Shown here: positions 1 through 64,000 of the stretch, in pieces
How positions within the stretch are numbered: the first letter of the stretch is position 1
How the letters are laid out: the number at the start of each line of letters is the position of its first letter
Assembly (NCBI GenBank): GCA_964645605.1
Contig: CAZYCE010000006.1
Coordinates: 2,981-66,980 of the forward strand
Reading direction: 5' to 3'
Length of the DNA stretch: 64,000 nucleotides
Source of the DNA: an uncultured Gammaproteobacteria bacterium
GTDB lineage: Bacteria; Patescibacteriota; Microgenomatia; UBA8517
Notes under the pieces: generated by a model
The model's database searches: none
What the model was told of the DNA's origin: nothing
What the model saw: the letters and a program-made list of their open reading frames with translations, nothing else
Translations under genes and position numbers: made by a program

Positions 1-1
1 T

Positions 2-1075
2 AAAAACGACAATTTGCCGCTTCCAGTATTTTTCCCCGACGCCACACGTGGGGTAATCAAATCGCTTGATACTACCGATCTCGAATCAACCAAAACGAAG
101 GGGATTCTGGTTAACACTTTTCATCTTTGGCAGGAGCTCGGAGGTGATGTTTTGGAAAAATTTGGCGGAATAGGCAACTTTATGGGCTTTTCGGGGGGGG
201 TTATTTCGGATTCCGGAGGATTTCAGGTAATGTCTATTATTAAATCCGGAAACATCAAAGGAAAAATCACGGATGAAGGAGTAATCTTCCACTCCCCAAA
301 AAAAACAAAAAAAATTCTAACTCCGGAAAAATCAATCGAATTCCAAATGAAGCTTAAGAGCGACATGGTTGTCGTGCTCGATGATTTCACCGACCCTAAG
401 GGGTCTTATGAAGAGGCAGAAAAGTCCGTTGAGCGGACGATTTCCTGGGCTAAAAGAAGTAAAGACGAATTTACCAAACTCTGTAAAGCAAAAAAAATTA
501 ACGAGGAAGACAGACCTTATATTTTAGGGGTAGTTCAGGGTGGAAAATATCAGAATTTAAGGAAATATTGTACGGAAGAATTAGTGGAAATTGGCTTTGA
601 CGGATTGGGATTTGGGGGGTGGCCAATTAATGATGTGGGCGATTTCGATTTTGAATCGGCAAAAACAATTGCGGAAAACACTCCCGAAAATTATTTTCTT
701 TACGGACTGGGGGTGGGGAAGCCTGAGGAAATAGTTAAATGTAGCGAGATGGGATTCAACATTTTTGATTGTGTATTGCCTACGCGTGATGCAAGGCACG
801 GAAGACTCTATGTTTACAATGCCGAAACGATCAATGATATTGATGTAGAAAGGGAAAATTTCTATTCCTTCTATTCTCCCGATAAGGAAAGATATTATAA
901 AGACGATTCCCCCGTAAGTACGGCCTGTGATTGCATCCTCTGTAAAAAATATTCGAAAGCCTACCTGGCACATCTTTTTAGAATCGGCGATTTTACCGCC
1001 GGCAGACTAGCCACAATCCACAACCTCAGGTTCTACTCGATACTTGTGGATAAACTCCGCTTGACAAACCGTTAA
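2..1075 (+). CDS. tgt: Queuine tRNA-ribosyltransferase (tRNA-guanine transglycosylase). Truncated at the N-terminus by the window edge: the reading frame is open back to position 2.
   Basis: LPTRDARHG active-site region; C-terminal zinc motif CDCILCKKYSKAYLAHL (CxCxxC...H); N-terminal region aligns to TGT consensus beginning ~25 aa into the protein. Confidence 0.85.
   Translation, partial: KNDNLPLPVFFPDATRGVIKSLDTTDLESTKTKGILVNTFHLWQELGGDVLEKFGGIGNFMGFSGGVISDSGGFQVMSIIKSGNIKGKITDEGVIFHSPKKTKKILTPEKSIEFQMKLKSDMVVVLDDFTDPKGSYEEAEKSVERTISWAKRSKDEFTKLCKAKKINEEDRPYILGVVQGGKYQNLRKYCTEELVEIGFDGLGFGGWPINDVGDFDFESAKTIAENTPENYFLYGLGVGKPEEIVKCSEMGFNIFDCVLPTRDARHGRLYVYNAETINDIDVERENFYSFYSPDKERYYKDDSPVSTACDCILCKKYSKAYLAHLFRIGDFTAGRLATIHNLRFYSILVDKLRLTNR
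193..200 (+). repeat. G8 homopolymer tract inside the tgt coding sequence
   Basis: tcgggggggg read directly; encodes SGGV in frame. Confidence 0.9.
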
Positions 1076-1101
1076 CTTAATGTTTATACTTGCGCACTAC
1101 T

Positions 1102-1761
1102 ATGGAAGAGTCGCAGAATCAGTCTCAGGGGGAGTCGCAAGAATCTTCTCAAGCTCAGGAAGACAAGGTTTCTTTTCCGACCGTCGGCGAATCCAAAAAG
1201 GGCGGGGGAGCAAAAACACTTTTAATTATTGGAATTTTAGTTTTGGTCGGAATTTTGGGTTATGTTATATATAAAAGCGCTACCGGTGAGAGCCAGGATG
1301 TTGTTGAGACAAACCCTACCCCTTATGAGAATGTAGCTACTCCGGCTTCCACAACTCTAGCAACTCCTTCTTCGAGTCCGTCGGCTAGTGTTGATAAAAC
1401 AAAAATTAAAATTCAGGTTCAGAATGGCACGGGTATTACGGGTGAAGCGGCCTATTTGGAGACTCAACTAGGCGAGCTCGGATACACTAACGTCACGGTA
1501 GGGAATTCTTCTACCCAAGACCAGAGGGAAACAAACGTGAGCTTTGCAAGCAGTGTTCCCGCAACGGTTGTAAATGAGATTACTTCAAAACTTAACACCG
1601 TATACCAAACCGTTACAAAAATCAGTTCAACAGGCACGACATATGATGTAGTTATCGTCACAGGACTTCGAAAAGGGGCCACACCCAAAGCAAGTTCTAC
1701 TCCGACCCCGACGCCGACATCAAGTCCGACTCCGACCACAACGGAAACGCCAACACCTTAA
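1102..1761 (+). CDS. Membrane-anchored protein with a LytR_C-like extracytoplasmic domain and a Pro/Thr-rich C-terminal tail
   Basis: Single TM (LLIIGILVLVGILGYVIY); KIKIQVQNGTGITGEAAYLETQLGELGY motif typical of the LytR/CpsA/Psr C-terminal domain; tail TPTPTPTSSPTPTTTETPTP; ATG at 1102 preferred over TTG at 1090. Confidence 0.55.
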   Translation: MEESQNQSQGESQESSQAQEDKVSFPTVGESKKGGGAKTLLIIGILVLVGILGYVIYKSATGESQDVVETNPTPYENVATPASTTLATPSSSPSASVDKTKIKIQVQNGTGITGEAAYLETQLGELGYTNVTVGNSSTQDQRETNVSFASSVPATVVNEITSKLNTVYQTVTKISSTGTTYDVVIVTGLRKGATPKASSTPTPTPTSSPTPTTTETPTP

Positions 1762-1834
1762 TTTACTCCTTTTGCGGTATAAACAAAGCTTGCCGCTCGG
1801 CAATAGTTTAAGCCTCGTGGTAAAATAAATTGTT

Positions 1835-2296
1835 ATGGAAAAACTGCTCAAAATACCTTCCGGGACATTTAATTTAAATTTGGGAAATTTACATATACCG
1901 ATTCCCTATTGGGAAGCTATTGCCATCGTGGGTTTGGTATTTTTATTGATTGTTTCTCTGGCAATGTATAGGAGACACAGAGTGAATTGGTCATTTAAAG
2001 GCGCACTTTTCGGAATTTTTTTTGGCTTCCTTTTGGCTCTTTTTTTGGAGGGATTTTTAATAATTGGCGGAAAAACAGCCCTAACCTCAGTTTTGGGTTG
2101 GAAAAATGCCCCGCCTGCGATTACACAGGCACTTGATGCGGGGCGTTCCGAACTTATCAAAGTGCTTGGGGTTGACACCGCCACAATTCCCTCTTCATTT
2201 GCAAAGGATAGCCCGACCGTCCAGGGGGCTGTCGAAATGCTTCAAGGTTTGAACCCCGCAGATACAAAAACAGTTCAATCAATTTTTTGCAAATAA
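1835..2296 (+). CDS. Hypothetical membrane protein
   Basis: ORF of 153 aa with two hydrophobic helices; no recognisable motif. Confidence 0.4.
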   Translation: MEKLLKIPSGTFNLNLGNLHIPIPYWEAIAIVGLVFLLIVSLAMYRRHRVNWSFKGALFGIFFGFLLALFLEGFLIIGGKTALTSVLGWKNAPPAITQALDAGRSELIKVLGVDTATIPSSFAKDSPTVQGAVEMLQGLNPADTKTVQSIFCK

Positions 2297-2311
2297 TATA
2301 TACTTCAGATT

Positions 2312-3388
2312 ATGCAGGACAAAAACCATCAGTTAGATGTAAAGCAGCAGGTTAATGAACTCCTGGCGCGTCTTAATAAGCTTGTCGAGGTGGTAAAAAT
2401 TGCCGATAAAAAGGACAAAATCAAAAATCTTGAGGAGAAAGTAGCTGACCCAAATCTTTGGAATGATCCTCAATATGCCAGAGCCGTAACTCAGGAATTG
2501 TCTGATTTGAAAAAAGAAGTTGAAGAAATCGAGGACCTTTCGGGAACCTTGGAGGTTTTGAAAGAGATACCGGACGAATCGGAAACCAGAAAAGCGGAAA
2601 AGAATCTCATACGGCTTGAGTTAATGTCATATCTTTCGGGGGATTATGATGACAAAAATGCCTTAGTTTCAATTCATGCGGGGCAGGGCGGAACTGAGGC
2701 CATGGATTGGGTGGGGATGCTTTACCGTATGTACCTTCGCTTTTGCGAAAGGAAAAATTGGACAACAGAGACCATTGACTACACTGCGGGCGAGGAAGCC
2801 GGAATTAAAAGCGTTACCTTTACGGTAACGGGTCGCCATGCTTATGGATATTTAAAGGGGGAGGCGGGTACGCACCGCTTAGTGCGGCAATCACCTTTCA
2901 ACGCGGACAAGCTAAGACAAACCTCTTTTGCTCTCGTTGAAGTCATGCCTGAACTTGAAGACACCGATCTTAAAGACATTGAGATTAAAAGTGATGACCT
3001 GGATTGGCAATTTATTCACGCCGGTGGGCACGGCGGCCAGAATGTCAATAAAGTTGCCACGGCAGTGCGTCTTACCCATATTCCCACAGGTATTGTTATA
3101 ACGGCTTCAACCGAGCGTTTTCAGGAACAAAATAGAAAAATTGCACTTAATCTTCTTCGCGGCAAGCTTTGGATTAGACAGCAGGAAATTGCCAAAGGGT
3201 TGAAAAAAGAAATAAAGGGGGATTACAGACCGGCCTCGTGGGGCACCCAGATTCGATCTTATGTTCTTCACCCCTATAAAATGGTTAAAGATTTAAGAAC
3301 CGAGGTTGAGACGGGAAATACGGATGCGGTTTTGGATGGTGAGATAGAAGAATTTATAGATGCCGAGCTTAAGCTCGGCAAAAATTAA
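2312..3388 (+). CDS. prfB: Peptide chain release factor 2
   Basis: GGQ motif (HAGGHGGQNVNKV), SPF tripeptide (RQSPFNA) specific to RF2; single uninterrupted ORF with no programmed frameshift site. Confidence 0.9.
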   Translation: MQDKNHQLDVKQQVNELLARLNKLVEVVKIADKKDKIKNLEEKVADPNLWNDPQYARAVTQELSDLKKEVEEIEDLSGTLEVLKEIPDESETRKAEKNLIRLELMSYLSGDYDDKNALVSIHAGQGGTEAMDWVGMLYRMYLRFCERKNWTTETIDYTAGEEAGIKSVTFTVTGRHAYGYLKGEAGTHRLVRQSPFNADKLRQTSFALVEVMPELEDTDLKDIEIKSDDLDWQFIHAGGHGGQNVNKVATAVRLTHIPTGIVITASTERFQEQNRKIALNLLRGKLWIRQQEIAKGLKKEIKGDYRPASWGTQIRSYVLHPYKMVKDLRTEVETGNTDAVLDGEIEEFIDAELKLGKN

Positions 3389-3426
3389 GGTTGCGTTATT
3401 AGTTTTTAAAGTGGTATATTGTGGGT

Positions 3427-3837
3427 ATGCAACCTACGCGTAAAAGTGCTTTACCATTAGTGATCGGTGCGTTTCTGGTTGTTTTGGCAGGAGTTGTCGC
3501 TGCCTGGTTAATTTCATCCAAACTGCTTAACGGCGGGACAAATGAAAAGGCGGCTCCCGGGGTTAAAGTTACTTCGACGGAGGCAGGGTCGCTTGATCCG
3601 AATGTCAGATACGATACGGCAACAGGCGTTTTGGAAGAAGGAGGCATTGGAGGGGAAGGGACGTTTCACCTTGCACGCAATGGCGGCAGTACCGCAAAAG
3701 ATGTTGCCCTTACTTCAAGTACTGTAGATCTGGGTTCGTTTTTGGGTAAGACCGTAAATATTTGGGGGGAAACAATTTCTTCAACAAGACCGGGCGGCTG
3801 GCTTATGGATGTAGCTAAGATTCAAATAGCAGAATAA
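3427..3837 (+). CDS. Hypothetical small secreted/membrane-anchored protein
   Basis: N-terminal hydrophobic helix followed by a Gly/Thr-rich domain; start could be GTG 3421 or ATG 3427. Confidence 0.4.
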   Translation: MQPTRKSALPLVIGAFLVVLAGVVAAWLISSKLLNGGTNEKAAPGVKVTSTEAGSLDPNVRYDTATGVLEEGGIGGEGTFHLARNGGSTAKDVALTSSTVDLGSFLGKTVNIWGETISSTRPGGWLMDVAKIQIAE

Positions 3838-3892
3838 ACTCTAAGACTGGCTTTTTGCGTTTACACCTGATACCCTAAATTATCCCAATAAT

Positions 3893-4612
3893 ATGTCCGA
3901 CGAAGAATCCACATTGATAAGTTTTAAGAATGTGAGTAAATCTTATGGTTCCATTGTTGCTCTTAAAGACATCTCATTTGAAATAAAAAAGGGGGAATTT
4001 GTGTTTATAACTGGCTCATCAGGCGCCGGAAAAACCACAATTTTGAAATTGATTTTGGGTGAGATTATTCCCTCCAAGGGTGAGGTCAGAGTAGACAATC
4101 TGAATATTGTCGATTTAAATGATAAAAACATACCTTCGTATCGGCAAAAAATAGGTGTAATTTTTCAGGATTTTAAAGTCCTTCCCGACCGGACCGTTTT
4201 TGAGAATGTTGCGGTTGCGTTGGCGGTGATAGGGCTGCCCGAAGGCCAATGGGAAGAAAGAGTTAAGCATGTCCTTAAGCTTGTCGGACTAAATCGCCAA
4301 ATTAATTTTTTCCCGTCACAACTTTCAGGCGGGGAGCTCCAGCGGGTCTCGCTTGCAAGGGCGCTTGCGGTTAATCCAAAAATTATTCTGGCGGATGAGC
4401 CGACCGGAAATCTCGATTGGGATACATCGGATGTTTTGATGAAACTTCTTGAAAAGGTTAATGAAGAAGGAAAAACCATAATCATGGCCACCCACAATAT
4501 AGAGATCGTCAATAAGTATAAAAAAAGAGTAATTCATATAGATCGCGACGATGACGGGAAAGATCGGCCCGAAAGTGAAAATGATAGAATAAAAGAGACA
4601 AAAGAGAAATGA
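3893..4612 (+). CDS. ftsE: Cell-division ABC transporter ATP-binding protein FtsE
   Basis: Walker A GSSGAGKTT, ABC signature LSGGELQRVSLARAL, Walker B ILADEPTGNLD; ATGA overlap with the downstream permease gene. Confidence 0.9.
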   Translation: MSDEESTLISFKNVSKSYGSIVALKDISFEIKKGEFVFITGSSGAGKTTILKLILGEIIPSKGEVRVDNLNIVDLNDKNIPSYRQKIGVIFQDFKVLPDRTVFENVAVALAVIGLPEGQWEERVKHVLKLVGLNRQINFFPSQLSGGELQRVSLARALAVNPKIILADEPTGNLDWDTSDVLMKLLEKVNEEGKTIIMATHNIEIVNKYKKRVIHIDRDDDGKDRPESENDRIKETKEK

Positions 4613-5523
4613 ATAATCATTTTAAAACTGCCTGGAGCTATATAAGAAGATCGCCTTTTCAAGCGCTCGCCGCCTCCTTTGTTTTAACTCTAACTTTTTT
4701 TGTAGCGACGGTTGTTTCCGTGCTTGTTTATTCATCTTCCCAGCTCCTCTCTTATTTCGAAACAAGACCGCAGATAATTGCTTTTCTAAAAAGCGATGCC
4801 ACGGAAACGGACATTGCGAGTTTGCAACACAAGCTTGAGGCAAACCCGCGCATAAAAGATGTCGTGTATGTCAGCAAAGAAGAAGCTCTTTCCATCTATA
4901 AAAAAGCAACAAGCGACAATCCCCATTTGGGGGAGCTCGTAAGTCCTTCGATATTTCCTGCATCTTTGGAATTTTCCGTTACGGATTTGTCTTTTGCCCA
5001 AAGCACAATTGACGAAATAAAAGGAGAAGGTGTTGTTGAGTCGGTCGGATTCACGGCGGCGCTTGGAGGGGAGTCAAGCTTAAATGATGTCATAGGACGT
5101 CTGAAAACGATCACCTCTTATGTAAGAATCGGAGGCACCGTCTTTGTCGGACTTTTGGCAGTTACTTCGCTGGTGATCCTTCTGGTTATTACGAGTATGC
5201 GTGTGGTGGGTAGACGCGACGAAGTTGAAATCCTGAACCTGATTGGTGCATCAAAAGGATTTATCAGAAGTCCGCTGGTAATCGAGGCGTTCATTTATAC
5301 TCTTTCGGGGGTACTTCTCGGGTGGGCGATTTCATTTATAGCGGTACTTTATTTATCGCCGTCGGTTGTTACCTATTTCGGGGAAATTCCTATTTTACCC
5401 AGAGATGCAGTTGGGCTTTTCAAACTCTTTGGAATAATTTTGGGAACGGAACTCTTGGCGGGCTCTATACTTGCCCTTTCGGGGAGCCTCATAGCCGTTT
5501 CCAGGGTTAAAAAGGTACGCTAA
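4609..5523 (+). CDS. ftsX: Cell-division permease-like protein FtsX
   Basis: N-terminal TM, large extracytoplasmic domain, three C-terminal TM helices; translationally coupled to ftsE. Confidence 0.8.
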   Translation: MNNHFKTAWSYIRRSPFQALAASFVLTLTFFVATVVSVLVYSSSQLLSYFETRPQIIAFLKSDATETDIASLQHKLEANPRIKDVVYVSKEEALSIYKKATSDNPHLGELVSPSIFPASLEFSVTDLSFAQSTIDEIKGEGVVESVGFTAALGGESSLNDVIGRLKTITSYVRIGGTVFVGLLAVTSLVILLVITSMRVVGRRDEVEILNLIGASKGFIRSPLVIEAFIYTLSGVLLGWAISFIAVLYLSPSVVTYFGEIPILPRDAVGLFKLFGIILGTELLAGSILALSGSLIAVSRVKKVR

Positions 5524-5561
5524 GATTTTACCTTGTTTTGAGATTAGGAAAATGTTACACA

Positions 5562-6725
5562 ATGAAATATGTTATTAATAAAATCTTTTTACTTCTTGGC
5601 ATTCCCCTGCTTCTTTTTGTTTCGGTAAAAAATGTATCAGCTCAGACGTGTGGCAGTTTGGATGAGTGTAATGCTCTAATTTCACAGTATCAAGATCAAA
5701 TAACAAAGCTGCAAGGACAGTCCAATACTCTTAAGAACCAAATTGCTCAATTTGATGCACAAATTAAGCTTACTACTATAAAAATTGCTCAAACCCAAGA
5801 GCAAATAAACATGCTTGGAGGAAGAATCAATCAGCTTGGAGATTCACTTGTATCCCTAACCAAGGCTTTCAATTCCAGGGCGGTGGAGACTTATAAAATT
5901 TCAAAATATGAGGGTGGTTTTTTCTTTATACTTTCCGCAAACGACATGGGAGATGCTTTTTCCAGATATCATTATCTTCAAAAAATTCAAGAAGAAGACA
6001 GAAATTTACTGACAAGGCTTCAAGAAGCCCAAACAATCTATCAAGGTCAAAAAGCCGACCAGGAGGCTTTGCAAAAACAATTAAAAACCCAACAGGCAAG
6101 TTTGAATGCGCAAAAAACTGCAAAAAATAATTTGCTTGTGGCCACAAAAAACGATGAAACAAAATATCAGCAACTTCTGAGGCAGGCTAAAGCTCAACTC
6201 TCAGCTTTTCAAAACTTCGTTACCCGGCAGGGTGGGGCATCGATTCTTAGCAATCAAACAAAATGCAACGACTGGGGTTGTTATTATAATCAAAGGGATG
6301 AACAGTGGGGCAATATCGGAATGGGGGGATCTTCCTATACAATGGCAAATTACGGCTGTTTGGTAACATCTGTTTCAATGCTTGCCAGTCATTACGGAAA
6401 GAATTTCAAACCGGGTGATGTTGCTGTTTCCGGTGATGCTTTTGTGCCGGGGACCGGTTATCTTTACCACTCATTTACCGTAAACGGGGTTTCGGTTTCG
6501 ATTTCTACGGCCTCAAAAAGTATTCTTGATTCGGAGCTTTCCGCGGGCAGGCCGGTTATCGCAGGACTTTACGGGGGACCCGATCATTTTATCGTGATTC
6601 TCCGCAAAGACGGGGATAAATACATAATGAACGATCCATTTTTGGAAAACGGATCCGAAAGACCCCTTACGGATGAATATAATGTATCCGACATCTCCAG
6701 TTTGCGTTTGGTAAGCTTTAATTAA
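5562..6725 (+). CDS. Secreted coiled-coil peptidoglycan hydrolase, PcsB/EnvC-like, with a C-terminal Cys/His (CHAP or C39-like) peptidase domain
   Basis: Signal peptide MKYVINKIFLLLGIPLLLFVSVKNVSAQ; long Q/K/L-rich heptad region (about 5640-6250); C-terminal NYGCLVTSVSMLASHYG (Cys codon 6357-6359) and DHFIVIL (His codon 6585-6587); sits immediately downstream of ftsEX. Confidence 0.6.
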   Translation: MKYVINKIFLLLGIPLLLFVSVKNVSAQTCGSLDECNALISQYQDQITKLQGQSNTLKNQIAQFDAQIKLTTIKIAQTQEQINMLGGRINQLGDSLVSLTKAFNSRAVETYKISKYEGGFFFILSANDMGDAFSRYHYLQKIQEEDRNLLTRLQEAQTIYQGQKADQEALQKQLKTQQASLNAQKTAKNNLLVATKNDETKYQQLLRQAKAQLSAFQNFVTRQGGASILSNQTKCNDWGCYYNQRDEQWGNIGMGGSSYTMANYGCLVTSVSMLASHYGKNFKPGDVAVSGDAFVPGTGYLYHSFTVNGVSVSISTASKSILDSELSAGRPVIAGLYGGPDHFIVILRKDGDKYIMNDPFLENGSERPLTDEYNVSDISSLRLVSFN

Positions 6726-6871
6726 GACGGTTTTTTAAAAAGCCGATATCCCGTATCATATAACATATTCGATAAGACATTTATAGTTATTATAGGGTTA
6801 CGTTAAAAAAGTACTGAATTAGTATGGGAAAAATCATATATTTTGGTGTTTTGGTGGATTGGGCTTTATAG

Positions 6872-7321
6872 GTGTTCCTATATTTAGTATTATTAGAAGT
6901 GGCAAAAAAGATTCTAAAGTTTCTTAGCCTCTGGCTCCCTCCGGTTCTTTGGGCAGCAATGATATTCAAGTTTTCATCCGGTATTGTCCCTTCTGCCTCC
7001 CAGGTTTATTGGCAGGATTTTATTGTAAAAAAGATCGGCCACGTGATCCTTTTTGCTGTCCTGGCCATTCTTGTGTATCGGGGGCTAATCGGACAGGGCG
7101 TCGGCAGAAAAAAGGCGGCTATATCGGCAGTTCTTATTTCCTTTATGTATGGTGTCAGTGATGAGGTTCACCAGATGTTTACCCAAGGAAGGGAATCAAG
7201 ATTTAGGGACACTTTATTTGACGGAATCGGAGCAAGCTTGGCAATGTATCTGATTTATAAATTTTCTTTTGCTTTTCCCAGGAAAGTGCGTGAAACACTA
7301 CTCAAAATTGGTATAAAATAA
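6872..7321 (+). CDS. VanZ-like family membrane protein
   Basis: Four predicted TM helices; VSDEVHQMFTQGRESRFRDTLFDGIG resembles the VanZ signature; GTG start assumed. Confidence 0.5.
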   Translation: MFLYLVLLEVAKKILKFLSLWLPPVLWAAMIFKFSSGIVPSASQVYWQDFIVKKIGHVILFAVLAILVYRGLIGQGVGRKKAAISAVLISFMYGVSDEVHQMFTQGRESRFRDTLFDGIGASLAMYLIYKFSFAFPRKVRETLLKIGIK

Positions 7322-7325
7322 CCAT

Positions 7326-8318
7326 ATGGCCAAGATCTTGGTAACAGGTGGGGCGGGGTATATAGGTTCATTCATGGTTCGCGAACTCCAGTCAAAAGGT
7401 TTTGATCCCGTGATTGTTGATAATTTATCTCAGGGGCACAAAGAAGCGGTTAAAGATTATAGATTGGAAAAAATCGATTTGGTTGCGGATAAGGAAAAAC
7501 TTGACACTCTTTTGTCTTCGGAAAAATTTGACGGAGTGGTGCATATGGCGAGTTTTATCCAAATGGGTGAATCATATCAAAATCCCGCCAAATATTATCA
7601 AAATAATGTTTATGGTTTTATGAACCTTCTGGATGCGATGAGGAAAGGAAATATCAACAAAATTATCATAAGTAGCTCTGCCGGTGTATACGGAAACCCC
7701 GTTAAGCTTCCGATCGAGGAGGACGATCCTAAAAATCCGTTAAATCCGTACGGCGAAACAAAATATATTCTTGAACGGATGCTTGACGATTACGATGCGG
7801 CTTACGGAATCAAGTTTATCAGCATCCGTTACTTTAATGCCGCCGGTGCCGCACTCGACGGCACTCTCGGTGAGGACCATCCGCAGGAAAGTCATTTAAT
7901 TCCCAATATCATCAAAAAAGCCTTAAAAGGTGAAGAAATTGAAATTTTCGGGAATGATTACAAAACACCCGACGGTACAAATGTTAGAGACTATATTCAT
8001 GTTCTCGATCTTGTCGAGACTCACTCCATTGCGATGCAAAAACTCCTAGACGGCGCACAGAGTAATATTTATAATGCCGGAATCGGGAAAGGATATTCAA
8101 ATAAAGAAATTCTGGATATGGTTCAAAATGTTATAGGCACAAACTTGAAAATAAAATATGGACCAAGAAGACCGGGGGATGCCGACGCCCTTTACGCGTC
8201 TATCGATAAGATCAAAAAAGATTTTGGCTGGAATCCCAAATACGGCCTCAGGGAAATAGTAGAAACAGCCTATGCTTGGCATAAAAGTCACCCCTCAGGA
8301 TATGCTAATATTGATTGA
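7326..8318 (+). CDS. galE: UDP-glucose 4-epimerase
   Basis: Rossmann GGAGYIGS, catalytic YGETKYILE (YxxxK), length 330 aa. Confidence 0.9.
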   Translation: MAKILVTGGAGYIGSFMVRELQSKGFDPVIVDNLSQGHKEAVKDYRLEKIDLVADKEKLDTLLSSEKFDGVVHMASFIQMGESYQNPAKYYQNNVYGFMNLLDAMRKGNINKIIISSSAGVYGNPVKLPIEEDDPKNPLNPYGETKYILERMLDDYDAAYGIKFISIRYFNAAGAALDGTLGEDHPQESHLIPNIIKKALKGEEIEIFGNDYKTPDGTNVRDYIHVLDLVETHSIAMQKLLDGAQSNIYNAGIGKGYSNKEILDMVQNVIGTNLKIKYGPRRPGDADALYASIDKIKKDFGWNPKYGLREIVETAYAWHKSHPSGYANID

Positions 8319-9256
8319 TGAAGTTTTTACACCGCCTGCAACATCTTTTTGTTCCACACGAAAGCAATAATCAGAAGGCAAAGATATTGCACCCGGAGGG
8401 TCTTTTTCTAGTCACACTTGGGCTTATTGGTTTTCAGTTAATTCTTGGTCTTGCCGGAAAGTCCTTTCCAAGAGTATTGGGCTATGCGGCCAATATTTCC
8501 CCTGAAGAAGTAATCAGGCTTACCAACGTAGAAAGGACGAATAACGACCTTGCCCCTTTGACATACAATTCCACCCTTTCTCAAGCGGCCTTAGCAAAAG
8601 GCAATGACATGTTAGCCAAAGGTTATTGGGCTCATTTTGCCCCTGACGGAACATCCCCATGGAGCTTTTTCTTAAGTTTTGGCTACAAATACAGGTATGC
8701 CGGTGAAAACCTCGCCCGGGATTTTGCCGATGCGGGTACGGCGGTGAACGCGTGGATGAACTCTCCGACGCATAAGGAAAACATATTAAATCCAAATTAT
8801 AAAGACATAGGAATAGGGGTTGTAGAGGGGAATCTCGCGGGAACCGATACTACGATTATTGTTCAGTTTTTTGGTACCAGCCTTGATGACACTGCCAATA
8901 TTCCGCTTGCCAAAGCCCAAGTGGCTGCAGTTGCCGCCACGACGGAAGCTACTTCGAAGGCGATTACAAGCCCAACTCCCACGCCCGTTCCGCTAGTGAC
9001 CCCAATGCCCACTACTCCTCCGGAACAGGTTGCAAATGCCACAGGGTCATCGGTAGCCTTTGTATCTCCGTTTTCGTCAACCAAGGGGGTATCCCTTTTG
9101 ATTTTAGGGGTTCTTATAATGGTTTTATCGATTGATTTGATGGTGGTTAAGAGGAACAAAATTGTCAGGGCCGGTGGAAACACTTTGGCCCACATAGCAT
9201 TCTTGGGAATGATTTTGGCTGTTATACTTATATTGAAAGCCGGTCAGGTCATCTAA
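8315..9256 (+). CDS. CAP/SCP/PR-1-like extracellular domain protein with a Pro/Thr-rich linker and a C-terminal membrane anchor
   Basis: GYWAHF...YAGENLAR...WMNSPTHKENILNPNYKDIGIG matches CAP domain motifs; TSPTPTPVPLVTPMPTTPPEQ linker; terminal TM helices. Confidence 0.7.
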   Translation: MMKFLHRLQHLFVPHESNNQKAKILHPEGLFLVTLGLIGFQLILGLAGKSFPRVLGYAANISPEEVIRLTNVERTNNDLAPLTYNSTLSQAALAKGNDMLAKGYWAHFAPDGTSPWSFFLSFGYKYRYAGENLARDFADAGTAVNAWMNSPTHKENILNPNYKDIGIGVVEGNLAGTDTTIIVQFFGTSLDDTANIPLAKAQVAAVAATTEATSKAITSPTPTPVPLVTPMPTTPPEQVANATGSSVAFVSPFSSTKGVSLLILGVLIMVLSIDLMVVKRNKIVRAGGNTLAHIAFLGMILAVILILKAGQVI

Positions 9257-9259
9257 TAA

Positions 9260-9520
9260 ATGAAAGCATTTGTAAAAGATCTTAGTCATTATTTGGTCCT
9301 TTTTGGCATACTTCTTGCCGGATTCATCGGTCTCGTACTTTTTTCCTACGATAAAGCTTTTCAAACTGCAGTGGCTTCGGCACTTGTTATGGCCTACACT
9401 TCTTGGGGGATTTCTCATCATTATCTTCATGGAGATTTACACCTTGAGACGGTAATTGAGTATCTGGTTGTGGCTATCCTTGGTTTTGTAATAATATTTT
9501 CAATGATAATCCGGACGTGA
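9260..9520 (+). CDS. Hypothetical small membrane protein
   Basis: 86 aa, two or three hydrophobic helices. Confidence 0.35.
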   Translation: MKAFVKDLSHYLVLFGILLAGFIGLVLFSYDKAFQTAVASALVMAYTSWGISHHYLHGDLHLETVIEYLVVAILGFVIIFSMIIRT

Positions 9521-9558
9521 ATTTGACCCAAAAAACATGTTATACTTCTCTCACTGGT

Positions 9559-10449
9559 ATGAAAAAAGTTAGAAAGGCAGTTATCCCCGCCGCGGGTTTT
9601 GGTACCCGTTTTCTTCCCCAAACCAAGGCCATGCCTAAAGAAATGCTTCCCATTGTCGACAAGCCCGTTATCCAATATGTTGTTGAAGAACTGGTCGAGG
9701 CCGGAATTAAAGACATTATTATCGTCACCGGTTATCACAAACGTACGATTGAAGATCATTTCGATTTTCCCAATATGGATCTTATTGAAAATTTGAAAAT
9801 GGGCGGGGAAAAGAAAAAGCCTCTTCTGGAGGAGGTCGAAAAAATTGCCAATATGGCCAATTTTGTTTATGTCAGGCAAAAGGGTCCGTATGGGAACGGG
9901 ACGCCTCTGATGAATGTCAGACACCTGGTCGGTGATGAACCGTTTATCTACGCCTGGAGTGATGATTTTATTCAGGCTACCCCCTCGAGGTTTAAGCAGC
10001 TTATTGATGTTTACGAAAAATACGGAGGAAGCGTTTTGGGGGGAATGAAAGCTACGAAAGACGAGGATTATGACCGGTACGGTTTTGCGGGAGGAACTGA
10101 GGTTGAAGACGGCCTTATCAAAGCGGATGTTATTATCGAAAAACCCGGTAAGGAAAATGCCCCTTCTGACCTGGCAACGGTATCGGGATTTCTTTTTACG
10201 CCAGATATTTTCGGATACCTTCAGGAAGCCTGCAACAATCTAAAAGACGGGGATGAACTTTACTATAACGATGCCTTAAAGCTGATGCTTAAAGACGGAA
10301 AAGATGTTTATGCAGCTGAAATAAAAAACGGTAAATATTACGATACAGGCAACAAACTTGAATATCTTAAAACCGTTGTTGAATTTGCTCTCAAGCACCC
10401 GGATTTAAACGGAAAATTCAGAGAATATCTTAAATCCCTTGATCTTTAA
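9559..10449 (+). CDS. galU: UTP--glucose-1-phosphate uridylyltransferase
   Basis: MKKVRKAVIPAAGFGTRFLPQTKAMPKEMLPIVDKPVIQYVVEE is the canonical GalU N-terminus; internal ATG 9559 chosen over 9517. Confidence 0.85.
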   Translation: MKKVRKAVIPAAGFGTRFLPQTKAMPKEMLPIVDKPVIQYVVEELVEAGIKDIIIVTGYHKRTIEDHFDFPNMDLIENLKMGGEKKKPLLEEVEKIANMANFVYVRQKGPYGNGTPLMNVRHLVGDEPFIYAWSDDFIQATPSRFKQLIDVYEKYGGSVLGGMKATKDEDYDRYGFAGGTEVEDGLIKADVIIEKPGKENAPSDLATVSGFLFTPDIFGYLQEACNNLKDGDELYYNDALKLMLKDGKDVYAAEIKNGKYYDTGNKLEYLKTVVEFALKHPDLNGKFREYLKSLDL

Positions 10450-10451
10450 TC

Positions 10452-12374
10452 ATGAAGCTACTTGTTACAGGTGCTGCGGGTTTCATTGGCTCTAACTTTG
10501 TTTACTACTGGCTGGGAAAATATCCCAACGACGAGATAAGAGTAATCGACTCCCTAACTTACGCGGGAAATTTGGAAAATCTTACCCCAATAATTAAAAA
10601 AATTAAGTTTTTTGAGGCGGATATTAATGACCGTCCAAAAGTAAGGGAAGCCATGCGGGGGGTTGACGCAGTTGTTCATTATGCAGCAGAGAGCCATGTG
10701 GATAGAAGTATTTTTGACCCCAGCCGTTATTGGGAGACAAACGTTCATGGCACCCTGACGCTTCTTGAGGAGGCTCAGAAGCTGGGGATTGAAAGATTCC
10801 ACCATATTTCTACGGATGAAGTCTATGGAGAGCTCCCTTTGGACTCAAAGGATAAGTTCAGTGAAAAAACTCCCTATGCACCCCGCCCGGACAATCTTTA
10901 CGCTCTTTCCAAAGCCGAAGCCGATAATGTTGTTAAAGATTTTTATAAAAAGACCGGAATGTTTATAACGATATCCAACTGTTCAAATAATTATGGCCCT
11001 TTTCAATTTCCGGAAAAATTTATTCCGATTGTAATTACAAATCTGATCGACGGAATAAAAGTGCCTATTCATGGTGACGGAAAAAATGTGAGGGATTGGA
11101 TCCACACACGTGACCATGCCTCGGCAGTTGATTTAATTTTACAAAAAGGAAAAAAAGGAGAAACTTATTTAGTAGGTTCAAGTAACGACAGAGACAATGA
11201 TTATATAGCCAAAAAGATAGTTAGCCTTTACGGAAAAGATGAAAGCGTTATAAGGTATGTGCCGGATCGTCACAGTAACGATAGACGCTACGCCATTGAT
11301 GCCACAAAAATTATTAAAGAGCTTGGTTGGAAACCGCAAATCGGCAGGGATAATTTTGACGAGGGTTTAAAAGAGACAATAAAGTGGTACAAGGAGAATC
11401 AAGGTTGGTGGAGGCCGCTTCTCAAAAGACGAGCTTCAATTACCGATGATGAAAAGACAATAAGTGCATTTATTTCACTTGATCGCGAGACCGGAAAAAC
11501 AAAGTTTGTTTTTGGAAAACTTGAGGAGCAAACGAGGACGACGCTGCCTAAAAGCAATCTAAGCAAACATTTCATCGAGCAAAATTCAGTCCGCTATGAA
11601 ATTGTCATGAGAAATCTCAAATCCAAGAAATGGTACCGGAAAAGCCCGCATAAAATTAAAAGGGAAATAGAAACTCTTGCCGTAAATCCCGGCACATTCG
11701 GCTATGTGGAGGATCTGTCTCTGAGGGACGACAAGGTGAATGGTGACACGCTTCTGAAACTCGCAAAAATTGAACACGGTGAACCCAGGTATGGTATTTA
11801 CGGTATAGCGTCCTGGTTTGAGGTTGAAAATGAAAAAGGTGAAAAAAGAATGGAAGGTTACTATTCTTGGGGATGGGGACCTAAATCAGGTGCTAAACTT
11901 TTGGTTTTGCTAAAAAGACACGGAGAAATTACCCACATTGCTTTTCAAAAAGAAGTAAGGTTTCCGATGGGGTCAGAAGCTTACAACCTTGCCGGAGGAT
12001 TTCCTAAACTGAATGAAAGCGTGCTCAACTTTATAGTAAGGTCTCTGAAAAAAGATCTGAATTTAGACAGTAAAGACGGAGATTTTACACTGAGTGAAAT
12101 AGTAAGTTTGGGTAGGGTTGTTCCCGATTCAGGCATGACGAATAATCACCCGAATCTATATGCCGTTATTTTGGAAACGGATGATAAAAAGTTTTTAAAA
12201 GCCACTCCCGGCAAGAAATTTGAGAACCATGATATTGTCCTTTGGCCGATTAGCGAAATTTCTGAGGTGGTCAATAAGTGTGACGACTCATATTTTCTTT
12301 CGGCAATGGCCAGACTGACCCTTTCGGGAATTTATACAATGAATCTTTCGGAGAACAACAAGAAGAATGACTGA
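10452..12374 (+). CDS. rfbB: dTDP-glucose 4,6-dehydratase (RmlB) fused to an uncharacterised ~300-aa C-terminal domain
   Basis: First ~330 aa: GAAGFIGSNF, YALSKAEAD (YxxxK), HISTDEVYG. Residues ~330-640 (11442-12374) have no dehydratase similarity and carry a degenerate Nudix-like box GX5EX7R (11994-12059). Confidence 0.8.
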   Translation: MKLLVTGAAGFIGSNFVYYWLGKYPNDEIRVIDSLTYAGNLENLTPIIKKIKFFEADINDRPKVREAMRGVDAVVHYAAESHVDRSIFDPSRYWETNVHGTLTLLEEAQKLGIERFHHISTDEVYGELPLDSKDKFSEKTPYAPRPDNLYALSKAEADNVVKDFYKKTGMFITISNCSNNYGPFQFPEKFIPIVITNLIDGIKVPIHGDGKNVRDWIHTRDHASAVDLILQKGKKGETYLVGSSNDRDNDYIAKKIVSLYGKDESVIRYVPDRHSNDRRYAIDATKIIKELGWKPQIGRDNFDEGLKETIKWYKENQGWWRPLLKRRASITDDEKTISAFISLDRETGKTKFVFGKLEEQTRTTLPKSNLSKHFIEQNSVRYEIVMRNLKSKKWYRKSPHKIKREIETLAVNPGTFGYVEDLSLRDDKVNGDTLLKLAKIEHGEPRYGIYGIASWFEVENEKGEKRMEGYYSWGWGPKSGAKLLVLLKRHGEITHIAFQKEVRFPMGSEAYNLAGGFPKLNESVLNFIVRSLKKDLNLDSKDGDFTLSEIVSLGRVVPDSGMTNNHPNLYAVILETDDKKFLKATPGKKFENHDIVLWPISEISEVVNKCDDSYFLSAMARLTLSGIYTMNLSENNKKND

Positions 12375-12936
12375 TCAATCAAACATAATTAAAACTTCAA
12401 TTTCGGGGGTTGTTTTAATCCAAAGACCCGTTCATGGAGATGCACGGGGTTTCGTCCACGAGCCGTACAATAAACAGGAATTACAGGAGGCAACCGGAGT
12501 GGAATTTAATCCTGTCCAGTGGACCCACGCCTATATAAAACCCGGGGTAATCAAGGCTATACACACTGAAAATTGGAACAAACTTATTTATCCGGTCACG
12601 GGGGTTTTATATGCGCCGATTGCAGACTTAAGACCCGAATCGCCGACTTTTGGTAAGGTTGAATATATCACAATTGATAATACCAAGCCCGATTCTCCCC
12701 GACAGGCAATATTCTTACCCAAGGGAGGCATCGGAAATTCGGTATGTGTTCTGGGAACCGAGATGATGCACTATTTTTACCTTATCGATGAATATTGGGA
12801 TGACTCAAAGGCTAAGGGCGTTGCCTGGAATGATCCGGATTTGGGTATAAAATGGCCGATTGAAAATCCTGTTCTTTCTGAGCGCGATCAACATAACCCT
12901 ACATTGAGAGAAGTTTTCCCCGAAAAATTTAAATGA
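12367..12936 (+). CDS. rfbC: dTDP-4-dehydrorhamnose 3,5-epimerase
   Basis: Cupin-fold RmlC motifs: HGDARGF, AWNDPDLGIKWP. Confidence 0.85.
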   Translation: MTDQSNIIKTSISGVVLIQRPVHGDARGFVHEPYNKQELQEATGVEFNPVQWTHAYIKPGVIKAIHTENWNKLIYPVTGVLYAPIADLRPESPTFGKVEYITIDNTKPDSPRQAIFLPKGGIGNSVCVLGTEMMHYFYLIDEYWDDSKAKGVAWNDPDLGIKWPIENPVLSERDQHNPTLREVFPEKFK

Positions 12937-12952
12937 CATTCAATTCCAAATT

Positions 12953-13849
12953 ATGAAAAAAGTACTCGTTATCGGCGGAAGCGGCATGGTTGCCTCAAGA
13001 GTCATTGATCTGTGGAAAGAAAAATTTGAGGTAATCTCGCCGGATGAAAAAACTCTTGATATAACAAGCAAGGAGGCGGTCAGGAATTATTTTGAGTCTA
13101 ATTTTTATGATGCGGCGATAAATTTTGCGGCATTCACAAATGTTGATGCCGCCGAGGCCCAAAAGAGGGATGAAAAGGGACTTGTTTGGAAACTTAACGT
13201 CCTGGGTCCAAGATATTTGGCAGAGGAGTGTAAAAAGAAAAATATTTTCTTGATTCATATATCAACGGATTTTGTTTTCCCCGGAAATGAAACAAACCCC
13301 GGGCCATATTCCGAGGATTCGTTATTACCTGAAAAAGCCGACGGAATAGGCTGGTATGGATGGAGTAAAAACATGGCAGAAAAAGAGGTATCCTCGTCAG
13401 GCTGTAAAAACGCAATTGTTAGGTACGGATATCCGTTTAGGGCGGATAAATTTGATCTTAAGCTTGATTGGGCTAGAAATTTGCTCAAATTATATAACGA
13501 ACAAAAATTATATCCGCTCTTTACCGACCAAGTTCAAAGTGTGGTTTTTATTGACGATTTAGCTCTTCCTCTAGCCAGGATTATTACGGGTGAAATAGAA
13601 GGTGTTTTCCATATTGCGTCCAAAGACACGACCTCTCCATATGAAATAGGAGCTTATCTCCTGGAAAAATATGCCGGCAAAACCGTTGAAATTCAAAAGG
13701 GGTCAATGGCAGAGTTTTTGGCGGTACCCGGAAGGACCCCAAGGCCACGTTTGGGGGGACTGAGTGTTGAAAAAACCGAAAAACGGTTGGGGATGAATTT
13801 CAAAACCTGGAAAGAAATGGTAGATGAGTTTATTTCTCAGCTTAAGTAA
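12953..13849 (+). CDS. rfbD: dTDP-4-dehydrorhamnose reductase
   Basis: MKKVLVIGGSGMVAS Rossmann fold, LDITSKEAV and AAFTNVDAAE regions typical of RmlD; operon position after rmlB and rmlC. Confidence 0.75.
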   Translation: MKKVLVIGGSGMVASRVIDLWKEKFEVISPDEKTLDITSKEAVRNYFESNFYDAAINFAAFTNVDAAEAQKRDEKGLVWKLNVLGPRYLAEECKKKNIFLIHISTDFVFPGNETNPGPYSEDSLLPEKADGIGWYGWSKNMAEKEVSSSGCKNAIVRYGYPFRADKFDLKLDWARNLLKLYNEQKLYPLFTDQVQSVVFIDDLALPLARIITGEIEGVFHIASKDTTSPYEIGAYLLEKYAGKTVEIQKGSMAEFLAVPGRTPRPRLGGLSVEKTEKRLGMNFKTWKEMVDEFISQLK

Positions 13850-13850
13850 G

Positions 13851-14480
13851 TCATTTTCCTCTCCACTTGTCGATTTCGCCGTGATTTCCGGAAAGCAATA
13901 TTTTTGGTACTTCCCAGTCTTTGTATTTTTCCGGTCTGGTGTACTGAGGATATTCCAGGTATCCCGGCTCCATGTGCGATTCTTCAAGAGACGATTTGTC
14001 TTTGCCCAAAACTCCGGGTATCAGACGGATTACGGAATCAACGATTACCATTGAAGGAATTTCTCCGCCAGTAAGAATATAGTCGCCGATGGAAATTACT
14101 TCATCCGCAAGGTGTTCATGGACCCTATGATCTACACCTTCGTAATGGCCGGCAATTAAAATAATATGCTTTTCCCCGGACAGTTCTTTAGCTTTTCCCT
14201 GCTCAAACTTTGTCCCGGTTGCATCGAGAAGTATTACCTTCGAATTCTTGGTGCGTAAATCTTTGAGGGCTTTGTCGATGATATCAACTCTTAAAATCAT
14301 GCCGACTCCTCCTCCGTAGGGTCTGTCGTCGACATCTTGTCTTTTGCCTTCACCCCAGTCTCTCAGATTGTGAACCTTAACTTCCAGAAATCCTTTCGAC
14401 TGAGCGCGTTTGATAATGGAAGCGTCAAATGGTCCCTTAAACATTTCCGGGAAAAGCGTCAGAACATCAATTTTCAGCAT
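13851..14480 (-). CDS. trmD: tRNA (guanine37-N1)-methyltransferase
   Basis: [15 protein letters not shown]-terminus, SPOUT knot region ILLDATG...GHYEGVD. Confidence 0.9.
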
Positions 14481-14513
14481 GACCCTTGTATTTTAGCAAC
14501 GGATTGAGATAAA

Positions 14514-15665
14514 GTGAACTATATGGATAAAGTTGTAATAATCATGCCCACTTGGAACGAGCTGGAAAATATTAAGGAAATGGTCCAGGTTCTTACGGAA
14601 GAGGAATTTCCCAAAATTAACGCCGATATGGAGCTTCTGGTGGTCGACAATCATTCTACAGACGGTACCGCCGAGGTGGTCGAGGCAGCCGCGAGTACTC
14701 ACAAAAATGTTCACATAGTCCAACAACTAAACAACGGACTTGGCTGGGCATATGTTACCGGTATGCGCTACGCAATGGAAAAACTTAATGCAGATGCCGT
14801 GATGGAAATGGATGCGGATTTTCAACACCCTCCGCGTTTTGTCAAACCCATGGTTGAAGCTTATCTGAATGGAGCGGATTATGTTATCGGTAGCCGTTAT
14901 ATTAAAGGCGGTTCGGTTCCGAAGGATTGGGCAATCAGCAGGAAAGCAGTAAGCTTTTTCGGAAATATGTTTATCCGTATTTGCCTTTTGAATTTTAAAA
15001 TTCACGATCTGACCACAGGTTTCAGACTTACTAAAGTTCATGGAGTGCTGGATAAAATTGAACTCGAAAAACTTCACAACCTTGACAGATTTTCCCATAA
15101 AGTTGACCTTCTTTATCAGTCGCTTAAAAATTCCACAAAAACCGTGGAAGTGCCGTTGGAATTTGCCTCCAGGACTAAAGAGAAATCTAAATTTAATTGG
15201 AAGGAAATGATTGCCACTTTTAAATTGGCGATTGTCTTGGGAATAAAGGATAAAGAACGTTTTATTAAGTTTGGCACGGTTGGGTTTATTGGTTATCTGG
15301 TTAATGCGATTTTCCTTAAAATTCTGACTGTAGCAGGTAGCCCCGGCATTATTGCTTGGTCACTCCCGGTGGAATTGTCGATAATCAGCAATTTTATTTT
15401 GAACAATATTTGGACTTTTAAGAAGGAAAAAATTAAAGGAGTAAAGGCGATCGGTTTAAAGTTTTTGCAGTTTAACGGTACTTCATTAGGAGCTCTTTTG
15501 ATTCAGACTGTTGCCGGAAGCGCTGGCGATATTTTATTCGGGGTTGGTGCCAGGCAAATTCTCTTACCGTTCATAATAGTATTTTTGGTTTTGCCTTATA
15601 ATTATTTTATGTATAATGCTGTTATTTGGAAAACGTGGAAGTTGCCTTGGGCAAAGAAGTCTTAG
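14514..15665 (+). CDS. Polyprenyl-phosphate sugar synthase (DPM1/GtrB-like GT2) fused to a GtrA-like flippase domain
   Basis: N-terminal GT2: IIMPTWNELENI, VVDNHSTDGT, EMDADFQHPP. C-terminal four-TM domain with GtrA signature FIKFGTVGFIGYLVNAIFLKIL...ISNFILNNIWTFK. Confidence 0.75.
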   Translation: MNYMDKVVIIMPTWNELENIKEMVQVLTEEEFPKINADMELLVVDNHSTDGTAEVVEAAASTHKNVHIVQQLNNGLGWAYVTGMRYAMEKLNADAVMEMDADFQHPPRFVKPMVEAYLNGADYVIGSRYIKGGSVPKDWAISRKAVSFFGNMFIRICLLNFKIHDLTTGFRLTKVHGVLDKIELEKLHNLDRFSHKVDLLYQSLKNSTKTVEVPLEFASRTKEKSKFNWKEMIATFKLAIVLGIKDKERFIKFGTVGFIGYLVNAIFLKILTVAGSPGIIAWSLPVELSIISNFILNNIWTFKKEKIKGVKAIGLKFLQFNGTSLGALLIQTVAGSAGDILFGVGARQILLPFIIVFLVLPYNYFMYNAVIWKTWKLPWAKKS

Positions 15666-15670
15666 CTTTT

Positions 15671-15970
15671 TCAGGTCGAAGCTTGGTAGACAACCGTTTC
15701 CTGACGAATATCTTTATATTCCTTCATTTTCTCTTCAATTAAATCGGTTTCAATAAGGTCATGGACCAGGGGACGCACTTCACCCCTTTGGGCATATTGT
15801 GTTTGAGATTTTCCGTCGCAATGCGGGCAAATATCTCTTGGGGGAAAACTTGGTTCATTACAGTTTGAACAAATGCTTCCGGTCAGCCTGTATCTTTGTT
15901 GATTTGCGCGCCAATATCTGGGGGCTTCCATTTGATAAATAGTTAGTCGGGAATCCTGGAAAAAACCCAT
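15671..15970 (-). CDS. Hypothetical zinc-ribbon protein
   Basis: CSNCN...CPHCDG, two CxxC pairs; 99 aa. Confidence 0.4.
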   Translation of the reverse strand: MGFFQDSRLTIYQMEAPRYWRANQQRYRLTGSICSNCNEPSFPPRDICPHCDGKSQTQYAQRGEVRPLVHDLIETDLIEEKMKEYKDIRQETVVYQAST

Positions 15971-15989
15971 GAATTAAGCTCTAAACGTT

Positions 15990-17156
15990 TTAGAGAAATG
16001 GAGCCCAATTGCTGATCGGCATAACGTTTTGGGAGATGAAGGCTAGGGAATATAGATAAATCGGAATTGCAATAATTCCAAGAGCTATTTTAACCTCTCT
16101 TTTGGCCAGTACGTCCGAGAACGCAACAAAAAGAAACGGAACTGCCGGTAGGAAATATCTTAGAATATCCCGGTGGGCCACAAATAAAATTACCAGAAAA
16201 AACAAACCGGCGAACGAAGCATATTCAAATTCCTTTTTCTGAAAGAGTTTATAAACTCCGATCGCACCCATTACATAAATAAATATAATTTCCTCAAGCC
16301 AGTATGTTCCCACCCAGGGCGTTGCATAGTTGAATATCTGAAACGGGGGAAATCCCAGGTGAATATTGTCCCCGGAGTGAAAATAGGCCAAGAAATTCCC
16401 TTGGGTGACTTGATAAAAAACAAAAACCAGGAGTAGTCCTACCGGAATCAACAAAAGCGGGTAGATCTTTTTGAAATTAAAGCTTAATTTTTTATTTCTG
16501 ATCGACTCAAGTAGATAGTAGATTCCGTATGCTCCGAAAAGGAGAATGCCCGGGGATTTAGTAAAAGTTGCAATCATTCCCCAGACACCACTTAGCCAGA
16601 ACTTTTTATTTTTGAAATAATAAACCGAGGCGATAATGCCGGCAACGAAAAGAGGGTCGGCGGACCCTACCGACCTTACGATCAACCATCTCGCAGGGAA
16701 AATTGAAAAAAGAAAGGTCAAAAACATTGCATTTTTTTCATCAACAAACTGAGAAATAAGCTTTTCGAAGAAAAAAATTGCCAAAAATGACGAGATGGCG
16801 GTCACTGCTAGCATTGCGTACGGGTAATTAATAATGACTCCAAACAGCCTTATTAATAACGGGAACAAAGGGAAGTGGGCTGCGTAGTATTCAGTAGGTA
16901 AAGGAAATTGAAAATTGGCTCCAATTAAGGCCTTGTTATATAAGGTTTTGGCAACAACCATATAAAGAGGTCCGTCATAATTTGATACGATGGTTGTCAT
17001 TCCGTCTTGCGGGAGGGGAATTCCCCAAAAAGAATCCAGTCTTAGGAAAAAAGGTAGCCAAACCAAAAGCGTCGGGACAAGAGCAAAAGCTGCAATAAGA
17101 AAAATTTTGCCAAATTTTTTACTCATCAGAATGATATTAGCATGAGATGAGCCCAA
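15990..17156 (-). CDS. Polytopic membrane protein, probable GT-C-fold glycosyltransferase
   Basis: 388 aa, about 10 TM helices, aromatic-rich loops; no precise family assignment possible by eye. Confidence 0.45.
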   Translation of the reverse strand: MGSSHANIILMSKKFGKIFLIAAFALVPTLLVWLPFFLRLDSFWGIPLPQDGMTTIVSNYDGPLYMVVAKTLYNKALIGANFQFPLPTEYYAAHFPLFPLLIRLFGVIINYPYAMLAVTAISSFLAIFFFEKLISQFVDEKNAMFLTFLFSIFPARWLIVRSVGSADPLFVAGIIASVYYFKNKKFWLSGVWGMIATFTKSPGILLFGAYGIYYLLESIRNKKLSFNFKKIYPLLLIPVGLLLVFVFYQVTQGNFLAYFHSGDNIHLGFPPFQIFNYATPWVGTYWLEEIIFIYVMGAIGVYKLFQKKEFEYASFAGLFFLVILFVAHRDILRYFLPAVPFLFVAFSDVLAKREVKIALGIIAIPIYLYSLAFISQNVMPISNWAPFL

Positions 17157-17173
17157 TATGCTAGACTTCGTAT

Positions 17174-17884
17174 GTGGACACTCTTATCAAAGAATTATCC
17201 GTTTTTCTGCCTACATACAACGAGGAAGGTAACATAGCAGGAGTAATTGAAAATGTCGTCAAGGCTGCTTCTCAAAATGCCGAAAAATGGGAATTAATAG
17301 TGGTAGATGACGGTTCTATCGATTCAACGGCAGAAATTGTTTCAAAATTTGTAGAGTCAGACAGCCGCATTAAAATAATTAAGCACAAGAAAAATTCCGG
17401 TTATGGAGCGTCTCTCAAAACAGGGTTATACAATTCGAAATATAATTGGATTTCATTTATAGATTCCGACGGCCAGTTTGATTTCGGCGAAATAAATAAA
17501 TTTATTCAAAAGCAAAAGGAAACGGGAGCGGATATCGTCATTGGTTACTACAAAAAAAGAAAGGCGTCATCCTTAAAAATAATCACCAGTAAAATTTGGG
17601 AAGCCCTGGTGTTCATCCTTTTCGGTCTTAAAGTACGGGATATTGATTGTGGATTTAAACTTATTTCCAAAAGGGTGATTGAAAAAATTCCCAAACTGGA
17701 AAGTGAAAGAGGGGCGTTTATCAGCAGTGAACTATTGGTTAAGGCAAAAAAGAACGGATTCAAAATAGTGGAGATTCCCGTTACTCATTACCCGCGGTTA
17801 AAAGGAGAAGGGACGGGAAGAAAATTAAATGTGATTGTCGAAAGCTTCATAGATCTTTTCAGGCTGTGGAAAAAATTGCGATGA
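17174..17884 (+). CDS. GT2 polyprenyl-phosphate glycosyltransferase (DPM1/GtrB-like)
   Basis: LSVFLPTYNEEGNI, VVDDGSIDST, FIDSDGQFD. Confidence 0.8.
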   Translation: MDTLIKELSVFLPTYNEEGNIAGVIENVVKAASQNAEKWELIVVDDGSIDSTAEIVSKFVESDSRIKIIKHKKNSGYGASLKTGLYNSKYNWISFIDSDGQFDFGEINKFIQKQKETGADIVIGYYKKRKASSLKIITSKIWEALVFILFGLKVRDIDCGFKLISKRVIEKIPKLESERGAFISSELLVKAKKNGFKIVEIPVTHYPRLKGEGTGRKLNVIVESFIDLFRLWKKLR

Positions 17885-19437
17885 GGATTAGAAATTTTAT
17901 ATTTGGCATCAAAAATTGGATCAAAAAAAACCCTGTTGAATTTTGGATGCTTTTAGCGATCTTAATAATCGGGGCATTTTGCCGTCTTTACAAAATTGAC
18001 CAATACATGACTTTTTTAGGAGATGAGGGCCGTGACGTGATTATCGTCCGAAGAATTTTTACTGAGGCCCATCCGCCCTTAATAGGTCCGGGGACATCGG
18101 TTGGGAGTATGTATTTAGGTCCCCTTTATTACTACATGATGGCAATTCCGCTTTTATTAGCCGGTTTTTCGCCCGTGGGGCCGGCCGTGATGGTTGCTCT
18201 TTTGGGGGTTGCTACAATTGGTTTTGTCTGGTGGGTGGGTAGGATTTGGTTTTCCAAAACCGCCGGTCTGATTGCGGCGGGACTTTATGCGATTTCTCCG
18301 ACCGTTATAACTTTTTCCCGCTCTTCATGGAACCCGGACGTAATGCCTTTTTTTGCACTTTTGTTAACTTATTCTATATGGAAAGTTTGGAGGAAAGGCG
18401 AATTTAATTGGTTAATTGTTATGGGGATTTCTTTTGCCTTTGTGCTCCAATCACACTACTTGGGGCTTCTTTTGGCCCCAACGCTTTTTATATTTTGGTT
18501 TTTAACATGGAGAAATCTTAAATCGATTGGAAACTCAAAATCAAAAATTAGAAATTTCATTAAAAAATCACTCTTGGGTTTAGGATTTTTCCTACTGTTA
18601 ATGAGCCCTCTCCTAATTTTTGATTTAAGGCACGACTTTTTAAACTCAAAAGCTATTTATCAATTTATTGTTAACCGTGATGTGGCCCTTTCCGGAAGCC
18701 TTTTTGTGGCATTTTCCAAAATTCCCAAAGTATTTAATTTAATAAATTCAAGTTTACTTGCAGGAAAAAATACCCTGGCGGCGGTTGCCTCTTCAGTCTT
18801 TATCGTTTCCGGGGTGGTTTACGTTTTTGCCGAAAGTTTTGTCAAAAAGAAAAATTTTAAAATTAAGCCGGAGTATTGGCTTCTTTTTTCCTGGCTTTTC
18901 TTTGGTCTGATTGGCCTTAGTCTTTATAAAATGGAAATCTATGACCATTATTTTGGTTTCCTTTTCCCTGTGCCCTTTATTATTTTCGGATCGTTTATGG
19001 CTAAATTAATTGAAGACGGAAAAATTGCTAAGGTATTGGGTACGGCGGCGATACTTTATTTGGTAGTTATGGGCCTGATTCAGAATCCATTCAGATATGC
19101 TCCAAACCGCCAGCTGCAAAGGTCGCAAGATGTGGCTAAAAAAATATTAAGCCTATCCGCTGACAATTCTTTTAATTTGGCCGTTATTGCCGAAAGGAAC
19201 TACGAAGACGGTTATCGATATTTTCTTGAACTTTGGGGAGGAAAGGTTCTTCATGCCGATAGGTGGGATCCCGCAACCATTTCTGACCAACTTTTTGTTG
19301 TTTGCGAAAATGAACCTTCAAAATGTGATCCGACACACTCCCCGAAAGCGGAAGTTGCAAACTTCGGCATGAGTAAAATTGACGGGCAATGGGAGGTGGA
19401 TGGGGTTATAATATATAAACTTGCTCACGCACAATGA
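17866..19437 (+). CDS. GT-C-fold membrane glycosyltransferase (ArnT/PMT-like), subfamily B
   Basis: First extracytoplasmic loop FLGDEGRDVIIVRRIF...LIGPGTSVGSMYLGPLYYY; about 11 TM; overlaps upstream GT2 by 19 bp. Confidence 0.65.
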   Translation: MEKIAMRIRNFIFGIKNWIKKNPVEFWMLLAILIIGAFCRLYKIDQYMTFLGDEGRDVIIVRRIFTEAHPPLIGPGTSVGSMYLGPLYYYMMAIPLLLAGFSPVGPAVMVALLGVATIGFVWWVGRIWFSKTAGLIAAGLYAISPTVITFSRSSWNPDVMPFFALLLTYSIWKVWRKGEFNWLIVMGISFAFVLQSHYLGLLLAPTLFIFWFLTWRNLKSIGNSKSKIRNFIKKSLLGLGFFLLLMSPLLIFDLRHDFLNSKAIYQFIVNRDVALSGSLFVAFSKIPKVFNLINSSLLAGKNTLAAVASSVFIVSGVVYVFAESFVKKKNFKIKPEYWLLFSWLFFGLIGLSLYKMEIYDHYFGFLFPVPFIIFGSFMAKLIEDGKIAKVLGTAAILYLVVMGLIQNPFRYAPNRQLQRSQDVAKKILSLSADNSFNLAVIAERNYEDGYRYFLELWGGKVLHADRWDPATISDQLFVVCENEPSKCDPTHSPKAEVANFGMSKIDGQWEVDGVIIYKLAHAQ

Positions 19438-20417
19438 ACTACAAAAAATCAGCCGAAATACTTTCAGAGATTAAAACATCTAACGATATTTTAATTAATT
19501 GTCACAGAGGACCGGACTCAGACTCGGTAGGCTCCGCCCTGGCTTTATCGCAAGCTTTGAAAAGTTTAGGGAAAGAAGCCACGGTAATTTGCCCCAGCGA
19601 CATTCCTCCGGATCTGGCTTTTTTAAAGGGTGCTAACGAAATCGTACGGGTTAATTTTACATCCTTTGATTTTTCAGCTTACGATCTGTTTTTGATTCTT
19701 GATTCCTCGACATACTCGATGGTTACGGGTTTAAAAGATTCGGACAGACCCAACATAAAATCAGTTGTAATTGACCATCATCCTTCAAAGGAAAAGTTCG
19801 GGGATATAAACTTGATTGATCCTGCTATGACGTCCACAGGTGAACTTCTTTATAGAATATTGGACGATTGGGGAGTTTCTCTTACTAAAGATATATCCGA
19901 GTGTCTGTTGACGGGAATAATCGGAGATACGGGAACCTTCCAATATCAAAATGTGGGAGAGGCCACTTTGAGGATTGCCGCGGAGTTAATGGAAAAAGGT
20001 GCCGACAAAGACAAAATTGTTTACAACCTTTATAGAAATATCGATTTCAAAGAATTAAAAATGTGGGGTAAATTTATTGAAAGTATGAAAATCGAGGACG
20101 GTTTTGTCTGGTCGGCGCTGCCGCTTTCGACATACAAAGACTTTGGAGAATATTCTTATGCGAAAGAAGATGTTGCAAATTTATTTTTTCCGATTGTTAA
20201 AGGAACGGAATTTGGAATTGTAATGGTTGAAACGTCAGAAAACGTTTTGTCTGTAAGTTTTAGATCCAGAAACGGATTTGATGTTTCAAAGATTGCGAAC
20301 GAAATCGGAGGAGGAGGGCATAAAGCCGCCTCCGGTGCCAGGATAGAGGGGGTTCCTTTTCAAGAGGCTGTAAATCGTGTTCTTGCTGCGGCCGGAAAGC
20401 ATGTTAAAAAAGATTAA
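19434..20417 (+). CDS. DHH/DHHA1 phosphoesterase (NrnA-like nanoRNase/pAp phosphatase)
   Basis: DHH motifs (CHRGPDSDSVGS, VIDHHPS) and DHHA1 GGGGHKAASGA. Confidence 0.8.
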   Translation: MNYKKSAEILSEIKTSNDILINCHRGPDSDSVGSALALSQALKSLGKEATVICPSDIPPDLAFLKGANEIVRVNFTSFDFSAYDLFLILDSSTYSMVTGLKDSDRPNIKSVVIDHHPSKEKFGDINLIDPAMTSTGELLYRILDDWGVSLTKDISECLLTGIIGDTGTFQYQNVGEATLRIAAELMEKGADKDKIVYNLYRNIDFKELKMWGKFIESMKIEDGFVWSALPLSTYKDFGEYSYAKEDVANLFFPIVKGTEFGIVMVETSENVLSVSFRSRNGFDVSKIANEIGGGGHKAASGARIEGVPFQEAVNRVLAAAGKHVKKD

Positions 20418-21894
20418 AGGCGCTCAAATATATAATTTTCTTCTGGTTTTGGTCTTAGGGGTTGCGGCGTTCTTAAGATTTTTCCGTTTGTCCGATTTGC
20501 TTGGTTTTTGGTACGATCAGGGAAGGGACGCGCTGGTCATTTGGGACATGGTTTACCAAGGTAAGTTTACCTTGATTGGACCCATGATGGGATTTACGGG
20601 AATTTTCAGAGGGGCTTGGTACTACTGGATGATTGCTCCCTTTTATTGGTTAGGACACGGCAATCCAATTTATCCCTCGGTATTTTTGATATTGACTTCT
20701 ATTGTTGCAATTCTCCTTCTTTATAAGTTGGGTCATGAAATGGAGGGTTCAAAGACGGGACTCTTGGCGGCTTTTATCGCCTCTGTCTCAGGATATATTA
20801 TTGGAGCTTCACGTTGGTTGTCGGATCCGACACCAACGCTTTTGGTAAGTGTTGTCTTGGTTTGGTCACTTTTTAAATTTTCTAAAGGTAGCCGTTGGGC
20901 GCTGCCTCTTTCGGGATTTTTGGCCGGAATGGCACTTCAATTTAGTGCCGCAACGGAAATATTTTACGTTCCTGCAATTATTCTGATAGTTTTCCTTTTC
21001 AGAAAAAAGCTGAAAATCAGATTGACCAATTTGCTGCTGACGGGGGCGGCTTTTGTTATCCCTTTTGTGCCACAGCTACTTTTCGAGGTACGTCATCCCG
21101 GTGTTCAAAGCAGTGCCCTTTTGAATTTTCTTTTCCATGAAAAAACATTTACATATGCGTTTTGGGAAATAATCAAAACCAGAATTCCTTTTGATTACAA
21201 TATGATTGCTTCCAAGTTTTGGATAAACGGAGGTATGTTTTTTGCTCCGTTTTTTGGCATTTTTCTGGTTCTTTTAATTTTAAATTGGAAAAAACTTTGG
21301 CAGTCGGACAAATTTAAAATTATTTTTATTTTGGCTCTTGCCCCGCTTATCGGGACGTTGTTCTTTGTCAGCAATTTGGGAGGAGTATACGAGTATTATT
21401 TTACAGGCTATTATTTGATTTGGATTCTTCTTTTCTCGTATGTTTATATGACTGCCTTCAAAAGCAAATTAGTGAAAGTTACTTTAGCGGTATTTATGGC
21501 TTTCCTTTTGTTTTTCAATATAAAAGACTTTAGGGAATCTTATTTTAAACCTCTATCCGATCCGAAAATTATAGCTTTTAAAAACCAAATTTCGGCGGTT
21601 GATTGGGTCTACGAAAATGCCTCGGAAAGGCCCTTCAATGTTGATGAATATGTTCCTCCGGTCATTCCCTATGCCTATCAATATTTATTTTTGTGGAGAG
21701 GCGAAACCGTGCATAAAACTCAGCCTCTTACCAAAAACGTAGACTTACTTTATACTCTATATGAGGTGGATCCAAATCACCCCGAAAGGTTGCAGGCTTG
21801 GCTGGATAGACAAAAGGGCATCGGCAAGGTTTTAAAGGAAGAAACCTTCGGGGGGATAACAGTTCAGGAGAGAGAAAGAATAACTAAAAAATGA
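20401..21894 (+). CDS. GT-C-fold membrane glycosyltransferase, subfamily B
   Basis: FWYDQGRDALVIWDMV...LIGPMMGFTGIFRGAWYYW, a paralog of the 17866 and 28073 products; internal ATG 20401 chosen. Confidence 0.65.
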   Translation: MLKKIKGAQIYNFLLVLVLGVAAFLRFFRLSDLLGFWYDQGRDALVIWDMVYQGKFTLIGPMMGFTGIFRGAWYYWMIAPFYWLGHGNPIYPSVFLILTSIVAILLLYKLGHEMEGSKTGLLAAFIASVSGYIIGASRWLSDPTPTLLVSVVLVWSLFKFSKGSRWALPLSGFLAGMALQFSAATEIFYVPAIILIVFLFRKKLKIRLTNLLLTGAAFVIPFVPQLLFEVRHPGVQSSALLNFLFHEKTFTYAFWEIIKTRIPFDYNMIASKFWINGGMFFAPFFGIFLVLLILNWKKLWQSDKFKIIFILALAPLIGTLFFVSNLGGVYEYYFTGYYLIWILLFSYVYMTAFKSKLVKVTLAVFMAFLLFFNIKDFRESYFKPLSDPKIIAFKNQISAVDWVYENASERPFNVDEYVPPVIPYAYQYLFLWRGETVHKTQPLTKNVDLLYTLYEVDPNHPERLQAWLDRQKGIGKVLKEETFGGITVQERERITKK

Positions 21895-21972
21895 ATCAGG
21901 GTAGAAATATTACATTAAACAAAAGGCCAAATATTGTTCAGGCAAATAAATTTGAGAAGAATTTCTGACGCA

Positions 21973-22722
21973 ATGAAACCATTTTTGAGTGTAGTTATAC
22001 CGGCATATAACGAGGAAATTAATCTTAAGCGCGGAGTTTTGGATAGTGTTTATGGTTACCTGAAAAGTAAAGACTTTACTTGGGAAGTAATTGTGATGGA
22101 TGATGGGTCTTCCGACGGAACTGCCGACTTTGTTGAAAAATTCGCGAAAAAACACCAGGGCTTTTCGGTGAGACGTGAGCCGCACAGGGGAAAGGGCGGA
22201 ACAATAATTGCCGGTGCCGAGGTGGCAAAGGGCGAATATATTCTTTTTGCCGACATGGATCAATCCACTCCCATGGATCAATTTGATAAGTTTATTCCAA
22301 AGCTCAAAGGCGGCTACGATATTGCGATTGGCAGCCGCTCAGGACGTCCGGGCCAGCCAATAATTCGAAAAATCATGGCTTACGGGTTTGTGATCCTGAG
22401 GACGATAATTCTAAGATTACCGTTCAAAGACACCCAATGCGGATTCAAAGTTTATAAAAGCCGGGTTGCCAAAGAGATATTTAAAAGGACTCAAATATAC
22501 CGGAAAAACCAAATCGCCAAAGTAGGTTCCGTGACGGCAGGTTTTGACCTCGAAGTTTTATACATTGCGCGTAAATTGAAGTTAAAAATTGCCGAAATTC
22601 CGGTAGAGTGGTATGAGTATGGACAGAGGAAAGAGGTTAACCCCATTACGGACTCAATAGAAGGATTTCGGGGCATGATGATGGTTAGAATTAATGCTCT
22701 TCAGGGAAAATACAAAGTTTAG
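21973..22722 (+). CDS. GT2 polyprenyl-phosphate glycosyltransferase (DPM1/GtrB-like)
   Basis: LSVVIPAYNEEINL, VMDDGSSDGT, FADMDQSTP. Confidence 0.8.
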   Translation: MKPFLSVVIPAYNEEINLKRGVLDSVYGYLKSKDFTWEVIVMDDGSSDGTADFVEKFAKKHQGFSVRREPHRGKGGTIIAGAEVAKGEYILFADMDQSTPMDQFDKFIPKLKGGYDIAIGSRSGRPGQPIIRKIMAYGFVILRTIILRLPFKDTQCGFKVYKSRVAKEIFKRTQIYRKNQIAKVGSVTAGFDLEVLYIARKLKLKIAEIPVEWYEYGQRKEVNPITDSIEGFRGMMMVRINALQGKYKV

Positions 22723-22730
22723 GTTATACG

Positions 22731-22739
22731 TGCTACAAT
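22731..22739 (+). promoter_or_regulatory. Extended -10 element TGcTACAAT, 6 nt upstream of ATG 22746 (candidate leaderless promoter)
   Basis: Sequence read directly; no Shine-Dalgarno between the element and the start codon. Confidence 0.3.
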
Positions 22740-22745
22740 TTAGGC

Positions 22746-23645
22746 ATGGCTTCCAAGATTTCGGTAGTGATTAATACACTAAACGAGGAAAAAAATATCT
22801 CCCGGGCTATATCCTCAACGAAAATTTTTGCAGACGAAGTTGTCGTGGTGGATATGGAATCCTCCGATAAAACATGCGAAATTGCCAAAAAAATGGGAGC
22901 GAAGGTTTTCACTCACGAAAAAACCGGATATGTTGAACCGGCCAGAAATTTTGCCATTAGTAAAGCCATTAATCCTTGGGTTTTAATATTGGATGCTGAT
23001 GAAGAAATACCGGCAAACCTTGCTTCCCGGATTCAGAAAATTCTGAAAGAGCCGAAGGCTGATTATTACAGAATCCCGCGGAAAAACATTATTTTCGGAA
23101 AGTGGATCAAACATGCCCGTTGGTGGCCGGATATGAATATCCGTTTGTTTAAAAAAGGACATGTATCCTGGAACGAAGTAATCCATGCCGTACCCATGAC
23201 TCAAGGTATAGGCGGAGACATTGAGGAAAGGGAAGACCTGGCAATAATTCATTACAATTACGATTCGATTGAAGACTATCTTTCGCGGATGAACAACTAT
23301 ACGACTCACCACGCAAGAATAAAAATTGACGAAGGTTATAAATTTACTTGGAAAGATATTGTTGTAAAACCCGTTGGAGAATTCTTAAGCAGATATTTTT
23401 ACGGTCAAGGCTATAAAGACGGTCTTCACGGTCTTGCCTTGTCAATGCTCCAGGCTTTTTCGGAACTGGCGGTTTATTTGAAGATTTGGCAGAAAGAAAA
23501 ATTTACCGAAAAGGATCTGAAACTGGATGAGGTTACGGCTCTTTTCCAGGAACAGGAAAAAGAAATCCGATATTGGCAGGCGGACGCTTCCGTAAAAGAA
23601 GGCGGAAACTTTTATGATAGGATCCGTAGAAAATTCAAAATTTAA
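22746..23645 (+). CDS. GT2 glycosyltransferase (WaaE/KdtX-like subfamily)
   Basis: ISVVINTLNEEKNI; C-terminal block YRIPRKNIIFGKWIKHARWWPDMNIRLFKKG shared with the 24605 and 54769 products. Confidence 0.75.
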   Translation: MASKISVVINTLNEEKNISRAISSTKIFADEVVVVDMESSDKTCEIAKKMGAKVFTHEKTGYVEPARNFAISKAINPWVLILDADEEIPANLASRIQKILKEPKADYYRIPRKNIIFGKWIKHARWWPDMNIRLFKKGHVSWNEVIHAVPMTQGIGGDIEEREDLAIIHYNYDSIEDYLSRMNNYTTHHARIKIDEGYKFTWKDIVVKPVGEFLSRYFYGQGYKDGLHGLALSMLQAFSELAVYLKIWQKEKFTEKDLKLDEVTALFQEQEKEIRYWQADASVKEGGNFYDRIRRKFKI

Positions 23646-23646
23646 A

Positions 23647-24594
23647 ATGAGCAATTCCCCGAAGGTTTCTATCATTATCTTAACTACAAATGGGTTGGCG
23701 ATGATGCGTGACGAGCTTGAAAACATCGGCAAACTTGACGTCAATGGTGTCAATGCGGAATGCATCGTTGTTGATAACGACAGTTCCGACGGAACGGAAA
23801 AAGAACTGGCGGACTATAAACTTCCGAATATGGAATATAAGTTTATGGAAGCCGGAAAAAATTTGGGATTTGCCGGCGGAAACAATATCGGGATCAAGAA
23901 TGCACTTAAAAGAGGGGCTGACTATATAATTTTAATGAACAATGATTTGGTTTTACCCGGTGATATTCTTAAAAAACTTGTCAGCTACATGGAAGGCAGT
24001 CCGGAAGCCGGCCTGGCCTCACCAAAAATGTATTTTGCTGAAGGGTATGAGTTTCATAAGGACAGATATAAAAAATCGGAGCTTGGAAAGGTGATTTGGT
24101 ACGCCGGAGGCGTGATTGACAGAAAAAATGCTTATTCAAGTCACAGGGGCGTTGATGAGGTCGACCATGGACAGTATGATCAAATCAAGGATACGGATTA
24201 TGCAAGCGGAGCTTGTGTAATAATCCGCCGCGCAGTTTTTGAGAAAATCGGATATCTCGATGATTCGTTTTTTTTGTATTGGGAAGATGCGGATTTCAGT
24301 GAAAGAGCAAAAAAAGCCGGTTTTGGAGTAATGTACTATCCAGGGACACACCTTTGGCACAAAGTATCCGCATCAACCGGCGGCTCGGGAAGCCCTACAA
24401 ATGATTATTTTTTAACCAGGAATAGGTTGTATTTTGCCGAAAGATATCTAAGTCCGAGAACCAAATTTGCCGTATGGAGAGATACGCTTAAACTCATTTT
24501 CGCGGGAAGGACATGGCAGAAAAAAGGTGCAATTGATGCTATTTTGGGAATAAAGGGAATGGGCGCATGGCGTAAATATCTGATTTCTAGATAA
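23647..24594 (+). CDS. GT2 glycosyltransferase (rhamnosyltransferase-like)
   Basis: VSIIILTTNG, VVDNDSSDGT, WEDADFSERA (DxD/ED region). Confidence 0.75.
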   Translation: MSNSPKVSIIILTTNGLAMMRDELENIGKLDVNGVNAECIVVDNDSSDGTEKELADYKLPNMEYKFMEAGKNLGFAGGNNIGIKNALKRGADYIILMNNDLVLPGDILKKLVSYMEGSPEAGLASPKMYFAEGYEFHKDRYKKSELGKVIWYAGGVIDRKNAYSSHRGVDEVDHGQYDQIKDTDYASGACVIIRRAVFEKIGYLDDSFFLYWEDADFSERAKKAGFGVMYYPGTHLWHKVSASTGGSGSPTNDYFLTRNRLYFAERYLSPRTKFAVWRDTLKLIFAGRTWQKKGAIDAILGIKGMGAWRKYLISR

Positions 24595-24604
24595 CCAATT
24601 TCTA

Positions 24605-25333
24605 ATGACAACACAAAATACAATTTCTGCCATCATATTGGTGGGGGGCGATTACGACAGGGATCTTTTGAAAAAGTGCCTTAATTCTGTTTCCTGGTGC
24701 GACGAAGTTGTGAAAGTAGAAACCGAAAATATCAGGGGGAGTTTTTCGGAATGGCGCAACGAGGGAGCAAAAATGGCAAAAAGCGATTGGCTTTTTTATG
24801 TAGATAGCGACGAAGAAGTTACACCGGCACTCAAAAAAAATATTCTTCAGGTGATCGATGCGGGTGAGTTTGCCGGCTATGCGATTCCGCGAAGAAATAA
24901 ATTTTTGGGCCATATTATGCACTGGGGCGGCTGGTATCCCGATTATGTTTTAAGGCTTATCAGGAAAGATAAATTAAAAGGATGGTCCGGGGAACTGCAT
25001 GAACAACCTTTGGTTGACGGAACTATCGGGCACCTGAAAGAACCGTTATTACATGATAGCCATAGGTCTTTGCATAATATGGTGGAAAAGACCAACGGGT
25101 GGTCGGAAATTGAGGCAAAACTTTTATACGAATCGGGACACCCTAAAATGAATTTTTTCAGATTTTGCTCGGCTGCTTTCCGTGAATTTTGGTATAGAGG
25201 GATTGTTAAATTGGGTTTTTTGGACGGAACCGTCGGGGTAATCGAAGTAATTTACCAAATGTACAGCAGATTAATTACTTATTCCAAACTTTGGGAGTTG
25301 CAATTGAAAAATGAAAAAAGCCGCAATATATAA
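24605..25333 (+). CDS. GT2 glycosyltransferase (WaaE/KdtX-like subfamily)
   Basis: ISAIILVGGD, YVDSDEEV, YAIPRRNKFLGHIMHWGGWYPDYVLRLIRKD. Confidence 0.7.
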   Translation: MTTQNTISAIILVGGDYDRDLLKKCLNSVSWCDEVVKVETENIRGSFSEWRNEGAKMAKSDWLFYVDSDEEVTPALKKNILQVIDAGEFAGYAIPRRNKFLGHIMHWGGWYPDYVLRLIRKDKLKGWSGELHEQPLVDGTIGHLKEPLLHDSHRSLHNMVEKTNGWSEIEAKLLYESGHPKMNFFRFCSAAFREFWYRGIVKLGFLDGTVGVIEVIYQMYSRLITYSKLWELQLKNEKSRNI

Positions 25334-26351
25334 TCCGTATTTAGATACGTTGGGAGGAGGGGAGCGCTATGCCTTAAGTTTTGCCAAGGTATTGGCGAAT
25401 AACGGATATGAAGTGGATCTGGAGTGGAAAGACTCTGCGATTAAAGAAATTCTTGAAAAAAGGTTCGGGATGGATCTACCCGGAATCAATGTGATTCCCG
25501 ATGTCAAAAAAGGCGACGGTTATGATCTTTGTTTCTGGGTCTCCGACGGAAGTATTCCTCTAATGCACGCCAGGCACAATATACTTCACTTTCAGGTTCC
25601 TTTCCGTGGGGTAAACGGAAAAAGTCTGGTGAACAAAATGAAGCTTTTCAGGATAAACAATATTGTCTGCAATTCCCGGTTCACCAAAAATGTCATAGAC
25701 AAAGAATTTGGAGTCGAAAGCATCGTGATTTATCCTCCCGTTGATACGGAAGCTTTTAAACCGAAACGTAAAGAAAATATAATTTTGTACGTCGGAAGGT
25801 TTTCAAAAATTCTCCAGAGTAAAGGGCAGGACATTCTTGTAGAGGCTTTTAAAAAACTCTATGACGGCGGAGAAACAAATTGGAAACTGATTCTTGCCGG
25901 AGGAGTTGAGGTAGGGGTAGGCGACTGGGTAGCGGAGTTAAGGAGGCAGGCTGAGGGTTACCCGGTGGAGCTTGTCGAAAGCCCGGACTTAAATACGCTT
26001 AAGGACTTGTACGGCAAAGCAAAAATATTCTGGAGCGCAGCCGGTTTCGGTCAGGATGAGACAGAAAACCCCGAGAAAATGGAGCATTTTGGCATTACGG
26101 TAATTGAGGCAATGGCCTCCGGGGACGTACCGCTAATTTTTAACGGGGGAGGACATAAAGAAATCATTGAAGACGGCGTTAACGGGTTTTTATGGGATAG
26201 CGTGGAAAGTTTAGTAGAAAAAACAAAACAATTAGTAGAAAATAAACAGTTTCATACTTTCGAAGTAAATGCAAAAAGAAAAGCAGGGGATTTTTCGGAA
26301 AATATTTTTGAGAATAAAATTATTTCCTATATAATTCCAAAAAATAAATGA
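25311..26351 (+). CDS. GT4 (GT-B fold) glycosyltransferase
   Basis: EHFGITVIEAMASGDVPL (EX7E motif), GGERYAL N-terminal region. Confidence 0.8.
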   Translation: MKKAAIYNPYLDTLGGGERYALSFAKVLANNGYEVDLEWKDSAIKEILEKRFGMDLPGINVIPDVKKGDGYDLCFWVSDGSIPLMHARHNILHFQVPFRGVNGKSLVNKMKLFRINNIVCNSRFTKNVIDKEFGVESIVIYPPVDTEAFKPKRKENIILYVGRFSKILQSKGQDILVEAFKKLYDGGETNWKLILAGGVEVGVGDWVAELRRQAEGYPVELVESPDLNTLKDLYGKAKIFWSAAGFGQDETENPEKMEHFGITVIEAMASGDVPLIFNGGGHKEIIEDGVNGFLWDSVESLVEKTKQLVENKQFHTFEVNAKRKAGDFSENIFENKIISYIIPKNK

Positions 26352-27244
26352 ATAATTACAATGTTTCAGCAATAATTACAAACTTTAACGGCAAAAAACT
26401 GCTGGAAAAAAATTTACCATCGGTTTTAAGCGCTGCCAAAAATCCTGAAAATAGGATTTCTGAAATAATAGTAGTTGATGACGGTTCAAGTGACGATAGT
26501 GTTAAATTTCTTATTAAAAACTTTCCAGAGGTAAAATTGATAAGACACAAAATCAATCGAGGTTTTTCGGCGGCGGTAAATACGGGAGTCAGAATGGCTA
26601 AAGGAGATCTCGTTCTTCTTCTTAATAATGATGTAGTTCCGGAGGACAATTTTTTGGCATCGGCACTTGTTCATTTTGAAAACGAAAGAGTCTTTGCCGT
26701 CACCCTGCACGAAGCCGGATATGGATATGCAAAAGCAAAATTTTCGGCAGGATTCATAGAATTGTCTATGGGTGAAGAATCATCTATGGCTTACCCCAGC
26801 TTTTATGTAAGCGGCGGTAGCGGTATTTTTAGGAGAGAATATTGGATGAAGCTTTCCGGGATGGATGAAAAATTATTTTCCCCATTTTATTGGGAGGACA
26901 TCGATATTTGTTATAGAGCCCAGAAACGTGGCTATATAAACATGTGGGAACCAAAAAGTAATGTAATCCATAATCACGAATCAACGATTGGGAAATTACC
27001 CAAACTTCGCGTACAAAGAATTAGGGAAAGAAACCAGCTTTTGATGATATGGAAAAATATTCATAGCCCAAAACTAACCCGCAATCATGTTGTAGGAGTT
27101 TTAAGAAGGGTAAGTAAACACCCGGGCTACATAAAAATAGTATTAATGGCTCTGAGCAAGTTGGGAGTTGTACTGAAAGAGCGTAAAAAAGAGATACGTT
27201 TAAGTAAGGTGTCCGATGAAGTGATATTCATGAATTTCAGATGA
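26348..27244 (+). CDS. GT2 glycosyltransferase
   Basis: VSAIITNFNG, VVDDGSSDDS, LLLNNDVV. Confidence 0.8.
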   Translation: MNNYNVSAIITNFNGKKLLEKNLPSVLSAAKNPENRISEIIVVDDGSSDDSVKFLIKNFPEVKLIRHKINRGFSAAVNTGVRMAKGDLVLLLNNDVVPEDNFLASALVHFENERVFAVTLHEAGYGYAKAKFSAGFIELSMGEESSMAYPSFYVSGGSGIFRREYWMKLSGMDEKLFSPFYWEDIDICYRAQKRGYINMWEPKSNVIHNHESTIGKLPKLRVQRIRERNQLLMIWKNIHSPKLTRNHVVGVLRRVSKHPGYIKIVLMALSKLGVVLKERKKEIRLSKVSDEVIFMNFR

Positions 27245-28071
27245 AGAACATGGTAGAACTATCTATAGTAATAGTTAATCTTAATACTAAAGACCTGACT
27301 CTCGAATGCTTGAGATCAATCGAAAAAGAAGCGCTTGGTTTGGACTTCGAAGTACTTCTGGCGGATAACGGGAGCACTGATGGATCGGTTAAGGCTTTCG
27401 AAAAAATTAAAGAAGAAAAATATTGGAAAAATAGGTTTAGCCTAATTTTAAACGATACCAATATCGGCTACGCAAAAGCCAATAATCAAGGAATCAGAAA
27501 AGCCAAAGGAAAATATATTCTTCTTTTGAATAATGACACAATTGTTCACAAAGACGCTCTTCAAAATTTTCTAAAGTTTGCCCAAAAGACTTCCGATGCA
27601 GGAGTCGTCGGCGCAAAACTATTAAATACCGACGGAACGCTACAGATGTCCTGTTATCATTTCCCGACAATCAAAAATGCCATAAGAGAATATTGGTTGG
27701 GGCAAAAAGGTCTTTTTGAGAAATTTGCCCCTCATGAGCAAAATCCGGTTACTGTGGATTCTGTTGTGGGAGCGGCGTTTTTAATTACTCCTGAAGCGAG
27801 AAAACGTGTAGGCATTTTGGATGAACGATATTTTGCCTATTTTGAAGATATAGATTATTGCCGTGAGGTTTGGAAGCATGGTTTAAAAGTATATTATTTG
27901 CCGGACGCCGTAATTACACATTATCACGGCGCTACATTTAAGAAGCTTGCCGATGAGGAAGAAAGGTGGAAGAAATTGATTCCTTCAAGCAAGATTTACC
28001 ACGGACTCCTTAAACACTATTTGATAACTGCGATTCTTTGGTTGGGGCAAAAGAAAAACTTGAATAAGTGA
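27241..28071 (+). CDS. GT2 glycosyltransferase
   Basis: LSIVIVNLNT, LADNGSTDGS, LLLNNDTIV, YFEDIDYC. Confidence 0.8.
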   Translation: MKNMVELSIVIVNLNTKDLTLECLRSIEKEALGLDFEVLLADNGSTDGSVKAFEKIKEEKYWKNRFSLILNDTNIGYAKANNQGIRKAKGKYILLLNNDTIVHKDALQNFLKFAQKTSDAGVVGAKLLNTDGTLQMSCYHFPTIKNAIREYWLGQKGLFEKFAPHEQNPVTVDSVVGAAFLITPEARKRVGILDERYFAYFEDIDYCREVWKHGLKVYYLPDAVITHYHGATFKKLADEEERWKKLIPSSKIYHGLLKHYLITAILWLGQKKNLNK

Positions 28072-28072
28072 C

Positions 28073-29554
28073 ATGAATAAATATTTAAAATATCTCCCCA
28101 TAATTTTAATTATTGGTTTAGCACTTTTTCTTAGAGTATATCGGGCCGAGGCTCTTTTTTATTATGCCCACGATAATGATTTGGCGTCCTGGGTGGTCAA
28201 AGATATTCTGGTTAATCATCATCTAAGACTCATTGGCCAACAAACGTCAGTACTTGGAGTTTTTATCGGGGGACTTTTTTATTATTTACAAATTCCGTTT
28301 TATCTTTTAGGACACATGGACCCCATTTATACGACTCTTCTACCCGCCATACTTGGAACCTTTTCCACCTTTAGCTTTTATTTTGTTTTTTCGAAAATAT
28401 TCGGAAAGAAAGTCGGTATTATTGCGGCGCTTATTTATGCGGTATCCAGTATCATAGTGTTTTCCGATCGCCAGGTTTTTCCGACAACGCCGGTGATGCT
28501 TTGGACGGCTTGGTTCTTTTATGACCTTTGTGTAATTTATAAAGGAAGACAAAAAACCGGATTTATTCTCTTTGCAGTTCTTTTTTCCCTGATTTGGCAT
28601 ATAAACATTGCTTTACTTATTATTACCCCATTGGCACTTTTATCATTTATAGCTTCTAAAAAAAGAATTAATTGGAAATATTTAATTCTTGGTTTAGGTA
28701 TAACGGCGGTACTTAGTTCTCCGTTAATTGTTTTTGAGCTGCGGCATGGATTTCAGCAGACTAGGGCGGTATTTTCTTCTTTGACTACTCAAAGGAATTT
28801 ATTGCCTGAAACGGGGACCGGTTGGGCTAAACTTGACCGAGTAATGCAACTTGTTGAGAAAAATACGACAAATATATTCTTTCCGTCGATTTCAATAGTA
28901 TCCAACAAAGTTGCGCTGGTAATGCTTATCGGGATATTTGGATTTTTAATCTACATTAAAAAAATATCTCGGAATGTAGCAATTACATTTTTCTTGTGGC
29001 AGGTGCTTTATATAGGTTTTTTTTCGATCAATTCGTTAAATGTCTCTGAATATTATTTGGATGGGATGAATATTATCTGGATTGGAATAATTTCAATATT
29101 TATGGGTTACCTGTTGGAAAAGAAAAAACTAAAACTTGCCGTAACTTTATTGCTTTCGTGGTACTGTTTTTGGAATTTTCATCTGATAACGAGCGCACCG
29201 GATAGTACCAATGGATATGTTTACAAAAAGGCTATTGTCGAATATATAAAGACCGATTCGGTAGAACACAATTTTCCTTGTGTTTCGGTTTCTTATATTA
29301 CAGATCCCGGATATGACTTGGGCTATAGATACCTATTCTATCTGAGCGACTTGCATGTTAATCAACCCAAGAGCGGGAGCCCCGTATATACAATTGTTTT
29401 TCCGCTTAAGCTGGTAAACAGGTTTGATATGAGATTTGGGGATTTGGGCTTAATACTTCCGGAATATGATAAATATAGCGCTGACGAAGTTGACAAGAGC
29501 TGTCAGGGAGAAAACGCCAACCTTACGGATCCGATGTTCGGCTTTACGGAATAA
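28073..29554 (+). CDS. GT-C-fold membrane glycosyltransferase, subfamily B
   Basis: YYAHDNDLASWVVKDIL...LIGQQTSVLGVFIGGLFYYLQIPFY; about 12 TM. Confidence 0.6.
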   Translation: MNKYLKYLPIILIIGLALFLRVYRAEALFYYAHDNDLASWVVKDILVNHHLRLIGQQTSVLGVFIGGLFYYLQIPFYLLGHMDPIYTTLLPAILGTFSTFSFYFVFSKIFGKKVGIIAALIYAVSSIIVFSDRQVFPTTPVMLWTAWFFYDLCVIYKGRQKTGFILFAVLFSLIWHINIALLIITPLALLSFIASKKRINWKYLILGLGITAVLSSPLIVFELRHGFQQTRAVFSSLTTQRNLLPETGTGWAKLDRVMQLVEKNTTNIFFPSISIVSNKVALVMLIGIFGFLIYIKKISRNVAITFFLWQVLYIGFFSINSLNVSEYYLDGMNIIWIGIISIFMGYLLEKKKLKLAVTLLLSWYCFWNFHLITSAPDSTNGYVYKKAIVEYIKTDSVEHNFPCVSVSYITDPGYDLGYRYLFYLSDLHVNQPKSGSPVYTIVFPLKLVNRFDMRFGDLGLILPEYDKYSADEVDKSCQGENANLTDPMFGFTE

Positions 29555-29572
29555 AAATGGTAGAATTTAGGC

Positions 29573-31138
29573 ATGAGAAAATTCTTTAAAAATAATTGGC
29601 TCTATCTTTTGGGTGTGGGGATGGTGTTGCTTCTTTTTTCCCTCCGTTTCTACCACCTGACAATTCTACCAATCTTTGCGGATGAAGCAATCTATATCCG
29701 TTGGGCACAGGTGATGAGGGCGGAGGAAACTCTTAGATTTCTTCCCCTTTCCGACGGGAAAGAACCTCTTTTTATGTGGGCTGTCATACCCTTTTTAAAA
29801 ATATTTTCCGACCCTCTTGTTGCCGGAAGAGTAGTTTCAGTGCTGTCGGGTCTTGCAACAATGATCGGAACAAGTTTTCTTTCTTATCTTCTTTTTAAAA
29901 ACAAAAAAGTCGCTTTAATGGCAGCTTTAATCTACGCGGTTTCGCCGTTTACTTTTTTCTTTGACAGAATGGCACTTGTGGATTCAATGCTTACAATGTT
30001 TGGCGTCTGGACTTTTATATTTTCTTTTCTTGCCGTTAGAAACAAAAGGTTTGATTTTGCTATGTTGGCGGGTTTTTCCCTTGGCGGCGCGTGGTTAACT
30101 AAATCATCGGCATTGTTTTTTGCCTTAATGCTTCCGGTGTTTTTGTTGGTGGCTCCATGGAAAAGGAAAACAAAGGAAAATTTTCCAATATTGGTTAAAT
30201 CAATCGGCTTGCTTTTGGCAACGGCAGTAATCGGATACGGATTTTTTAATATTCTAAGACTTGGGCCGAACTTTCATCTCATATCATCCCGCAATATGGA
30301 TTATGTTTATCCGATAAGCCATATATTTACCAGTCCGTTTGACCCTTTCAGGGTATTTATAGAGGCTTCGGCAAGATGGATATCTGCAATGGGGCCGTGG
30401 CCGTTATATTTATTGGCAGTTGCCGGTATTTTGGTGAATTTTAAAAAGAGGTGGAAAGAGATCGTAATTGTTGCGATTTGGTTGTTATTGCCCATAATTG
30501 TAAATTCTGAATTCGCAAAGTCTTTTACGGCAAGATATATTTTATATAACGTCCCATACCTAATGGTTTTGGCAGCTTCTGTTTTTACAGCAAAACTCAG
30601 TAGAATCAAAAGTATTTTATTGTATTTAGTTTTAGCGGTTTTTGTATTTCTATCTATTCGATTCGATTATTATCTACTGTTTAATCCCTACAAAGCCGAT
30701 CTTCCAAGAAGTGAAAGATCCGGGTATCTTGAGGAGTGGACTGCGGGACAAGGAATTGCCGAAACCGCCAAATACCTGATAGAAGAGCAGGCCGCCTCGC
30801 CGAATGAAAAGATTGTTGTTGGCACTGAAGGTTATTTCGGAACACTTCCCGATGGTCTTCAAATTTACCTTCAAAAATATCCCCAAATTACGGCAATCGG
30901 GGTAGGTCTAAGGTTCGATAATATACCGTCTCCTCTCATGGGTTCCAAGGCCTACGGAGACAAAACCTATCTTCTGGTCAATGCATCAAGATTCAGCGGC
31001 AATGCCCAATATTTAGGGTTAAAGCTTGTTAAAGAGTTTCCGAAAGCCGAAAAACCAAACGGTACTCATGACTCCCTGCTTTTATTTGAGGTGACAAATG
31101 AAGCGCTTAAAGTTAAGGCCAATTTTACGGACCTGTAA
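29573..31138 (+). CDS. GT-C-fold membrane glycosyltransferase (ArnT/PMT-like)
   Basis: PIFADEAIYIRWAQVM...LPLSDGKEPLFMW first-loop motif; about 12 TM with a C-terminal soluble domain. Confidence 0.65.
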   Translation: MRKFFKNNWLYLLGVGMVLLLFSLRFYHLTILPIFADEAIYIRWAQVMRAEETLRFLPLSDGKEPLFMWAVIPFLKIFSDPLVAGRVVSVLSGLATMIGTSFLSYLLFKNKKVALMAALIYAVSPFTFFFDRMALVDSMLTMFGVWTFIFSFLAVRNKRFDFAMLAGFSLGGAWLTKSSALFFALMLPVFLLVAPWKRKTKENFPILVKSIGLLLATAVIGYGFFNILRLGPNFHLISSRNMDYVYPISHIFTSPFDPFRVFIEASARWISAMGPWPLYLLAVAGILVNFKKRWKEIVIVAIWLLLPIIVNSEFAKSFTARYILYNVPYLMVLAASVFTAKLSRIKSILLYLVLAVFVFLSIRFDYYLLFNPYKADLPRSERSGYLEEWTAGQGIAETAKYLIEEQAASPNEKIVVGTEGYFGTLPDGLQIYLQKYPQITAIGVGLRFDNIPSPLMGSKAYGDKTYLLVNASRFSGNAQYLGLKLVKEFPKAEKPNGTHDSLLLFEVTNEALKVKANFTDL

Positions 31139-32480
31139 AAAATACCTTCCCATTATTCTGATTATCGCTCTGGCGGTTTTTCTTAGATTCTATCTTTTGG
31201 AAAGAAGAGCTGCCTTTGATGCCGACCAGGAAGAAATTGCATTTAAGGCTAAAGAACTTTTGTCCGGAAACCCCGTACTTCTCGGTCCCAAAACGAGCTT
31301 GGGAGGTTTCTCAATAGGCCCCGGTTTTACCTATCTCTGGGCACTATTTGCTTTGTTTTTAAAGGGGGATCCCATTGCGGGTGCATATCTTTCCGTGTTT
31401 TTGGGAATTTTGTTTATTATTGGAACATACCTTATTTCGAGGAAAATATTTTCGGAAAGGGTCGGGTTAATTCTCTCTTTTATAATTGCGGTTTCCGTCA
31501 GCTTCATACAATGGGATCAAAATTCTTGGGCGCCTTCACTGTTCTATCTGTCGGAATTGATTACTTTTTACGGGGCGTACATTTCAAAAGACAATAAAAA
31601 TGGGTTGCCGCTTGTCGCACTGGGTTTAGGATTAGGGTTCCAATCCCATTTTGCAGTCTTTTTGCTTTTGCTGCCCCTAGCTGTTTATTTATTATTTTAT
31701 AAACCGATCATTAACAGGAAGACTTTAATTACACTTTTATCGATTCTTATTGTCTCGATACTTCCGGTAATACTCTTTGACCTCCTAAACGGATTTGTTA
31801 ATCTACAAAGGCTTCTTTCGATCTTTACTCTCGGCAGGGCGGGGGTTGCCGTTCCGAAAATAAAAATAATTACGACACTTATGTCAAATTCTTCAGGTAT
31901 TCTCTGGCCGCATTTTTCGATTCTTCCTGTTGTTCTGATTTTTGCCATAACTGTTTTGTATTCCTTTAGGGGAATATATAGAGACAAAACTTCTCGCCCT
32001 CTTCTGGTTCTTATAAACCTTTTCCTCTTTGCCCCATTTCTTATTTTTCTTTTTTATAAATCAAATTTTTCAGAATATTATCTAATGACTGCGGTTGTAC
32101 CGTTTTTGTTTCTTTTGGGATACCTATTTTCGGCTGTCAAAAGTAAATACGCACTTCTTTTAATCCTTGGTATTTTTTCATTTTTGAATGTGAGAAGCTT
32201 TATTTCTATTTATAAGCCGATGAATCTTTACGCAAAGGAACAAATAGTCCGGGAAGTTATTGAAAGAGGGGGGAAGAACGGGTACGGTGTTTCCTTGAGT
32301 GTTAAGCCCGGATACGGTTTTGGCTACTCCTATCTATTTGGTTATTACAATGCAAAACCTGATTTACCACCTTTAAAAAATCAAAAGAAAATATTTACAG
32401 TTATATCCCCGCCCGGATATAAAGGAATAGAGCCCATGATCGAGGTAGACGGCGTTGGCCTGCGGTGGGAAGGATATTAA
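31098..32480 (+). CDS. GT-C-fold membrane glycosyltransferase, subfamily B
   Basis: FDADQEEIAFKAKELL...LLGPKTSLGGFSIGPGFTY; about 12 TM. Confidence 0.6.
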   Translation: MKRLKLRPILRTCKKYLPIILIIALAVFLRFYLLERRAAFDADQEEIAFKAKELLSGNPVLLGPKTSLGGFSIGPGFTYLWALFALFLKGDPIAGAYLSVFLGILFIIGTYLISRKIFSERVGLILSFIIAVSVSFIQWDQNSWAPSLFYLSELITFYGAYISKDNKNGLPLVALGLGLGFQSHFAVFLLLLPLAVYLLFYKPIINRKTLITLLSILIVSILPVILFDLLNGFVNLQRLLSIFTLGRAGVAVPKIKIITTLMSNSSGILWPHFSILPVVLIFAITVLYSFRGIYRDKTSRPLLVLINLFLFAPFLIFLFYKSNFSEYYLMTAVVPFLFLLGYLFSAVKSKYALLLILGIFSFLNVRSFISIYKPMNLYAKEQIVREVIERGGKNGYGVSLSVKPGYGFGYSYLFGYYNAKPDLPPLKNQKKIFTVISPPGYKGIEPMIEVDGVGLRWEGY

Positions 32481-32519
32481 ATTTTACTAACCCCATAAGT
32501 GGTCTTAGCGTGCTAGAAC

Positions 32520-32528
32520 TGGTAAAAT
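32520..32528 (+). promoter_or_regulatory. Extended -10 element TGgTAAAAT, 7 nt upstream of the wzx ATG 32536 (candidate leaderless promoter)
   Basis: Sequence read directly; no Shine-Dalgarno; 55-nt intergenic region. Confidence 0.3.
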
Positions 32529-32535
32529 TTAGATT

Positions 32536-34032
32536 ATGAATGAAGAAGATGGCGTAGCGCCTTCGGATCCCACTACGGAAATCCCTCTTGAAACCGTGAA
32601 GAAGCGTTCCGTACGGGGGGTAGTCGTTCTTACGGGCAGGACATTCTTACTTCAGGTTATTAGCCTTGTTGCCCAGTTATTTCTTTTTGCCTATCTTAAT
32701 AAATACGAATTCGGCGTCTTTGCGATAGTCAGTGCAATTATTAACTTTTTGGTTTATTTCTCCGATATCGGTCTGGCCGCGGCGTTAATTCAGAAAAAGG
32801 AAAAACCCACGGATACGGATTTAAAAACTACTTTTCTTGTTCAACAACTTCTGGTTTTGATAATAATCGCGGTTGTTTTTCTCTTAAGCCCGTTTCTCGC
32901 TCAAAAATTTTCACTCGACCATGATGGACAAATACTTTTGTATGCACTTGCCGTGTCACTCCTTTTCTCCTCGTTAAAAGGCATTCCGTCGGTCCTTTTG
33001 GAGCGCAAGCTTGAGTTTGTGAAATTGGCTTTTCCTCAAATTCTGGAACAGGTTGTCTATAACGTTGTCTTGGTTTATCTTGCCATGAAAGGCTTCGGGC
33101 TTAAAAGTTTTACTTTTGCCGTTCTTATCCGTGGAATTGTCGGGCTTGTAACTATTTACATTCTTCAACCCTGGAAGCCGGGCATCGCGTTTTCCGGAAA
33201 AACCTTGAAAGGTCTTTTTAAATTTGGCATTCCCTACCAAATCAATACTTTTCTGGCTACTTTTAAGGATGACGGAATGACGCTTGTTCTGGGAAGTATT
33301 TTGGGGCCGGTTGGGGTAGGTGTTCTTTCATTCGCCCAAAAAATAGCCAGATTCCCATTGACATTTTTTATGGACACGGTGACCCGGGTAACATTCCCGG
33401 CTTTCTCCCGGATGCAGGACGCGAAGGACGACCTTGAAAGAAGTGTCACAAGATCAATATTTTTCATTTGCCTTTTAGTGTTCCCGAGCTTAGCCGGTAT
33501 TTCAATATTGGCTCCGATCTTGGTGCGCGTTATACCAAGATATAATCAATGGGTGCCGGCCCTTGTTCCGATCGTTTTTGTTTCGATTAATTTTGCTTTC
33601 GCCGCGGCCACAACACAACTTACGAACCTCCTTAATGCTATCGGGAAAATCAAGATTACTTTCTATTTAATGATCATGTGGACGGTACTGACCTGGGCTT
33701 TTGTTCCGTTTTTGGCTATTAAATTTAATGTGACGGGTGCGGCGATAGGATATTCACTGGTCGGAGCCTCCTCACTTGTCGCAATATTTGTGGCCAAAAG
33801 ATACGTCAACTTTTCAATTACCGATTCGGTGATAAAACCTTTAGTGGGAACAATCGTCATGAGTGTGGCGCTTATTGTAGCGCGTAGGTTTTTACCTGTA
33901 ACCCTCACCTCCTTGGAAATATTGGTGGCAATAGGAGCAGCTATTTATGTTACCTCAATGATTTCTATGGTGGGCGTCAGTCTTATTGAAGATGCTAAAA
34001 AAAGCTTCAAAACAATTTTTACGAAGAAGTAA
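32536..34032 (+). CDS. wzx: Wzx-type polysaccharide/O-unit flippase (MOP superfamily)
   Basis: About 14 TM, N-terminal region LQVISLVAQLFLFAYLNKYEFGVFAIVSAIINFLVYFSDIGLAAALIQ typical of polysaccharide biosynthesis protein family. Confidence 0.7.
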   Translation: MNEEDGVAPSDPTTEIPLETVKKRSVRGVVVLTGRTFLLQVISLVAQLFLFAYLNKYEFGVFAIVSAIINFLVYFSDIGLAAALIQKKEKPTDTDLKTTFLVQQLLVLIIIAVVFLLSPFLAQKFSLDHDGQILLYALAVSLLFSSLKGIPSVLLERKLEFVKLAFPQILEQVVYNVVLVYLAMKGFGLKSFTFAVLIRGIVGLVTIYILQPWKPGIAFSGKTLKGLFKFGIPYQINTFLATFKDDGMTLVLGSILGPVGVGVLSFAQKIARFPLTFFMDTVTRVTFPAFSRMQDAKDDLERSVTRSIFFICLLVFPSLAGISILAPILVRVIPRYNQWVPALVPIVFVSINFAFAAATTQLTNLLNAIGKIKITFYLMIMWTVLTWAFVPFLAIKFNVTGAAIGYSLVGASSLVAIFVAKRYVNFSITDSVIKPLVGTIVMSVALIVARRFLPVTLTSLEILVAIGAAIYVTSMISMVGVSLIEDAKKSFKTIFTKK

Positions 34033-35719
34033 GGCGATCATTCTTGTTTTAACAGGTACGATTGTTTGGTCTTTAGTTATGGTCAGAAACAGCCTTTGTT
34101 GGGATGCCGGATGCACGGGAGGACTTGGTTTTTGGGGGGCAAACGGACACGACGGTATTTGGCATATTGCCCTGATCAGAAGTCTTGCGAAAGGCAATTT
34201 TCAAATGCCGATTTTTTCAGGCGATAGTATCCAAAATTATCACATTGGTTTTGATTGGATACTCTCCCGGATAGTGAGGCTGACCGGGATTACGCCATCC
34301 ATCCTGTATTTTCAGGTTATTCCGCCGATACTGGCAATACTGGTGGGGGTTCTCACATATAGATTCGTTTATCTTTGGCGCAAGTCGGAAAGCGAGTCTT
34401 TGTGGGCTACATTTTTTGTATATTTTGGCGGAAGTTTCGGATGGTTGGTTTCTCTCATCAGAGGGCAAGGTTTAGAGGGGGAGAGTATGTTTTGGTCAAT
34501 GCAGTCGGTATCTACATTAATTAACCCTCCCTTTGCTCTTTCTCTTATAACGATTCTTTTGGGCCTTATTTATCTTTTAAAATATTTAAAAAATAAATCC
34601 GCAGTCAATTTTTTTCTGACGGTATTCTTTTTTGGTGTATCAATTTTTATTAAAGTGTATGCCGGTCTTTTAGTTTTGACTTCGCTGCTGGCAATTTGCA
34701 TTTGTCAAATTCTGAAAAAGAGAGACCATTCCGTTTTGGCAATTTTTCTGGCCGCTTCAGTGATATCAGTAAGTTTATTTTTGCCTTTTAATAAATCTTC
34801 AAGCGGACTGATTTCTTATAGTCCGTTCTGGTTTTTGGAATCGATGATGGCCCTCTCGGATAGATTTAATTGGCAAAAAATGTATTCGGCAATGACTACC
34901 TACAGAATGGGGCAGATTTGGGTAAAGGCAATTTTGGCTTACGGCCTATCTTTTGTAATTTTTATAGTTGGAAATTTCGGAACCAGAGTAATTGCTCTAA
35001 AGGCTGTATTGAAAAAGCCCGGAAAGCTTCTTTCGGCCGGCCCGATGGAAATATTTTTGTTTATTTTGATTTTGGCCGGAATAGTTGTTCCGACGTTTTT
35101 TGTCCAAAAAGGCACGCCTTGGAATACGATTCAGTTTTTCTATTATTCTTTGATTTTTAGCGGCATTGCCGCAGGAATTGAGGTTTCCAAACTGGTGAAT
35201 AAAAGCTCCCCGTTCAAAGGTGCTCTGATCGCAATTTTCCTGATACTTATTACCGTTCCTACCACAATTAATTCAATCGGAAATTATTTTCCCGGAAAAC
35301 CGCAATCGATTCTTCCGAAGGGGGAGGCGGAAGCATTGAAATTTTTATCAATGCAGCCTGCCGGTATTATCTTGACATATCCATTCGATGCAGATAAGGC
35401 AAAGACTGCGGTTGCTCCAAAACCTCTTTATTTATACACTTCCACTGCTTATGTTTCTGCTTTTTCCGGGCATCCTATCTATATTGAAGATCAAATAAAC
35501 CTTGATATCATGCAATATCCGTGGCATGAAAGAAGACAATTGGTGGAAAATTTTCTTAATACCCTTGATATCGACTATGCCAGGCGCTTCCTTAAGGAAA
35601 ATAACATATCATATATATATTGGGTAGGTGATCAACATGCACGGATTGGGGATTCTCAACTTGGGCTTACCAAGATTTATCAAGGAGGCGACGTTACCAT
35701 TTTTAAAGTAAATGAATAA
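33986..35719 (+). CDS. Large polytopic membrane protein, paralog family D (candidate GT-C or polymerase-like)
   Basis: GANGHDGIWHIALIRSLAKG...PIFSGDSIQNYHIGFDWIL, shared with the 42469-44316 product; at least 12 TM. Confidence 0.5.
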   Translation: MKMLKKASKQFLRRSKAIILVLTGTIVWSLVMVRNSLCWDAGCTGGLGFWGANGHDGIWHIALIRSLAKGNFQMPIFSGDSIQNYHIGFDWILSRIVRLTGITPSILYFQVIPPILAILVGVLTYRFVYLWRKSESESLWATFFVYFGGSFGWLVSLIRGQGLEGESMFWSMQSVSTLINPPFALSLITILLGLIYLLKYLKNKSAVNFFLTVFFFGVSIFIKVYAGLLVLTSLLAICICQILKKRDHSVLAIFLAASVISVSLFLPFNKSSSGLISYSPFWFLESMMALSDRFNWQKMYSAMTTYRMGQIWVKAILAYGLSFVIFIVGNFGTRVIALKAVLKKPGKLLSAGPMEIFLFILILAGIVVPTFFVQKGTPWNTIQFFYYSLIFSGIAAGIEVSKLVNKSSPFKGALIAIFLILITVPTTINSIGNYFPGKPQSILPKGEAEALKFLSMQPAGIILTYPFDADKAKTAVAPKPLYLYTSTAYVSAFSGHPIYIEDQINLDIMQYPWHERRQLVENFLNTLDIDYARRFLKENNISYIYWVGDQHARIGDSQLGLTKIYQGGDVTIFKVNE

Positions 35720-37427
35720 AATGCGCGGATTAATAAAAAAAATATCAATATTTTCAAAAAAGAAAATCTTTTGGATTATTCTTATTACGCTTTTCACTAT
35801 TCCGACATTTTCTGCATTATTAAAACCGGGCTTTTTTGCAATGCAGGATGATCTTCAGGCTTTTAGGGTCTACGAGATGGACAAATGCTTTGCGGATCTG
35901 CAGATTCCTTGCAGATGGGTACCGGATGCGGGATATAAATACGGTTACCCCCAGTTTAACTTTTACCCACCCCTTCCTTATTATATCGGCGCCGCAATGC
36001 ACCGGGTTGGAATTCAATATATAGATACCGTAAAAATACTGTTTATTTTTGGATATGTCCTTTCGGCAATTACCATGTTTCTTCTCGTATCCGAACTGAC
36101 CGGAAGCTACTGGCCGAGTTTCGTTGCATCGCTTGCCTATTCATATATTCCATATAAAGCCGTCGAAGTTTACGTGAGGGGTGCTCTTAGCGAATTTTGG
36201 GCACAAATATTCTTCCCGCTGATTTTTTGGGCGATATATAAACTGATCAAATCCGGAAAAACCAAATATCTTATTTGGACCGGTCTTTCCATATCCTTAC
36301 TTTTGACAACTCACACTTTAATGACAATGATTTTTGCCCCCGTTGCCGTGATCTGGGCGGCCTATTGGTTATTTAAGACCAAGTGGAAAAATTTGGGTAA
36401 AGTAATTGGCGGCGGAATTTTAGGATTTTGCCTCTCCGCATTTTTTATTCTTCCCGTAATCTTTGAAAAGCAGTTCGCGCACACCGAAAGTATGTTGTCC
36501 GGATATTTTGATTACCGGCAGCATTTTGTCAGTCTTTATAAACTTTTTATTTCCAGGGAGTGGGGTTATGGTTCTTCCGGTTTTCCAAATGAAAAATTAA
36601 ATCTTTCTTTGGGTATAGTGCAATGGATTGCCGGCCTGGTGATTGCACCCGTTGTGGCTTTAATTAATTTAAAAAAACATAAAAGATTTTCAATTCTTGT
36701 TTTGGGCCTTACTGCTTTGGCCCTCTTCAGTATTTTTATGATCCATATGAAATCAAGCTTCATTTGGGCCCAACTTCCCTTTTTGTGGTATTTGCAATTT
36801 CCCTGGAGATTTTTGGCCGTTTCAATATTTCTTCTTTGCTTGCTGGTTGGACTGACTGTGCATATGTTTGGAAAATACAAATATATTTTTGGTATTTTAT
36901 TGATTGTGACCTCCTTTGCCCTTACGATATCTTTTTATGTTCCTAAAGCCTGGTTTAATATCAAAGACTCGGATAAATTTTCCGGAGTCTCTTGGCAAAA
37001 ACAAATGACAATCAGTATTTTCGATTATCTGCCGATTTATGCAAAACTTCCGCCGATTACTCAGGCACCCGATTTTCCCGAGGTCATAGACGGCAAAGCC
37101 GAGTTTTCCGATTACAAAAAAGGCAGTGATTTTCAAACGGGAAATGTGAGCGTTGACTCGGAGGCGACAATTCGTTTGCCGCTTTTTGACTTTCCGGGTA
37201 TGCGGGTTAAAGCGGATGGAAAATTGGTGAACCATGGGCATGATGATTGTAGAAATGAAGAATTTTGTTTGGGACTAATAAGCTTTAAGCTTCCGAAAGG
37301 GGAGCATAAAATTGAGGTAGAATTAACTGACACTCCGGTTAGAAGAATCGGAAATTATTTGTCAATTGCCGGAGCAGCTTTCGTCGTTTGGCTTTTGATA
37401 AAAAAGAATGAAAAAAATAATAACTAA
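35712..37427 (+). CDS. Polytopic membrane protein, paralog family C (candidate GT-C glycosyltransferase)
   Basis: MQDDLQAFRVYEMDKCFADLQIPCRWVPDAGYKYGYPQFNFYPPLPYYIGA; C-terminal extracytoplasmic domain followed by a terminal TM. Confidence 0.55.
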   Translation: MNKMRGLIKKISIFSKKKIFWIILITLFTIPTFSALLKPGFFAMQDDLQAFRVYEMDKCFADLQIPCRWVPDAGYKYGYPQFNFYPPLPYYIGAAMHRVGIQYIDTVKILFIFGYVLSAITMFLLVSELTGSYWPSFVASLAYSYIPYKAVEVYVRGALSEFWAQIFFPLIFWAIYKLIKSGKTKYLIWTGLSISLLLTTHTLMTMIFAPVAVIWAAYWLFKTKWKNLGKVIGGGILGFCLSAFFILPVIFEKQFAHTESMLSGYFDYRQHFVSLYKLFISREWGYGSSGFPNEKLNLSLGIVQWIAGLVIAPVVALINLKKHKRFSILVLGLTALALFSIFMIHMKSSFIWAQLPFLWYLQFPWRFLAVSIFLLCLLVGLTVHMFGKYKYIFGILLIVTSFALTISFYVPKAWFNIKDSDKFSGVSWQKQMTISIFDYLPIYAKLPPITQAPDFPEVIDGKAEFSDYKKGSDFQTGNVSVDSEATIRLPLFDFPGMRVKADGKLVNHGHDDCRNEEFCLGLISFKLPKGEHKIEVELTDTPVRRIGNYLSIAGAAFVVWLLIKKNEKNNN

Positions 37428-39072
37428 ATATTGGCCTTATTTGATTATCTTTGGCCTAAGTTTTCTTGTCACATGGCCTCTCTTGCGGTACGGTTATTTT
37501 TCCCATCAGGACGATTTGCAGGTGATCAGAATTTTTGAGATGCGGAGATGCTTTACCGATTTACAGATTCCCTGCCGATGGGTTCCCGATATGGGCTGGG
37601 GAAACGGGTATCCTTTATTCAATTTTTATGGGGTATTTATCTACTACCTTGGTGCGATATTTAGCTATGTTTTGGGCTTTATAGGCGCTTCTAAAGCTCT
37701 TTTTTACTTATCGCTTGTTGCAGGTAGTTTTGGGGTATATTTACTCGCCAAAAGTCTTTGGGGAAAACTCCCGGGGCTGGTCTCTGCGGTTCTTTATATG
37801 TTTGCTCCTTATAAGGCCCTGGATGTCTACGTCAGGGGTGCTTTAGCCGAAAGCTTTGCTCTGGCGGTAATTCCATTTGTTTTTTACTTCGGATACAAGT
37901 TGATAGCATCAACGGAAAAGAAGAAATACGGAACTCTTTTTGCACTTTCCGTATTCATATTTATGATAACCCACAACATTATGGTTATCATTTTTTTACC
38001 GATATTAATCTGCTGGCTGGTTTACTGGTTGGCTCTGGGCAAATGGAAAGATATTAAAACAGTCGCGGTGCCTTTGGCATTGGGTGTGGGACTTTCCGCA
38101 TTCTTTTTGCTTCCGGCCTTTTTAGAAAAAAATCTTGTTCAGACGGAGTCTTTGCTTCGCTTTGAATTGGATTTTCGGGCTAATTATTTAAAATTGGCCC
38201 AGCTTTTTGCTGATCGTGTGTGGGGATACGGCACATCCATTCCCGGTCCTGAAGGGGGAATGAATTTCCAGATAGGTTGGCCGCATTGGTGGCTGGCTGT
38301 AATCTCGTCGATCCTTCTTTTTGTCTCAAAGTCCAAAAAGAGTATGAAAGTTTTGGTGTCCTTAATTCTTGCAACCTTTGCTTTGTCGGTTTTTATGACA
38401 CACAATAAATCAACTTTTATCTGGGTAAATATAAGTCTTCTTAAATATTTCCAATTTCCCTGGCGGTTTTTATCTCTTTCAATTTTTACCTCATCACTTC
38501 TCGGAGGATTTGTTGTTTCATCAGTGAAAAACAAATGGCAAATTTGTGTAACTCTTCTGATTATTGCACTGACAGCGGCTCTTAACTGGAATTATTTCAG
38601 ACCAAAAGTAATCTACCCCATAAACGATTCGCAAAAACTTTCGGGAGATCTTTGGGATCAGGAGAGGCGGGGAGCGCTTCTCGACTATCTGCCTAAAACC
38701 GCACTAGAACCGCGTGAGGCAGCTCCTGATGCCCCGCTGGTAAGATCCGGGGAAGCGATAATAACGGATTTTACCAATCGCTCAAACAGATGGGAATTTA
38801 CGGCTAATGTGACAGAGAGGGCCGAGATCGAAGTTCCTGTTTTCTATTTTCCAAATTGGAAAGTTTATATAGGGGGGGCGCCATATTCTTTTACCTACGA
38901 TAATCTTTTGGGGAGAATTTCTGTAACCCTTGAGCCCGGCAGCTATAAAGTAGAAGGAAAATTTGAAAATACGCCTTTAAGAACTGTCTCAAATGTTATA
39001 TCACTTATAAGTTTGGCAGGACTTAATGTTTACATTTTTTATGCAAAAAACCAAAAAAAGCATTCTATCTAA
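37408..39072 (+). CDS. Polytopic membrane protein, paralog family C
   Basis: HQDDLQVIRIFEMRRCFTDLQIPCRWVPDMGWGNGYPLFNFYGVFIYYLGA; same architecture as the 35712 product; 20-bp overlap with the upstream gene. Confidence 0.55.
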   Translation: MKKIITKYWPYLIIFGLSFLVTWPLLRYGYFSHQDDLQVIRIFEMRRCFTDLQIPCRWVPDMGWGNGYPLFNFYGVFIYYLGAIFSYVLGFIGASKALFYLSLVAGSFGVYLLAKSLWGKLPGLVSAVLYMFAPYKALDVYVRGALAESFALAVIPFVFYFGYKLIASTEKKKYGTLFALSVFIFMITHNIMVIIFLPILICWLVYWLALGKWKDIKTVAVPLALGVGLSAFFLLPAFLEKNLVQTESLLRFELDFRANYLKLAQLFADRVWGYGTSIPGPEGGMNFQIGWPHWWLAVISSILLFVSKSKKSMKVLVSLILATFALSVFMTHNKSTFIWVNISLLKYFQFPWRFLSLSIFTSSLLGGFVVSSVKNKWQICVTLLIIALTAALNWNYFRPKVIYPINDSQKLSGDLWDQERRGALLDYLPKTALEPREAAPDAPLVRSGEAIITDFTNRSNRWEFTANVTERAEIEVPVFYFPNWKVYIGGAPYSFTYDNLLGRISVTLEPGSYKVEGKFENTPLRTVSNVISLISLAGLNVYIFYAKNQKKHSI

Positions 39073-40702
39073 ATATTTAATCCCTTTGGTTCTAGTTTTG
39101 TCGATTCCGGCAATAAGATATCTTTTCGTCTATGGTTTTTTTGGGGTTTCCGATGATCTGCATATCGCCTGGCTTTATGAAATGGATAGGGCTGTCAAAA
39201 TGCTTCAGTTTCCGCCCCGTTTTGTCCCGGATTTAAGTTTTGGATTCGGTTACCCGCTTTTTAATTTCGTTTACCCGCTCCCGTTTTATATAGGAGAACT
39301 AATACACCTTCTGGGGTTTTCTCTGGTTGATAGCGTCAAGATGGTTTTCGGCTTATCGATTCCTTTTTCCATGTACTTTATGTACAAATTCCTAAAGGAA
39401 TTTTTGCCTGAAGAGCTATCTTTGGCCGGCTCCGTGCTCTATGTTTATGCTCCTTACCGGGCCACGGAAATTTTTGTCCGGGGGACGATAGGGGAGATTG
39501 TTGCCTTTGCGGTGGTTCCGGTTGTCGCATTGGCTTTTGTGAACCTAACCAAAGAAAAAGTGTCCGCAAAATGGATCGGAATAGCAGGTCTGTCGGTCGC
39601 TGCATTGGTTCTGTCGCACAATATTATGGCCTATATGTTCATGCCTTTTGCCCTTCTTCTTTTGGTTTCCAGGTTAATATTTATAACAAAAAACAAAAAG
39701 CAGGCAGTTATCCGCAGTTTTTCCGGCATTTTTTTGGGACTTTTGGCATCCGGATATTTTTGGTTTCCTGCAATTTATGAAAGCAGACTAATGCATTATG
39801 ATACGGTTTTTAATTTCTACGACCACTTCCCCACATTGAAGCAATTTGTTACACCTTACTTTGGTTATGGAGCTTCGGTTCCGGGGCCATACGACACGAT
39901 GTCATTTTATTTTGGTCTGACGGGAATCGTGGTGGCAGCTATTGGTCTGATCCTTTTTGTCTTAAAACATAAAAAGTTTTCTCCGGAGGAGAAAGTCTAT
40001 TTTGGTTGGGGAATGGTGATACTTTTGGTGAGTATATTTATGATGAATTTCCGCTCTGCGTTTTTGTGGAGAAACCTGCCTCTTTTGCCGTATTTTCAGT
40101 TTCCTTGGAGATTTCTGGCAATGGTAGTCTTTGCTATTCCGATACTCCTTGTGGGCTTTTCCAAATATAAATTCGGGAAAATAGCCTCGTATATTGTTAT
40201 TATCGGGGCAATTGTGCTCAATTTTAATTATTTTAAAACCAGCGAATATCTGGGAAGGGACGACGCATATTACCTTAATAGATATATTCCCGTTCCAGTT
40301 GCGTCAGAAGAATATAAAAAAACATTGGAAGAATACTTGAGGCTGCCTGCGGGCACCGAGGTAAGGCCCTCGGATAATTTTCCCAGAGCCTATGCGGAAG
40401 TTCCGGCAATATCCCAAGTAGAAGAAATAAATGCATTGGATGCAAAAATCACCACCAATTACGGAGAAAGCTTTATACTCAATTACAGTAAGTACTATTT
40501 TCCGGGTTGGTTTGCTAAGATAGATGGGAAGAGTGCTGAGGTAACGGCCGGGAAACCTTATGGCCAGATCGCCTTGTCTGTTCCGGCGGGTACACATACG
40601 GTTGAAGTTTATTACAGTGAATCAACCTTGAGGTTGGTATTTGATTTGATTTCGCTGGTTGGCATCGGGACCGCCGTATTTCTTGTATTAAGGAAAAAAT
40701 GA
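39026..40702 (+). CDS. Polytopic membrane protein, paralog family C (most divergent copy)
   Basis: VSDDLHIAWLYEMDRAVKMLQFPPRFVPDLSFGFGYPLFNFVYPLPFYIGE; 47-bp overlap with the upstream gene. Confidence 0.55.
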   Translation: MFTFFMQKTKKSILSKYLIPLVLVLSIPAIRYLFVYGFFGVSDDLHIAWLYEMDRAVKMLQFPPRFVPDLSFGFGYPLFNFVYPLPFYIGELIHLLGFSLVDSVKMVFGLSIPFSMYFMYKFLKEFLPEELSLAGSVLYVYAPYRATEIFVRGTIGEIVAFAVVPVVALAFVNLTKEKVSAKWIGIAGLSVAALVLSHNIMAYMFMPFALLLLVSRLIFITKNKKQAVIRSFSGIFLGLLASGYFWFPAIYESRLMHYDTVFNFYDHFPTLKQFVTPYFGYGASVPGPYDTMSFYFGLTGIVVAAIGLILFVLKHKKFSPEEKVYFGWGMVILLVSIFMMNFRSAFLWRNLPLLPYFQFPWRFLAMVVFAIPILLVGFSKYKFGKIASYIVIIGAIVLNFNYFKTSEYLGRDDAYYLNRYIPVPVASEEYKKTLEEYLRLPAGTEVRPSDNFPRAYAEVPAISQVEEINALDAKITTNYGESFILNYSKYYFPGWFAKIDGKSAEVTAGKPYGQIALSVPAGTHTVEVYYSESTLRLVFDLISLVGIGTAVFLVLRKK

Positions 40703-41913
40703 AAAAATTACTGGTTTTAGCAATTGCTTTAAGGGTTTTGGTTGGCGCCTTTTTGTTTCACCCCGACATAAAAACATTTAACTTTCAGGCATCTTTTCTT
40801 AAAAAGGGTGTATTTAATATTTATTCCTACCTGGTGGAAAACAAACAAACCCTTCCCCTTAAAGAAGAGTTTGTTTACTTTCCGCTTACATATTTTACCC
40901 TTGGTGCTTATCAGGCAATAGCTTCTCCCGTATTGGGGAGTGGGTTTGACGCATGGCTTGGTAACGCCGACTCAAACGGCGTCGTGCAGGACCCAAATAT
41001 TTTTAAATATTTACTTGTTTTGAAATTGCCATACCTAATTCTTGATATCTCGATAGCATTTTTACTGTTGAAATACTTTGATGACAGAAAGATGGGTAAA
41101 AAAGCTTTTACTATCTGGCTTTTTAATCCATTCACAATTTTTATTATTTATGCGTTTGGGAATGTTGATATCTTCCCGGTTTTCATTACCTTGATTTCCT
41201 TGCTCCTTATTAAGAAAGAAAAATTACTTTGGGCTGCTGCGGCACTGGGAATTGCGGCAGGATTCAAACTGTATCCGCTTCTCTTTGTTCCGTTCCTGGT
41301 ACTGGCCGGTAAAAACCCTAAAGAAAAAGTGCTTCTTGGTGCGATACCTTTAGCCGTATTTGCGGCAATATCGGTTCCGTTCCTGTCGCAGGCGTTTCTC
41401 CGGTCCACTCTGATTTCAGGGCTTACCACGAGAATATTTAACCCGGGTTTTAGCGTTGGTTTTGGCGAATCAATAATTGTAGGACTGCTTCTTTTTTCTG
41501 CACTGTTTTTCGGTGCATGGCTTACGGACAAAAAACCGAACATGTTCAATTACTGGATAGTAATACTTTTGATAATATTTTCTTTCGCACATTTTCATAT
41601 TGCCTGGCTTCTATGGATTGCGCCGCTGGTCGTAATTTTAGTAGTTAAAAAACAGTCCTTTTCCTGGCCAGTCTTTTTATTATCTCTTGCCGCAGTAGTC
41701 ATACCTCTTCTTTACCAGGACAGATCTATGACAATTTCGTTATACAGGGCTTACAGCACATGGTTCGATCTTTTGCCGACTCCCTTTAACGCAATTCAAA
41801 GATTTTACGACCCCTACAATTTACAAAGTATTTTACATACGCTTTTCGCCGGCGGTGCCTTGACTATTTGTTATCTAATATTTAAAAAAGAAGAAAAAGT
41901 AAAAACATCATGA
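40699..41913 (+). CDS. Polytopic membrane protein, GT87/DUF2029-like mannosyltransferase candidate
   Basis: 404 aa, about 10 TM; LKLPYLILDISIAF...FNPFTIFIIYAFGNVDIFP...GFKLYPLLFVP pattern resembles PimE-type GT-C enzymes. Confidence 0.45.
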   Translation: MKKLLVLAIALRVLVGAFLFHPDIKTFNFQASFLKKGVFNIYSYLVENKQTLPLKEEFVYFPLTYFTLGAYQAIASPVLGSGFDAWLGNADSNGVVQDPNIFKYLLVLKLPYLILDISIAFLLLKYFDDRKMGKKAFTIWLFNPFTIFIIYAFGNVDIFPVFITLISLLLIKKEKLLWAAAALGIAAGFKLYPLLFVPFLVLAGKNPKEKVLLGAIPLAVFAAISVPFLSQAFLRSTLISGLTTRIFNPGFSVGFGESIIVGLLLFSALFFGAWLTDKKPNMFNYWIVILLIIFSFAHFHIAWLLWIAPLVVILVVKKQSFSWPVFLLSLAAVVIPLLYQDRSMTISLYRAYSTWFDLLPTPFNAIQRFYDPYNLQSILHTLFAGGALTICYLIFKKEEKVKTS

Positions 41914-42518
41914 AAAAAATGGTCTGGTTAACAACTGTTTCGGTGCTGCTACTGGTATTCGTGGCACCGGCGGTACTTGCCTCATCTCTTAAAATGATTC
42001 CGGTTAACAATCAACCGGGCTATAATCCAAATTTGAGACTCTCTATTTATAAAATTAGAGATTTCTCGCAAAAAATTGTAGCCAAAGAAGAAAACCTTAC
42101 CGCAATCGGAACCTCAATCAGAAATCCTAATCTGAAAAACAAAACAGACGTAATTTTTACTTTATATGACAACTCAGGCAGCGTGATAAGAACATCTGTC
42201 CTTAATGGTCAGAATCTGGAGGATGGATCTTTTGTCAAATTCGTTTTTCCGGTCATTCCCGACTCCTTGGGAAAAGAATACTTATTTACGATAACTTCTC
42301 CGGGAGCAGGACCTGAAGAAACGATTGAGGTGTTTATTATGAATGCCCCTGAGGCATCCTCAGGCATTATAGAATATACTTACGAAGGTGAAACCCACCC
42401 CGGAGGAATTCCACTGGTTGCCTACAGTCAACCAGGGAGCAAGTTGGAGACTATAAAAAATGTTTATTCTAATTGGCTTTCCAGACTTCTGCATCTCCGT
42501 TCTCAAAAATCAGAGTAA
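41910..42518 (+). CDS. Hypothetical secreted protein
   Basis: Signal peptide MKKMVWLTTVSVLLLVFVAPAVLASS; 202 aa; 3' end overlaps a convergent gene by 50 bp. Confidence 0.45.
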   Translation: MKKMVWLTTVSVLLLVFVAPAVLASSLKMIPVNNQPGYNPNLRLSIYKIRDFSQKIVAKEENLTAIGTSIRNPNLKNKTDVIFTLYDNSGSVIRTSVLNGQNLEDGSFVKFVFPVIPDSLGKEYLFTITSPGAGPEETIEVFIMNAPEASSGIIEYTYEGETHPGGIPLVAYSQPGSKLETIKNVYSNWLSRLLHLRSQKSE

Positions 42519-44316
42519 AACCCAGATTTATCGGATTGACTTTGGGACTCAAAACTTTTGGAAAATAAAGGATATCCGCCTTGGTTTCGGAGAAAGCGCT
42601 TTTAACCTCGGTAGCATTTTCGCTTGAGAAGATAACCTTCTTGGTTTCCAGTCTGGATTTCCAATCGTAGCCCATGATATCAACCTGCTCATAGTCGTCA
42701 AAATATGTTCTTCTTGCCGACAAGGCCGATACATAAGAGGTATCAAACCAATCCCAAATGTTTGGAGTCGATCCGCCTAAATTGAGGTATTGATCATAAG
42801 GGGGAGTCAACAGGATTGCATTTTCCTGAGTATTCTCCTTTACGTAGTTAAGTGCTTCAATTTCACCATGGGAAATTTTGGCAAAAGCAGGCCTGGAATA
42901 AAATTCGTGCAGGAGTCCAACCTGCGTTGGAATCATTAATATTATCAATATTGGTCCGATAAAATATTTTGCTTTTTTGGGAAATTCTGCAAATTGAACC
43001 CCTGCAAGTATTCCAAAAAATAGAACAAAATATTGCAGGAACTGGCTGGTGTTGCTGGCAACACCTTTTTGGATGAAGAGCATGGGGAGTATTAACGAGA
43101 AAGAAATAATCAATTTGATAATTGGGTGTGTTTTAATAAATTCTTTTAGGCCAATAAATCTCATACCGAGATTTCCAAAAAAGAAAATAATGAAAGCAAT
43201 ACCTTCGTATTCCAATATCCTTAAAATAGATTTGATGCCTCCTCGGGCAACATAAAATTGTCTACGAAGCTCCAAATCCAGCCAGTTTAACCTTGAAGGT
43301 TCCACAACCATTGTTCTTATATACCACCAAGGTTGAAAAATGAGGAAAGCTGTTGAGCCCGAAGTATTGGGAAAATAAAGTACAATTGATAAAATTCCGC
43401 CTACAAAAGTTAAGATTAATGTTTCGAGCTTTTTTTCTTTAATAAACTGCCAAAGGCCGGTAAAGCCGAGTGCGGTAAGAGCTACAACTCCTGCGTAGAC
43501 CTTAAAGCTTACTAAAGTCCCAAATAGTATTGTGCAAATTATAAATAATATGTTTTTTCCTTTTCCTTTTCCTTTTTCCTCTTTAAATAAAATATAAAAA
43601 TATACTGCGGCAAGAATCATAAAATCGGAAATAATTTGAGGCGGGTTGCCGCCGGCACTCTGCGGTTGGGTTGCCCAAAAGATGCTTTCGCCCCCGATAG
43701 TTTTACCCTTGATGTAAGTAACAATGTATCCGAAACTACCCGCGAAATATGTGAAGATTGTTGCCCAGATAGGTGCAGTTTTGTTCTTGGACAATTTTTT
43801 GGTCAAAAAATATGCAGAAGCGCCTAAAAAGATTGAGTAAATGAAAGGAAATATTCTGAAATATAGATCGGCATTATCGATGGGGAGGTATTTACTGGCC
43901 ATTGCCGGCAAAATATCACTGAAGAAATGATAGTTCACGAGTTTTTCGCCGGCGAAAATGGGGTTTTGAAACGGCCAGCCTCTTTTAATTTCCTCCATGA
44001 GTGCAATATGCCATGTCCCATCGTGTCCGTGTGCGCTCCAGAAAAGTAAATCTCCGTTTTGGACAGTTCCGCTCGGAGAGATTACTGCCAGTTGTCCGGC
44101 AATTCCCAAGGAAAAGACGGCAAGAACCAGAAATGTTTGAAGATTAAACTTAACTTTAATTTGCTTGACGGTCTTTACTGCGGGTTTGGCACCGAAAATG
44201 ATTGCAAGAAGTACTATCGGAATAATCAAAAATGGGACATTGAGCACAATTAGAATGTAGGAAATAAGAGTAAGGCCTGCAAAACCCACAATTCCTCCCA
44301 TGAGTATTTTTTCCAT
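42469..44316 (-). CDS. Large polytopic membrane protein, paralog family D
   Basis: LLFWSAHGHDGTWHIALMEEIKRGWPFQNPIFAGEKLVNYHFFSDIL, matching the 33986 product; 615 aa. Confidence 0.5.
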   Translation of the reverse strand: MEKILMGGIVGFAGLTLISYILIVLNVPFLIIPIVLLAIIFGAKPAVKTVKQIKVKFNLQTFLVLAVFSLGIAGQLAVISPSGTVQNGDLLFWSAHGHDGTWHIALMEEIKRGWPFQNPIFAGEKLVNYHFFSDILPAMASKYLPIDNADLYFRIFPFIYSIFLGASAYFLTKKLSKNKTAPIWATIFTYFAGSFGYIVTYIKGKTIGGESIFWATQPQSAGGNPPQIISDFMILAAVYFYILFKEEKGKGKGKNILFIICTILFGTLVSFKVYAGVVALTALGFTGLWQFIKEKKLETLILTFVGGILSIVLYFPNTSGSTAFLIFQPWWYIRTMVVEPSRLNWLDLELRRQFYVARGGIKSILRILEYEGIAFIIFFFGNLGMRFIGLKEFIKTHPIIKLIISFSLILPMLFIQKGVASNTSQFLQYFVLFFGILAGVQFAEFPKKAKYFIGPILIILMIPTQVGLLHEFYSRPAFAKISHGEIEALNYVKENTQENAILLTPPYDQYLNLGGSTPNIWDWFDTSYVSALSARRTYFDDYEQVDIMGYDWKSRLETKKVIFSSENATEVKSAFSETKADILYFPKVLSPKVNPINLGFTLIFENGDAEVWKAN

Positions 44317-44340
44317 AGATAAAGTATATATAATAATATT

Positions 44341-45756
44341 ATGAGAAGGAAACTTTGGTTGGTTTTGGCCGGAATTGTTCTTCTCGGTCTGGCAATTAGA
44401 ATTTATAAAATTCAGGCTCTACCTATGTATGGTGACGAGCTTACAATGGTTTACGATATTTATTCGATAGAAAAAACCAGTATGGATTCTACCGGGCAAA
44501 AGCTTCCCCTGACTTTTAGGATGGGTGCCGGCCGCCCTGCCGGATATATTTATTTTTCTGTTCCTTTCGTGGCAATTTTCGGTCCGACCGTTTGGGGTGT
44601 CCGGTCTCTTTCCCTCCTTTCCGGGTTAGGAATCATTGTTTTAATGTACTTTTTGGGTAAGAAACTTTTTGGTGATAAAGTCGGCATAATTGCAAGTTTT
44701 TTGGCTGCGGTTTCTCCATGGGATATTTATCTAAGCCGCGGCGGTTTTGAAGCCCATTTTGCCCTATTTTTGGCGCTTCTCGGGGTTACAATGTTCCTGT
44801 ATAAAAAATATGTTTGGTGGGCAATTGCCTGGGGAATAGCAATTTTAACCTATCCGACGTTCAAGTTAACTCTGCCGGTTCTTTTCCTGGCGCTTGTCTG
44901 GTTTAGCGGCTTTAAGAAATTGGCAAAAGACAAAGTTTTTATTATCGGCCTTGTCGTACTTTTACTTTTCGGCGGAGTTACCCTAAGGGAAACTTTCAGG
45001 GCGGGCAGTGAACAAAGATTTTTAAGCATCAATATTTTTTCAGATAATAATCTGACTCAAAACATCATACAAAAGGTGAACTACGAAAGAACTATTTCAA
45101 CATTGCCCGAGATCATTAAGCCAATTTTTATAAACCGTGAGATCGAATATTCGAGGGTGCTTTTGGATAATTATGTTAAAAACATTTCTCCCGACTTTTT
45201 GATTTTAAGAGGGGACGGAAATCCGAGACATAATCCCGGAGAAATGGGAATGCTTTTCCTGGTAGACTTGCCCCTGATACTTATAGGGTTAATGTATCTC
45301 CTGAAGGAAAGAACGAAGGAGTCGGTTCTACTTTTGGCTTGGGTTTTAATTACACCACTTGCCACAATGTTTTTACCCGAGGCGCACGCTCTTAGAAACA
45401 ATCTGATGCTCCCACCACTTCTTTTAATCATCTCGTATGCCCTCACCAGGATTCCAAGAAAGGCTTGCTACGTCGCCGGAGGACTGATTGCACTTCAACT
45501 AATCTATATTCTGGTACGCATCTATACAATTGCTCCTGCAAAATTTGCCTCTTTCTGGTCAGCTGAAGCGAAAACAGAAGCTCTTTTGGCGATGGATAGG
45601 GTAAACAGCGGGCAAAAGGTGGTCTTGAATGTTAATAAAATCGACAACATTGAGTATGCCTATGAGGTTTATGCAAGACTTGATCCCCGTTTGGTAATTT
45701 CTCAATATGGTAAATTACCAAAAATTTTCGGTAATGTCACTATTACCGACAGATAA
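44341..45756 (+). CDS. GT-C-fold membrane glycosyltransferase (ArnT/PMT-like)
   Basis: LPMYGDELTMVYDIYSIEKTSMDSTGQKLPLTF first-loop motif; about 11 TM. Confidence 0.6.
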   Translation: MRRKLWLVLAGIVLLGLAIRIYKIQALPMYGDELTMVYDIYSIEKTSMDSTGQKLPLTFRMGAGRPAGYIYFSVPFVAIFGPTVWGVRSLSLLSGLGIIVLMYFLGKKLFGDKVGIIASFLAAVSPWDIYLSRGGFEAHFALFLALLGVTMFLYKKYVWWAIAWGIAILTYPTFKLTLPVLFLALVWFSGFKKLAKDKVFIIGLVVLLLFGGVTLRETFRAGSEQRFLSINIFSDNNLTQNIIQKVNYERTISTLPEIIKPIFINREIEYSRVLLDNYVKNISPDFLILRGDGNPRHNPGEMGMLFLVDLPLILIGLMYLLKERTKESVLLLAWVLITPLATMFLPEAHALRNNLMLPPLLLIISYALTRIPRKACYVAGGLIALQLIYILVRIYTIAPAKFASFWSAEAKTEALLAMDRVNSGQKVVLNVNKIDNIEYAYEVYARLDPRLVISQYGKLPKIFGNVTITDR

Positions 45757-45768
45757 TAATCTCTGAAA

Positions 45769-47403
45769 TTATTTTGGTGAGACGATGTAAAAGGCGGGTG
45801 AGCCATTTGATATGTATATTTTTTGAAGAATTTCTCCGTCTTTGAGTCCGTCTACCGGGAAACTCCAAGGACTTCCGATGAAAAGTACACCCTTTTTGCC
45901 TTTATCCAAAGTCCAATTAATATGGCGGAACGTATATTTGCCGAATTTATAGTAGGGTTCATCTCTATCTGAACCCAGATATTTCTGTTCCGTCTGATAG
46001 ATTGCGGGATCGTACTTTAAATAGAAAAGTACATAAAGAAATGGGTTACTGACCATATTTGGGGCATCAACTCCACGTCTCTGGTCGAAAACAATTTCAC
46101 TGTATTCATTTTGATGGTCCTTTACATAAAAAACGGCTTCTCTCCAACCTTCATCAAATGATTCACCTTTGTCTCTTGGAAAGTCCGAGGAGATGATAAG
46201 AAAAGCATGGATGAAGACTATTAATACCACTGCGCCGGAAACGCAAGCAATTAGATATTTCAGATAAGCTTTGTCGATCTTCTTGAAAAATTTATAAATT
46301 TCAATTGCGCCAAGTGTGGTAAAAAATATTAAGATAGGGAAAAGATGTAGGAGACGTCCTGTATGCTTTTGGTTGTTTGTTAGGGAATCGGGCAAAATTC
46401 CGATCAAGGCCCATACTGTGAAAATTCCCTTGTGCGGAATTTTATTTTTAATAAAGCTTACAATTCCGGCGATAAAGAATGGGATTTCAAAAACATAAAA
46501 TATTCCAAGTCCGATAGGGCCGGGCATTGTTGCTTCCAAGCCATTGAAGAACAAAAATCCGGGATCCAAATAACTTAAATACCGTTTGATCCAGAAGAAA
46601 AACAACATAGGTATATCGGAGACTGAATTAAAGTACTTCAATATTACATAGCGGCTGAATTCGATGTCGTTACCGATGAATACCATTTGCATTCTTGTTC
46701 CCGCTCCCTGGAATAAGGTTGTATAAACAAGCGGAAGCCCTAAAACCAGACAAACCGCCCCAAAAGCAATAATAACTCTCCAATTCTTTTTAAGTTTGGA
46801 AAAACTGACGATGAATGCACCTATTAAAAACGGAGGAATAAAAAGTCTTGGTGCGAAAGACGTGTACATTGTTAATACAAAGAAAAACGCCGAAAGAACT
46901 GCCCAAATAATTTTTCCGTCTAACATTTTTATGAAAAACCAGACCCCAAGTAGAATAAAAAGACTTGCAATTATTGCTTCGTAGGCAAATCTTGAGTAGA
47001 AAATATGCCAGGCGGAAATTGCCAGAAAGAAACTGCCGACCAGGGCAATATCTTTTCTTTTGAATACAGATAATAGGAACAGAAAAAAGATGGGGATGGA
47101 GAGCGTCCCTATTAACGCATTTGGAAACCTGACTGCAAAATCGGTAAGTCCGAATAATTTTATTGAAGGAACCATGAGATAGACGGGGAGAGGGTTTTTA
47201 TAATCACCTATTGATTCAAAAGTTAGCGGCATAAACTTACCGTGTTCGTCTTTGCCGGTTTCCAGGATTGAATAAGCAGAGTAGCCAAAAGAAATTTCAT
47301 CACCGGTTAAGCTTGGAGGATTTACGGTTATTTTATAAAACCTCAAAAATCCCCCAATCAGGGTAATTAGTATGACCAGTATCAACAAAGTTCTTTTTTT
47401 CAT
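45769..47403 (-). CDS. GT-C-fold membrane glycosyltransferase, paralog family A (PMT_2/ArnT-like)
   Basis: PSLTGDEISFGYSAYSILETGKDEHGKFMPLTF; C-terminal DG..AF motif (SNGSPAFYIVSPK). Confidence 0.65.
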   Translation of the reverse strand: MKKRTLLILVILITLIGGFLRFYKITVNPPSLTGDEISFGYSAYSILETGKDEHGKFMPLTFESIGDYKNPLPVYLMVPSIKLFGLTDFAVRFPNALIGTLSIPIFFLFLLSVFKRKDIALVGSFFLAISAWHIFYSRFAYEAIIASLFILLGVWFFIKMLDGKIIWAVLSAFFFVLTMYTSFAPRLFIPPFLIGAFIVSFSKLKKNWRVIIAFGAVCLVLGLPLVYTTLFQGAGTRMQMVFIGNDIEFSRYVILKYFNSVSDIPMLFFFWIKRYLSYLDPGFLFFNGLEATMPGPIGLGIFYVFEIPFFIAGIVSFIKNKIPHKGIFTVWALIGILPDSLTNNQKHTGRLLHLFPILIFFTTLGAIEIYKFFKKIDKAYLKYLIACVSGAVVLIVFIHAFLIISSDFPRDKGESFDEGWREAVFYVKDHQNEYSEIVFDQRRGVDAPNMVSNPFLYVLFYLKYDPAIYQTEQKYLGSDRDEPYYKFGKYTFRHINWTLDKGKKGVLFIGSPWSFPVDGLKDGEILQKIYISNGSPAFYIVSPK

Positions 47404-48482
47404 TGTTCCTTTATCTCGTAGGTGCTACCTAGATACTTTTCAAGTCTGAGTGATTCTCTGGTTTTTACATCGATAGATATAACTGCAATTTGGAAAATTA
47501 CGAAAATGATAGTGATGGCTAAAAATATTCTACCGATTATATTCCCCTTTAGATTTAGTAGGCTGAAAATTCCCTGCGAAATTACAAAAATTATTATTGG
47601 GAAGAAAAGAATAAGGCGGTTTAACGACACAATATCTTTTGCAAGGATCGATGGAATTGTCAATATAGTAGAGATTAATAAAATTTTTCTTGTACGTGAA
47701 TTTTGGAGTAGTTTATACAGTCCGTAGGCAAAAGGGATTATGAAACCCAAAATTATCGGTGGACTAAATGAAAATCCTAAAAGCTTGTATTGCGGGGTAA
47801 AAAAAGCCACGGGCATCAGCTGAGAAATATATTTTAAGACAAAGTACTCGCTAAAAAATAGATATTTATTCTCGGAAAGTCTAGCCAGATTTTTATATCC
47901 TTTTTCAGCGGCAGCACCCTGGTAACGGTTTACAGTATTAAGAAGACCGGGATCGGAAAAAATTTGTATCTCGTTACTCAAACTGTTTCTAAATCCGGTT
48001 ACATTTCTAATGGTAAATAGAAAAAGCGGAATTAATAGTACAGTAGTAATCAGTAAAGAAGTTTTCAAGTCTTTTTTGGGCACTATCTTAAATAAAATTA
48101 ACGCTGAAAATATAAGGGGAACAATCAATAAAAAGTTTATGGAGCTGTAAATCCCAATTATCAAACCGGAAATCAAAGTAATGTTCCCCAAAATTCTATT
48201 TTTTCCCCGAACGAGCAAAAGCCCATGGATGGTCAGCAGTGTCGGGAAGAGTAGAAAAACATAAAATGAATGGGCAAGTGTTAAGTAATAAACCCATGGG
48301 GAAAGAAGGTAAATTAAAATCGGAATAAATCGAGTTTTGCCTTTCAAAAAGTGTCCCGCTATAAGCCAGATTATAAGGGCGTTAATTATAAAAATTGGGA
48401 TGTAAAATTGATCCGGAATTGTTACTGTTGTGCGTAGTACATCGGCAAAAAATAAATTTTTCACTGTATAATGAAGAGGCAT
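47400..48482 (-). CDS. Polytopic membrane protein, shorter family-A-related paralog lacking the N-terminal DE loop
   Basis: C-terminal half resembles family A (KYLFFSEYFVLKYISQLMP compared with NYLSHFTPDFLF); start set to the internal ATG because the 5' end overlaps a divergent gene. Confidence 0.4.
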   Translation of the reverse strand: MPLHYTVKNLFFADVLRTTVTIPDQFYIPIFIINALIIWLIAGHFLKGKTRFIPILIYLLSPWVYYLTLAHSFYVFLLFPTLLTIHGLLLVRGKNRILGNITLISGLIIGIYSSINFLLIVPLIFSALILFKIVPKKDLKTSLLITTVLLIPLFLFTIRNVTGFRNSLSNEIQIFSDPGLLNTVNRYQGAAAEKGYKNLARLSENKYLFFSEYFVLKYISQLMPVAFFTPQYKLLGFSFSPPIILGFIIPFAYGLYKLLQNSRTRKILLISTILTIPSILAKDIVSLNRLILFFPIIIFVISQGIFSLLNLKGNIIGRIFLAITIIFVIFQIAVISIDVKTRESLRLEKYLGSTYEIKEQ

Positions 48483-48484
48483 AT

Positions 48485-49969
48485 ATGCATAGGTTACCAT
48501 ATTTAAAAATAGTTGTCTTCACTATTGTTTTGATATTTACCTTCATTCTTAGAGCTCACAATTATGAAAGGGTTCCGACCTCAAACCATTTAGATGAGCA
48601 GCTCTATGCGCTTTCCGGAATTAATTTAATTGAAACAGGAACTCCGGTCTCGTGGTCAACTCTGGATTACCCGAAAAGTGCAGAGGTTTTTAAAGGTGCA
48701 ATCTCATATAAAGGAGGAGCGCCTTCCGCGTCGGTAACTTTGTATAAACCCTGGCTGGATGAGCCGCCTGCCTTTTCTTTAATAGTTGGCGAGGCAGCCC
48801 ATCTTTTCCATGCCGACAGGAACGGTTTTATCCCATCCTCCTACATCCGGTTTCCGATGATTTTTATATCTGCCCTAACTTCGATTTTCGTATTTCTGAT
48901 AGCCAGAAAAGTCAGCGGCTACTGGACGGGGATATTGGCAATGCTGATTTACGGAACTGAACCGATTATGGTAATGGCTTCAAGATCGGCCATGCCGGAG
49001 ACTTTTATTGCACTTCTTTTCTGTTTAAGCGTTTATCTGCTCTTAAAATATCAAGATTCTAAAAAATTTATATATATTGCCCCGATTCCTATTCTGGCCG
49101 GAATTGCGGGGCTTTCTAAACCAACAGGCTACTTTATATTGCCGCTGGCTATTTTTGTAGTTTTTGTAAGGCTTTATAAGGATAAGCCTGTTAAATGGCG
49201 GCCGATAATTAAAAACCTTGCCTATTTAATTCTTGCAACCCTGCCTTTTCTTGCGATTTACATCTGGTACGGCAATCATTTTAGTCCGGAAATATTTTCA
49301 AGGATTCTTTCTATTCAAGGTTCCCGTCCCGCAGGTTTTAACAGTCTTGCCTGGTTTTTCATAACCCCCAGTTTTGATACATCAATTTTCAGGAGCAGCT
49401 GGTATGTTTTTTGCCTTGCCGCGGCCGCCTTCTTTGTTTTCCGACCTAAAGAAAAATCGGCGCAACTTATTAGTTTGAGTTTTGTTTATTGGCTGGCCGT
49501 TATAATGCTGTCCTCGGGTGAAAATGATCTTTTAGCCTGGTACCGTTTTCCGATATTGCCTTTTTTGGCAATTTTTGGCGCATGGGGGATTCAATATCTT
49601 TTTAAGAAAGCTGATTTCTTTGCGACATTCTTTGCTGCAGGGTTTCTGCTTGGAAGCAGAATGCTTTTAGTTAACGCTTTTCGTCCGAATATTGCAGTCG
49701 GAACCTATCGTCTGGCTTTTTGTAGCCTGGTTGCCCCCTCTTTACTTAATTTGGTGTTCAAAAAAGACTGGCTTAAGAAAATTTCTCAAATTGTAATTAT
49801 TGGTGTGGTAATTGTGGGTATGTGGTGGAACGTTAAATATATTTACAATGCTTATGAACTTGCTTGCGAGAGCCAAACTTGTCCTATGGTTCCGTCTACC
49901 GCGCTCTCAAGCCTTCACTATCCCTTGATCTGGCGCTTCTTTGTATTAGGCAAACCTGCCCTACAATAA
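48485..49969 (+). CDS. GT-C-fold membrane glycosyltransferase (ArnT/PMT-like)
   Basis: NHLDEQLYALSGINLIETGTPVSW first-loop motif; internal ATG 48485 chosen to minimise the divergent overlap. Confidence 0.55.
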   Translation: MHRLPYLKIVVFTIVLIFTFILRAHNYERVPTSNHLDEQLYALSGINLIETGTPVSWSTLDYPKSAEVFKGAISYKGGAPSASVTLYKPWLDEPPAFSLIVGEAAHLFHADRNGFIPSSYIRFPMIFISALTSIFVFLIARKVSGYWTGILAMLIYGTEPIMVMASRSAMPETFIALLFCLSVYLLLKYQDSKKFIYIAPIPILAGIAGLSKPTGYFILPLAIFVVFVRLYKDKPVKWRPIIKNLAYLILATLPFLAIYIWYGNHFSPEIFSRILSIQGSRPAGFNSLAWFFITPSFDTSIFRSSWYVFCLAAAAFFVFRPKEKSAQLISLSFVYWLAVIMLSSGENDLLAWYRFPILPFLAIFGAWGIQYLFKKADFFATFFAAGFLLGSRMLLVNAFRPNIAVGTYRLAFCSLVAPSLLNLVFKKDWLKKISQIVIIGVVIVGMWWNVKYIYNAYELACESQTCPMVPSTALSSLHYPLIWRFFVLGKPALQ

Positions 49970-50009
49970 TTTACATGACGTTTTGAAGCTGGTAACATTG
50001 AGGTAATAT

Positions 50010-51659
50010 ATGAAGAAGAAACTTTATCCGTTTTTTTTGGGGCTGATTCTTATTACCGCTTTCTTTCTGAGAATTTACAAAGTTACTTCCATTCCCCCTT
50101 CCCTAAACTGGGATGAAGTTTCAATAGGTTACAATGCCTATTCCATCCTTAAAACCGGACGCGACGAGTGGGGGGTAAAATTCCCGTTAAATTTTAAATC
50201 GTACGGAGAGTATAAACTTCCCGGGCAGATTTATGCCTCGATACCGGCGATTGCCGTTTTTGGATTAAATGAATTTGGGGTAAGGATTACTCCCGTAATT
50301 TACGGCACACTAAGCGTTTTATTGCTTTATCTTTTAGTCCAGGAATCTTTTGGTAAAAAAGAAATATCCTTAATGTCAGCCTTTTTCCTGGCGGTTTCCC
50401 CTTGGCACATACAGCTGACTAGGGCATCTTTAGAGTCTTCTTTTGCGCTTTTCTGGGTGGTGATGGGAGTTTGGTTTTTCCTTAAAGGTTTGAAAAAACC
50501 AAAGTGGCTGGTTTTTTCAATGCTTCCTTTTGCGGTTTCCGTTTATACCTACAATAGTGCCCGCGCCTTCATTCCGCTTTTTCTTTTTGCCTTGGTGATT
50601 ATTTATAGAAAGTATTTCCGGAAAGTTAAAAAATGGTTTTTTGCGGCGGGGATTTTGTTTGCCGTTCTGATGGCTCCTTTGATTCCGATGGTTGTTTCGG
50701 GAGAAGCCTCCGCCAGATACAAACTTGTAAGCATCACCGATGAAAAGGGTTTGATTCCCAGAATTGAAGAGAGAAGAAACAATTCAACTTTGCCGTCTAC
50801 CGTCAACAAAATGATAAACAATAGATATACGTATGTAAGTTACTATTTTGCAAGAAATTATTTGTCCCATTTTACTCCGGACTTTCTTTTTATCCACGGA
50901 GCAGGACATAGACAGCACCATGTTCAGGGGGTGGGAGAACTTTACTGGTTCCAGGCCCCATTCATTATTTTGGGGATCTATTATTTGTTAAAGAAAAAAA
51001 ATCCCAATTTGAAAGTTCTTGTTCCGTGGTTTTTACTGGCGTTTGTTCCGGTATCCGTAACAAATGACAGTATTCCGAATGCCTTAAGGACCTTAAATGC
51101 GGTTCCTGTTTACCAAATTTTTACGGCCTTGGGAATTTATTATGCTTATAAGCTGATCAAGAATAAAAAAGTTTTTAATGTACTTATCGGTGCGGTAACG
51201 GCTCTATTCTTAATTAATTTTGCCGTTTATTTTACTAACCTTTTTGTATATTATCCGCTCAGGTACTCCCGGGATTGGCAATATGGCAATAAAGAAGCTG
51301 TCGAATATATAAAAAACCACCGGGATAATTACGATTTAATTGTTTACAGCCGTACCTATGGCGAACCGCATATGTTCACTTTGTTTTATCTTGGTTATGA
51401 TCCCGCCAAGTTTCAAAATAGCCCAAACTTAGACAGGTTTGAAACATACGATTGGGTTAGGGTTTTGCGTTTTGATAAATTTTATTTTCCGGATCTGGGG
51501 GATGCGGGTACAAAGTATCAGGATGTAGTTAATGCGAATCCCGGCCAGAGAATTCTTTTTATAGGTAAACCTCAGGATTTTCCTGCGGAAGCGGCAGTGC
51601 TTGAACAAATTAATTTTCTTGACGGCACCGGCGCCTTCAAAATAGTTGAAAAGATATGA
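50010..51659 (+). CDS. GT-C-fold membrane glycosyltransferase, paralog family A
   Basis: PSLNWDEVSIGYNAYSILKTGRDEWGVKFPLNF; GAGGT Shine-Dalgarno-like sequence 5 nt upstream; C-terminal DGTGAFKIVEKI. Confidence 0.65.
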   Translation: MKKKLYPFFLGLILITAFFLRIYKVTSIPPSLNWDEVSIGYNAYSILKTGRDEWGVKFPLNFKSYGEYKLPGQIYASIPAIAVFGLNEFGVRITPVIYGTLSVLLLYLLVQESFGKKEISLMSAFFLAVSPWHIQLTRASLESSFALFWVVMGVWFFLKGLKKPKWLVFSMLPFAVSVYTYNSARAFIPLFLFALVIIYRKYFRKVKKWFFAAGILFAVLMAPLIPMVVSGEASARYKLVSITDEKGLIPRIEERRNNSTLPSTVNKMINNRYTYVSYYFARNYLSHFTPDFLFIHGAGHRQHHVQGVGELYWFQAPFIILGIYYLLKKKNPNLKVLVPWFLLAFVPVSVTNDSIPNALRTLNAVPVYQIFTALGIYYAYKLIKNKKVFNVLIGAVTALFLINFAVYFTNLFVYYPLRYSRDWQYGNKEAVEYIKNHRDNYDLIVYSRTYGEPHMFTLFYLGYDPAKFQNSPNLDRFETYDWVRVLRFDKFYFPDLGDAGTKYQDVVNANPGQRILFIGKPQDFPAEAAVLEQINFLDGTGAFKIVEKI

Positions 51660-53170
51660 AAAAAGAACGGATTTTTTTATTTCTAATTCTTGGATTTTTC
51701 TTGTTTACAAGGTTTTATAAAATTAGCCAAATCCCGCCCTCCGTTTACTGGGATGAAGCTTCGATCGGGTATAACGCCTATTCCGTTTTACAGGACGGCC
51801 GGGATGAGTGGGGGAATTTTCTGCCTCTTCATTTTAGGGCTTTTGGTGAATTTAAATTACCGGTTTATATTTATTCCGTCGCAATATCGGAAAAATTATT
51901 CGGATTGAATTCTTTTTCTGTCCGTCTTCCGTCCGTTATTTATTCCGCCTTTTCCCTGATTCTGGTTTACCTTATTTCCAAAAAGATTTTTAGTGGAAGC
52001 TCGGGACTCCTTTCTGCCTTGGTTTTTTCGGCTTGTCCTTGGTATTTTATCTTTAGCCGTACGGGTTATGAAGTATCTGCCGGTTTATTCTTTTTCCTTT
52101 TGGGAACATACTTTTTCCTGAAAACCGAGAAAAAAAATTACTTTTTCCCGTTTGGCATTTTGTCTTTTATTCTTTCTTTTTATAGTTACAACTCATTTCG
52201 CATCCTCATTCCTATTTTCTTACTGGTTTTCGGTTTGGCCTTTATCTTAAGAAAGGATGTAAAAACAAAAGCTAAATTATTTTATATAGTTTCCGGGATA
52301 GTTTTGTTTCTATTGGTTTTGTTTCCCGTTTATCGTCTTTACAAATTTGATGCCGGTGGCGCGCGCTTGACACAGGTACAAGTCTCGGGAGCGGCGGATG
52401 TATTTAAAAATTATCTTTCCCATTTTTCCCCGCAATTTCTTTTTAATAGCGGAGACTCCAACTCCAGGAGTAGTGTTCCCGGTTTTGGAGAGCTTTTTCC
52501 GGTGATTGCTCCATTTTTGATAATCGGTACTTTTGTTATATTCAAGAAAAAGCAAAAATTTTGGTGGTTGCCGTTTTTGGCAATATTGCTAGGTCCGATT
52601 CCCGCCGCGGTCACCAGGGAGTCTCCCCATGCCTTAAGGGCAATCTTAATGATTCCCTTTCTTTCGATGGTTGCCGGAGTGGGTATTGATAGTTTTGCAG
52701 GTTTTTTCGGAAGAGCTAAAAAGATGTTTATCTTTGGAGTGCTTTTCTTGCTTGCCGTATCTTTTAAAAATTATTTTATCGATTTTACAACAAAATATTC
52801 TTCTGATTCGTCTGCCCAGTGGCAATTTGGCTACAAGAAAATTTTTGAGGATTATCTTGCCGATTTTGCCGAATATGACAAGGTTGTAATTTCCGATGCC
52901 TATGCCCAGCCTTATATTTTTGGGCTTTTTTATCAAAAATATGACCCGGGATATTTCAGACAAAGTGTTGTCTACAATACGGTTGATCAATGGGGCTTTT
53001 CGACCGTCAAAAGTTTTGATAAATTCCTGTTTAAGAAAGTAACAGCGGACGATTTATCCGAAAACTCAATAGTTTTTGCAACCGTACAAGACAAAATAAA
53101 CGATGAAAAACCGGTGGAAGAAATTAAGAACCCCGACGGGACAACTGCTTTTTGGGTGTACACAAAATGA
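51656..53170 (+). CDS. GT-C-fold membrane glycosyltransferase, paralog family A
   Basis: PSVYWDEASIGYNAYSVLQDGRDEWGNFLPLHF; C-terminal NPDGTTAFWVYTK; ATGA overlap with upstream gene. Confidence 0.65.
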   Translation: MKKERIFLFLILGFFLFTRFYKISQIPPSVYWDEASIGYNAYSVLQDGRDEWGNFLPLHFRAFGEFKLPVYIYSVAISEKLFGLNSFSVRLPSVIYSAFSLILVYLISKKIFSGSSGLLSALVFSACPWYFIFSRTGYEVSAGLFFFLLGTYFFLKTEKKNYFFPFGILSFILSFYSYNSFRILIPIFLLVFGLAFILRKDVKTKAKLFYIVSGIVLFLLVLFPVYRLYKFDAGGARLTQVQVSGAADVFKNYLSHFSPQFLFNSGDSNSRSSVPGFGELFPVIAPFLIIGTFVIFKKKQKFWWLPFLAILLGPIPAAVTRESPHALRAILMIPFLSMVAGVGIDSFAGFFGRAKKMFIFGVLFLLAVSFKNYFIDFTTKYSSDSSAQWQFGYKKIFEDYLADFAEYDKVVISDAYAQPYIFGLFYQKYDPGYFRQSVVYNTVDQWGFSTVKSFDKFLFKKVTADDLSENSIVFATVQDKINDEKPVEEIKNPDGTTAFWVYTK

Positions 53171-54768
53171 GAAAGTATCTAAGCTGCATAATTCTTTTTA
53201 CTATTTTTATAGGAGCGCTTTTTTTAAGAATTTATAAGTTGGATCAAGTTCCTGCTTCCCTGAATTGGGACGAGGTGGATGCGGGCTATAATGCCTACAC
53301 TATTGCGAATTGGGGTGTTGATGAATGGGGCCGTAAGTTTCCTCTGGTTTTTCGCTCGTTTTATGACGATAAACATCCGGTCCACATTTATATAACAGCG
53401 GTTTTTGTTAAGTTTTTTGGACTCAGTGATTTTACAACGCGTCTTCCCAGCGCGATTTTTGGAGCTTTAGGGGTCTTAGTTGTTTTTTATCTGGGCAGAC
53501 GTTTATTCAAAAATGATTTGCCTGCATATTTTGCGGCAATTTTTCTGGCGGTCTCACCATACCATCTTCAGTTCTCCAGAGGACTTTGGGAAGTTAACTT
53601 CGCCTTCTTTTTCTTTATATTGGGGCTTCTGTTTTTTTACCTCGGGAGAGATAAAAATAGATGGTTCTTCCCGTTTTCTTTTTTAGGGTTCGGACTTTCA
53701 ATGTACTCATATCATTCGGCCAAAGTCGTGGTTCCTCCGATGATAATCCTTCTTTGCATTTTATATTTCAAGGATTTGATAAAAAACAAAAAAGCCCTTT
53801 TACTCAGTTTTATTGTTTTAGCCGTTTTTATAGCAGGTTTTATTTTTAATCCCGGATTATTGGGTTTCGCCCGTGCCGAACAAAACCGATTTCCCGAAGG
53901 GTCAATAAAGGAAACTTATCTTTATCAAAAAACGGGGAATAGATACTTGGCTACTTTAGAAATTGCAGCCGGAAATTATACAAAATACTTTACTCCGGAT
54001 TACCTTTTTGTACACGGCGATCAAAACCCGCGGAATTCGGTTAAAGTGTTCGGGGAGTTCTATAAAATTGAAGCACTTTTTATTGCCGCCGGAATTGTCT
54101 TTATGTTGGTAAGGCCAAGAAAGGAATGGCTCGTTCTTGCCGTCTGGCTTGCGCTTGCACCGATTCCGGGTGCTCTTTCAGGTTTCACTCCAAACGCAGC
54201 CAGAGGGCTTTTTATGATGGGTAGCATGCATCTTGTTGGCGCATACGGGCTTTATAGCTTAGCGAATTTATTCAGAAACAAGACGGTTCGGGGTGCCGTT
54301 GTAGTTGCCCTTCTGGCCCCCCTTTTTTGGGAATTTTCAAATTATCTTAACTATTACTACACAAATTATTACAAGAAAGACGCTATTGAGTGGCAATACG
54401 GCATGAAACAGATTGTTGCCTACATTAAGAACAATCCCTACTATGACAAAATATATATGACCAAAGAAAGACAACAACCATATATATTTATCCTGAATTA
54501 TCTGGAGTATCCCGTAAAAAAATACCTGGCCTCGGTTCGGTATGACGAAAGTCAGAGTAAAAGTTACAATGTAGCCAGATCCTTCGGAAAATTCCAGTTC
54601 TCGGATTGGAATACGGTTGAGAGTTACCCCGCCCCTTATGTGCTTTATGTTCTTACTCCAAGCCAGTATGATGGGTTAAGGTACAGACTGATGTTTGATG
54701 TGGTTGATTTGATAAAATATCCCGACGGATCAGATGCTTATTTTTTGGTAACCGCCAAAGTATATTAA
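53152..54768 (+). CDS. GT-C-fold membrane glycosyltransferase, paralog family A
   Basis: ASLNWDEVDAGYNAYTIANWGVDEWGRKFPLVF; C-terminal YPDGSDAYFLVTAKVY. Confidence 0.65.
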   Translation: MGVHKMRKYLSCIILFTIFIGALFLRIYKLDQVPASLNWDEVDAGYNAYTIANWGVDEWGRKFPLVFRSFYDDKHPVHIYITAVFVKFFGLSDFTTRLPSAIFGALGVLVVFYLGRRLFKNDLPAYFAAIFLAVSPYHLQFSRGLWEVNFAFFFFILGLLFFYLGRDKNRWFFPFSFLGFGLSMYSYHSAKVVVPPMIILLCILYFKDLIKNKKALLLSFIVLAVFIAGFIFNPGLLGFARAEQNRFPEGSIKETYLYQKTGNRYLATLEIAAGNYTKYFTPDYLFVHGDQNPRNSVKVFGEFYKIEALFIAAGIVFMLVRPRKEWLVLAVWLALAPIPGALSGFTPNAARGLFMMGSMHLVGAYGLYSLANLFRNKTVRGAVVVALLAPLFWEFSNYLNYYYTNYYKKDAIEWQYGMKQIVAYIKNNPYYDKIYMTKERQQPYIFILNYLEYPVKKYLASVRYDESQSKSYNVARSFGKFQFSDWNTVESYPAPYVLYVLTPSQYDGLRYRLMFDVVDLIKYPDGSDAYFLVTAKVY

Positions 54769-55647
54769 ATGAACAAATTGTCACAAAACAAAAAGGTACG
54801 TCTATCGGTTGTTCTTGCCACCCGCAATGAAGAAGAAAATATCGGCAGATGTCTTGAATCGGTAAAAGATATTGCTGATGAAATTATAGTTTTTGACGAA
54901 TTCTCAGATGATTTAACCCGTGAGATTGCGGAAAAGTACGGCGCCAAGGTATTTGAGGAGCCTCATCATGAAATTTTCCATATAACCAAAGAAAAAGCTT
55001 TGGAAAAAGCGGAAGGGGAGTGGATCCTGCAACTTGATGCCGATGAAGTTGTAACCCCGGAGCTTTCGGAAGAAATTAAATTAGTAATTAATAATCAGAA
55101 ATCGGAAATTCCGTCCGGGAAACTTAAATTATTTGAACGCCATCAAAAACTACTCGAAAAAAGGGACGGCCGAATCGGAACCGGCTCGGGCGGCCCGATT
55201 GTCGGTTATTTTATTCCCAGACGCAATATGTTTTTGGGCCGTCCCCTGATCCATGCCGGTGTTTATCCCGATGGGGTAATACGTTTGGTTAAAAAGGGAT
55301 TTGCTCATTTTCCCCAAAAATCCGTTCACGAGCAAATAAGTCTTGACGGGGAGGTTTCCTGGTTGGGCAGTGACCTTTTGCATTACGACTCCCCGACACT
55401 CAAGAAATATCTTATGAGGCTAAACCGCTACACTGATCTTCATGCCCAGGAATTGAAAAACAAAAAGGTCTCCAAAAATCCGTTTTCATTTATTTATTAC
55501 ATATTTTTTAAGCCTTTGGGCGTATTTCTCAACCTGTATTTCCGTCACTTGGGAATTCTTGACGGGGCGAGGGGTTTTTTGTGGAGTTTTTTTTCGGCAA
55601 CGCATTATCCCGTTGCCTACTTTAAATATATTACGGGTAAGGTTTAG
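54769..55647 (+). CDS. GT2 glycosyltransferase (WaaE/KdtX-like subfamily)
   Basis: LSVVLATRNEEENI, LQLDADEVV, YFIPRRNMFLGRPLIHAGVYPDGVIRLVKKG. Confidence 0.75.
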   Translation: MNKLSQNKKVRLSVVLATRNEEENIGRCLESVKDIADEIIVFDEFSDDLTREIAEKYGAKVFEEPHHEIFHITKEKALEKAEGEWILQLDADEVVTPELSEEIKLVINNQKSEIPSGKLKLFERHQKLLEKRDGRIGTGSGGPIVGYFIPRRNMFLGRPLIHAGVYPDGVIRLVKKGFAHFPQKSVHEQISLDGEVSWLGSDLLHYDSPTLKKYLMRLNRYTDLHAQELKNKKVSKNPFSFIYYIFFKPLGVFLNLYFRHLGILDGARGFLWSFFSATHYPVAYFKYITGKV

Positions 55648-55656
55648 AATTAATTT

Positions 55657-56394
55657 ATGAATCTTCAAAATAAAAATATTGTGGTAACAGGCGCCACCGG
55701 AGGGATTTGCAGGGAACTTGTCAAAAACTTAGACAGTGAGGGAGCCAATTTAATTTTGATTTCCAAATCGGCCGATGAACTTGAAAATCAAACCGGGCAG
55801 CTTCAAAGTAAATCCTTTTCTTTTGCCTGCGATTTTACCAAACCCGGCGAGGTTGAGGATTTGGCGAAAAAAATCTCAAAGCAGTTTAAATCCGTCGACG
55901 TATTAATTAATGCGGCCGGGATTGGGGTATATAAATCCCTTGAAGAAGAAACTCTCGAGGAATGGAACAACTCGATGAATATTAATGTGACCTCGCAATT
56001 TTTGATGAGTAAATACCTTATTAAAAATTTAAAGAAGGCCCGAGGGGCGGTCGTAATAAATATCGGATCCGGTGCCGGAGTTATTCCCATGGCGGGCAGA
56101 AGTATTTATTGTGCCACAAAATTTGCGGTAAGGGGTCTGACCCTCAGTTTGGCTGAAGAATTTAGACGTACTTCGGTAGACTTTTGTCTGATAACCCTGG
56201 GAAGCGTGCTTACGGGTTTTGGCCCCATGAGTTTTGAGGAAAAGAAAAAGGAGATGGAAAAGGGGAAGAAGGCGTATTTTACGCCGGATTGGGTAGCCAA
56301 GAAGCTTATTTCGATAATTAAGGATGACGATAGGAGGAGAGAATATACACTTTTCCCTTCAAATTATGCCTCCGAGTGGCAGAAACCCTCATAA
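55657..56394 (+). CDS. Short-chain dehydrogenase/reductase (SDR) family oxidoreductase
   Basis: VVTGATGGICREL (TGxxxGxG), NAAG, YCATK (YxxxK). Confidence 0.8.
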   Translation: MNLQNKNIVVTGATGGICRELVKNLDSEGANLILISKSADELENQTGQLQSKSFSFACDFTKPGEVEDLAKKISKQFKSVDVLINAAGIGVYKSLEEETLEEWNNSMNINVTSQFLMSKYLIKNLKKARGAVVINIGSGAGVIPMAGRSIYCATKFAVRGLTLSLAEEFRRTSVDFCLITLGSVLTGFGPMSFEEKKKEMEKGKKAYFTPDWVAKKLISIIKDDDRRREYTLFPSNYASEWQKPS

Positions 56395-56426
56395 ATCAAA
56401 TCTTTTTATATAGGCGGTTTATTAAA

Positions 56427-57047
56427 CTACTTTTCTCCCAGAAATATTCTTGGGTTTACCGGAATTCCGAATATATTAATTTGAAAATGAAGATGCGGTC
56501 CTGTTGCCCAACCGGTTTGCCCCTCTGCCCCGATTAGGTCACCGGGTTCTACAATTTGACCCGCAGATACATAAATATTACTGAGATGTGCGTAAATTGA
56601 TTGGATTCCGTCTCCGTTGTCTATTATAACGTGCTTTCCGAAACCCCACGATATTTTTCCCGCGTATATAACTTTCCCCTCCATAAACGCCCTAACCGGG
56701 TCTCCTATCCGGTGTTCCGGATTTGCGATGTCTATTCCTGTATGTAAAGGCTGGTAGGGAAGATTGCTTTGACCAAACTCAAGAGTGATCACGCCTTTTA
56801 CGGGCCAGACTATTTTTTTATCAATTGTGGCGACTATCGATCCGTTCAGCGGATTATAGATCTCTATCCTTTGGGTTTTTGAATTAAAAGATGCGAGTTT
56901 ATCTGAAACCATGTCTATTCCGGTTTGGGTTAGGGTAACTACGGCAATAACCGGCATCGCCAATATAAAAAGAAAAGCCAGAAAGACGTAGGTCAGCTCC
57001 TTTCTGAATGACCAAACGGCGGCGATACCGCCGGGAGATATTCCCAT
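56427..57047 (-). CDS. Membrane-anchored M23/LytM-family peptidoglycan endopeptidase
   Basis: HTGIDIANPEH (HxxxD) and GQTGWATGPHLHFQI (HxH) zinc-binding motifs; N-terminal TM; its start codon directly abuts the VirB4 stop. Confidence 0.85.
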   Translation of the reverse strand: MGISPGGIAAVWSFRKELTYVFLAFLFILAMPVIAVVTLTQTGIDMVSDKLASFNSKTQRIEIYNPLNGSIVATIDKKIVWPVKGVITLEFGQSNLPYQPLHTGIDIANPEHRIGDPVRAFMEGKVIYAGKISWGFGKHVIIDNGDGIQSIYAHLSNIYVSAGQIVEPGDLIGAEGQTGWATGPHLHFQINIFGIPVNPRIFLGEK

Positions 57048-58802
57048 TTAAGTGTAGATTTCCCTGGGATCGGTGGTTAAAAGAGGATGTTCTTTTTCGG
57101 ATGCGACTACTTTAATTGCCACATGGTTCTGGTCCGCAATAATAAGTGCCTCACCTTTGTCACAAGTTAAGAGGAACTTTTGTTCATATTCGCTGAGATT
57201 AAATTCGCCGGCAACTTTTTTGATTGTGGTCGTGTCCTGTTTCATCAAAATACGGAGTGCGGATTGGGAAGCAATGGCCCGCCCGTACTCCTGAGCCAGA
57301 AAATCCTGAGCCTGCTGGGATATGATGGTTACCCCCAGATAGTACTTTCTGGCACGTCTGACAAGCCCTGCCATGAATCTTGCGCTTTCCTCCTGGGCCA
57401 GAAGGATCCAACCCTCATCAATGACAAGTATTCTTTTTCTGGGGTTGGTTTTAACTTGCGATTGAACAAAGTTGGCCAGAACCAACATCATAATCGGCCT
57501 GATGGTTTCGCTTAAGTCTTTTATATCAAACACCACAAGTCGGTTATCCAATTCAATGTTTGTCTGGGAGTCAAACATTGACGAAAGGGAACCTTTAATA
57601 AATCTTTCGAGCCGGTCACAAAGATTTTTTTGCCCCATTTTCTTAAGGACCCTATAGAAATCCTTAAGCAGTGGATACTTTTTGTGTTTTTCTTTCTTTG
57701 TTTTTATTGACCAGCCGAACTTTTTATAAGTTGCAATCAGGGCTTTATCGGTAATTGCTTTTTCCTCATCATTAAGAGTTCCCACCATGAGGGAAATTAT
57801 TTCGGTCAGATTTTGGATATGTTCGGCCAGATTGTTTTCTCCGGTGAAACCGGTGAGGGCAAAATCAAAAGGGTTAATCTTCTCCAAAGACCGAGCGGAG
57901 AGCTTTATGTAGGTTCCGGAAACACTGGAAGCAAGCTGTTTGTATTCCCTTTCCGGGTCGATGACGATAACGCTGGTTCTTTGCATAAGATGTCTCAAAA
58001 TTTCCACTTTTGCGGTATAACTTTTTCCGGAACCCGATTGGGCAAATAGGATTGAGTTGGCATTGTTTAGTGAAAATCTGTCAACTATGACCAGGGAATT
58101 GTTTGATCGGTTAATGCCATATAGGATGCCGGTTTCCTGAACGAGTTCCGATGAAATAAAAGGAAAAGTCAAAGCGGCACTTGAACTGTCCAGGTTTCTT
58201 TTTTGGGCAAGCAAATTTTCTCCCCGGGGAAGAATTGATTGCAGTGCTTCGATTTGTTGGAATGTTGCAATCTTTGTGTAAAAGAGCCTTGTGGACATCA
58301 TTGTTTCGAGAAGTTTTGTAATTTTATCCAGATCAGGCAAAGTATCGGCGGAAATGGCCAGATAGATTGAAACTTGAAAAAGTTTTTGCTGACCTCTTTG
58401 GATTTTGTCTCTAAGCTCCGTAGCCGATTCCAAAGGATCGGTTAATTCCGATCCGAAAACACGGCCTTCTTTTTGATAGGTTCTTTTTGTCGATTCAAGT
58501 TCGGTAATTTTCCTATTTAATTTCGGCAGAGCCGTTAATGGGTCCACTTGCTCAATGTGGTAGCTGATGTCGATGTTGTGATTGAAATTGACAAGCATAT
58601 TAAGCCAGCCGGTTGAGGCGATATAGGGGTAACCGGAAATAAACAGGCTTCGCACAAACTTGTTTTCAATCTGAATATAGGTTGGTTCTTCGGCCAGACC
58701 GGAATAGGAAATAAGATCGACCTGATCTTCCTCCCCGAAATCAAACTGAAAAGATTTCTTTAAAGTTTCCTTTTGTGATATTTTGCCCTTTTTGAATTTC
58801 AT
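57048..58802 (-). CDS. virB4: VirB4/TrbE/TraC-family type IV secretion ATPase, C-terminal ATPase portion
   Basis: Walker A AQSGSGKS, Walker B ILVIDEGW, VIVIDPEREY, VRSLFISGYPYIASTGWLNMLVNF region typical of CagE/TrbE/VirB4. Confidence 0.8.
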   Translation of the reverse strand: MKFKKGKISQKETLKKSFQFDFGEEDQVDLISYSGLAEEPTYIQIENKFVRSLFISGYPYIASTGWLNMLVNFNHNIDISYHIEQVDPLTALPKLNRKITELESTKRTYQKEGRVFGSELTDPLESATELRDKIQRGQQKLFQVSIYLAISADTLPDLDKITKLLETMMSTRLFYTKIATFQQIEALQSILPRGENLLAQKRNLDSSSAALTFPFISSELVQETGILYGINRSNNSLVIVDRFSLNNANSILFAQSGSGKSYTAKVEILRHLMQRTSVIVIDPEREYKQLASSVSGTYIKLSARSLEKINPFDFALTGFTGENNLAEHIQNLTEIISLMVGTLNDEEKAITDKALIATYKKFGWSIKTKKEKHKKYPLLKDFYRVLKKMGQKNLCDRLERFIKGSLSSMFDSQTNIELDNRLVVFDIKDLSETIRPIMMLVLANFVQSQVKTNPRKRILVIDEGWILLAQEESARFMAGLVRRARKYYLGVTIISQQAQDFLAQEYGRAIASQSALRILMKQDTTTIKKVAGEFNLSEYEQKFLLTCDKGEALIIADQNHVAIKVVASEKEHPLLTTDPREIYT

Positions 58803-58803
58803 A

Positions 58804-59472
58804 TTATTTGCCCTCCAAAAGAGCCCGGACCACCTCGCCTTTAAGCTCTTGGGTTTTTATTTGATCGGGGTTATAAAAGCTATAGAAAAGATCAAGAATT
58901 TCCAGGCTTTCCAGGATTTTAGATTTCATTCCCAGCTTTTCCAAACCTTTTATTACAATATCGCGGTTCAATTCGATCTGTTCTTTGATAAATTTAAAGT
59001 CGCTTCCGTGGTCGCTCCCTTTATAAGGGATGATCACATAGAAACGGCGGGAGAGAATTTTATTTCCGGCGATAAGATTTTTAACAAATAGGGAATAGTT
59101 ATCGAGTTGATTTTTGTATACCTTTTCTTTTTCCCCGTCCCTCATTTTCGATATTTGTTCCAGATACCTTTCAATATCGATTTCCCTTACCCTTATTAAA
59201 ATTTGAAGCGAGGTCGGAAGGGAATTGAGAAAATTCTCAAATTCATCAATAATTACATCCTGCTCATCTTCGCTTTTGAGTTCAAAGTTGACCGAAGAGG
59301 TTTCAATAATTGACCTGTATTCGTTACACGGTAAGACCAAAATTCCGTCCCTGACCTCTTTTATTTGAATTTGCCGTCTGGAACTTACTTTATTTTTCGA
59401 TTTGGTCCAAAACAACATTAAACCCTCCTTTCTTTTTGATCTTGAACGTAATATTTTCCTTGTCTTTTTCAA
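58804..59472 (-). CDS. VirB4-family N-terminal domain encoded as a separate ORF
   Basis: IKEVRDGILVLPCNEYRSIIETSSVNFELKSEDEQDVIIDEFENFLNSL matches the start of VirB4/TrbE proteins; its stop lies 1 nt before the ATPase ORF start and in a different frame; 222 + 584 aa is about a full-length VirB4. Confidence 0.6.
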   Translation of the reverse strand: MKKTRKILRSRSKRKEGLMLFWTKSKNKVSSRRQIQIKEVRDGILVLPCNEYRSIIETSSVNFELKSEDEQDVIIDEFENFLNSLPTSLQILIRVREIDIERYLEQISKMRDGEKEKVYKNQLDNYSLFVKNLIAGNKILSRRFYVIIPYKGSDHGSDFKFIKEQIELNRDIVIKGLEKLGMKSKILESLEILDLFYSFYNPDQIKTQELKGEVVRALLEGK

Positions 59473-59890
59473 AAATGCTTTGCTCCCTTACTCCGATCGG
59501 TTGTAGACGGGACTTTCTTTTCGATTCGGAGGGTCTAACCGATTTGGCGTGTTTTTTCCCGGGGTCAACTATGCCTGCCTCTCTCAGATAGGCGTCATTT
59601 TTATTGAATACGTAGTATTTAGGCCGGATGTTGTAGCGCAAGATAAGGATCAGCCAGTTAATTATTAATTTCTCATCAATTTTTAACGATAATATAAACG
59701 AAATTATGAGAACGGGTATTGTTAAAACCAGCTTATACCAGGCGATTGACATAGTTGGAACAAAAAGTATGTAAACTATACCTGCCCAAAAAACAGGAAA
59801 CATCAGAATTAGAATTTGCGTCAAACTTAAGTTCCCGGCAATTTTGTCTTCAACCGTCGTAATTTGAGCCGGAATTATAGTTGTCTTCAT
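59390..59890 (-). CDS. Small integral membrane protein, VirB3-like by position and topology
   Basis: Two to three TM helices in the N-terminal half, charged C-terminal tail; located immediately upstream of the VirB4 ORFs. Confidence 0.3.
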   Translation of the reverse strand: MKTTIIPAQITTVEDKIAGNLSLTQILILMFPVFWAGIVYILFVPTMSIAWYKLVLTIPVLIISFILSLKIDEKLIINWLILILRYNIRPKYYVFNKNDAYLREAGIVDPGKKHAKSVRPSESKRKSRLQPIGVREQSIFEKDKENITFKIKKKGGFNVVLDQIEK

Positions 59891-61179
59891 GGCTTTTCTG
59901 CCCTTTTATAAACTTTTGTTAACTCATTCTTTATGGTACTTTCTTTGGAAAACTCTTCGGTACCGGAACTTACCACGTTGACTACCTGTCTGCCTATACC
60001 TTTGAAGGTTTCATTACGTGAGGCTGAAAGAAGCATTTCCATCGCAAGCGATGGCGTTTTTAAGAGAGTTGCGAAAAGGCCGATAGCTACGGCAATTGAA
60101 ATAAGTGAACCATTGGAATTGCCCGGAATTGTTAAAAATGCTGAGGCCAGTTGGATGATCACAACATGGATGAAAACCGTAAATACGCTAACAAAGTAGC
60201 TTTTGACGGCCATTTCGGCAAATCCCGATAATTTTGGAATAGACCACAAAAGAAACACAAAAGGCGACAGAGCGCCGGCAATGGAAATTAAGATAAGTCT
60301 GCTTATATAGAATAAGAGAAGAACCACCGCAATTATTAGGAAAAGCATCAGGAAAATCAGGGTAATGAGGGGAGTTTCTCCCGTAATCAAACTCGCCGGG
60401 TTGATTGCATCCAAAATCCAGGCCTGATTTAAGCCGCCCGTTGCGTTTAACACGGTTTTTACCAGAACATTTGCTGTTGTTATCACATAATCCGTCAGAA
60501 ATAGTGAGACGTTAGCGCCGAGGAATGCGATACCTATTCTCGGTAGGATTATTCTGGATTCAAGCTCCTCAAAACCTAAGGTGGAGGCACTCATTATTCG
60601 AAATCCCAAAAGTGCCGTCACTATTACGAAAAGAGAATCAACGATGCCCAGACTGATCAGCCAAAAGTTGCTGATCACAGAATTTTCCAAGAGGCTTGGG
60701 GTAGTTGTAAGAAAACCGATAATACCATCGACAATCGGTTTTGTGGCACTTTGCACGATATTTTGCATAAAACTTGAAACGGCGTCTATTAAGACCTGCG
60801 TCAGGCCGTCGGTTGGGGTTACCGGGGATATTTGTGTAATCGGAATAACCGATCCTGATTCGGTTGGGGCATTGGAGCCGACCGCACCTCTGAAAACTGA
60901 AATTATTAAACCCGATGCGAGAACAACAACCAGACCGATAAGGGCGTTTCTGATGGTTTTTTTCGCATCCTCAAGACGGTCGGGACTACCGGATGAGGTT
61001 ATGTAGCCAATTCCGCCCTTGATGATGAAAAAAACCGCAGCAACGGAGGCGATTGTTGTAATTATTCCGAGAGTATTATTGGTGTAATCGGTTATTCCGG
61101 AAGGGACGTCGGCTGCCGCAACCGGTGTGGCAAATAGAAAGAAAAGAACTATTGTTAGAAAAAAGATAACCTTTTTCAT
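59887..61179 (-). CDS. Fusion protein: N-terminal VirB2/TrbC-like pilin domain plus a C-terminal VirB6/TrbL-like polytopic membrane domain
   Basis: Signal peptide MKKVIFFLTIVLFFLFATPVAAAD; residues ~40-95 (GGIGYITSSGSPDRLEDAKKTIRNALIGLVVVLA) are near-identical in pattern to the standalone pilin at 61226-61558; followed by at least 6 TM helices. Confidence 0.5.
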   Translation of the reverse strand: MKKVIFFLTIVLFFLFATPVAAADVPSGITDYTNNTLGIITTIASVAAVFFIIKGGIGYITSSGSPDRLEDAKKTIRNALIGLVVVLASGLIISVFRGAVGSNAPTESGSVIPITQISPVTPTDGLTQVLIDAVSSFMQNIVQSATKPIVDGIIGFLTTTPSLLENSVISNFWLISLGIVDSLFVIVTALLGFRIMSASTLGFEELESRIILPRIGIAFLGANVSLFLTDYVITTANVLVKTVLNATGGLNQAWILDAINPASLITGETPLITLIFLMLFLIIAVVLLLFYISRLILISIAGALSPFVFLLWSIPKLSGFAEMAVKSYFVSVFTVFIHVVIIQLASAFLTIPGNSNGSLISIAVAIGLFATLLKTPSLAMEMLLSASRNETFKGIGRQVVNVVSSGTEEFSKESTIKNELTKVYKRAEKP

Positions 61180-61225
61180 TTAAGTTATGTTCAGACTTTT
61201 TCATAGGCAGGACCTTTTTTAAACC

Positions 61226-61558
61226 TTATTGCATTCCGCCAAAAGCGGATGTTGCAAGTTGTGTGACAATATTTGACAAAACAAAAGCAGCAAGAACTAT
61301 TACAAGTCCGACCACCGAATAACGTATAGTTCTTTTGGATTTATCAAGCGACTCAGGATTACCTGAACTGGTAATGTATCCGATACCTCCCCACACCAAA
61401 AATCCGGTTGCCGTAATTCCTGCCAGGGTTACCAGAATTTGAATAATACTCTGAATAAAGGTTTGAATTTTGGTGACGTCGGTGGATTGTGCGTAGACAC
61501 TAGTCGCGTAAATTAGTGAGGTAATTAAAACCGATTGTAGAAAAATTAATTTCTTCAT
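61226..61558 (-). CDS. VirB2/TrbC-like conjugative-type pilin
   Basis: 110 aa; signal peptide MKKLIFLQSVLITSLIYATSVYAQS, two hydrophobic helices separated by GGIGYITSSGNPESLDKSKRTIR; GGGGTGA Shine-Dalgarno-like sequence 8 nt upstream of ATG 61558. Confidence 0.55.
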   Translation of the reverse strand: MKKLIFLQSVLITSLIYATSVYAQSTDVTKIQTFIQSIIQILVTLAGITATGFLVWGGIGYITSSGNPESLDKSKRTIRYSVVGLVIVLAAFVLSNIVTQLATSAFGGMQ

Positions 61559-61801
61559 CTTATTCACCCCCATTCGTAATTAAAAAGGTTTCACTTTAAC
61601 CAAAATATGAAATCGTTGAAATGTATACCAGAGTTACCCATATATGTCAACAGGGTAATTTATTTATTCATAGATCTTATACTTATGAGGATTTGGCAAG
61701 AATGTAAAAATGGTCGGTCGCTTAGTAGACTTATTTAGAACAAAGCAATTTTTAATAGAAATAAATTATGATGAAGTTAGAAAATTACTGGAAAAACATT
61801 G

Positions 61802-62509
61802 CTATTCTCTATAGGAGCATTTAGTTTCACCAAAATCCTTTTTAAGGGTACCTAAATCCAAAGTGGTATATATATCGATGGCTGAGACACCTCCCTTATC
61901 TTTATTATTTAAATAATCTGGACAGTTTTCTTCATTGGCTACCTGATTCGTAGGTTCCCAATAAGAAACGGTGTTATTTAAAATAATTGGTTTACCTTCT
62001 CCTCCTGCATACATACCTTGATAAATTTTTGATTTTTTATCTAAATCATAAACCATTAGCCCTCTTATTCCGGCTGACGAGCCACTATCCAGTACGAGAA
62101 AGTTGTTATATAGGCCAATACAAAAAGTTCTTTCCTCTTTTATTATAAAATCTTGGTTTCCGTTATTATATTTAACCAAAAACTCACTTGTTGCATTATT
62201 TTGTGACGGTTCTTTAATTGTTATTGAATACTTGTCGTTGGCAGAGCAGTCGCTAACAACGATAGGTTCAGTATTGGGTTCGTCGGATAAAGCTGGTGTG
62301 GGGGTTGTAATAGGCACTGTTGTAAGTAGTGATATTTGTTTTTTCAGTTGTATATTTTGATAAACAAGATAGCCGATGGAGGCAACTGCCAGTATGTGGA
62401 TAGCAATCATTAGTGCTAAAGACTTCTTGGTCTTCTGTGGTTGAATGGGAGATGTAGTAGGCGGAGTTTGTGGAATAGCCGGTTGTGTTTGGGTCAGACT
62501 TTCATTCAT
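61802..62509 (-). CDS. Hypothetical bitopic protein with a Pro/Thr-rich N-terminus, one TM and a Cys-containing extracytoplasmic domain (VirB8-like topology)
   Basis: PAIPQTPPTTSPIQPQ N-terminus, TM LALMIAIHILAVASIGYLVY, ~170-aa C-terminal domain with 5 Cys. Confidence 0.4.
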   Translation of the reverse strand: MNESLTQTQPAIPQTPPTTSPIQPQKTKKSLALMIAIHILAVASIGYLVYQNIQLKKQISLLTTVPITTPTPALSDEPNTEPIVVSDCSANDKYSITIKEPSQNNATSEFLVKYNNGNQDFIIKEERTFCIGLYNNFLVLDSGSSAGIRGLMVYDLDKKSKIYQGMYAGGEGKPIILNNTVSYWEPTNQVANEENCPDYLNNKDKGGVSAIDIYTTLDLGTLKKDFGETKCSYRE

Positions 62510-62660
62510 ATAGTTAAGTATTAGTTACTGAGATAAAAAAGTCAAATTTAAGGCCAATCGAGGTTCTGTACCAACTTTCTTTAAAACTTTAATATCCTCG
62601 AGTTTTTTTAATTTCAATTGAGTTGTTCGTCTTGGGACATTAGTTCTTAGTTGTATTATG

Positions 62661-62678
62661 CTGTACATATATGTACAG
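62661..62678. promoter_or_regulatory. Perfect 18-bp palindrome CTGTACATATATGTACAG overlapping the start codon of the AbiEi-like ORF, preceded by TATTAT (62654-62659); candidate autoregulatory operator
   Basis: Reverse complement is identical to the forward sequence; ATG at 62671-62673 lies at the palindrome centre. Confidence 0.4.
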
Positions 62679-63027
62679 GATAAATGAACTAATCAAGCTT
62701 GATCGGAGACTGTATCACACCAACGATTTAGCCATTCTGTGGGGTGTTTCCAATAAAAACACTTTATATACAACCATTAAACGGTATGTTCAGAAAGAAA
62801 TTCTGATCCCTGTCTATAAAGGTTTGTGTTCTACAATTCCTCTATCTCAGCTAAACCCCCTGGAGATGGGAGTGGCGATTGTTCATAAATATGCATATCT
62901 GAGTACCGAATCTGTATTGGCTCAAAAAAGGAATTATTTATCAGGCTACTTACGGGTACACTTTTGTAAGCAGTGTATCAAAAAAAATAACCGTTGGTGG
63001 AATATCGTTTACTTATCGGATGCTTAA
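62671..63027 (+). CDS. AbiEi-like antitoxin N-terminal domain protein, possibly truncated
   Basis: YHTNDLAILWGVSNKNTLYTTIKRYVQKEILIPVYKGLCSTIP and AYLSTESVLAQ resemble AbiEi_4 motifs (F.T.DLA.L.G.S...L.R.V..G.L..V.KGLY / YLSlESAL); only 118 aa. Confidence 0.4.
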   Translation: MYRINELIKLDRRLYHTNDLAILWGVSNKNTLYTTIKRYVQKEILIPVYKGLCSTIPLSQLNPLEMGVAIVHKYAYLSTESVLAQKRNYLSGYLRVHFCKQCIKKNNRWWNIVYLSDA

Positions 63028-63129
63028 AGATAAATTTTTGAATAACCCATCGGGTTTTACAAACCAAAATGTGGGGAAAACTTTCTGACTAACGGCAACA
63101 GCTTTTGCTGAGATTCCGACAAAATTTCG

Positions 63130-63441
63130 TCATGCATATTGTCTGAAATAATTTGTAAAGTAATTTTTTGTTTGGGGGCGCAAATTCACTCTTTTTCCAC
63201 GGATAATTTCCTTAAATAAGCCTTGGGTTTTTTTAAGACCGAAAACCGACTCTGCTACTAGGTAATCTTCCCATGTTCCATAATTTAATATATGCTCAAG
63301 CATGCTTTTTTCGGAAAGCTTTTGAGTGTCTTTTACATACCAGGCTAAATACGGTTTTTGCCTGAATAACCCCACTAACTTATCCATATGCTTATTATAT
63401 AACAAACCGGTCACCATTTCCTGAGTTTCAGGCACCGCCAA
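63130..63441 (-). CDS. Hypothetical protein
   Basis: 103-aa ORF downstream of the AbiEii-like gene in a different frame; no motif recognised. Confidence 0.3.
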   Translation of the reverse strand: MAVPETQEMVTGLLYNKHMDKLVGLFRQKPYLAWYVKDTQKLSEKSMLEHILNYGTWEDYLVAESVFGLKKTQGLFKEIIRGKRVNLRPQTKNYFTNYFRQYA

Positions 63442-63468
63442 TTGTTGATAACCACAATTTTAACAGAC

Positions 63469-64000
63469 CTATTTGAGGAGCGAATCGGCAAGGCGAATAG
63501 ATTCACGAGTAAAAAACGTTTTTACTTCACTCCATTTAATATCCGCGAGCATTGTTGGCATGACAGTTTCCTTTTCCGCATCCTCAAAATAATCAAGTGA
63601 TCGCAAGGTCGCATACAGGCGGTCGCCTGAGATATTGTATTTTTTTTGATACAAGCTAATCATCTCTTGTAATGAAAATTTCTTTGCAAGAACATAGACA
63701 TCAATAAAATCGCGGCGGGTACCTCTATCCTCAATGGCATGGATTTTCATTGCGGCAATGTCAGATAAACTTGCCAAATGAAGTCCTTCAAATGGCACGG
63801 TGGGCTCAAGGAGTGGATACTTGTAGTGAAATATACTAAACTTCGTTTTTCCAATCGTTCCCCAAACTGTCCACTTAGCAGTACCGGCTTCGTGGAACGA
63901 TGTATGGGTGGCAAGTTTTCGAGAAAGTTTTTCTTCGTCAAACGTTTCGAGTGTAAAAAAATCCAGATCAACCGAAATGCGGTGTCCCATCTGTAGAGCC
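63469..64000 (-). CDS. AbiEii/DUF1814-family nucleotidyltransferase (type IV TA toxin-like), N-terminus beyond the window edge
   Basis: ALQMGHRISVDLDFF (R.S.DlDF motif) and GTRRDFIDVYVL (R.rDlyDl motif); frame remains open through position 64000. Confidence 0.6.
   Translation of the reverse strand, partial: ALQMGHRISVDLDFFTLETFDEEKLSRKLATHTSFHEAGTAKWTVWGTIGKTKFSIFHYKYPLLEPTVPFEGLHLASLSDIAAMKIHAIEDRGTRRDFIDVYVLAKKFSLQEMISLYQKKYNISGDRLYATLRSLDYFEDAEKETVMPTMLADIKWSEVKTFFTRESIRLADSLLK

Follow-up and report, generated by a model that had tools for sequence, protein, structure and literature searches.

A pilin module fused to the VirB6-like protein of a compact type IV secretion cassette in Patescibacteria

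Type IV secretion still poses an unsettled question of mechanism: how do VirB2 pilins get out of the membrane and become assembled on VirB6? The window analyzed here, a stretch of 64,000 nucleotides from a Patescibacteria/CPR genome, bears on this question through two adjacent genes, of which one encodes a small pilin and the other a VirB6-like membrane protein that itself begins with a pilin-like module. Where did this module come from, and what could a pilin do when it is covalently tied to VirB6? A preliminary description had placed the two open reading frames on the minus strand, at 61573..61226 (115 aa) and 61179..59887 (430 aa). Both lie at these positions, and the peptides quoted from them are present verbatim. 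The pair has the following features.

61622..61650, minus strand: promoter-like site 5' of the pilin gene, with TTGACA (61650-61645), a 17-nt spacer and TATACA (61627-61622), by consensus resemblance only
61226..61558, minus strand: free VirB2/TrbC-like pilin, 110 aa from the second Met, matching PF18895, PF04956 and Mbov_0395
59887..61179, minus strand: pilin::VirB6 fusion, 430 aa, whole gene including the stop codon (open reading frame; identical protein P0001 in a public collection)
61114..61179, minus strand: predicted signal peptide of the fusion, residues 1-22, a hydrophobic N-terminus with putative cleavage between VAA and A, after A22
60892..61098, minus strand: fused pilin domain, residues 28-96, helix, loop GYITSSGSPDRLEDAKKTI, helix (PF18895, 39.9 bits)
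60808..60891, minus strand: linker, residues ~97-124, rich in Ser/Thr/Pro/Gly, predicted disordered, weakly conserved
59968..60807, minus strand: VirB6/TrbL-like polytopic membrane core, residues ~125-404, from an invariant GLTQ motif, with ~6 hydrophobic helices
59890..59967, minus strand: C-terminal tail, residues 405-430, hydrophilic and Lys/Glu-rich (hydropathy; pLDDT <50)

The upstream gene had been called a pilin, and three profiles agree, each above its cutoff: PF18895 (51.6 bits, cutoff 26.6), PF04956 (43.8 bits, cutoff 27.9) and the NCBIfam Mbov_0395 pilin-like family (43.6 bits, cutoff 40). The open reading frame 61573..61226 encodes 115 aa from its first Met. Translation most likely begins at the second Met (61558) and yields 110 aa, because an SD-like GGGGGTG lies 6-8 nt upstream, the NCBI/Logan cluster representative has 110 aa, and the BLAST alignment with the fusion begins there. 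A signal peptidase I site is predicted between VYA and Q, leaving a putative mature protein of ~87 aa that would form a two-helix hairpin. Judged by these predictions, gene 1 is a Sec-exported VirB2/TrbC-like pilin. A pilus of a Patescibacteria type IV secretion system (T4SS) has never yet been visualized (PMC12857230).

The downstream gene is the pilin-VirB6 chimera that the preliminary description took it for, with PF18895 on residues 28-96 and a TrbL-type core identified by profile and fold comparison. Against PF04956, the fused domain scores 25.1 bits, just under the cutoff of 27.9. Hydrophobic windows at residues 34-61 and 74-102 enclose the loop SSGSPDRLEDAKKTIRN, and two independent AF2 models place helices at 27-61 and 66-100; the domain thus shows the features of VirB2/TrbC pilins, a small transmembrane hairpin of two helices and a short charged loop between them. 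In the window protein, a disordered linker of ~27 residues joins this module to the VirB6 core. Its pLDDT is below 50 at residues 100-122 and 100-123 in the two models, and the alignment consensus here is mostly 'x'. The AF2 monomer models reach mean pLDDT values of 61.7 and 63.3, despite a more diverse alignment for the second. Since they are only moderately confident, they were used for secondary structure and fold class and are silent on the packing of the hairpin. The fusion therefore carries a complete second pilin module, signal peptide and two-helix hairpin, in place of the lone signal peptide of unfused relatives.

The likeness of the two N-termini, first noted by inspection, extends beyond generic hydrophobic segments. 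BLASTP aligns the free pilin and the fusion from the initiator Met onward, across signal peptide, loop and both helices (37/91 identities, 41%; 69% positives; E 9e-20). Profiles of free and fused domains from 79 loci match at 99.8% probability (E 8e-28), and 16 columns that are at least 90% conserved hold the same residue in both module types, including the signal-peptidase -1 Ala and the loop motif. In both types the leader is hydrophobic and there is a V-x-A site at (-3,-1), in which the -1 Ala occupies the same column and is found in 100% of the 79 free and 79 fused domains. Identity is 67% among free pilins and 51% among fused domains, and only 32-33% between the two types, whether within or between loci; the nearest neighbor of a domain is of its own type in 158 of 158 cases. 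Free and fused domains thus form two separate orthologous lineages, and the duplication and fusion must be old. On this sequence comparison, the modules are old paralogues and not recent duplicates. The lower conservation of the fused domain suggests relaxed or different constraints.

The assignment of the C-terminal part to VirB6 draws on the family as well as on the window protein. The latter matches PF19597 (TrbL_4) below threshold (14.3 bits, cutoff 27, E 0.026), while homologues ~60% identical to it score 27.4-32 bits over model positions 4-269 of 276, corresponding to residues ~127-405. Among 46 remote full-length relatives, 25 match TrbL_4 and 11 match TrbL/VirB6 (PF04610); hhalign connects the C-terminal part of the family with these 46 proteins at 99.96% probability (E 4e-39). 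The preliminary description had also called for a structure prediction of the fusion; in Foldseek, with the independent second model as query, three chains of TrwI, a solved VirB6, rank first. A search of the family profile against all PDB sequences gave nothing meaningful (best match sarcospan, E 0.056), and VirB6 was reached there by fold comparison only. The core has ~6 hydrophobic helices at residues 167-380, and its gene adjoins those of PrgI/VirB3, TrsD and VirB4 in turn. The C-terminal part of gene 2 is a VirB6/TrbL-type membrane domain. A weak BLASTP segment (pilin 33-79, fusion 131-167, E 0.011) had hinted at a cryptic pilin-like stretch at the start of the core; this candidate was rejected, as pilin profiles give a probability of at most 3% against the core and the 46 remote TrbL proteins.

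The pair forms genes 1 and 2 of a compact six-gene type IV secretion cassette of the monoderm type (MPF-FATA-like), in the order pilin, pilin::VirB6, PrgI/VirB3, TrsD/TraC-like, VirB4 and cell-wall hydrolase. The four remaining genes are these.

59390..59890, minus strand: PrgI/VirB3-like membrane protein, 166 aa (Pfam PrgI, 27.1 bits, cutoff 27)
58804..59472, minus strand: TrsD/TraC-like protein, the separately encoded counterpart of the VirB4 N-terminal domain (NCBIfam conju_CD1110 positions 11-172; TrsD)
57048..58802, minus strand: VirB4-type ATPase, 584 aa (NCBIfam conju_CD1110, 366.7 bits, cutoff 325; Pfam P-loop_TraG, AAA_10)
56427..57047, minus strand: M23 peptidoglycan endopeptidase, 206 aa, with an N-terminal transmembrane segment (Pfam Peptidase_M23, 101.6 bits)

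A CD1110/PrgJ-type VirB4, PrgI/VirB3, TrsD and a cell-wall hydrolase, all encoded within a single operon, identify the cassette as monoderm. All 52 loci of 12 kb or more keep its gene order. The start of the PrgI/VirB3-like gene overlaps the stop codon of the fusion gene (ATGA), and the gene is conserved in all 52 of these long loci. The TrsD/TraC-like gene is likewise present in 52 of 52, its orthologues matching PF26593 (TraC-like); its start is probably an internal Met, giving a product of ~204 aa. A frameshifted VirB4, suggested by 222-aa and 584-aa open reading frames one base apart, was rejected in view of this separate gene in every long locus, and a TrsD adjoining VirB4 has been reported in Patescibacteria (PMC12102498). 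The M23 gene, found in 50 of the 52, may serve in the wall-opening role of VirB1/PrgK; a divergent branch has a CHAP hydrolase instead. A scan for promoters and terminators performed no better than on shuffled sequence, and the scanner omitted the site at 61622..61650 since it required the second hexamer to end in T.

The fusion is no peculiarity of the window genome; it is fixed in a cassette that is widespread among Patescibacteria. In each of the 79 informative loci, all from independent Patescibacteria assemblies, a ~110-aa pilin lies directly upstream of a ~430-aa fusion, and the pair always stands first in the six-gene cassette. The fusion family comprises 1,146 protein clusters, and the best 120 of the 1,146 are all ~420-450 aa long with PF18895; the cassette is represented by 208 species-representative loci. 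When the C-terminal part alone was used as query, 43 of 43 matches of at least 350 aa carried the N-terminal pilin domain, down to E 4.5e-17 and 26% identity. A divergent fused branch, 26-39% identical, has precomputed matches to PF18895 and PF19590 (in part also PF04610) with unchanged synteny. By sequence, the fused form is fixed across the whole cassette family. In the unfused relatives P0175 and P0194, the signal peptide sits directly on the core, and one unfused locus reads pilin, VirB6, PrgI. Remote and unfused relatives alike have a signal peptide only, with or without a Pro-rich spacer.

These observations bear on the origin of the fusion. As is generally conceivable with metagenome assemblies, a lost stop codon or a frameshift could have merged two genes during assembly or gene calling, and a missing stop codon was the misassembly of which the preliminary description warned. 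The chance of this appears negligible to us: the same fused open reading frame is present uninterrupted, at 53-77% identity, in ~80 independent assemblies that were made in different studies with different assemblers, and also in the branch that is 26-39% identical. We propose instead that a tandem duplicate of the pilin gene was joined to virB6 at its 5' end, in frame, and would there have displaced the virB6 signal peptide. The opposite direction, in which a pilin-like N-terminus was ancestral to VirB6, free pilins budded off from it and the cassette keeps the ancestral state, follows a proposal made for archaeal CedA and CedA1 and could draw on a weak VirB6/VirB2 signal in Agrobacterium (PMC9905601). 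Yet a full TrbL_4 domain occupies residues ~127-405, which places the pilin module beyond the conserved core of VirB6; the pilin profiles resemble neither this core nor the N-termini of remote TrbL_4/TrbL proteins (again at most 3% probability), and repeated loss would be needed to leave remote and unfused relatives with a signal peptide only. We therefore consider an ancestral pilin N-terminus improbable.

What the fused module would do can be sketched from the published platform. VirB6 forms a C5 pentamer at the pilus base, with a VirB2 recruitment site on its transmembrane helix α1 (PMC9259494), and in Gram-positive systems the VirB2-like PrgF is encoded beside VirB6 and was modeled assembling on the pentamer (bioRxiv 10.64898/2025.12.18.695078). 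After cleavage of the signal peptide, the hairpin of the fusion would insert with both ends outside; the conserved basic loop (G..Y.TS.G.P..L...K.TI) would be placed in the cytoplasm, and the linker and the N-terminal helix of VirB6 outside. If VirB6 pentamerizes as in R388, each platform would hold five pilin hairpins on covalent tethers, next to the transmembrane region of VirB6, the proposed recruitment place of free VirB2. The hairpins could thus form a permanent, stoichiometric pilin layer that acts as dock, primer or anchor, capturing free pilin by pilin-pilin contacts and holding the base of a short pilus or conduit built by the free pilin. Energy would be supplied by VirB4 with TrsD and PrgI/VirB3, and the wall would be opened by the M23 hydrolase. 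Priming or anchoring of this kind is compatible, on our analysis, with the published VirB6-platform model (PMC9259494).

The tether sets a limit on such a layer. Conjugative pili are thought to grow from their base. A linker of ~27 residues spans at most ~10 nm and cannot follow a growing filament, so the fused hairpins cannot be the ordinary first layer of a long pilus; they would have to stay behind and serve as a dock, unless the structure is short. Taken as one explanation, the fused-pilin architecture, its origin from a joined duplicate and a tethered docking or priming layer are what we favor, at a likelihood somewhat better than even.

Two other functions have to be weighed against a tethered layer. 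The N-terminus may be a targeting and insertion device that adds two structural transmembrane helices, using the export route of the pilin and taking no part in docking or polymerization. Beltran et al. took the CedA/CedA1 similarity to indicate a shared route of export (PMC9905601), conservation is lower in the fused domain than in the free pilin, and in unfused relatives a plain signal peptide suffices. That last point also cuts the other way, as a plain signal peptide would do for export, and the whole hairpin with its cytoplasmic loop motif is at least 90% conserved in the 79 loci, for either module type, and also in branches of just 26-36% identity, which goes beyond the needs of a membrane anchor. 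We regard a mere targeting role as unlikely, though it carries some weight. Alternatively, the 430-aa chain may be a pro-protein, from which a cut in the linker would free a minor second pilin and a separate VirB6, the fusion merely enforcing co-expression. The module is indeed a complete pilin with its own signal peptide, and the disordered, weakly conserved Ser/Thr/Pro-rich linker would be accessible outside the membrane. The cassette has no dedicated protease, however, M23 and CHAP being cell-wall hydrolases; the linker has no conserved cleavage motif, and the tight operon already secures co-expression. Processing of this kind thus seems quite improbable.

A bolder form of the tethered-layer reading takes the fusion as a 'Rosetta stone' that freezes the transient VirB2-VirB6 recruitment complex, with the five hairpins of each pentamer as the layer on which a monoderm pilus without VirB5 must nucleate or be anchored. 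We advance it tentatively and rather doubt it. If it is true, the cassette, with its six genes, could be simpler than any other self-sufficient T4SS known to form a pilus, and it would offer a structural handle on the hand-over of pilin from the membrane to VirB6 and on a shared ancestry of pilins and the VirB6 N-terminus. The present model of VirB2-VirB6 interaction comes from co-evolution analysis and mutagenesis of R388 and from AlphaFold models for Gram-positive systems (PMC9259494; bioRxiv 10.64898/2025.12.18.695078). The conserved natural fusion adds independent evolutionary evidence for direct pilin-VirB6 contact and a 1:1 stoichiometry, and the fusion protein gives structural studies a stable construct.

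The cassette has a mobile look: its flanking regions vary, its identity across CPR classes is 53-77%, two copies occur in some genomes, and in some cases genes for a coupling protein and Replic_Relax are linked to it. In the window genome, an 882-aa ATPase with DUF87 and a faint TrwB_AAD_bind match and a 255-aa protein with a weak Replic_Relax match lie just past the end of the window, and the same trio, with DUF2958, is found within 6 kb in 11 of 52 loci. Scans for tRNAs gave no integration boundary, and no integrase was found. With tblastn, 72,556 PLSDB plasmids gave one weak Streptomyces match to the core and no fused homologue; the fusion family is unrepresented among these plasmids of cultured bacteria. 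Given its mobile appearance, the cassette is a candidate vehicle of gene flow among ultra-small bacteria.

The T4SSs of Patescibacteria were surveyed by Quinonero-Coronel et al. 2025 (PMC12102498), and that of Southlakia epibionticum is the one shown to be essential (Wang et al. 2023, PMC10633639). They share with our cassette an MPF-FATA-related VirB4, a separate TrsD, PrgI/VirB3, VirB6 and VirB2-like pilins of PF18895, often without a canonical relaxase. Those systems have separate pilin genes, in arrays of 2-11, and a separate VirB6, whereas here one module is covalently part of VirB6 in a cassette of six genes. In Southlakia, the VirB6-like SEML1_0013 is very large, has no pilin domain on record and is followed by six free pilins, unlike the fusion described here; the fusion is thus dispensable for pilin-bearing T4SSs in Patescibacteria. 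The fusion proteins are annotated as 'pilin' or 'hypothetical', and HMM matches would label them pilins, so the survey may have counted them within 'pilin arrays' and missed them as VirB6. Such mislabeling may account for the report of VirB6 as 'scarce' in Microgenomatia (PMC12102498) and may have inflated the counts of 'pilin arrays'.

Enterococcus pCF10, with PrgF (B2) and PrgH (B6), and other Gram-positive T4SSs likewise have a two-transmembrane VirB2-like gene beside a VirB6-like gene, then PrgI (VirB3), VirB4 and a wall hydrolase, and their pilin is proposed to assemble on the VirB6 pentamer (bioRxiv 10.64898/2025.12.18.695078). There, VirB2 and VirB6 are always separate and hardly similar to classical pilins, and no fusion is mentioned (bioRxiv 10.64898/2025.12.18.695078); in the window cassette, both modules match TrbC/T4SS_pilin profiles and one is fused. 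The system of R388, with TrwL (VirB2) and TrwI (VirB6), is diderm and includes VirB5, VirB7-11 and an outer-membrane complex (Mace et al. 2022, PMC9259494; PDB 7o3v). Its VirB2 is a separate, transiently bound subunit (PMC9259494), and the fusion is only 12-17% identical in sequence to TrwI.

The preliminary description knew of no such fusion. We found no paper on a Patescibacteria pilin::VirB6 protein, the dedicated survey (PMC12102498) being silent on it, and the architecture appears to be undescribed; the claim is narrowed by the precomputed PF18895+PF19590 matches and by a precedent in archaea. The nearest precedent is CedA of the archaeal Ced/Ted DNA import systems, a VirB6-like protein whose N-terminus was noted to be homologous to the pilin CedA1, as was, weakly, that of Agrobacterium VirB6 to VirB2 (Beltran et al. 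2023, PMC9905601). That similarity is seen by profile-profile comparison only, inside a protein of ~260 aa. In contrast, the similarity in the window is visible by BLASTP (41%) and lies in a discrete additional module, separate from the TrbL domain and tied to it by a linker; for the free pilin, a cleavable signal peptide is predicted.

The Mycoplasma ICE offers a further parallel: the free pilin passes the Mbov_0395 cutoff, and the PrgI-like, TrsD-like and VirB4 open reading frames map consecutively onto the 894-aa Mbov_0397. Mbov_0397 is a single VirB3-TrsD-VirB4 protein, whereas the window has three separate genes. Fusion and fission of neighboring T4SS membrane components are a known theme; VirB3-VirB4 fusions in general join other partners, while here VirB2 is joined with VirB6.

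A type IV secretion system (T4SS) operon of six genes lies tightly packed on the minus strand at 56.4-61.6 kb of the window. It opens with a pilin gene (the free pilin), followed by a gene in which a second pilin module (the fused domain) is joined to a VirB6/TrbL-like membrane core (pilin::VirB6).

61573..61226, minus strand: small pilin ORF
61179..59887, minus strand: 430-aa ORF (pilin::VirB6), beginning 46 nt past the small pilin ORF
Minus strand: 166-aa ORF (PrgI), its ATG overlapping the stop codon of the 430-aa ORF
58804-59472, minus strand: 222-aa ORF, TrsD/TraC-like, equivalent of the VirB4 N-terminal domain
57048-58802, minus strand: 584-aa ORF, VirB4 ATPase
Minus strand: 206-aa ORF (M23), last of the operon

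The second Met (61558) is the most likely start of the free pilin, giving 110 aa; GGGGGTG stands just 5' of this codon, and the NCBI/Logan representative of the free-pilin cluster has 110 aa. VirB4 appears split, the 222- and 584-aa ORFs being in different frames with one base between them. A frameshift was ruled out, since all of the 52 related loci show the split and it agrees with the 'TrsD' component that Patescibacteria are reported to have. A 235-aa minus-strand ORF directly 5' of the pilin gene (61802-62509) has a Pro/Thr/Gln-rich N-terminus and then a single transmembrane segment. It matches no family and, since no homologue stands next to the cassette in the other 86 loci, lies outside the conserved cassette.

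The preliminary description proposed a pilin beside a pilin-VirB6 chimera with N-terminal regions of near-identical pattern, and both proposals are borne out. The peptides it quoted occur verbatim in both ORF products, which BLASTP aligns from MKK onwards across leader, loop and both helices (41% identity, 69% positives, 91 residues, E 9e-20). The T4SS_pilin profile (Pfam PF18895, cutoff 26.6 bits) scores 51.6 bits on the free pilin and, over residues 28-96, 39.9 bits on the 430-aa protein; for TrbC/VirB2 (PF04956), the free pilin scores above the cutoff and the fused domain just below. Outside the pilin domain, the 430-aa protein itself has no significant Pfam match (TrbL_4, 14.3 bits); homologues about 60% identical pass the TrbL_4 cutoff, covering nearly the whole model at residues ~127-405. 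With residues 100-430 as sole query, 513 relatives were retrieved from the full set of 1.84 billion representative proteins. Among 46 remote full-length core relatives, 25 are TrbL_4 and 11 TrbL/VirB6, and the family profile aligns with the 46 at 99.96% probability (E 4e-39, 278 columns). Three independent lines, including the homologues' TrbL_4 matches and the profile alignment, place the remainder in the VirB6/TrbL family. Both AF2 models have a leader, a helix (27-61), a loop, a helix (66-100), a disordered stretch (100-123) and a helical membrane domain; by hydropathy, the pilin part has two hydrophobic helices and the core about six.

The fused architecture is fixed and widespread. Among 5.8 billion protein clusters, 1,146 matched; the best 120 of these are all ~420-450 aa with PF18895, and their named members belong to Patescibacteria lineages, labelled 'pilin' or 'hypothetical protein'. 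With each GTDB species represented by one genome, a scan located 208 loci, and 80 of these were retrieved. A ~110-aa pilin gene stands immediately 5' of a ~430-aa fusion gene in 79 loci; in the few remaining, a contig end cuts the locus or one of the two ORFs is not present in full. The comparison of related genomes for fused or separate genes, suggested earlier, returned the fusion with its adjacent free pilin, and this recurrence refutes an assembly artefact. Searching with the VirB6 part alone gave 43 matches of 350 aa or more, reaching down to E 4.5e-17 and 26% identity, and every one has the N-terminal pilin domain. In all 52 of the loci that span 12 kb or more, the six genes are present in the order pilin, pilin::VirB6, PrgI, TrsD/TraC-like, VirB4, hydrolase. 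A divergent branch, 26-39% identical, keeps this gene order and shows, in precomputed matches, PF18895+PF19590(+PF04610). Two of its loci, L085 (14355-14852) and L086 (14390-14995), encode a CHAP-domain hydrolase at the M23 peptidase position; here the wall-opening enzyme is swapped and the other five genes remain in order.

Across the 79 loci, free pilins share a mean 67% identity and fused domains 51%, while free and fused domains share 32-33%, in the same locus and in different loci alike; the window's own 41% lies at the upper end of the range. The nearest neighbour of all 158 pilin domains is of their own type. The duplication therefore predates the cassette radiation, and there is no concerted evolution. 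Sixteen columns at least 90% conserved carry the identical residue in both types. They comprise the Ala at position -1 of the predicted signal-peptidase site together with the motif F..(4)..G..Y.TS.G.P..L...K.TI.....GL..VL, which has the inter-helix loop at its centre. In the simplest history, a tandem pilin duplicate would have joined virB6 in frame and taken the place of its signal peptide; alternatively, the fused architecture may be ancestral rather than derived. The unfused core relatives P0175 and P0194 have a plain signal peptide directly before the core, one unfused locus has the order pilin, VirB6, PrgI, and Actinobacterial relatives have a signal peptide and Pro-rich spacer. Profile comparison found no similarity between the pilin profiles and the core itself. 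The unfused relative L087 (2189-8167) presents an odd hybrid neighbourhood, in which a 77-aa pilin, a 323-aa TrbL_3 VirB6 and PrgI precede not VirB4 but Tad/type-II-like genes (SAF-domain protein, ParA-like ATPase, T2SSE ATPase, two T2SSF proteins).

The preliminary description also suggested that the tethered pilin could prime or anchor pilus assembly, and such a function is plausible. After leader cleavage, the fused hairpin would have both ends outside and its basic loop inside, with the linker and first core helix outside; this agrees with the unfused relatives, in which a signal peptide precedes the core. Should the core form a pentamer like TrwI, each platform would carry five tethered hairpins beside the presumed free-pilin docking region. 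The hairpins are proposed to form a permanent, stoichiometric pilin layer, which would capture free pilin and hold the base of the structure that free pilin builds, with energy from VirB4, TrsD and PrgI and the wall opened by M23. Both modules have kept the cytoplasmic loop motif, which suggests that the same partner handles them. The weak points of this role are the short tether, which would limit movement in a base-growing filament, the lower conservation of the fused domain relative to the free pilin, and the existence of other CPR T4SSs without the fusion. The fused pilin may instead serve in targeting or anchoring only, or the 430-aa protein may be a pro-protein cleaved in the linker.

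Cassette flanks vary between loci, with copper-resistance, BlaR-like, restriction-modification and AbiE genes and FtsK. In the window's own genome (locus L001), the 5' flank reads as follows.

L001 1712-5631 and window 62525-63990, 5' of the cassette: 882-aa DUF87/TrwB_AAD_bind-like ATPase, 255-aa Replic_Relax, DUF2958, DUF6922, AbiEii toxin-like

The 882-aa ATPase, a candidate coupling protein, lies with the Replic_Relax protein and DUF2958 just past the window end (64000). This trio occurs within 6 kb of the cassette in 11 of the 52 long loci, which suggests that at least some copies are part of a transmissible element. Five assemblies each hold two whole pilin and pilin::VirB6 cassettes on different contigs or positions (L016/L022, L018/L050, L023/L027, L062/L066, L034/L083), consistent with a mobile, repeatedly acquired element. 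The cassette thus looks like a mobile element; neither an integrase or tRNA boundary nor a relative in PLSDB plasmids was found. In two unrelated genomes (L002 12849-17290, L003 1-7424), the cassette is bordered, on opposite sides, by copper-resistance genes (multicopper oxidase, cupredoxin, P-type ATPase, DsbA-like) and a BlaR/M56-BlaI-like pair, which may be element cargo. Many assemblies with this Patescibacteria-type cassette carry the labels Gammaproteobacteria, Pseudomonadales, Omnitrophota, Limisphaerales, Methylococcaceae, Anaerolineae, Micrarchaeota or Methanobacterium (record titles: L006, L010, L012, L017, L019, L042, L049, L053, L077, L080). These are probably mislabelled or contaminated bins; cassette transfer outside CPR is another possible source.

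Elsewhere in the window, a run of paralogous ~500-580-aa membrane proteins (17866-21894, 28073-41913, 45769-47403, 48395-54768) adjoins sugar-nucleotide genes, with a GDP-mannose dehydratase/epimerase fusion at 10452-12374. PMT_2/PMT glycosyltransferase profiles match seven of ten scanned ORFs, two of the ten lying outside the run: glycosyltransferases that act on surface proteins or lipids are greatly expanded here.

We found no description of a pilin::VirB6 fusion in the literature searched, widespread though it is in sequence databases. A survey of Patescibacteria T4SSs records VirB4, TrsD, PrgI/VirB3, VirB6 and arrays of VirB2-like pilins; it finds that VirB6 is scarce in Microgenomatia, and the only fusions it discusses are VirB3-VirB4 (PMC12102498). 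Separate pilins are described by Wang et al. 2023 and two 2025 reviews; in Southlakia, the large VirB6-like SEML1_0013, with no pilin domain recorded, is followed by six pilins. In Gram-positive T4SSs, VirB2-like PrgF sits beside VirB6 and is modelled as assembling on a VirB6 pentamer, in a December 2025 preprint that does not mention fusions. Mace et al. 2022 located a VirB2 recruitment site on VirB6 transmembrane helix alpha1 and proposed that five VirB2 subunits sitting on five VirB6 are levered upwards to the base of the pilus. The sole precedent for the N-terminal pattern is a single remark in Beltran et al. 2023, that CedA's N-terminal part shares homology with almost the entire CedA1 pilin, and that the same homology exists, more weakly, between Agrobacterium VirB6 and VirB2. 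The CPR/monoderm T4SS and the VirB2-VirB6 partnership are known; what is new is that this partnership is hard-wired into one polypeptide.
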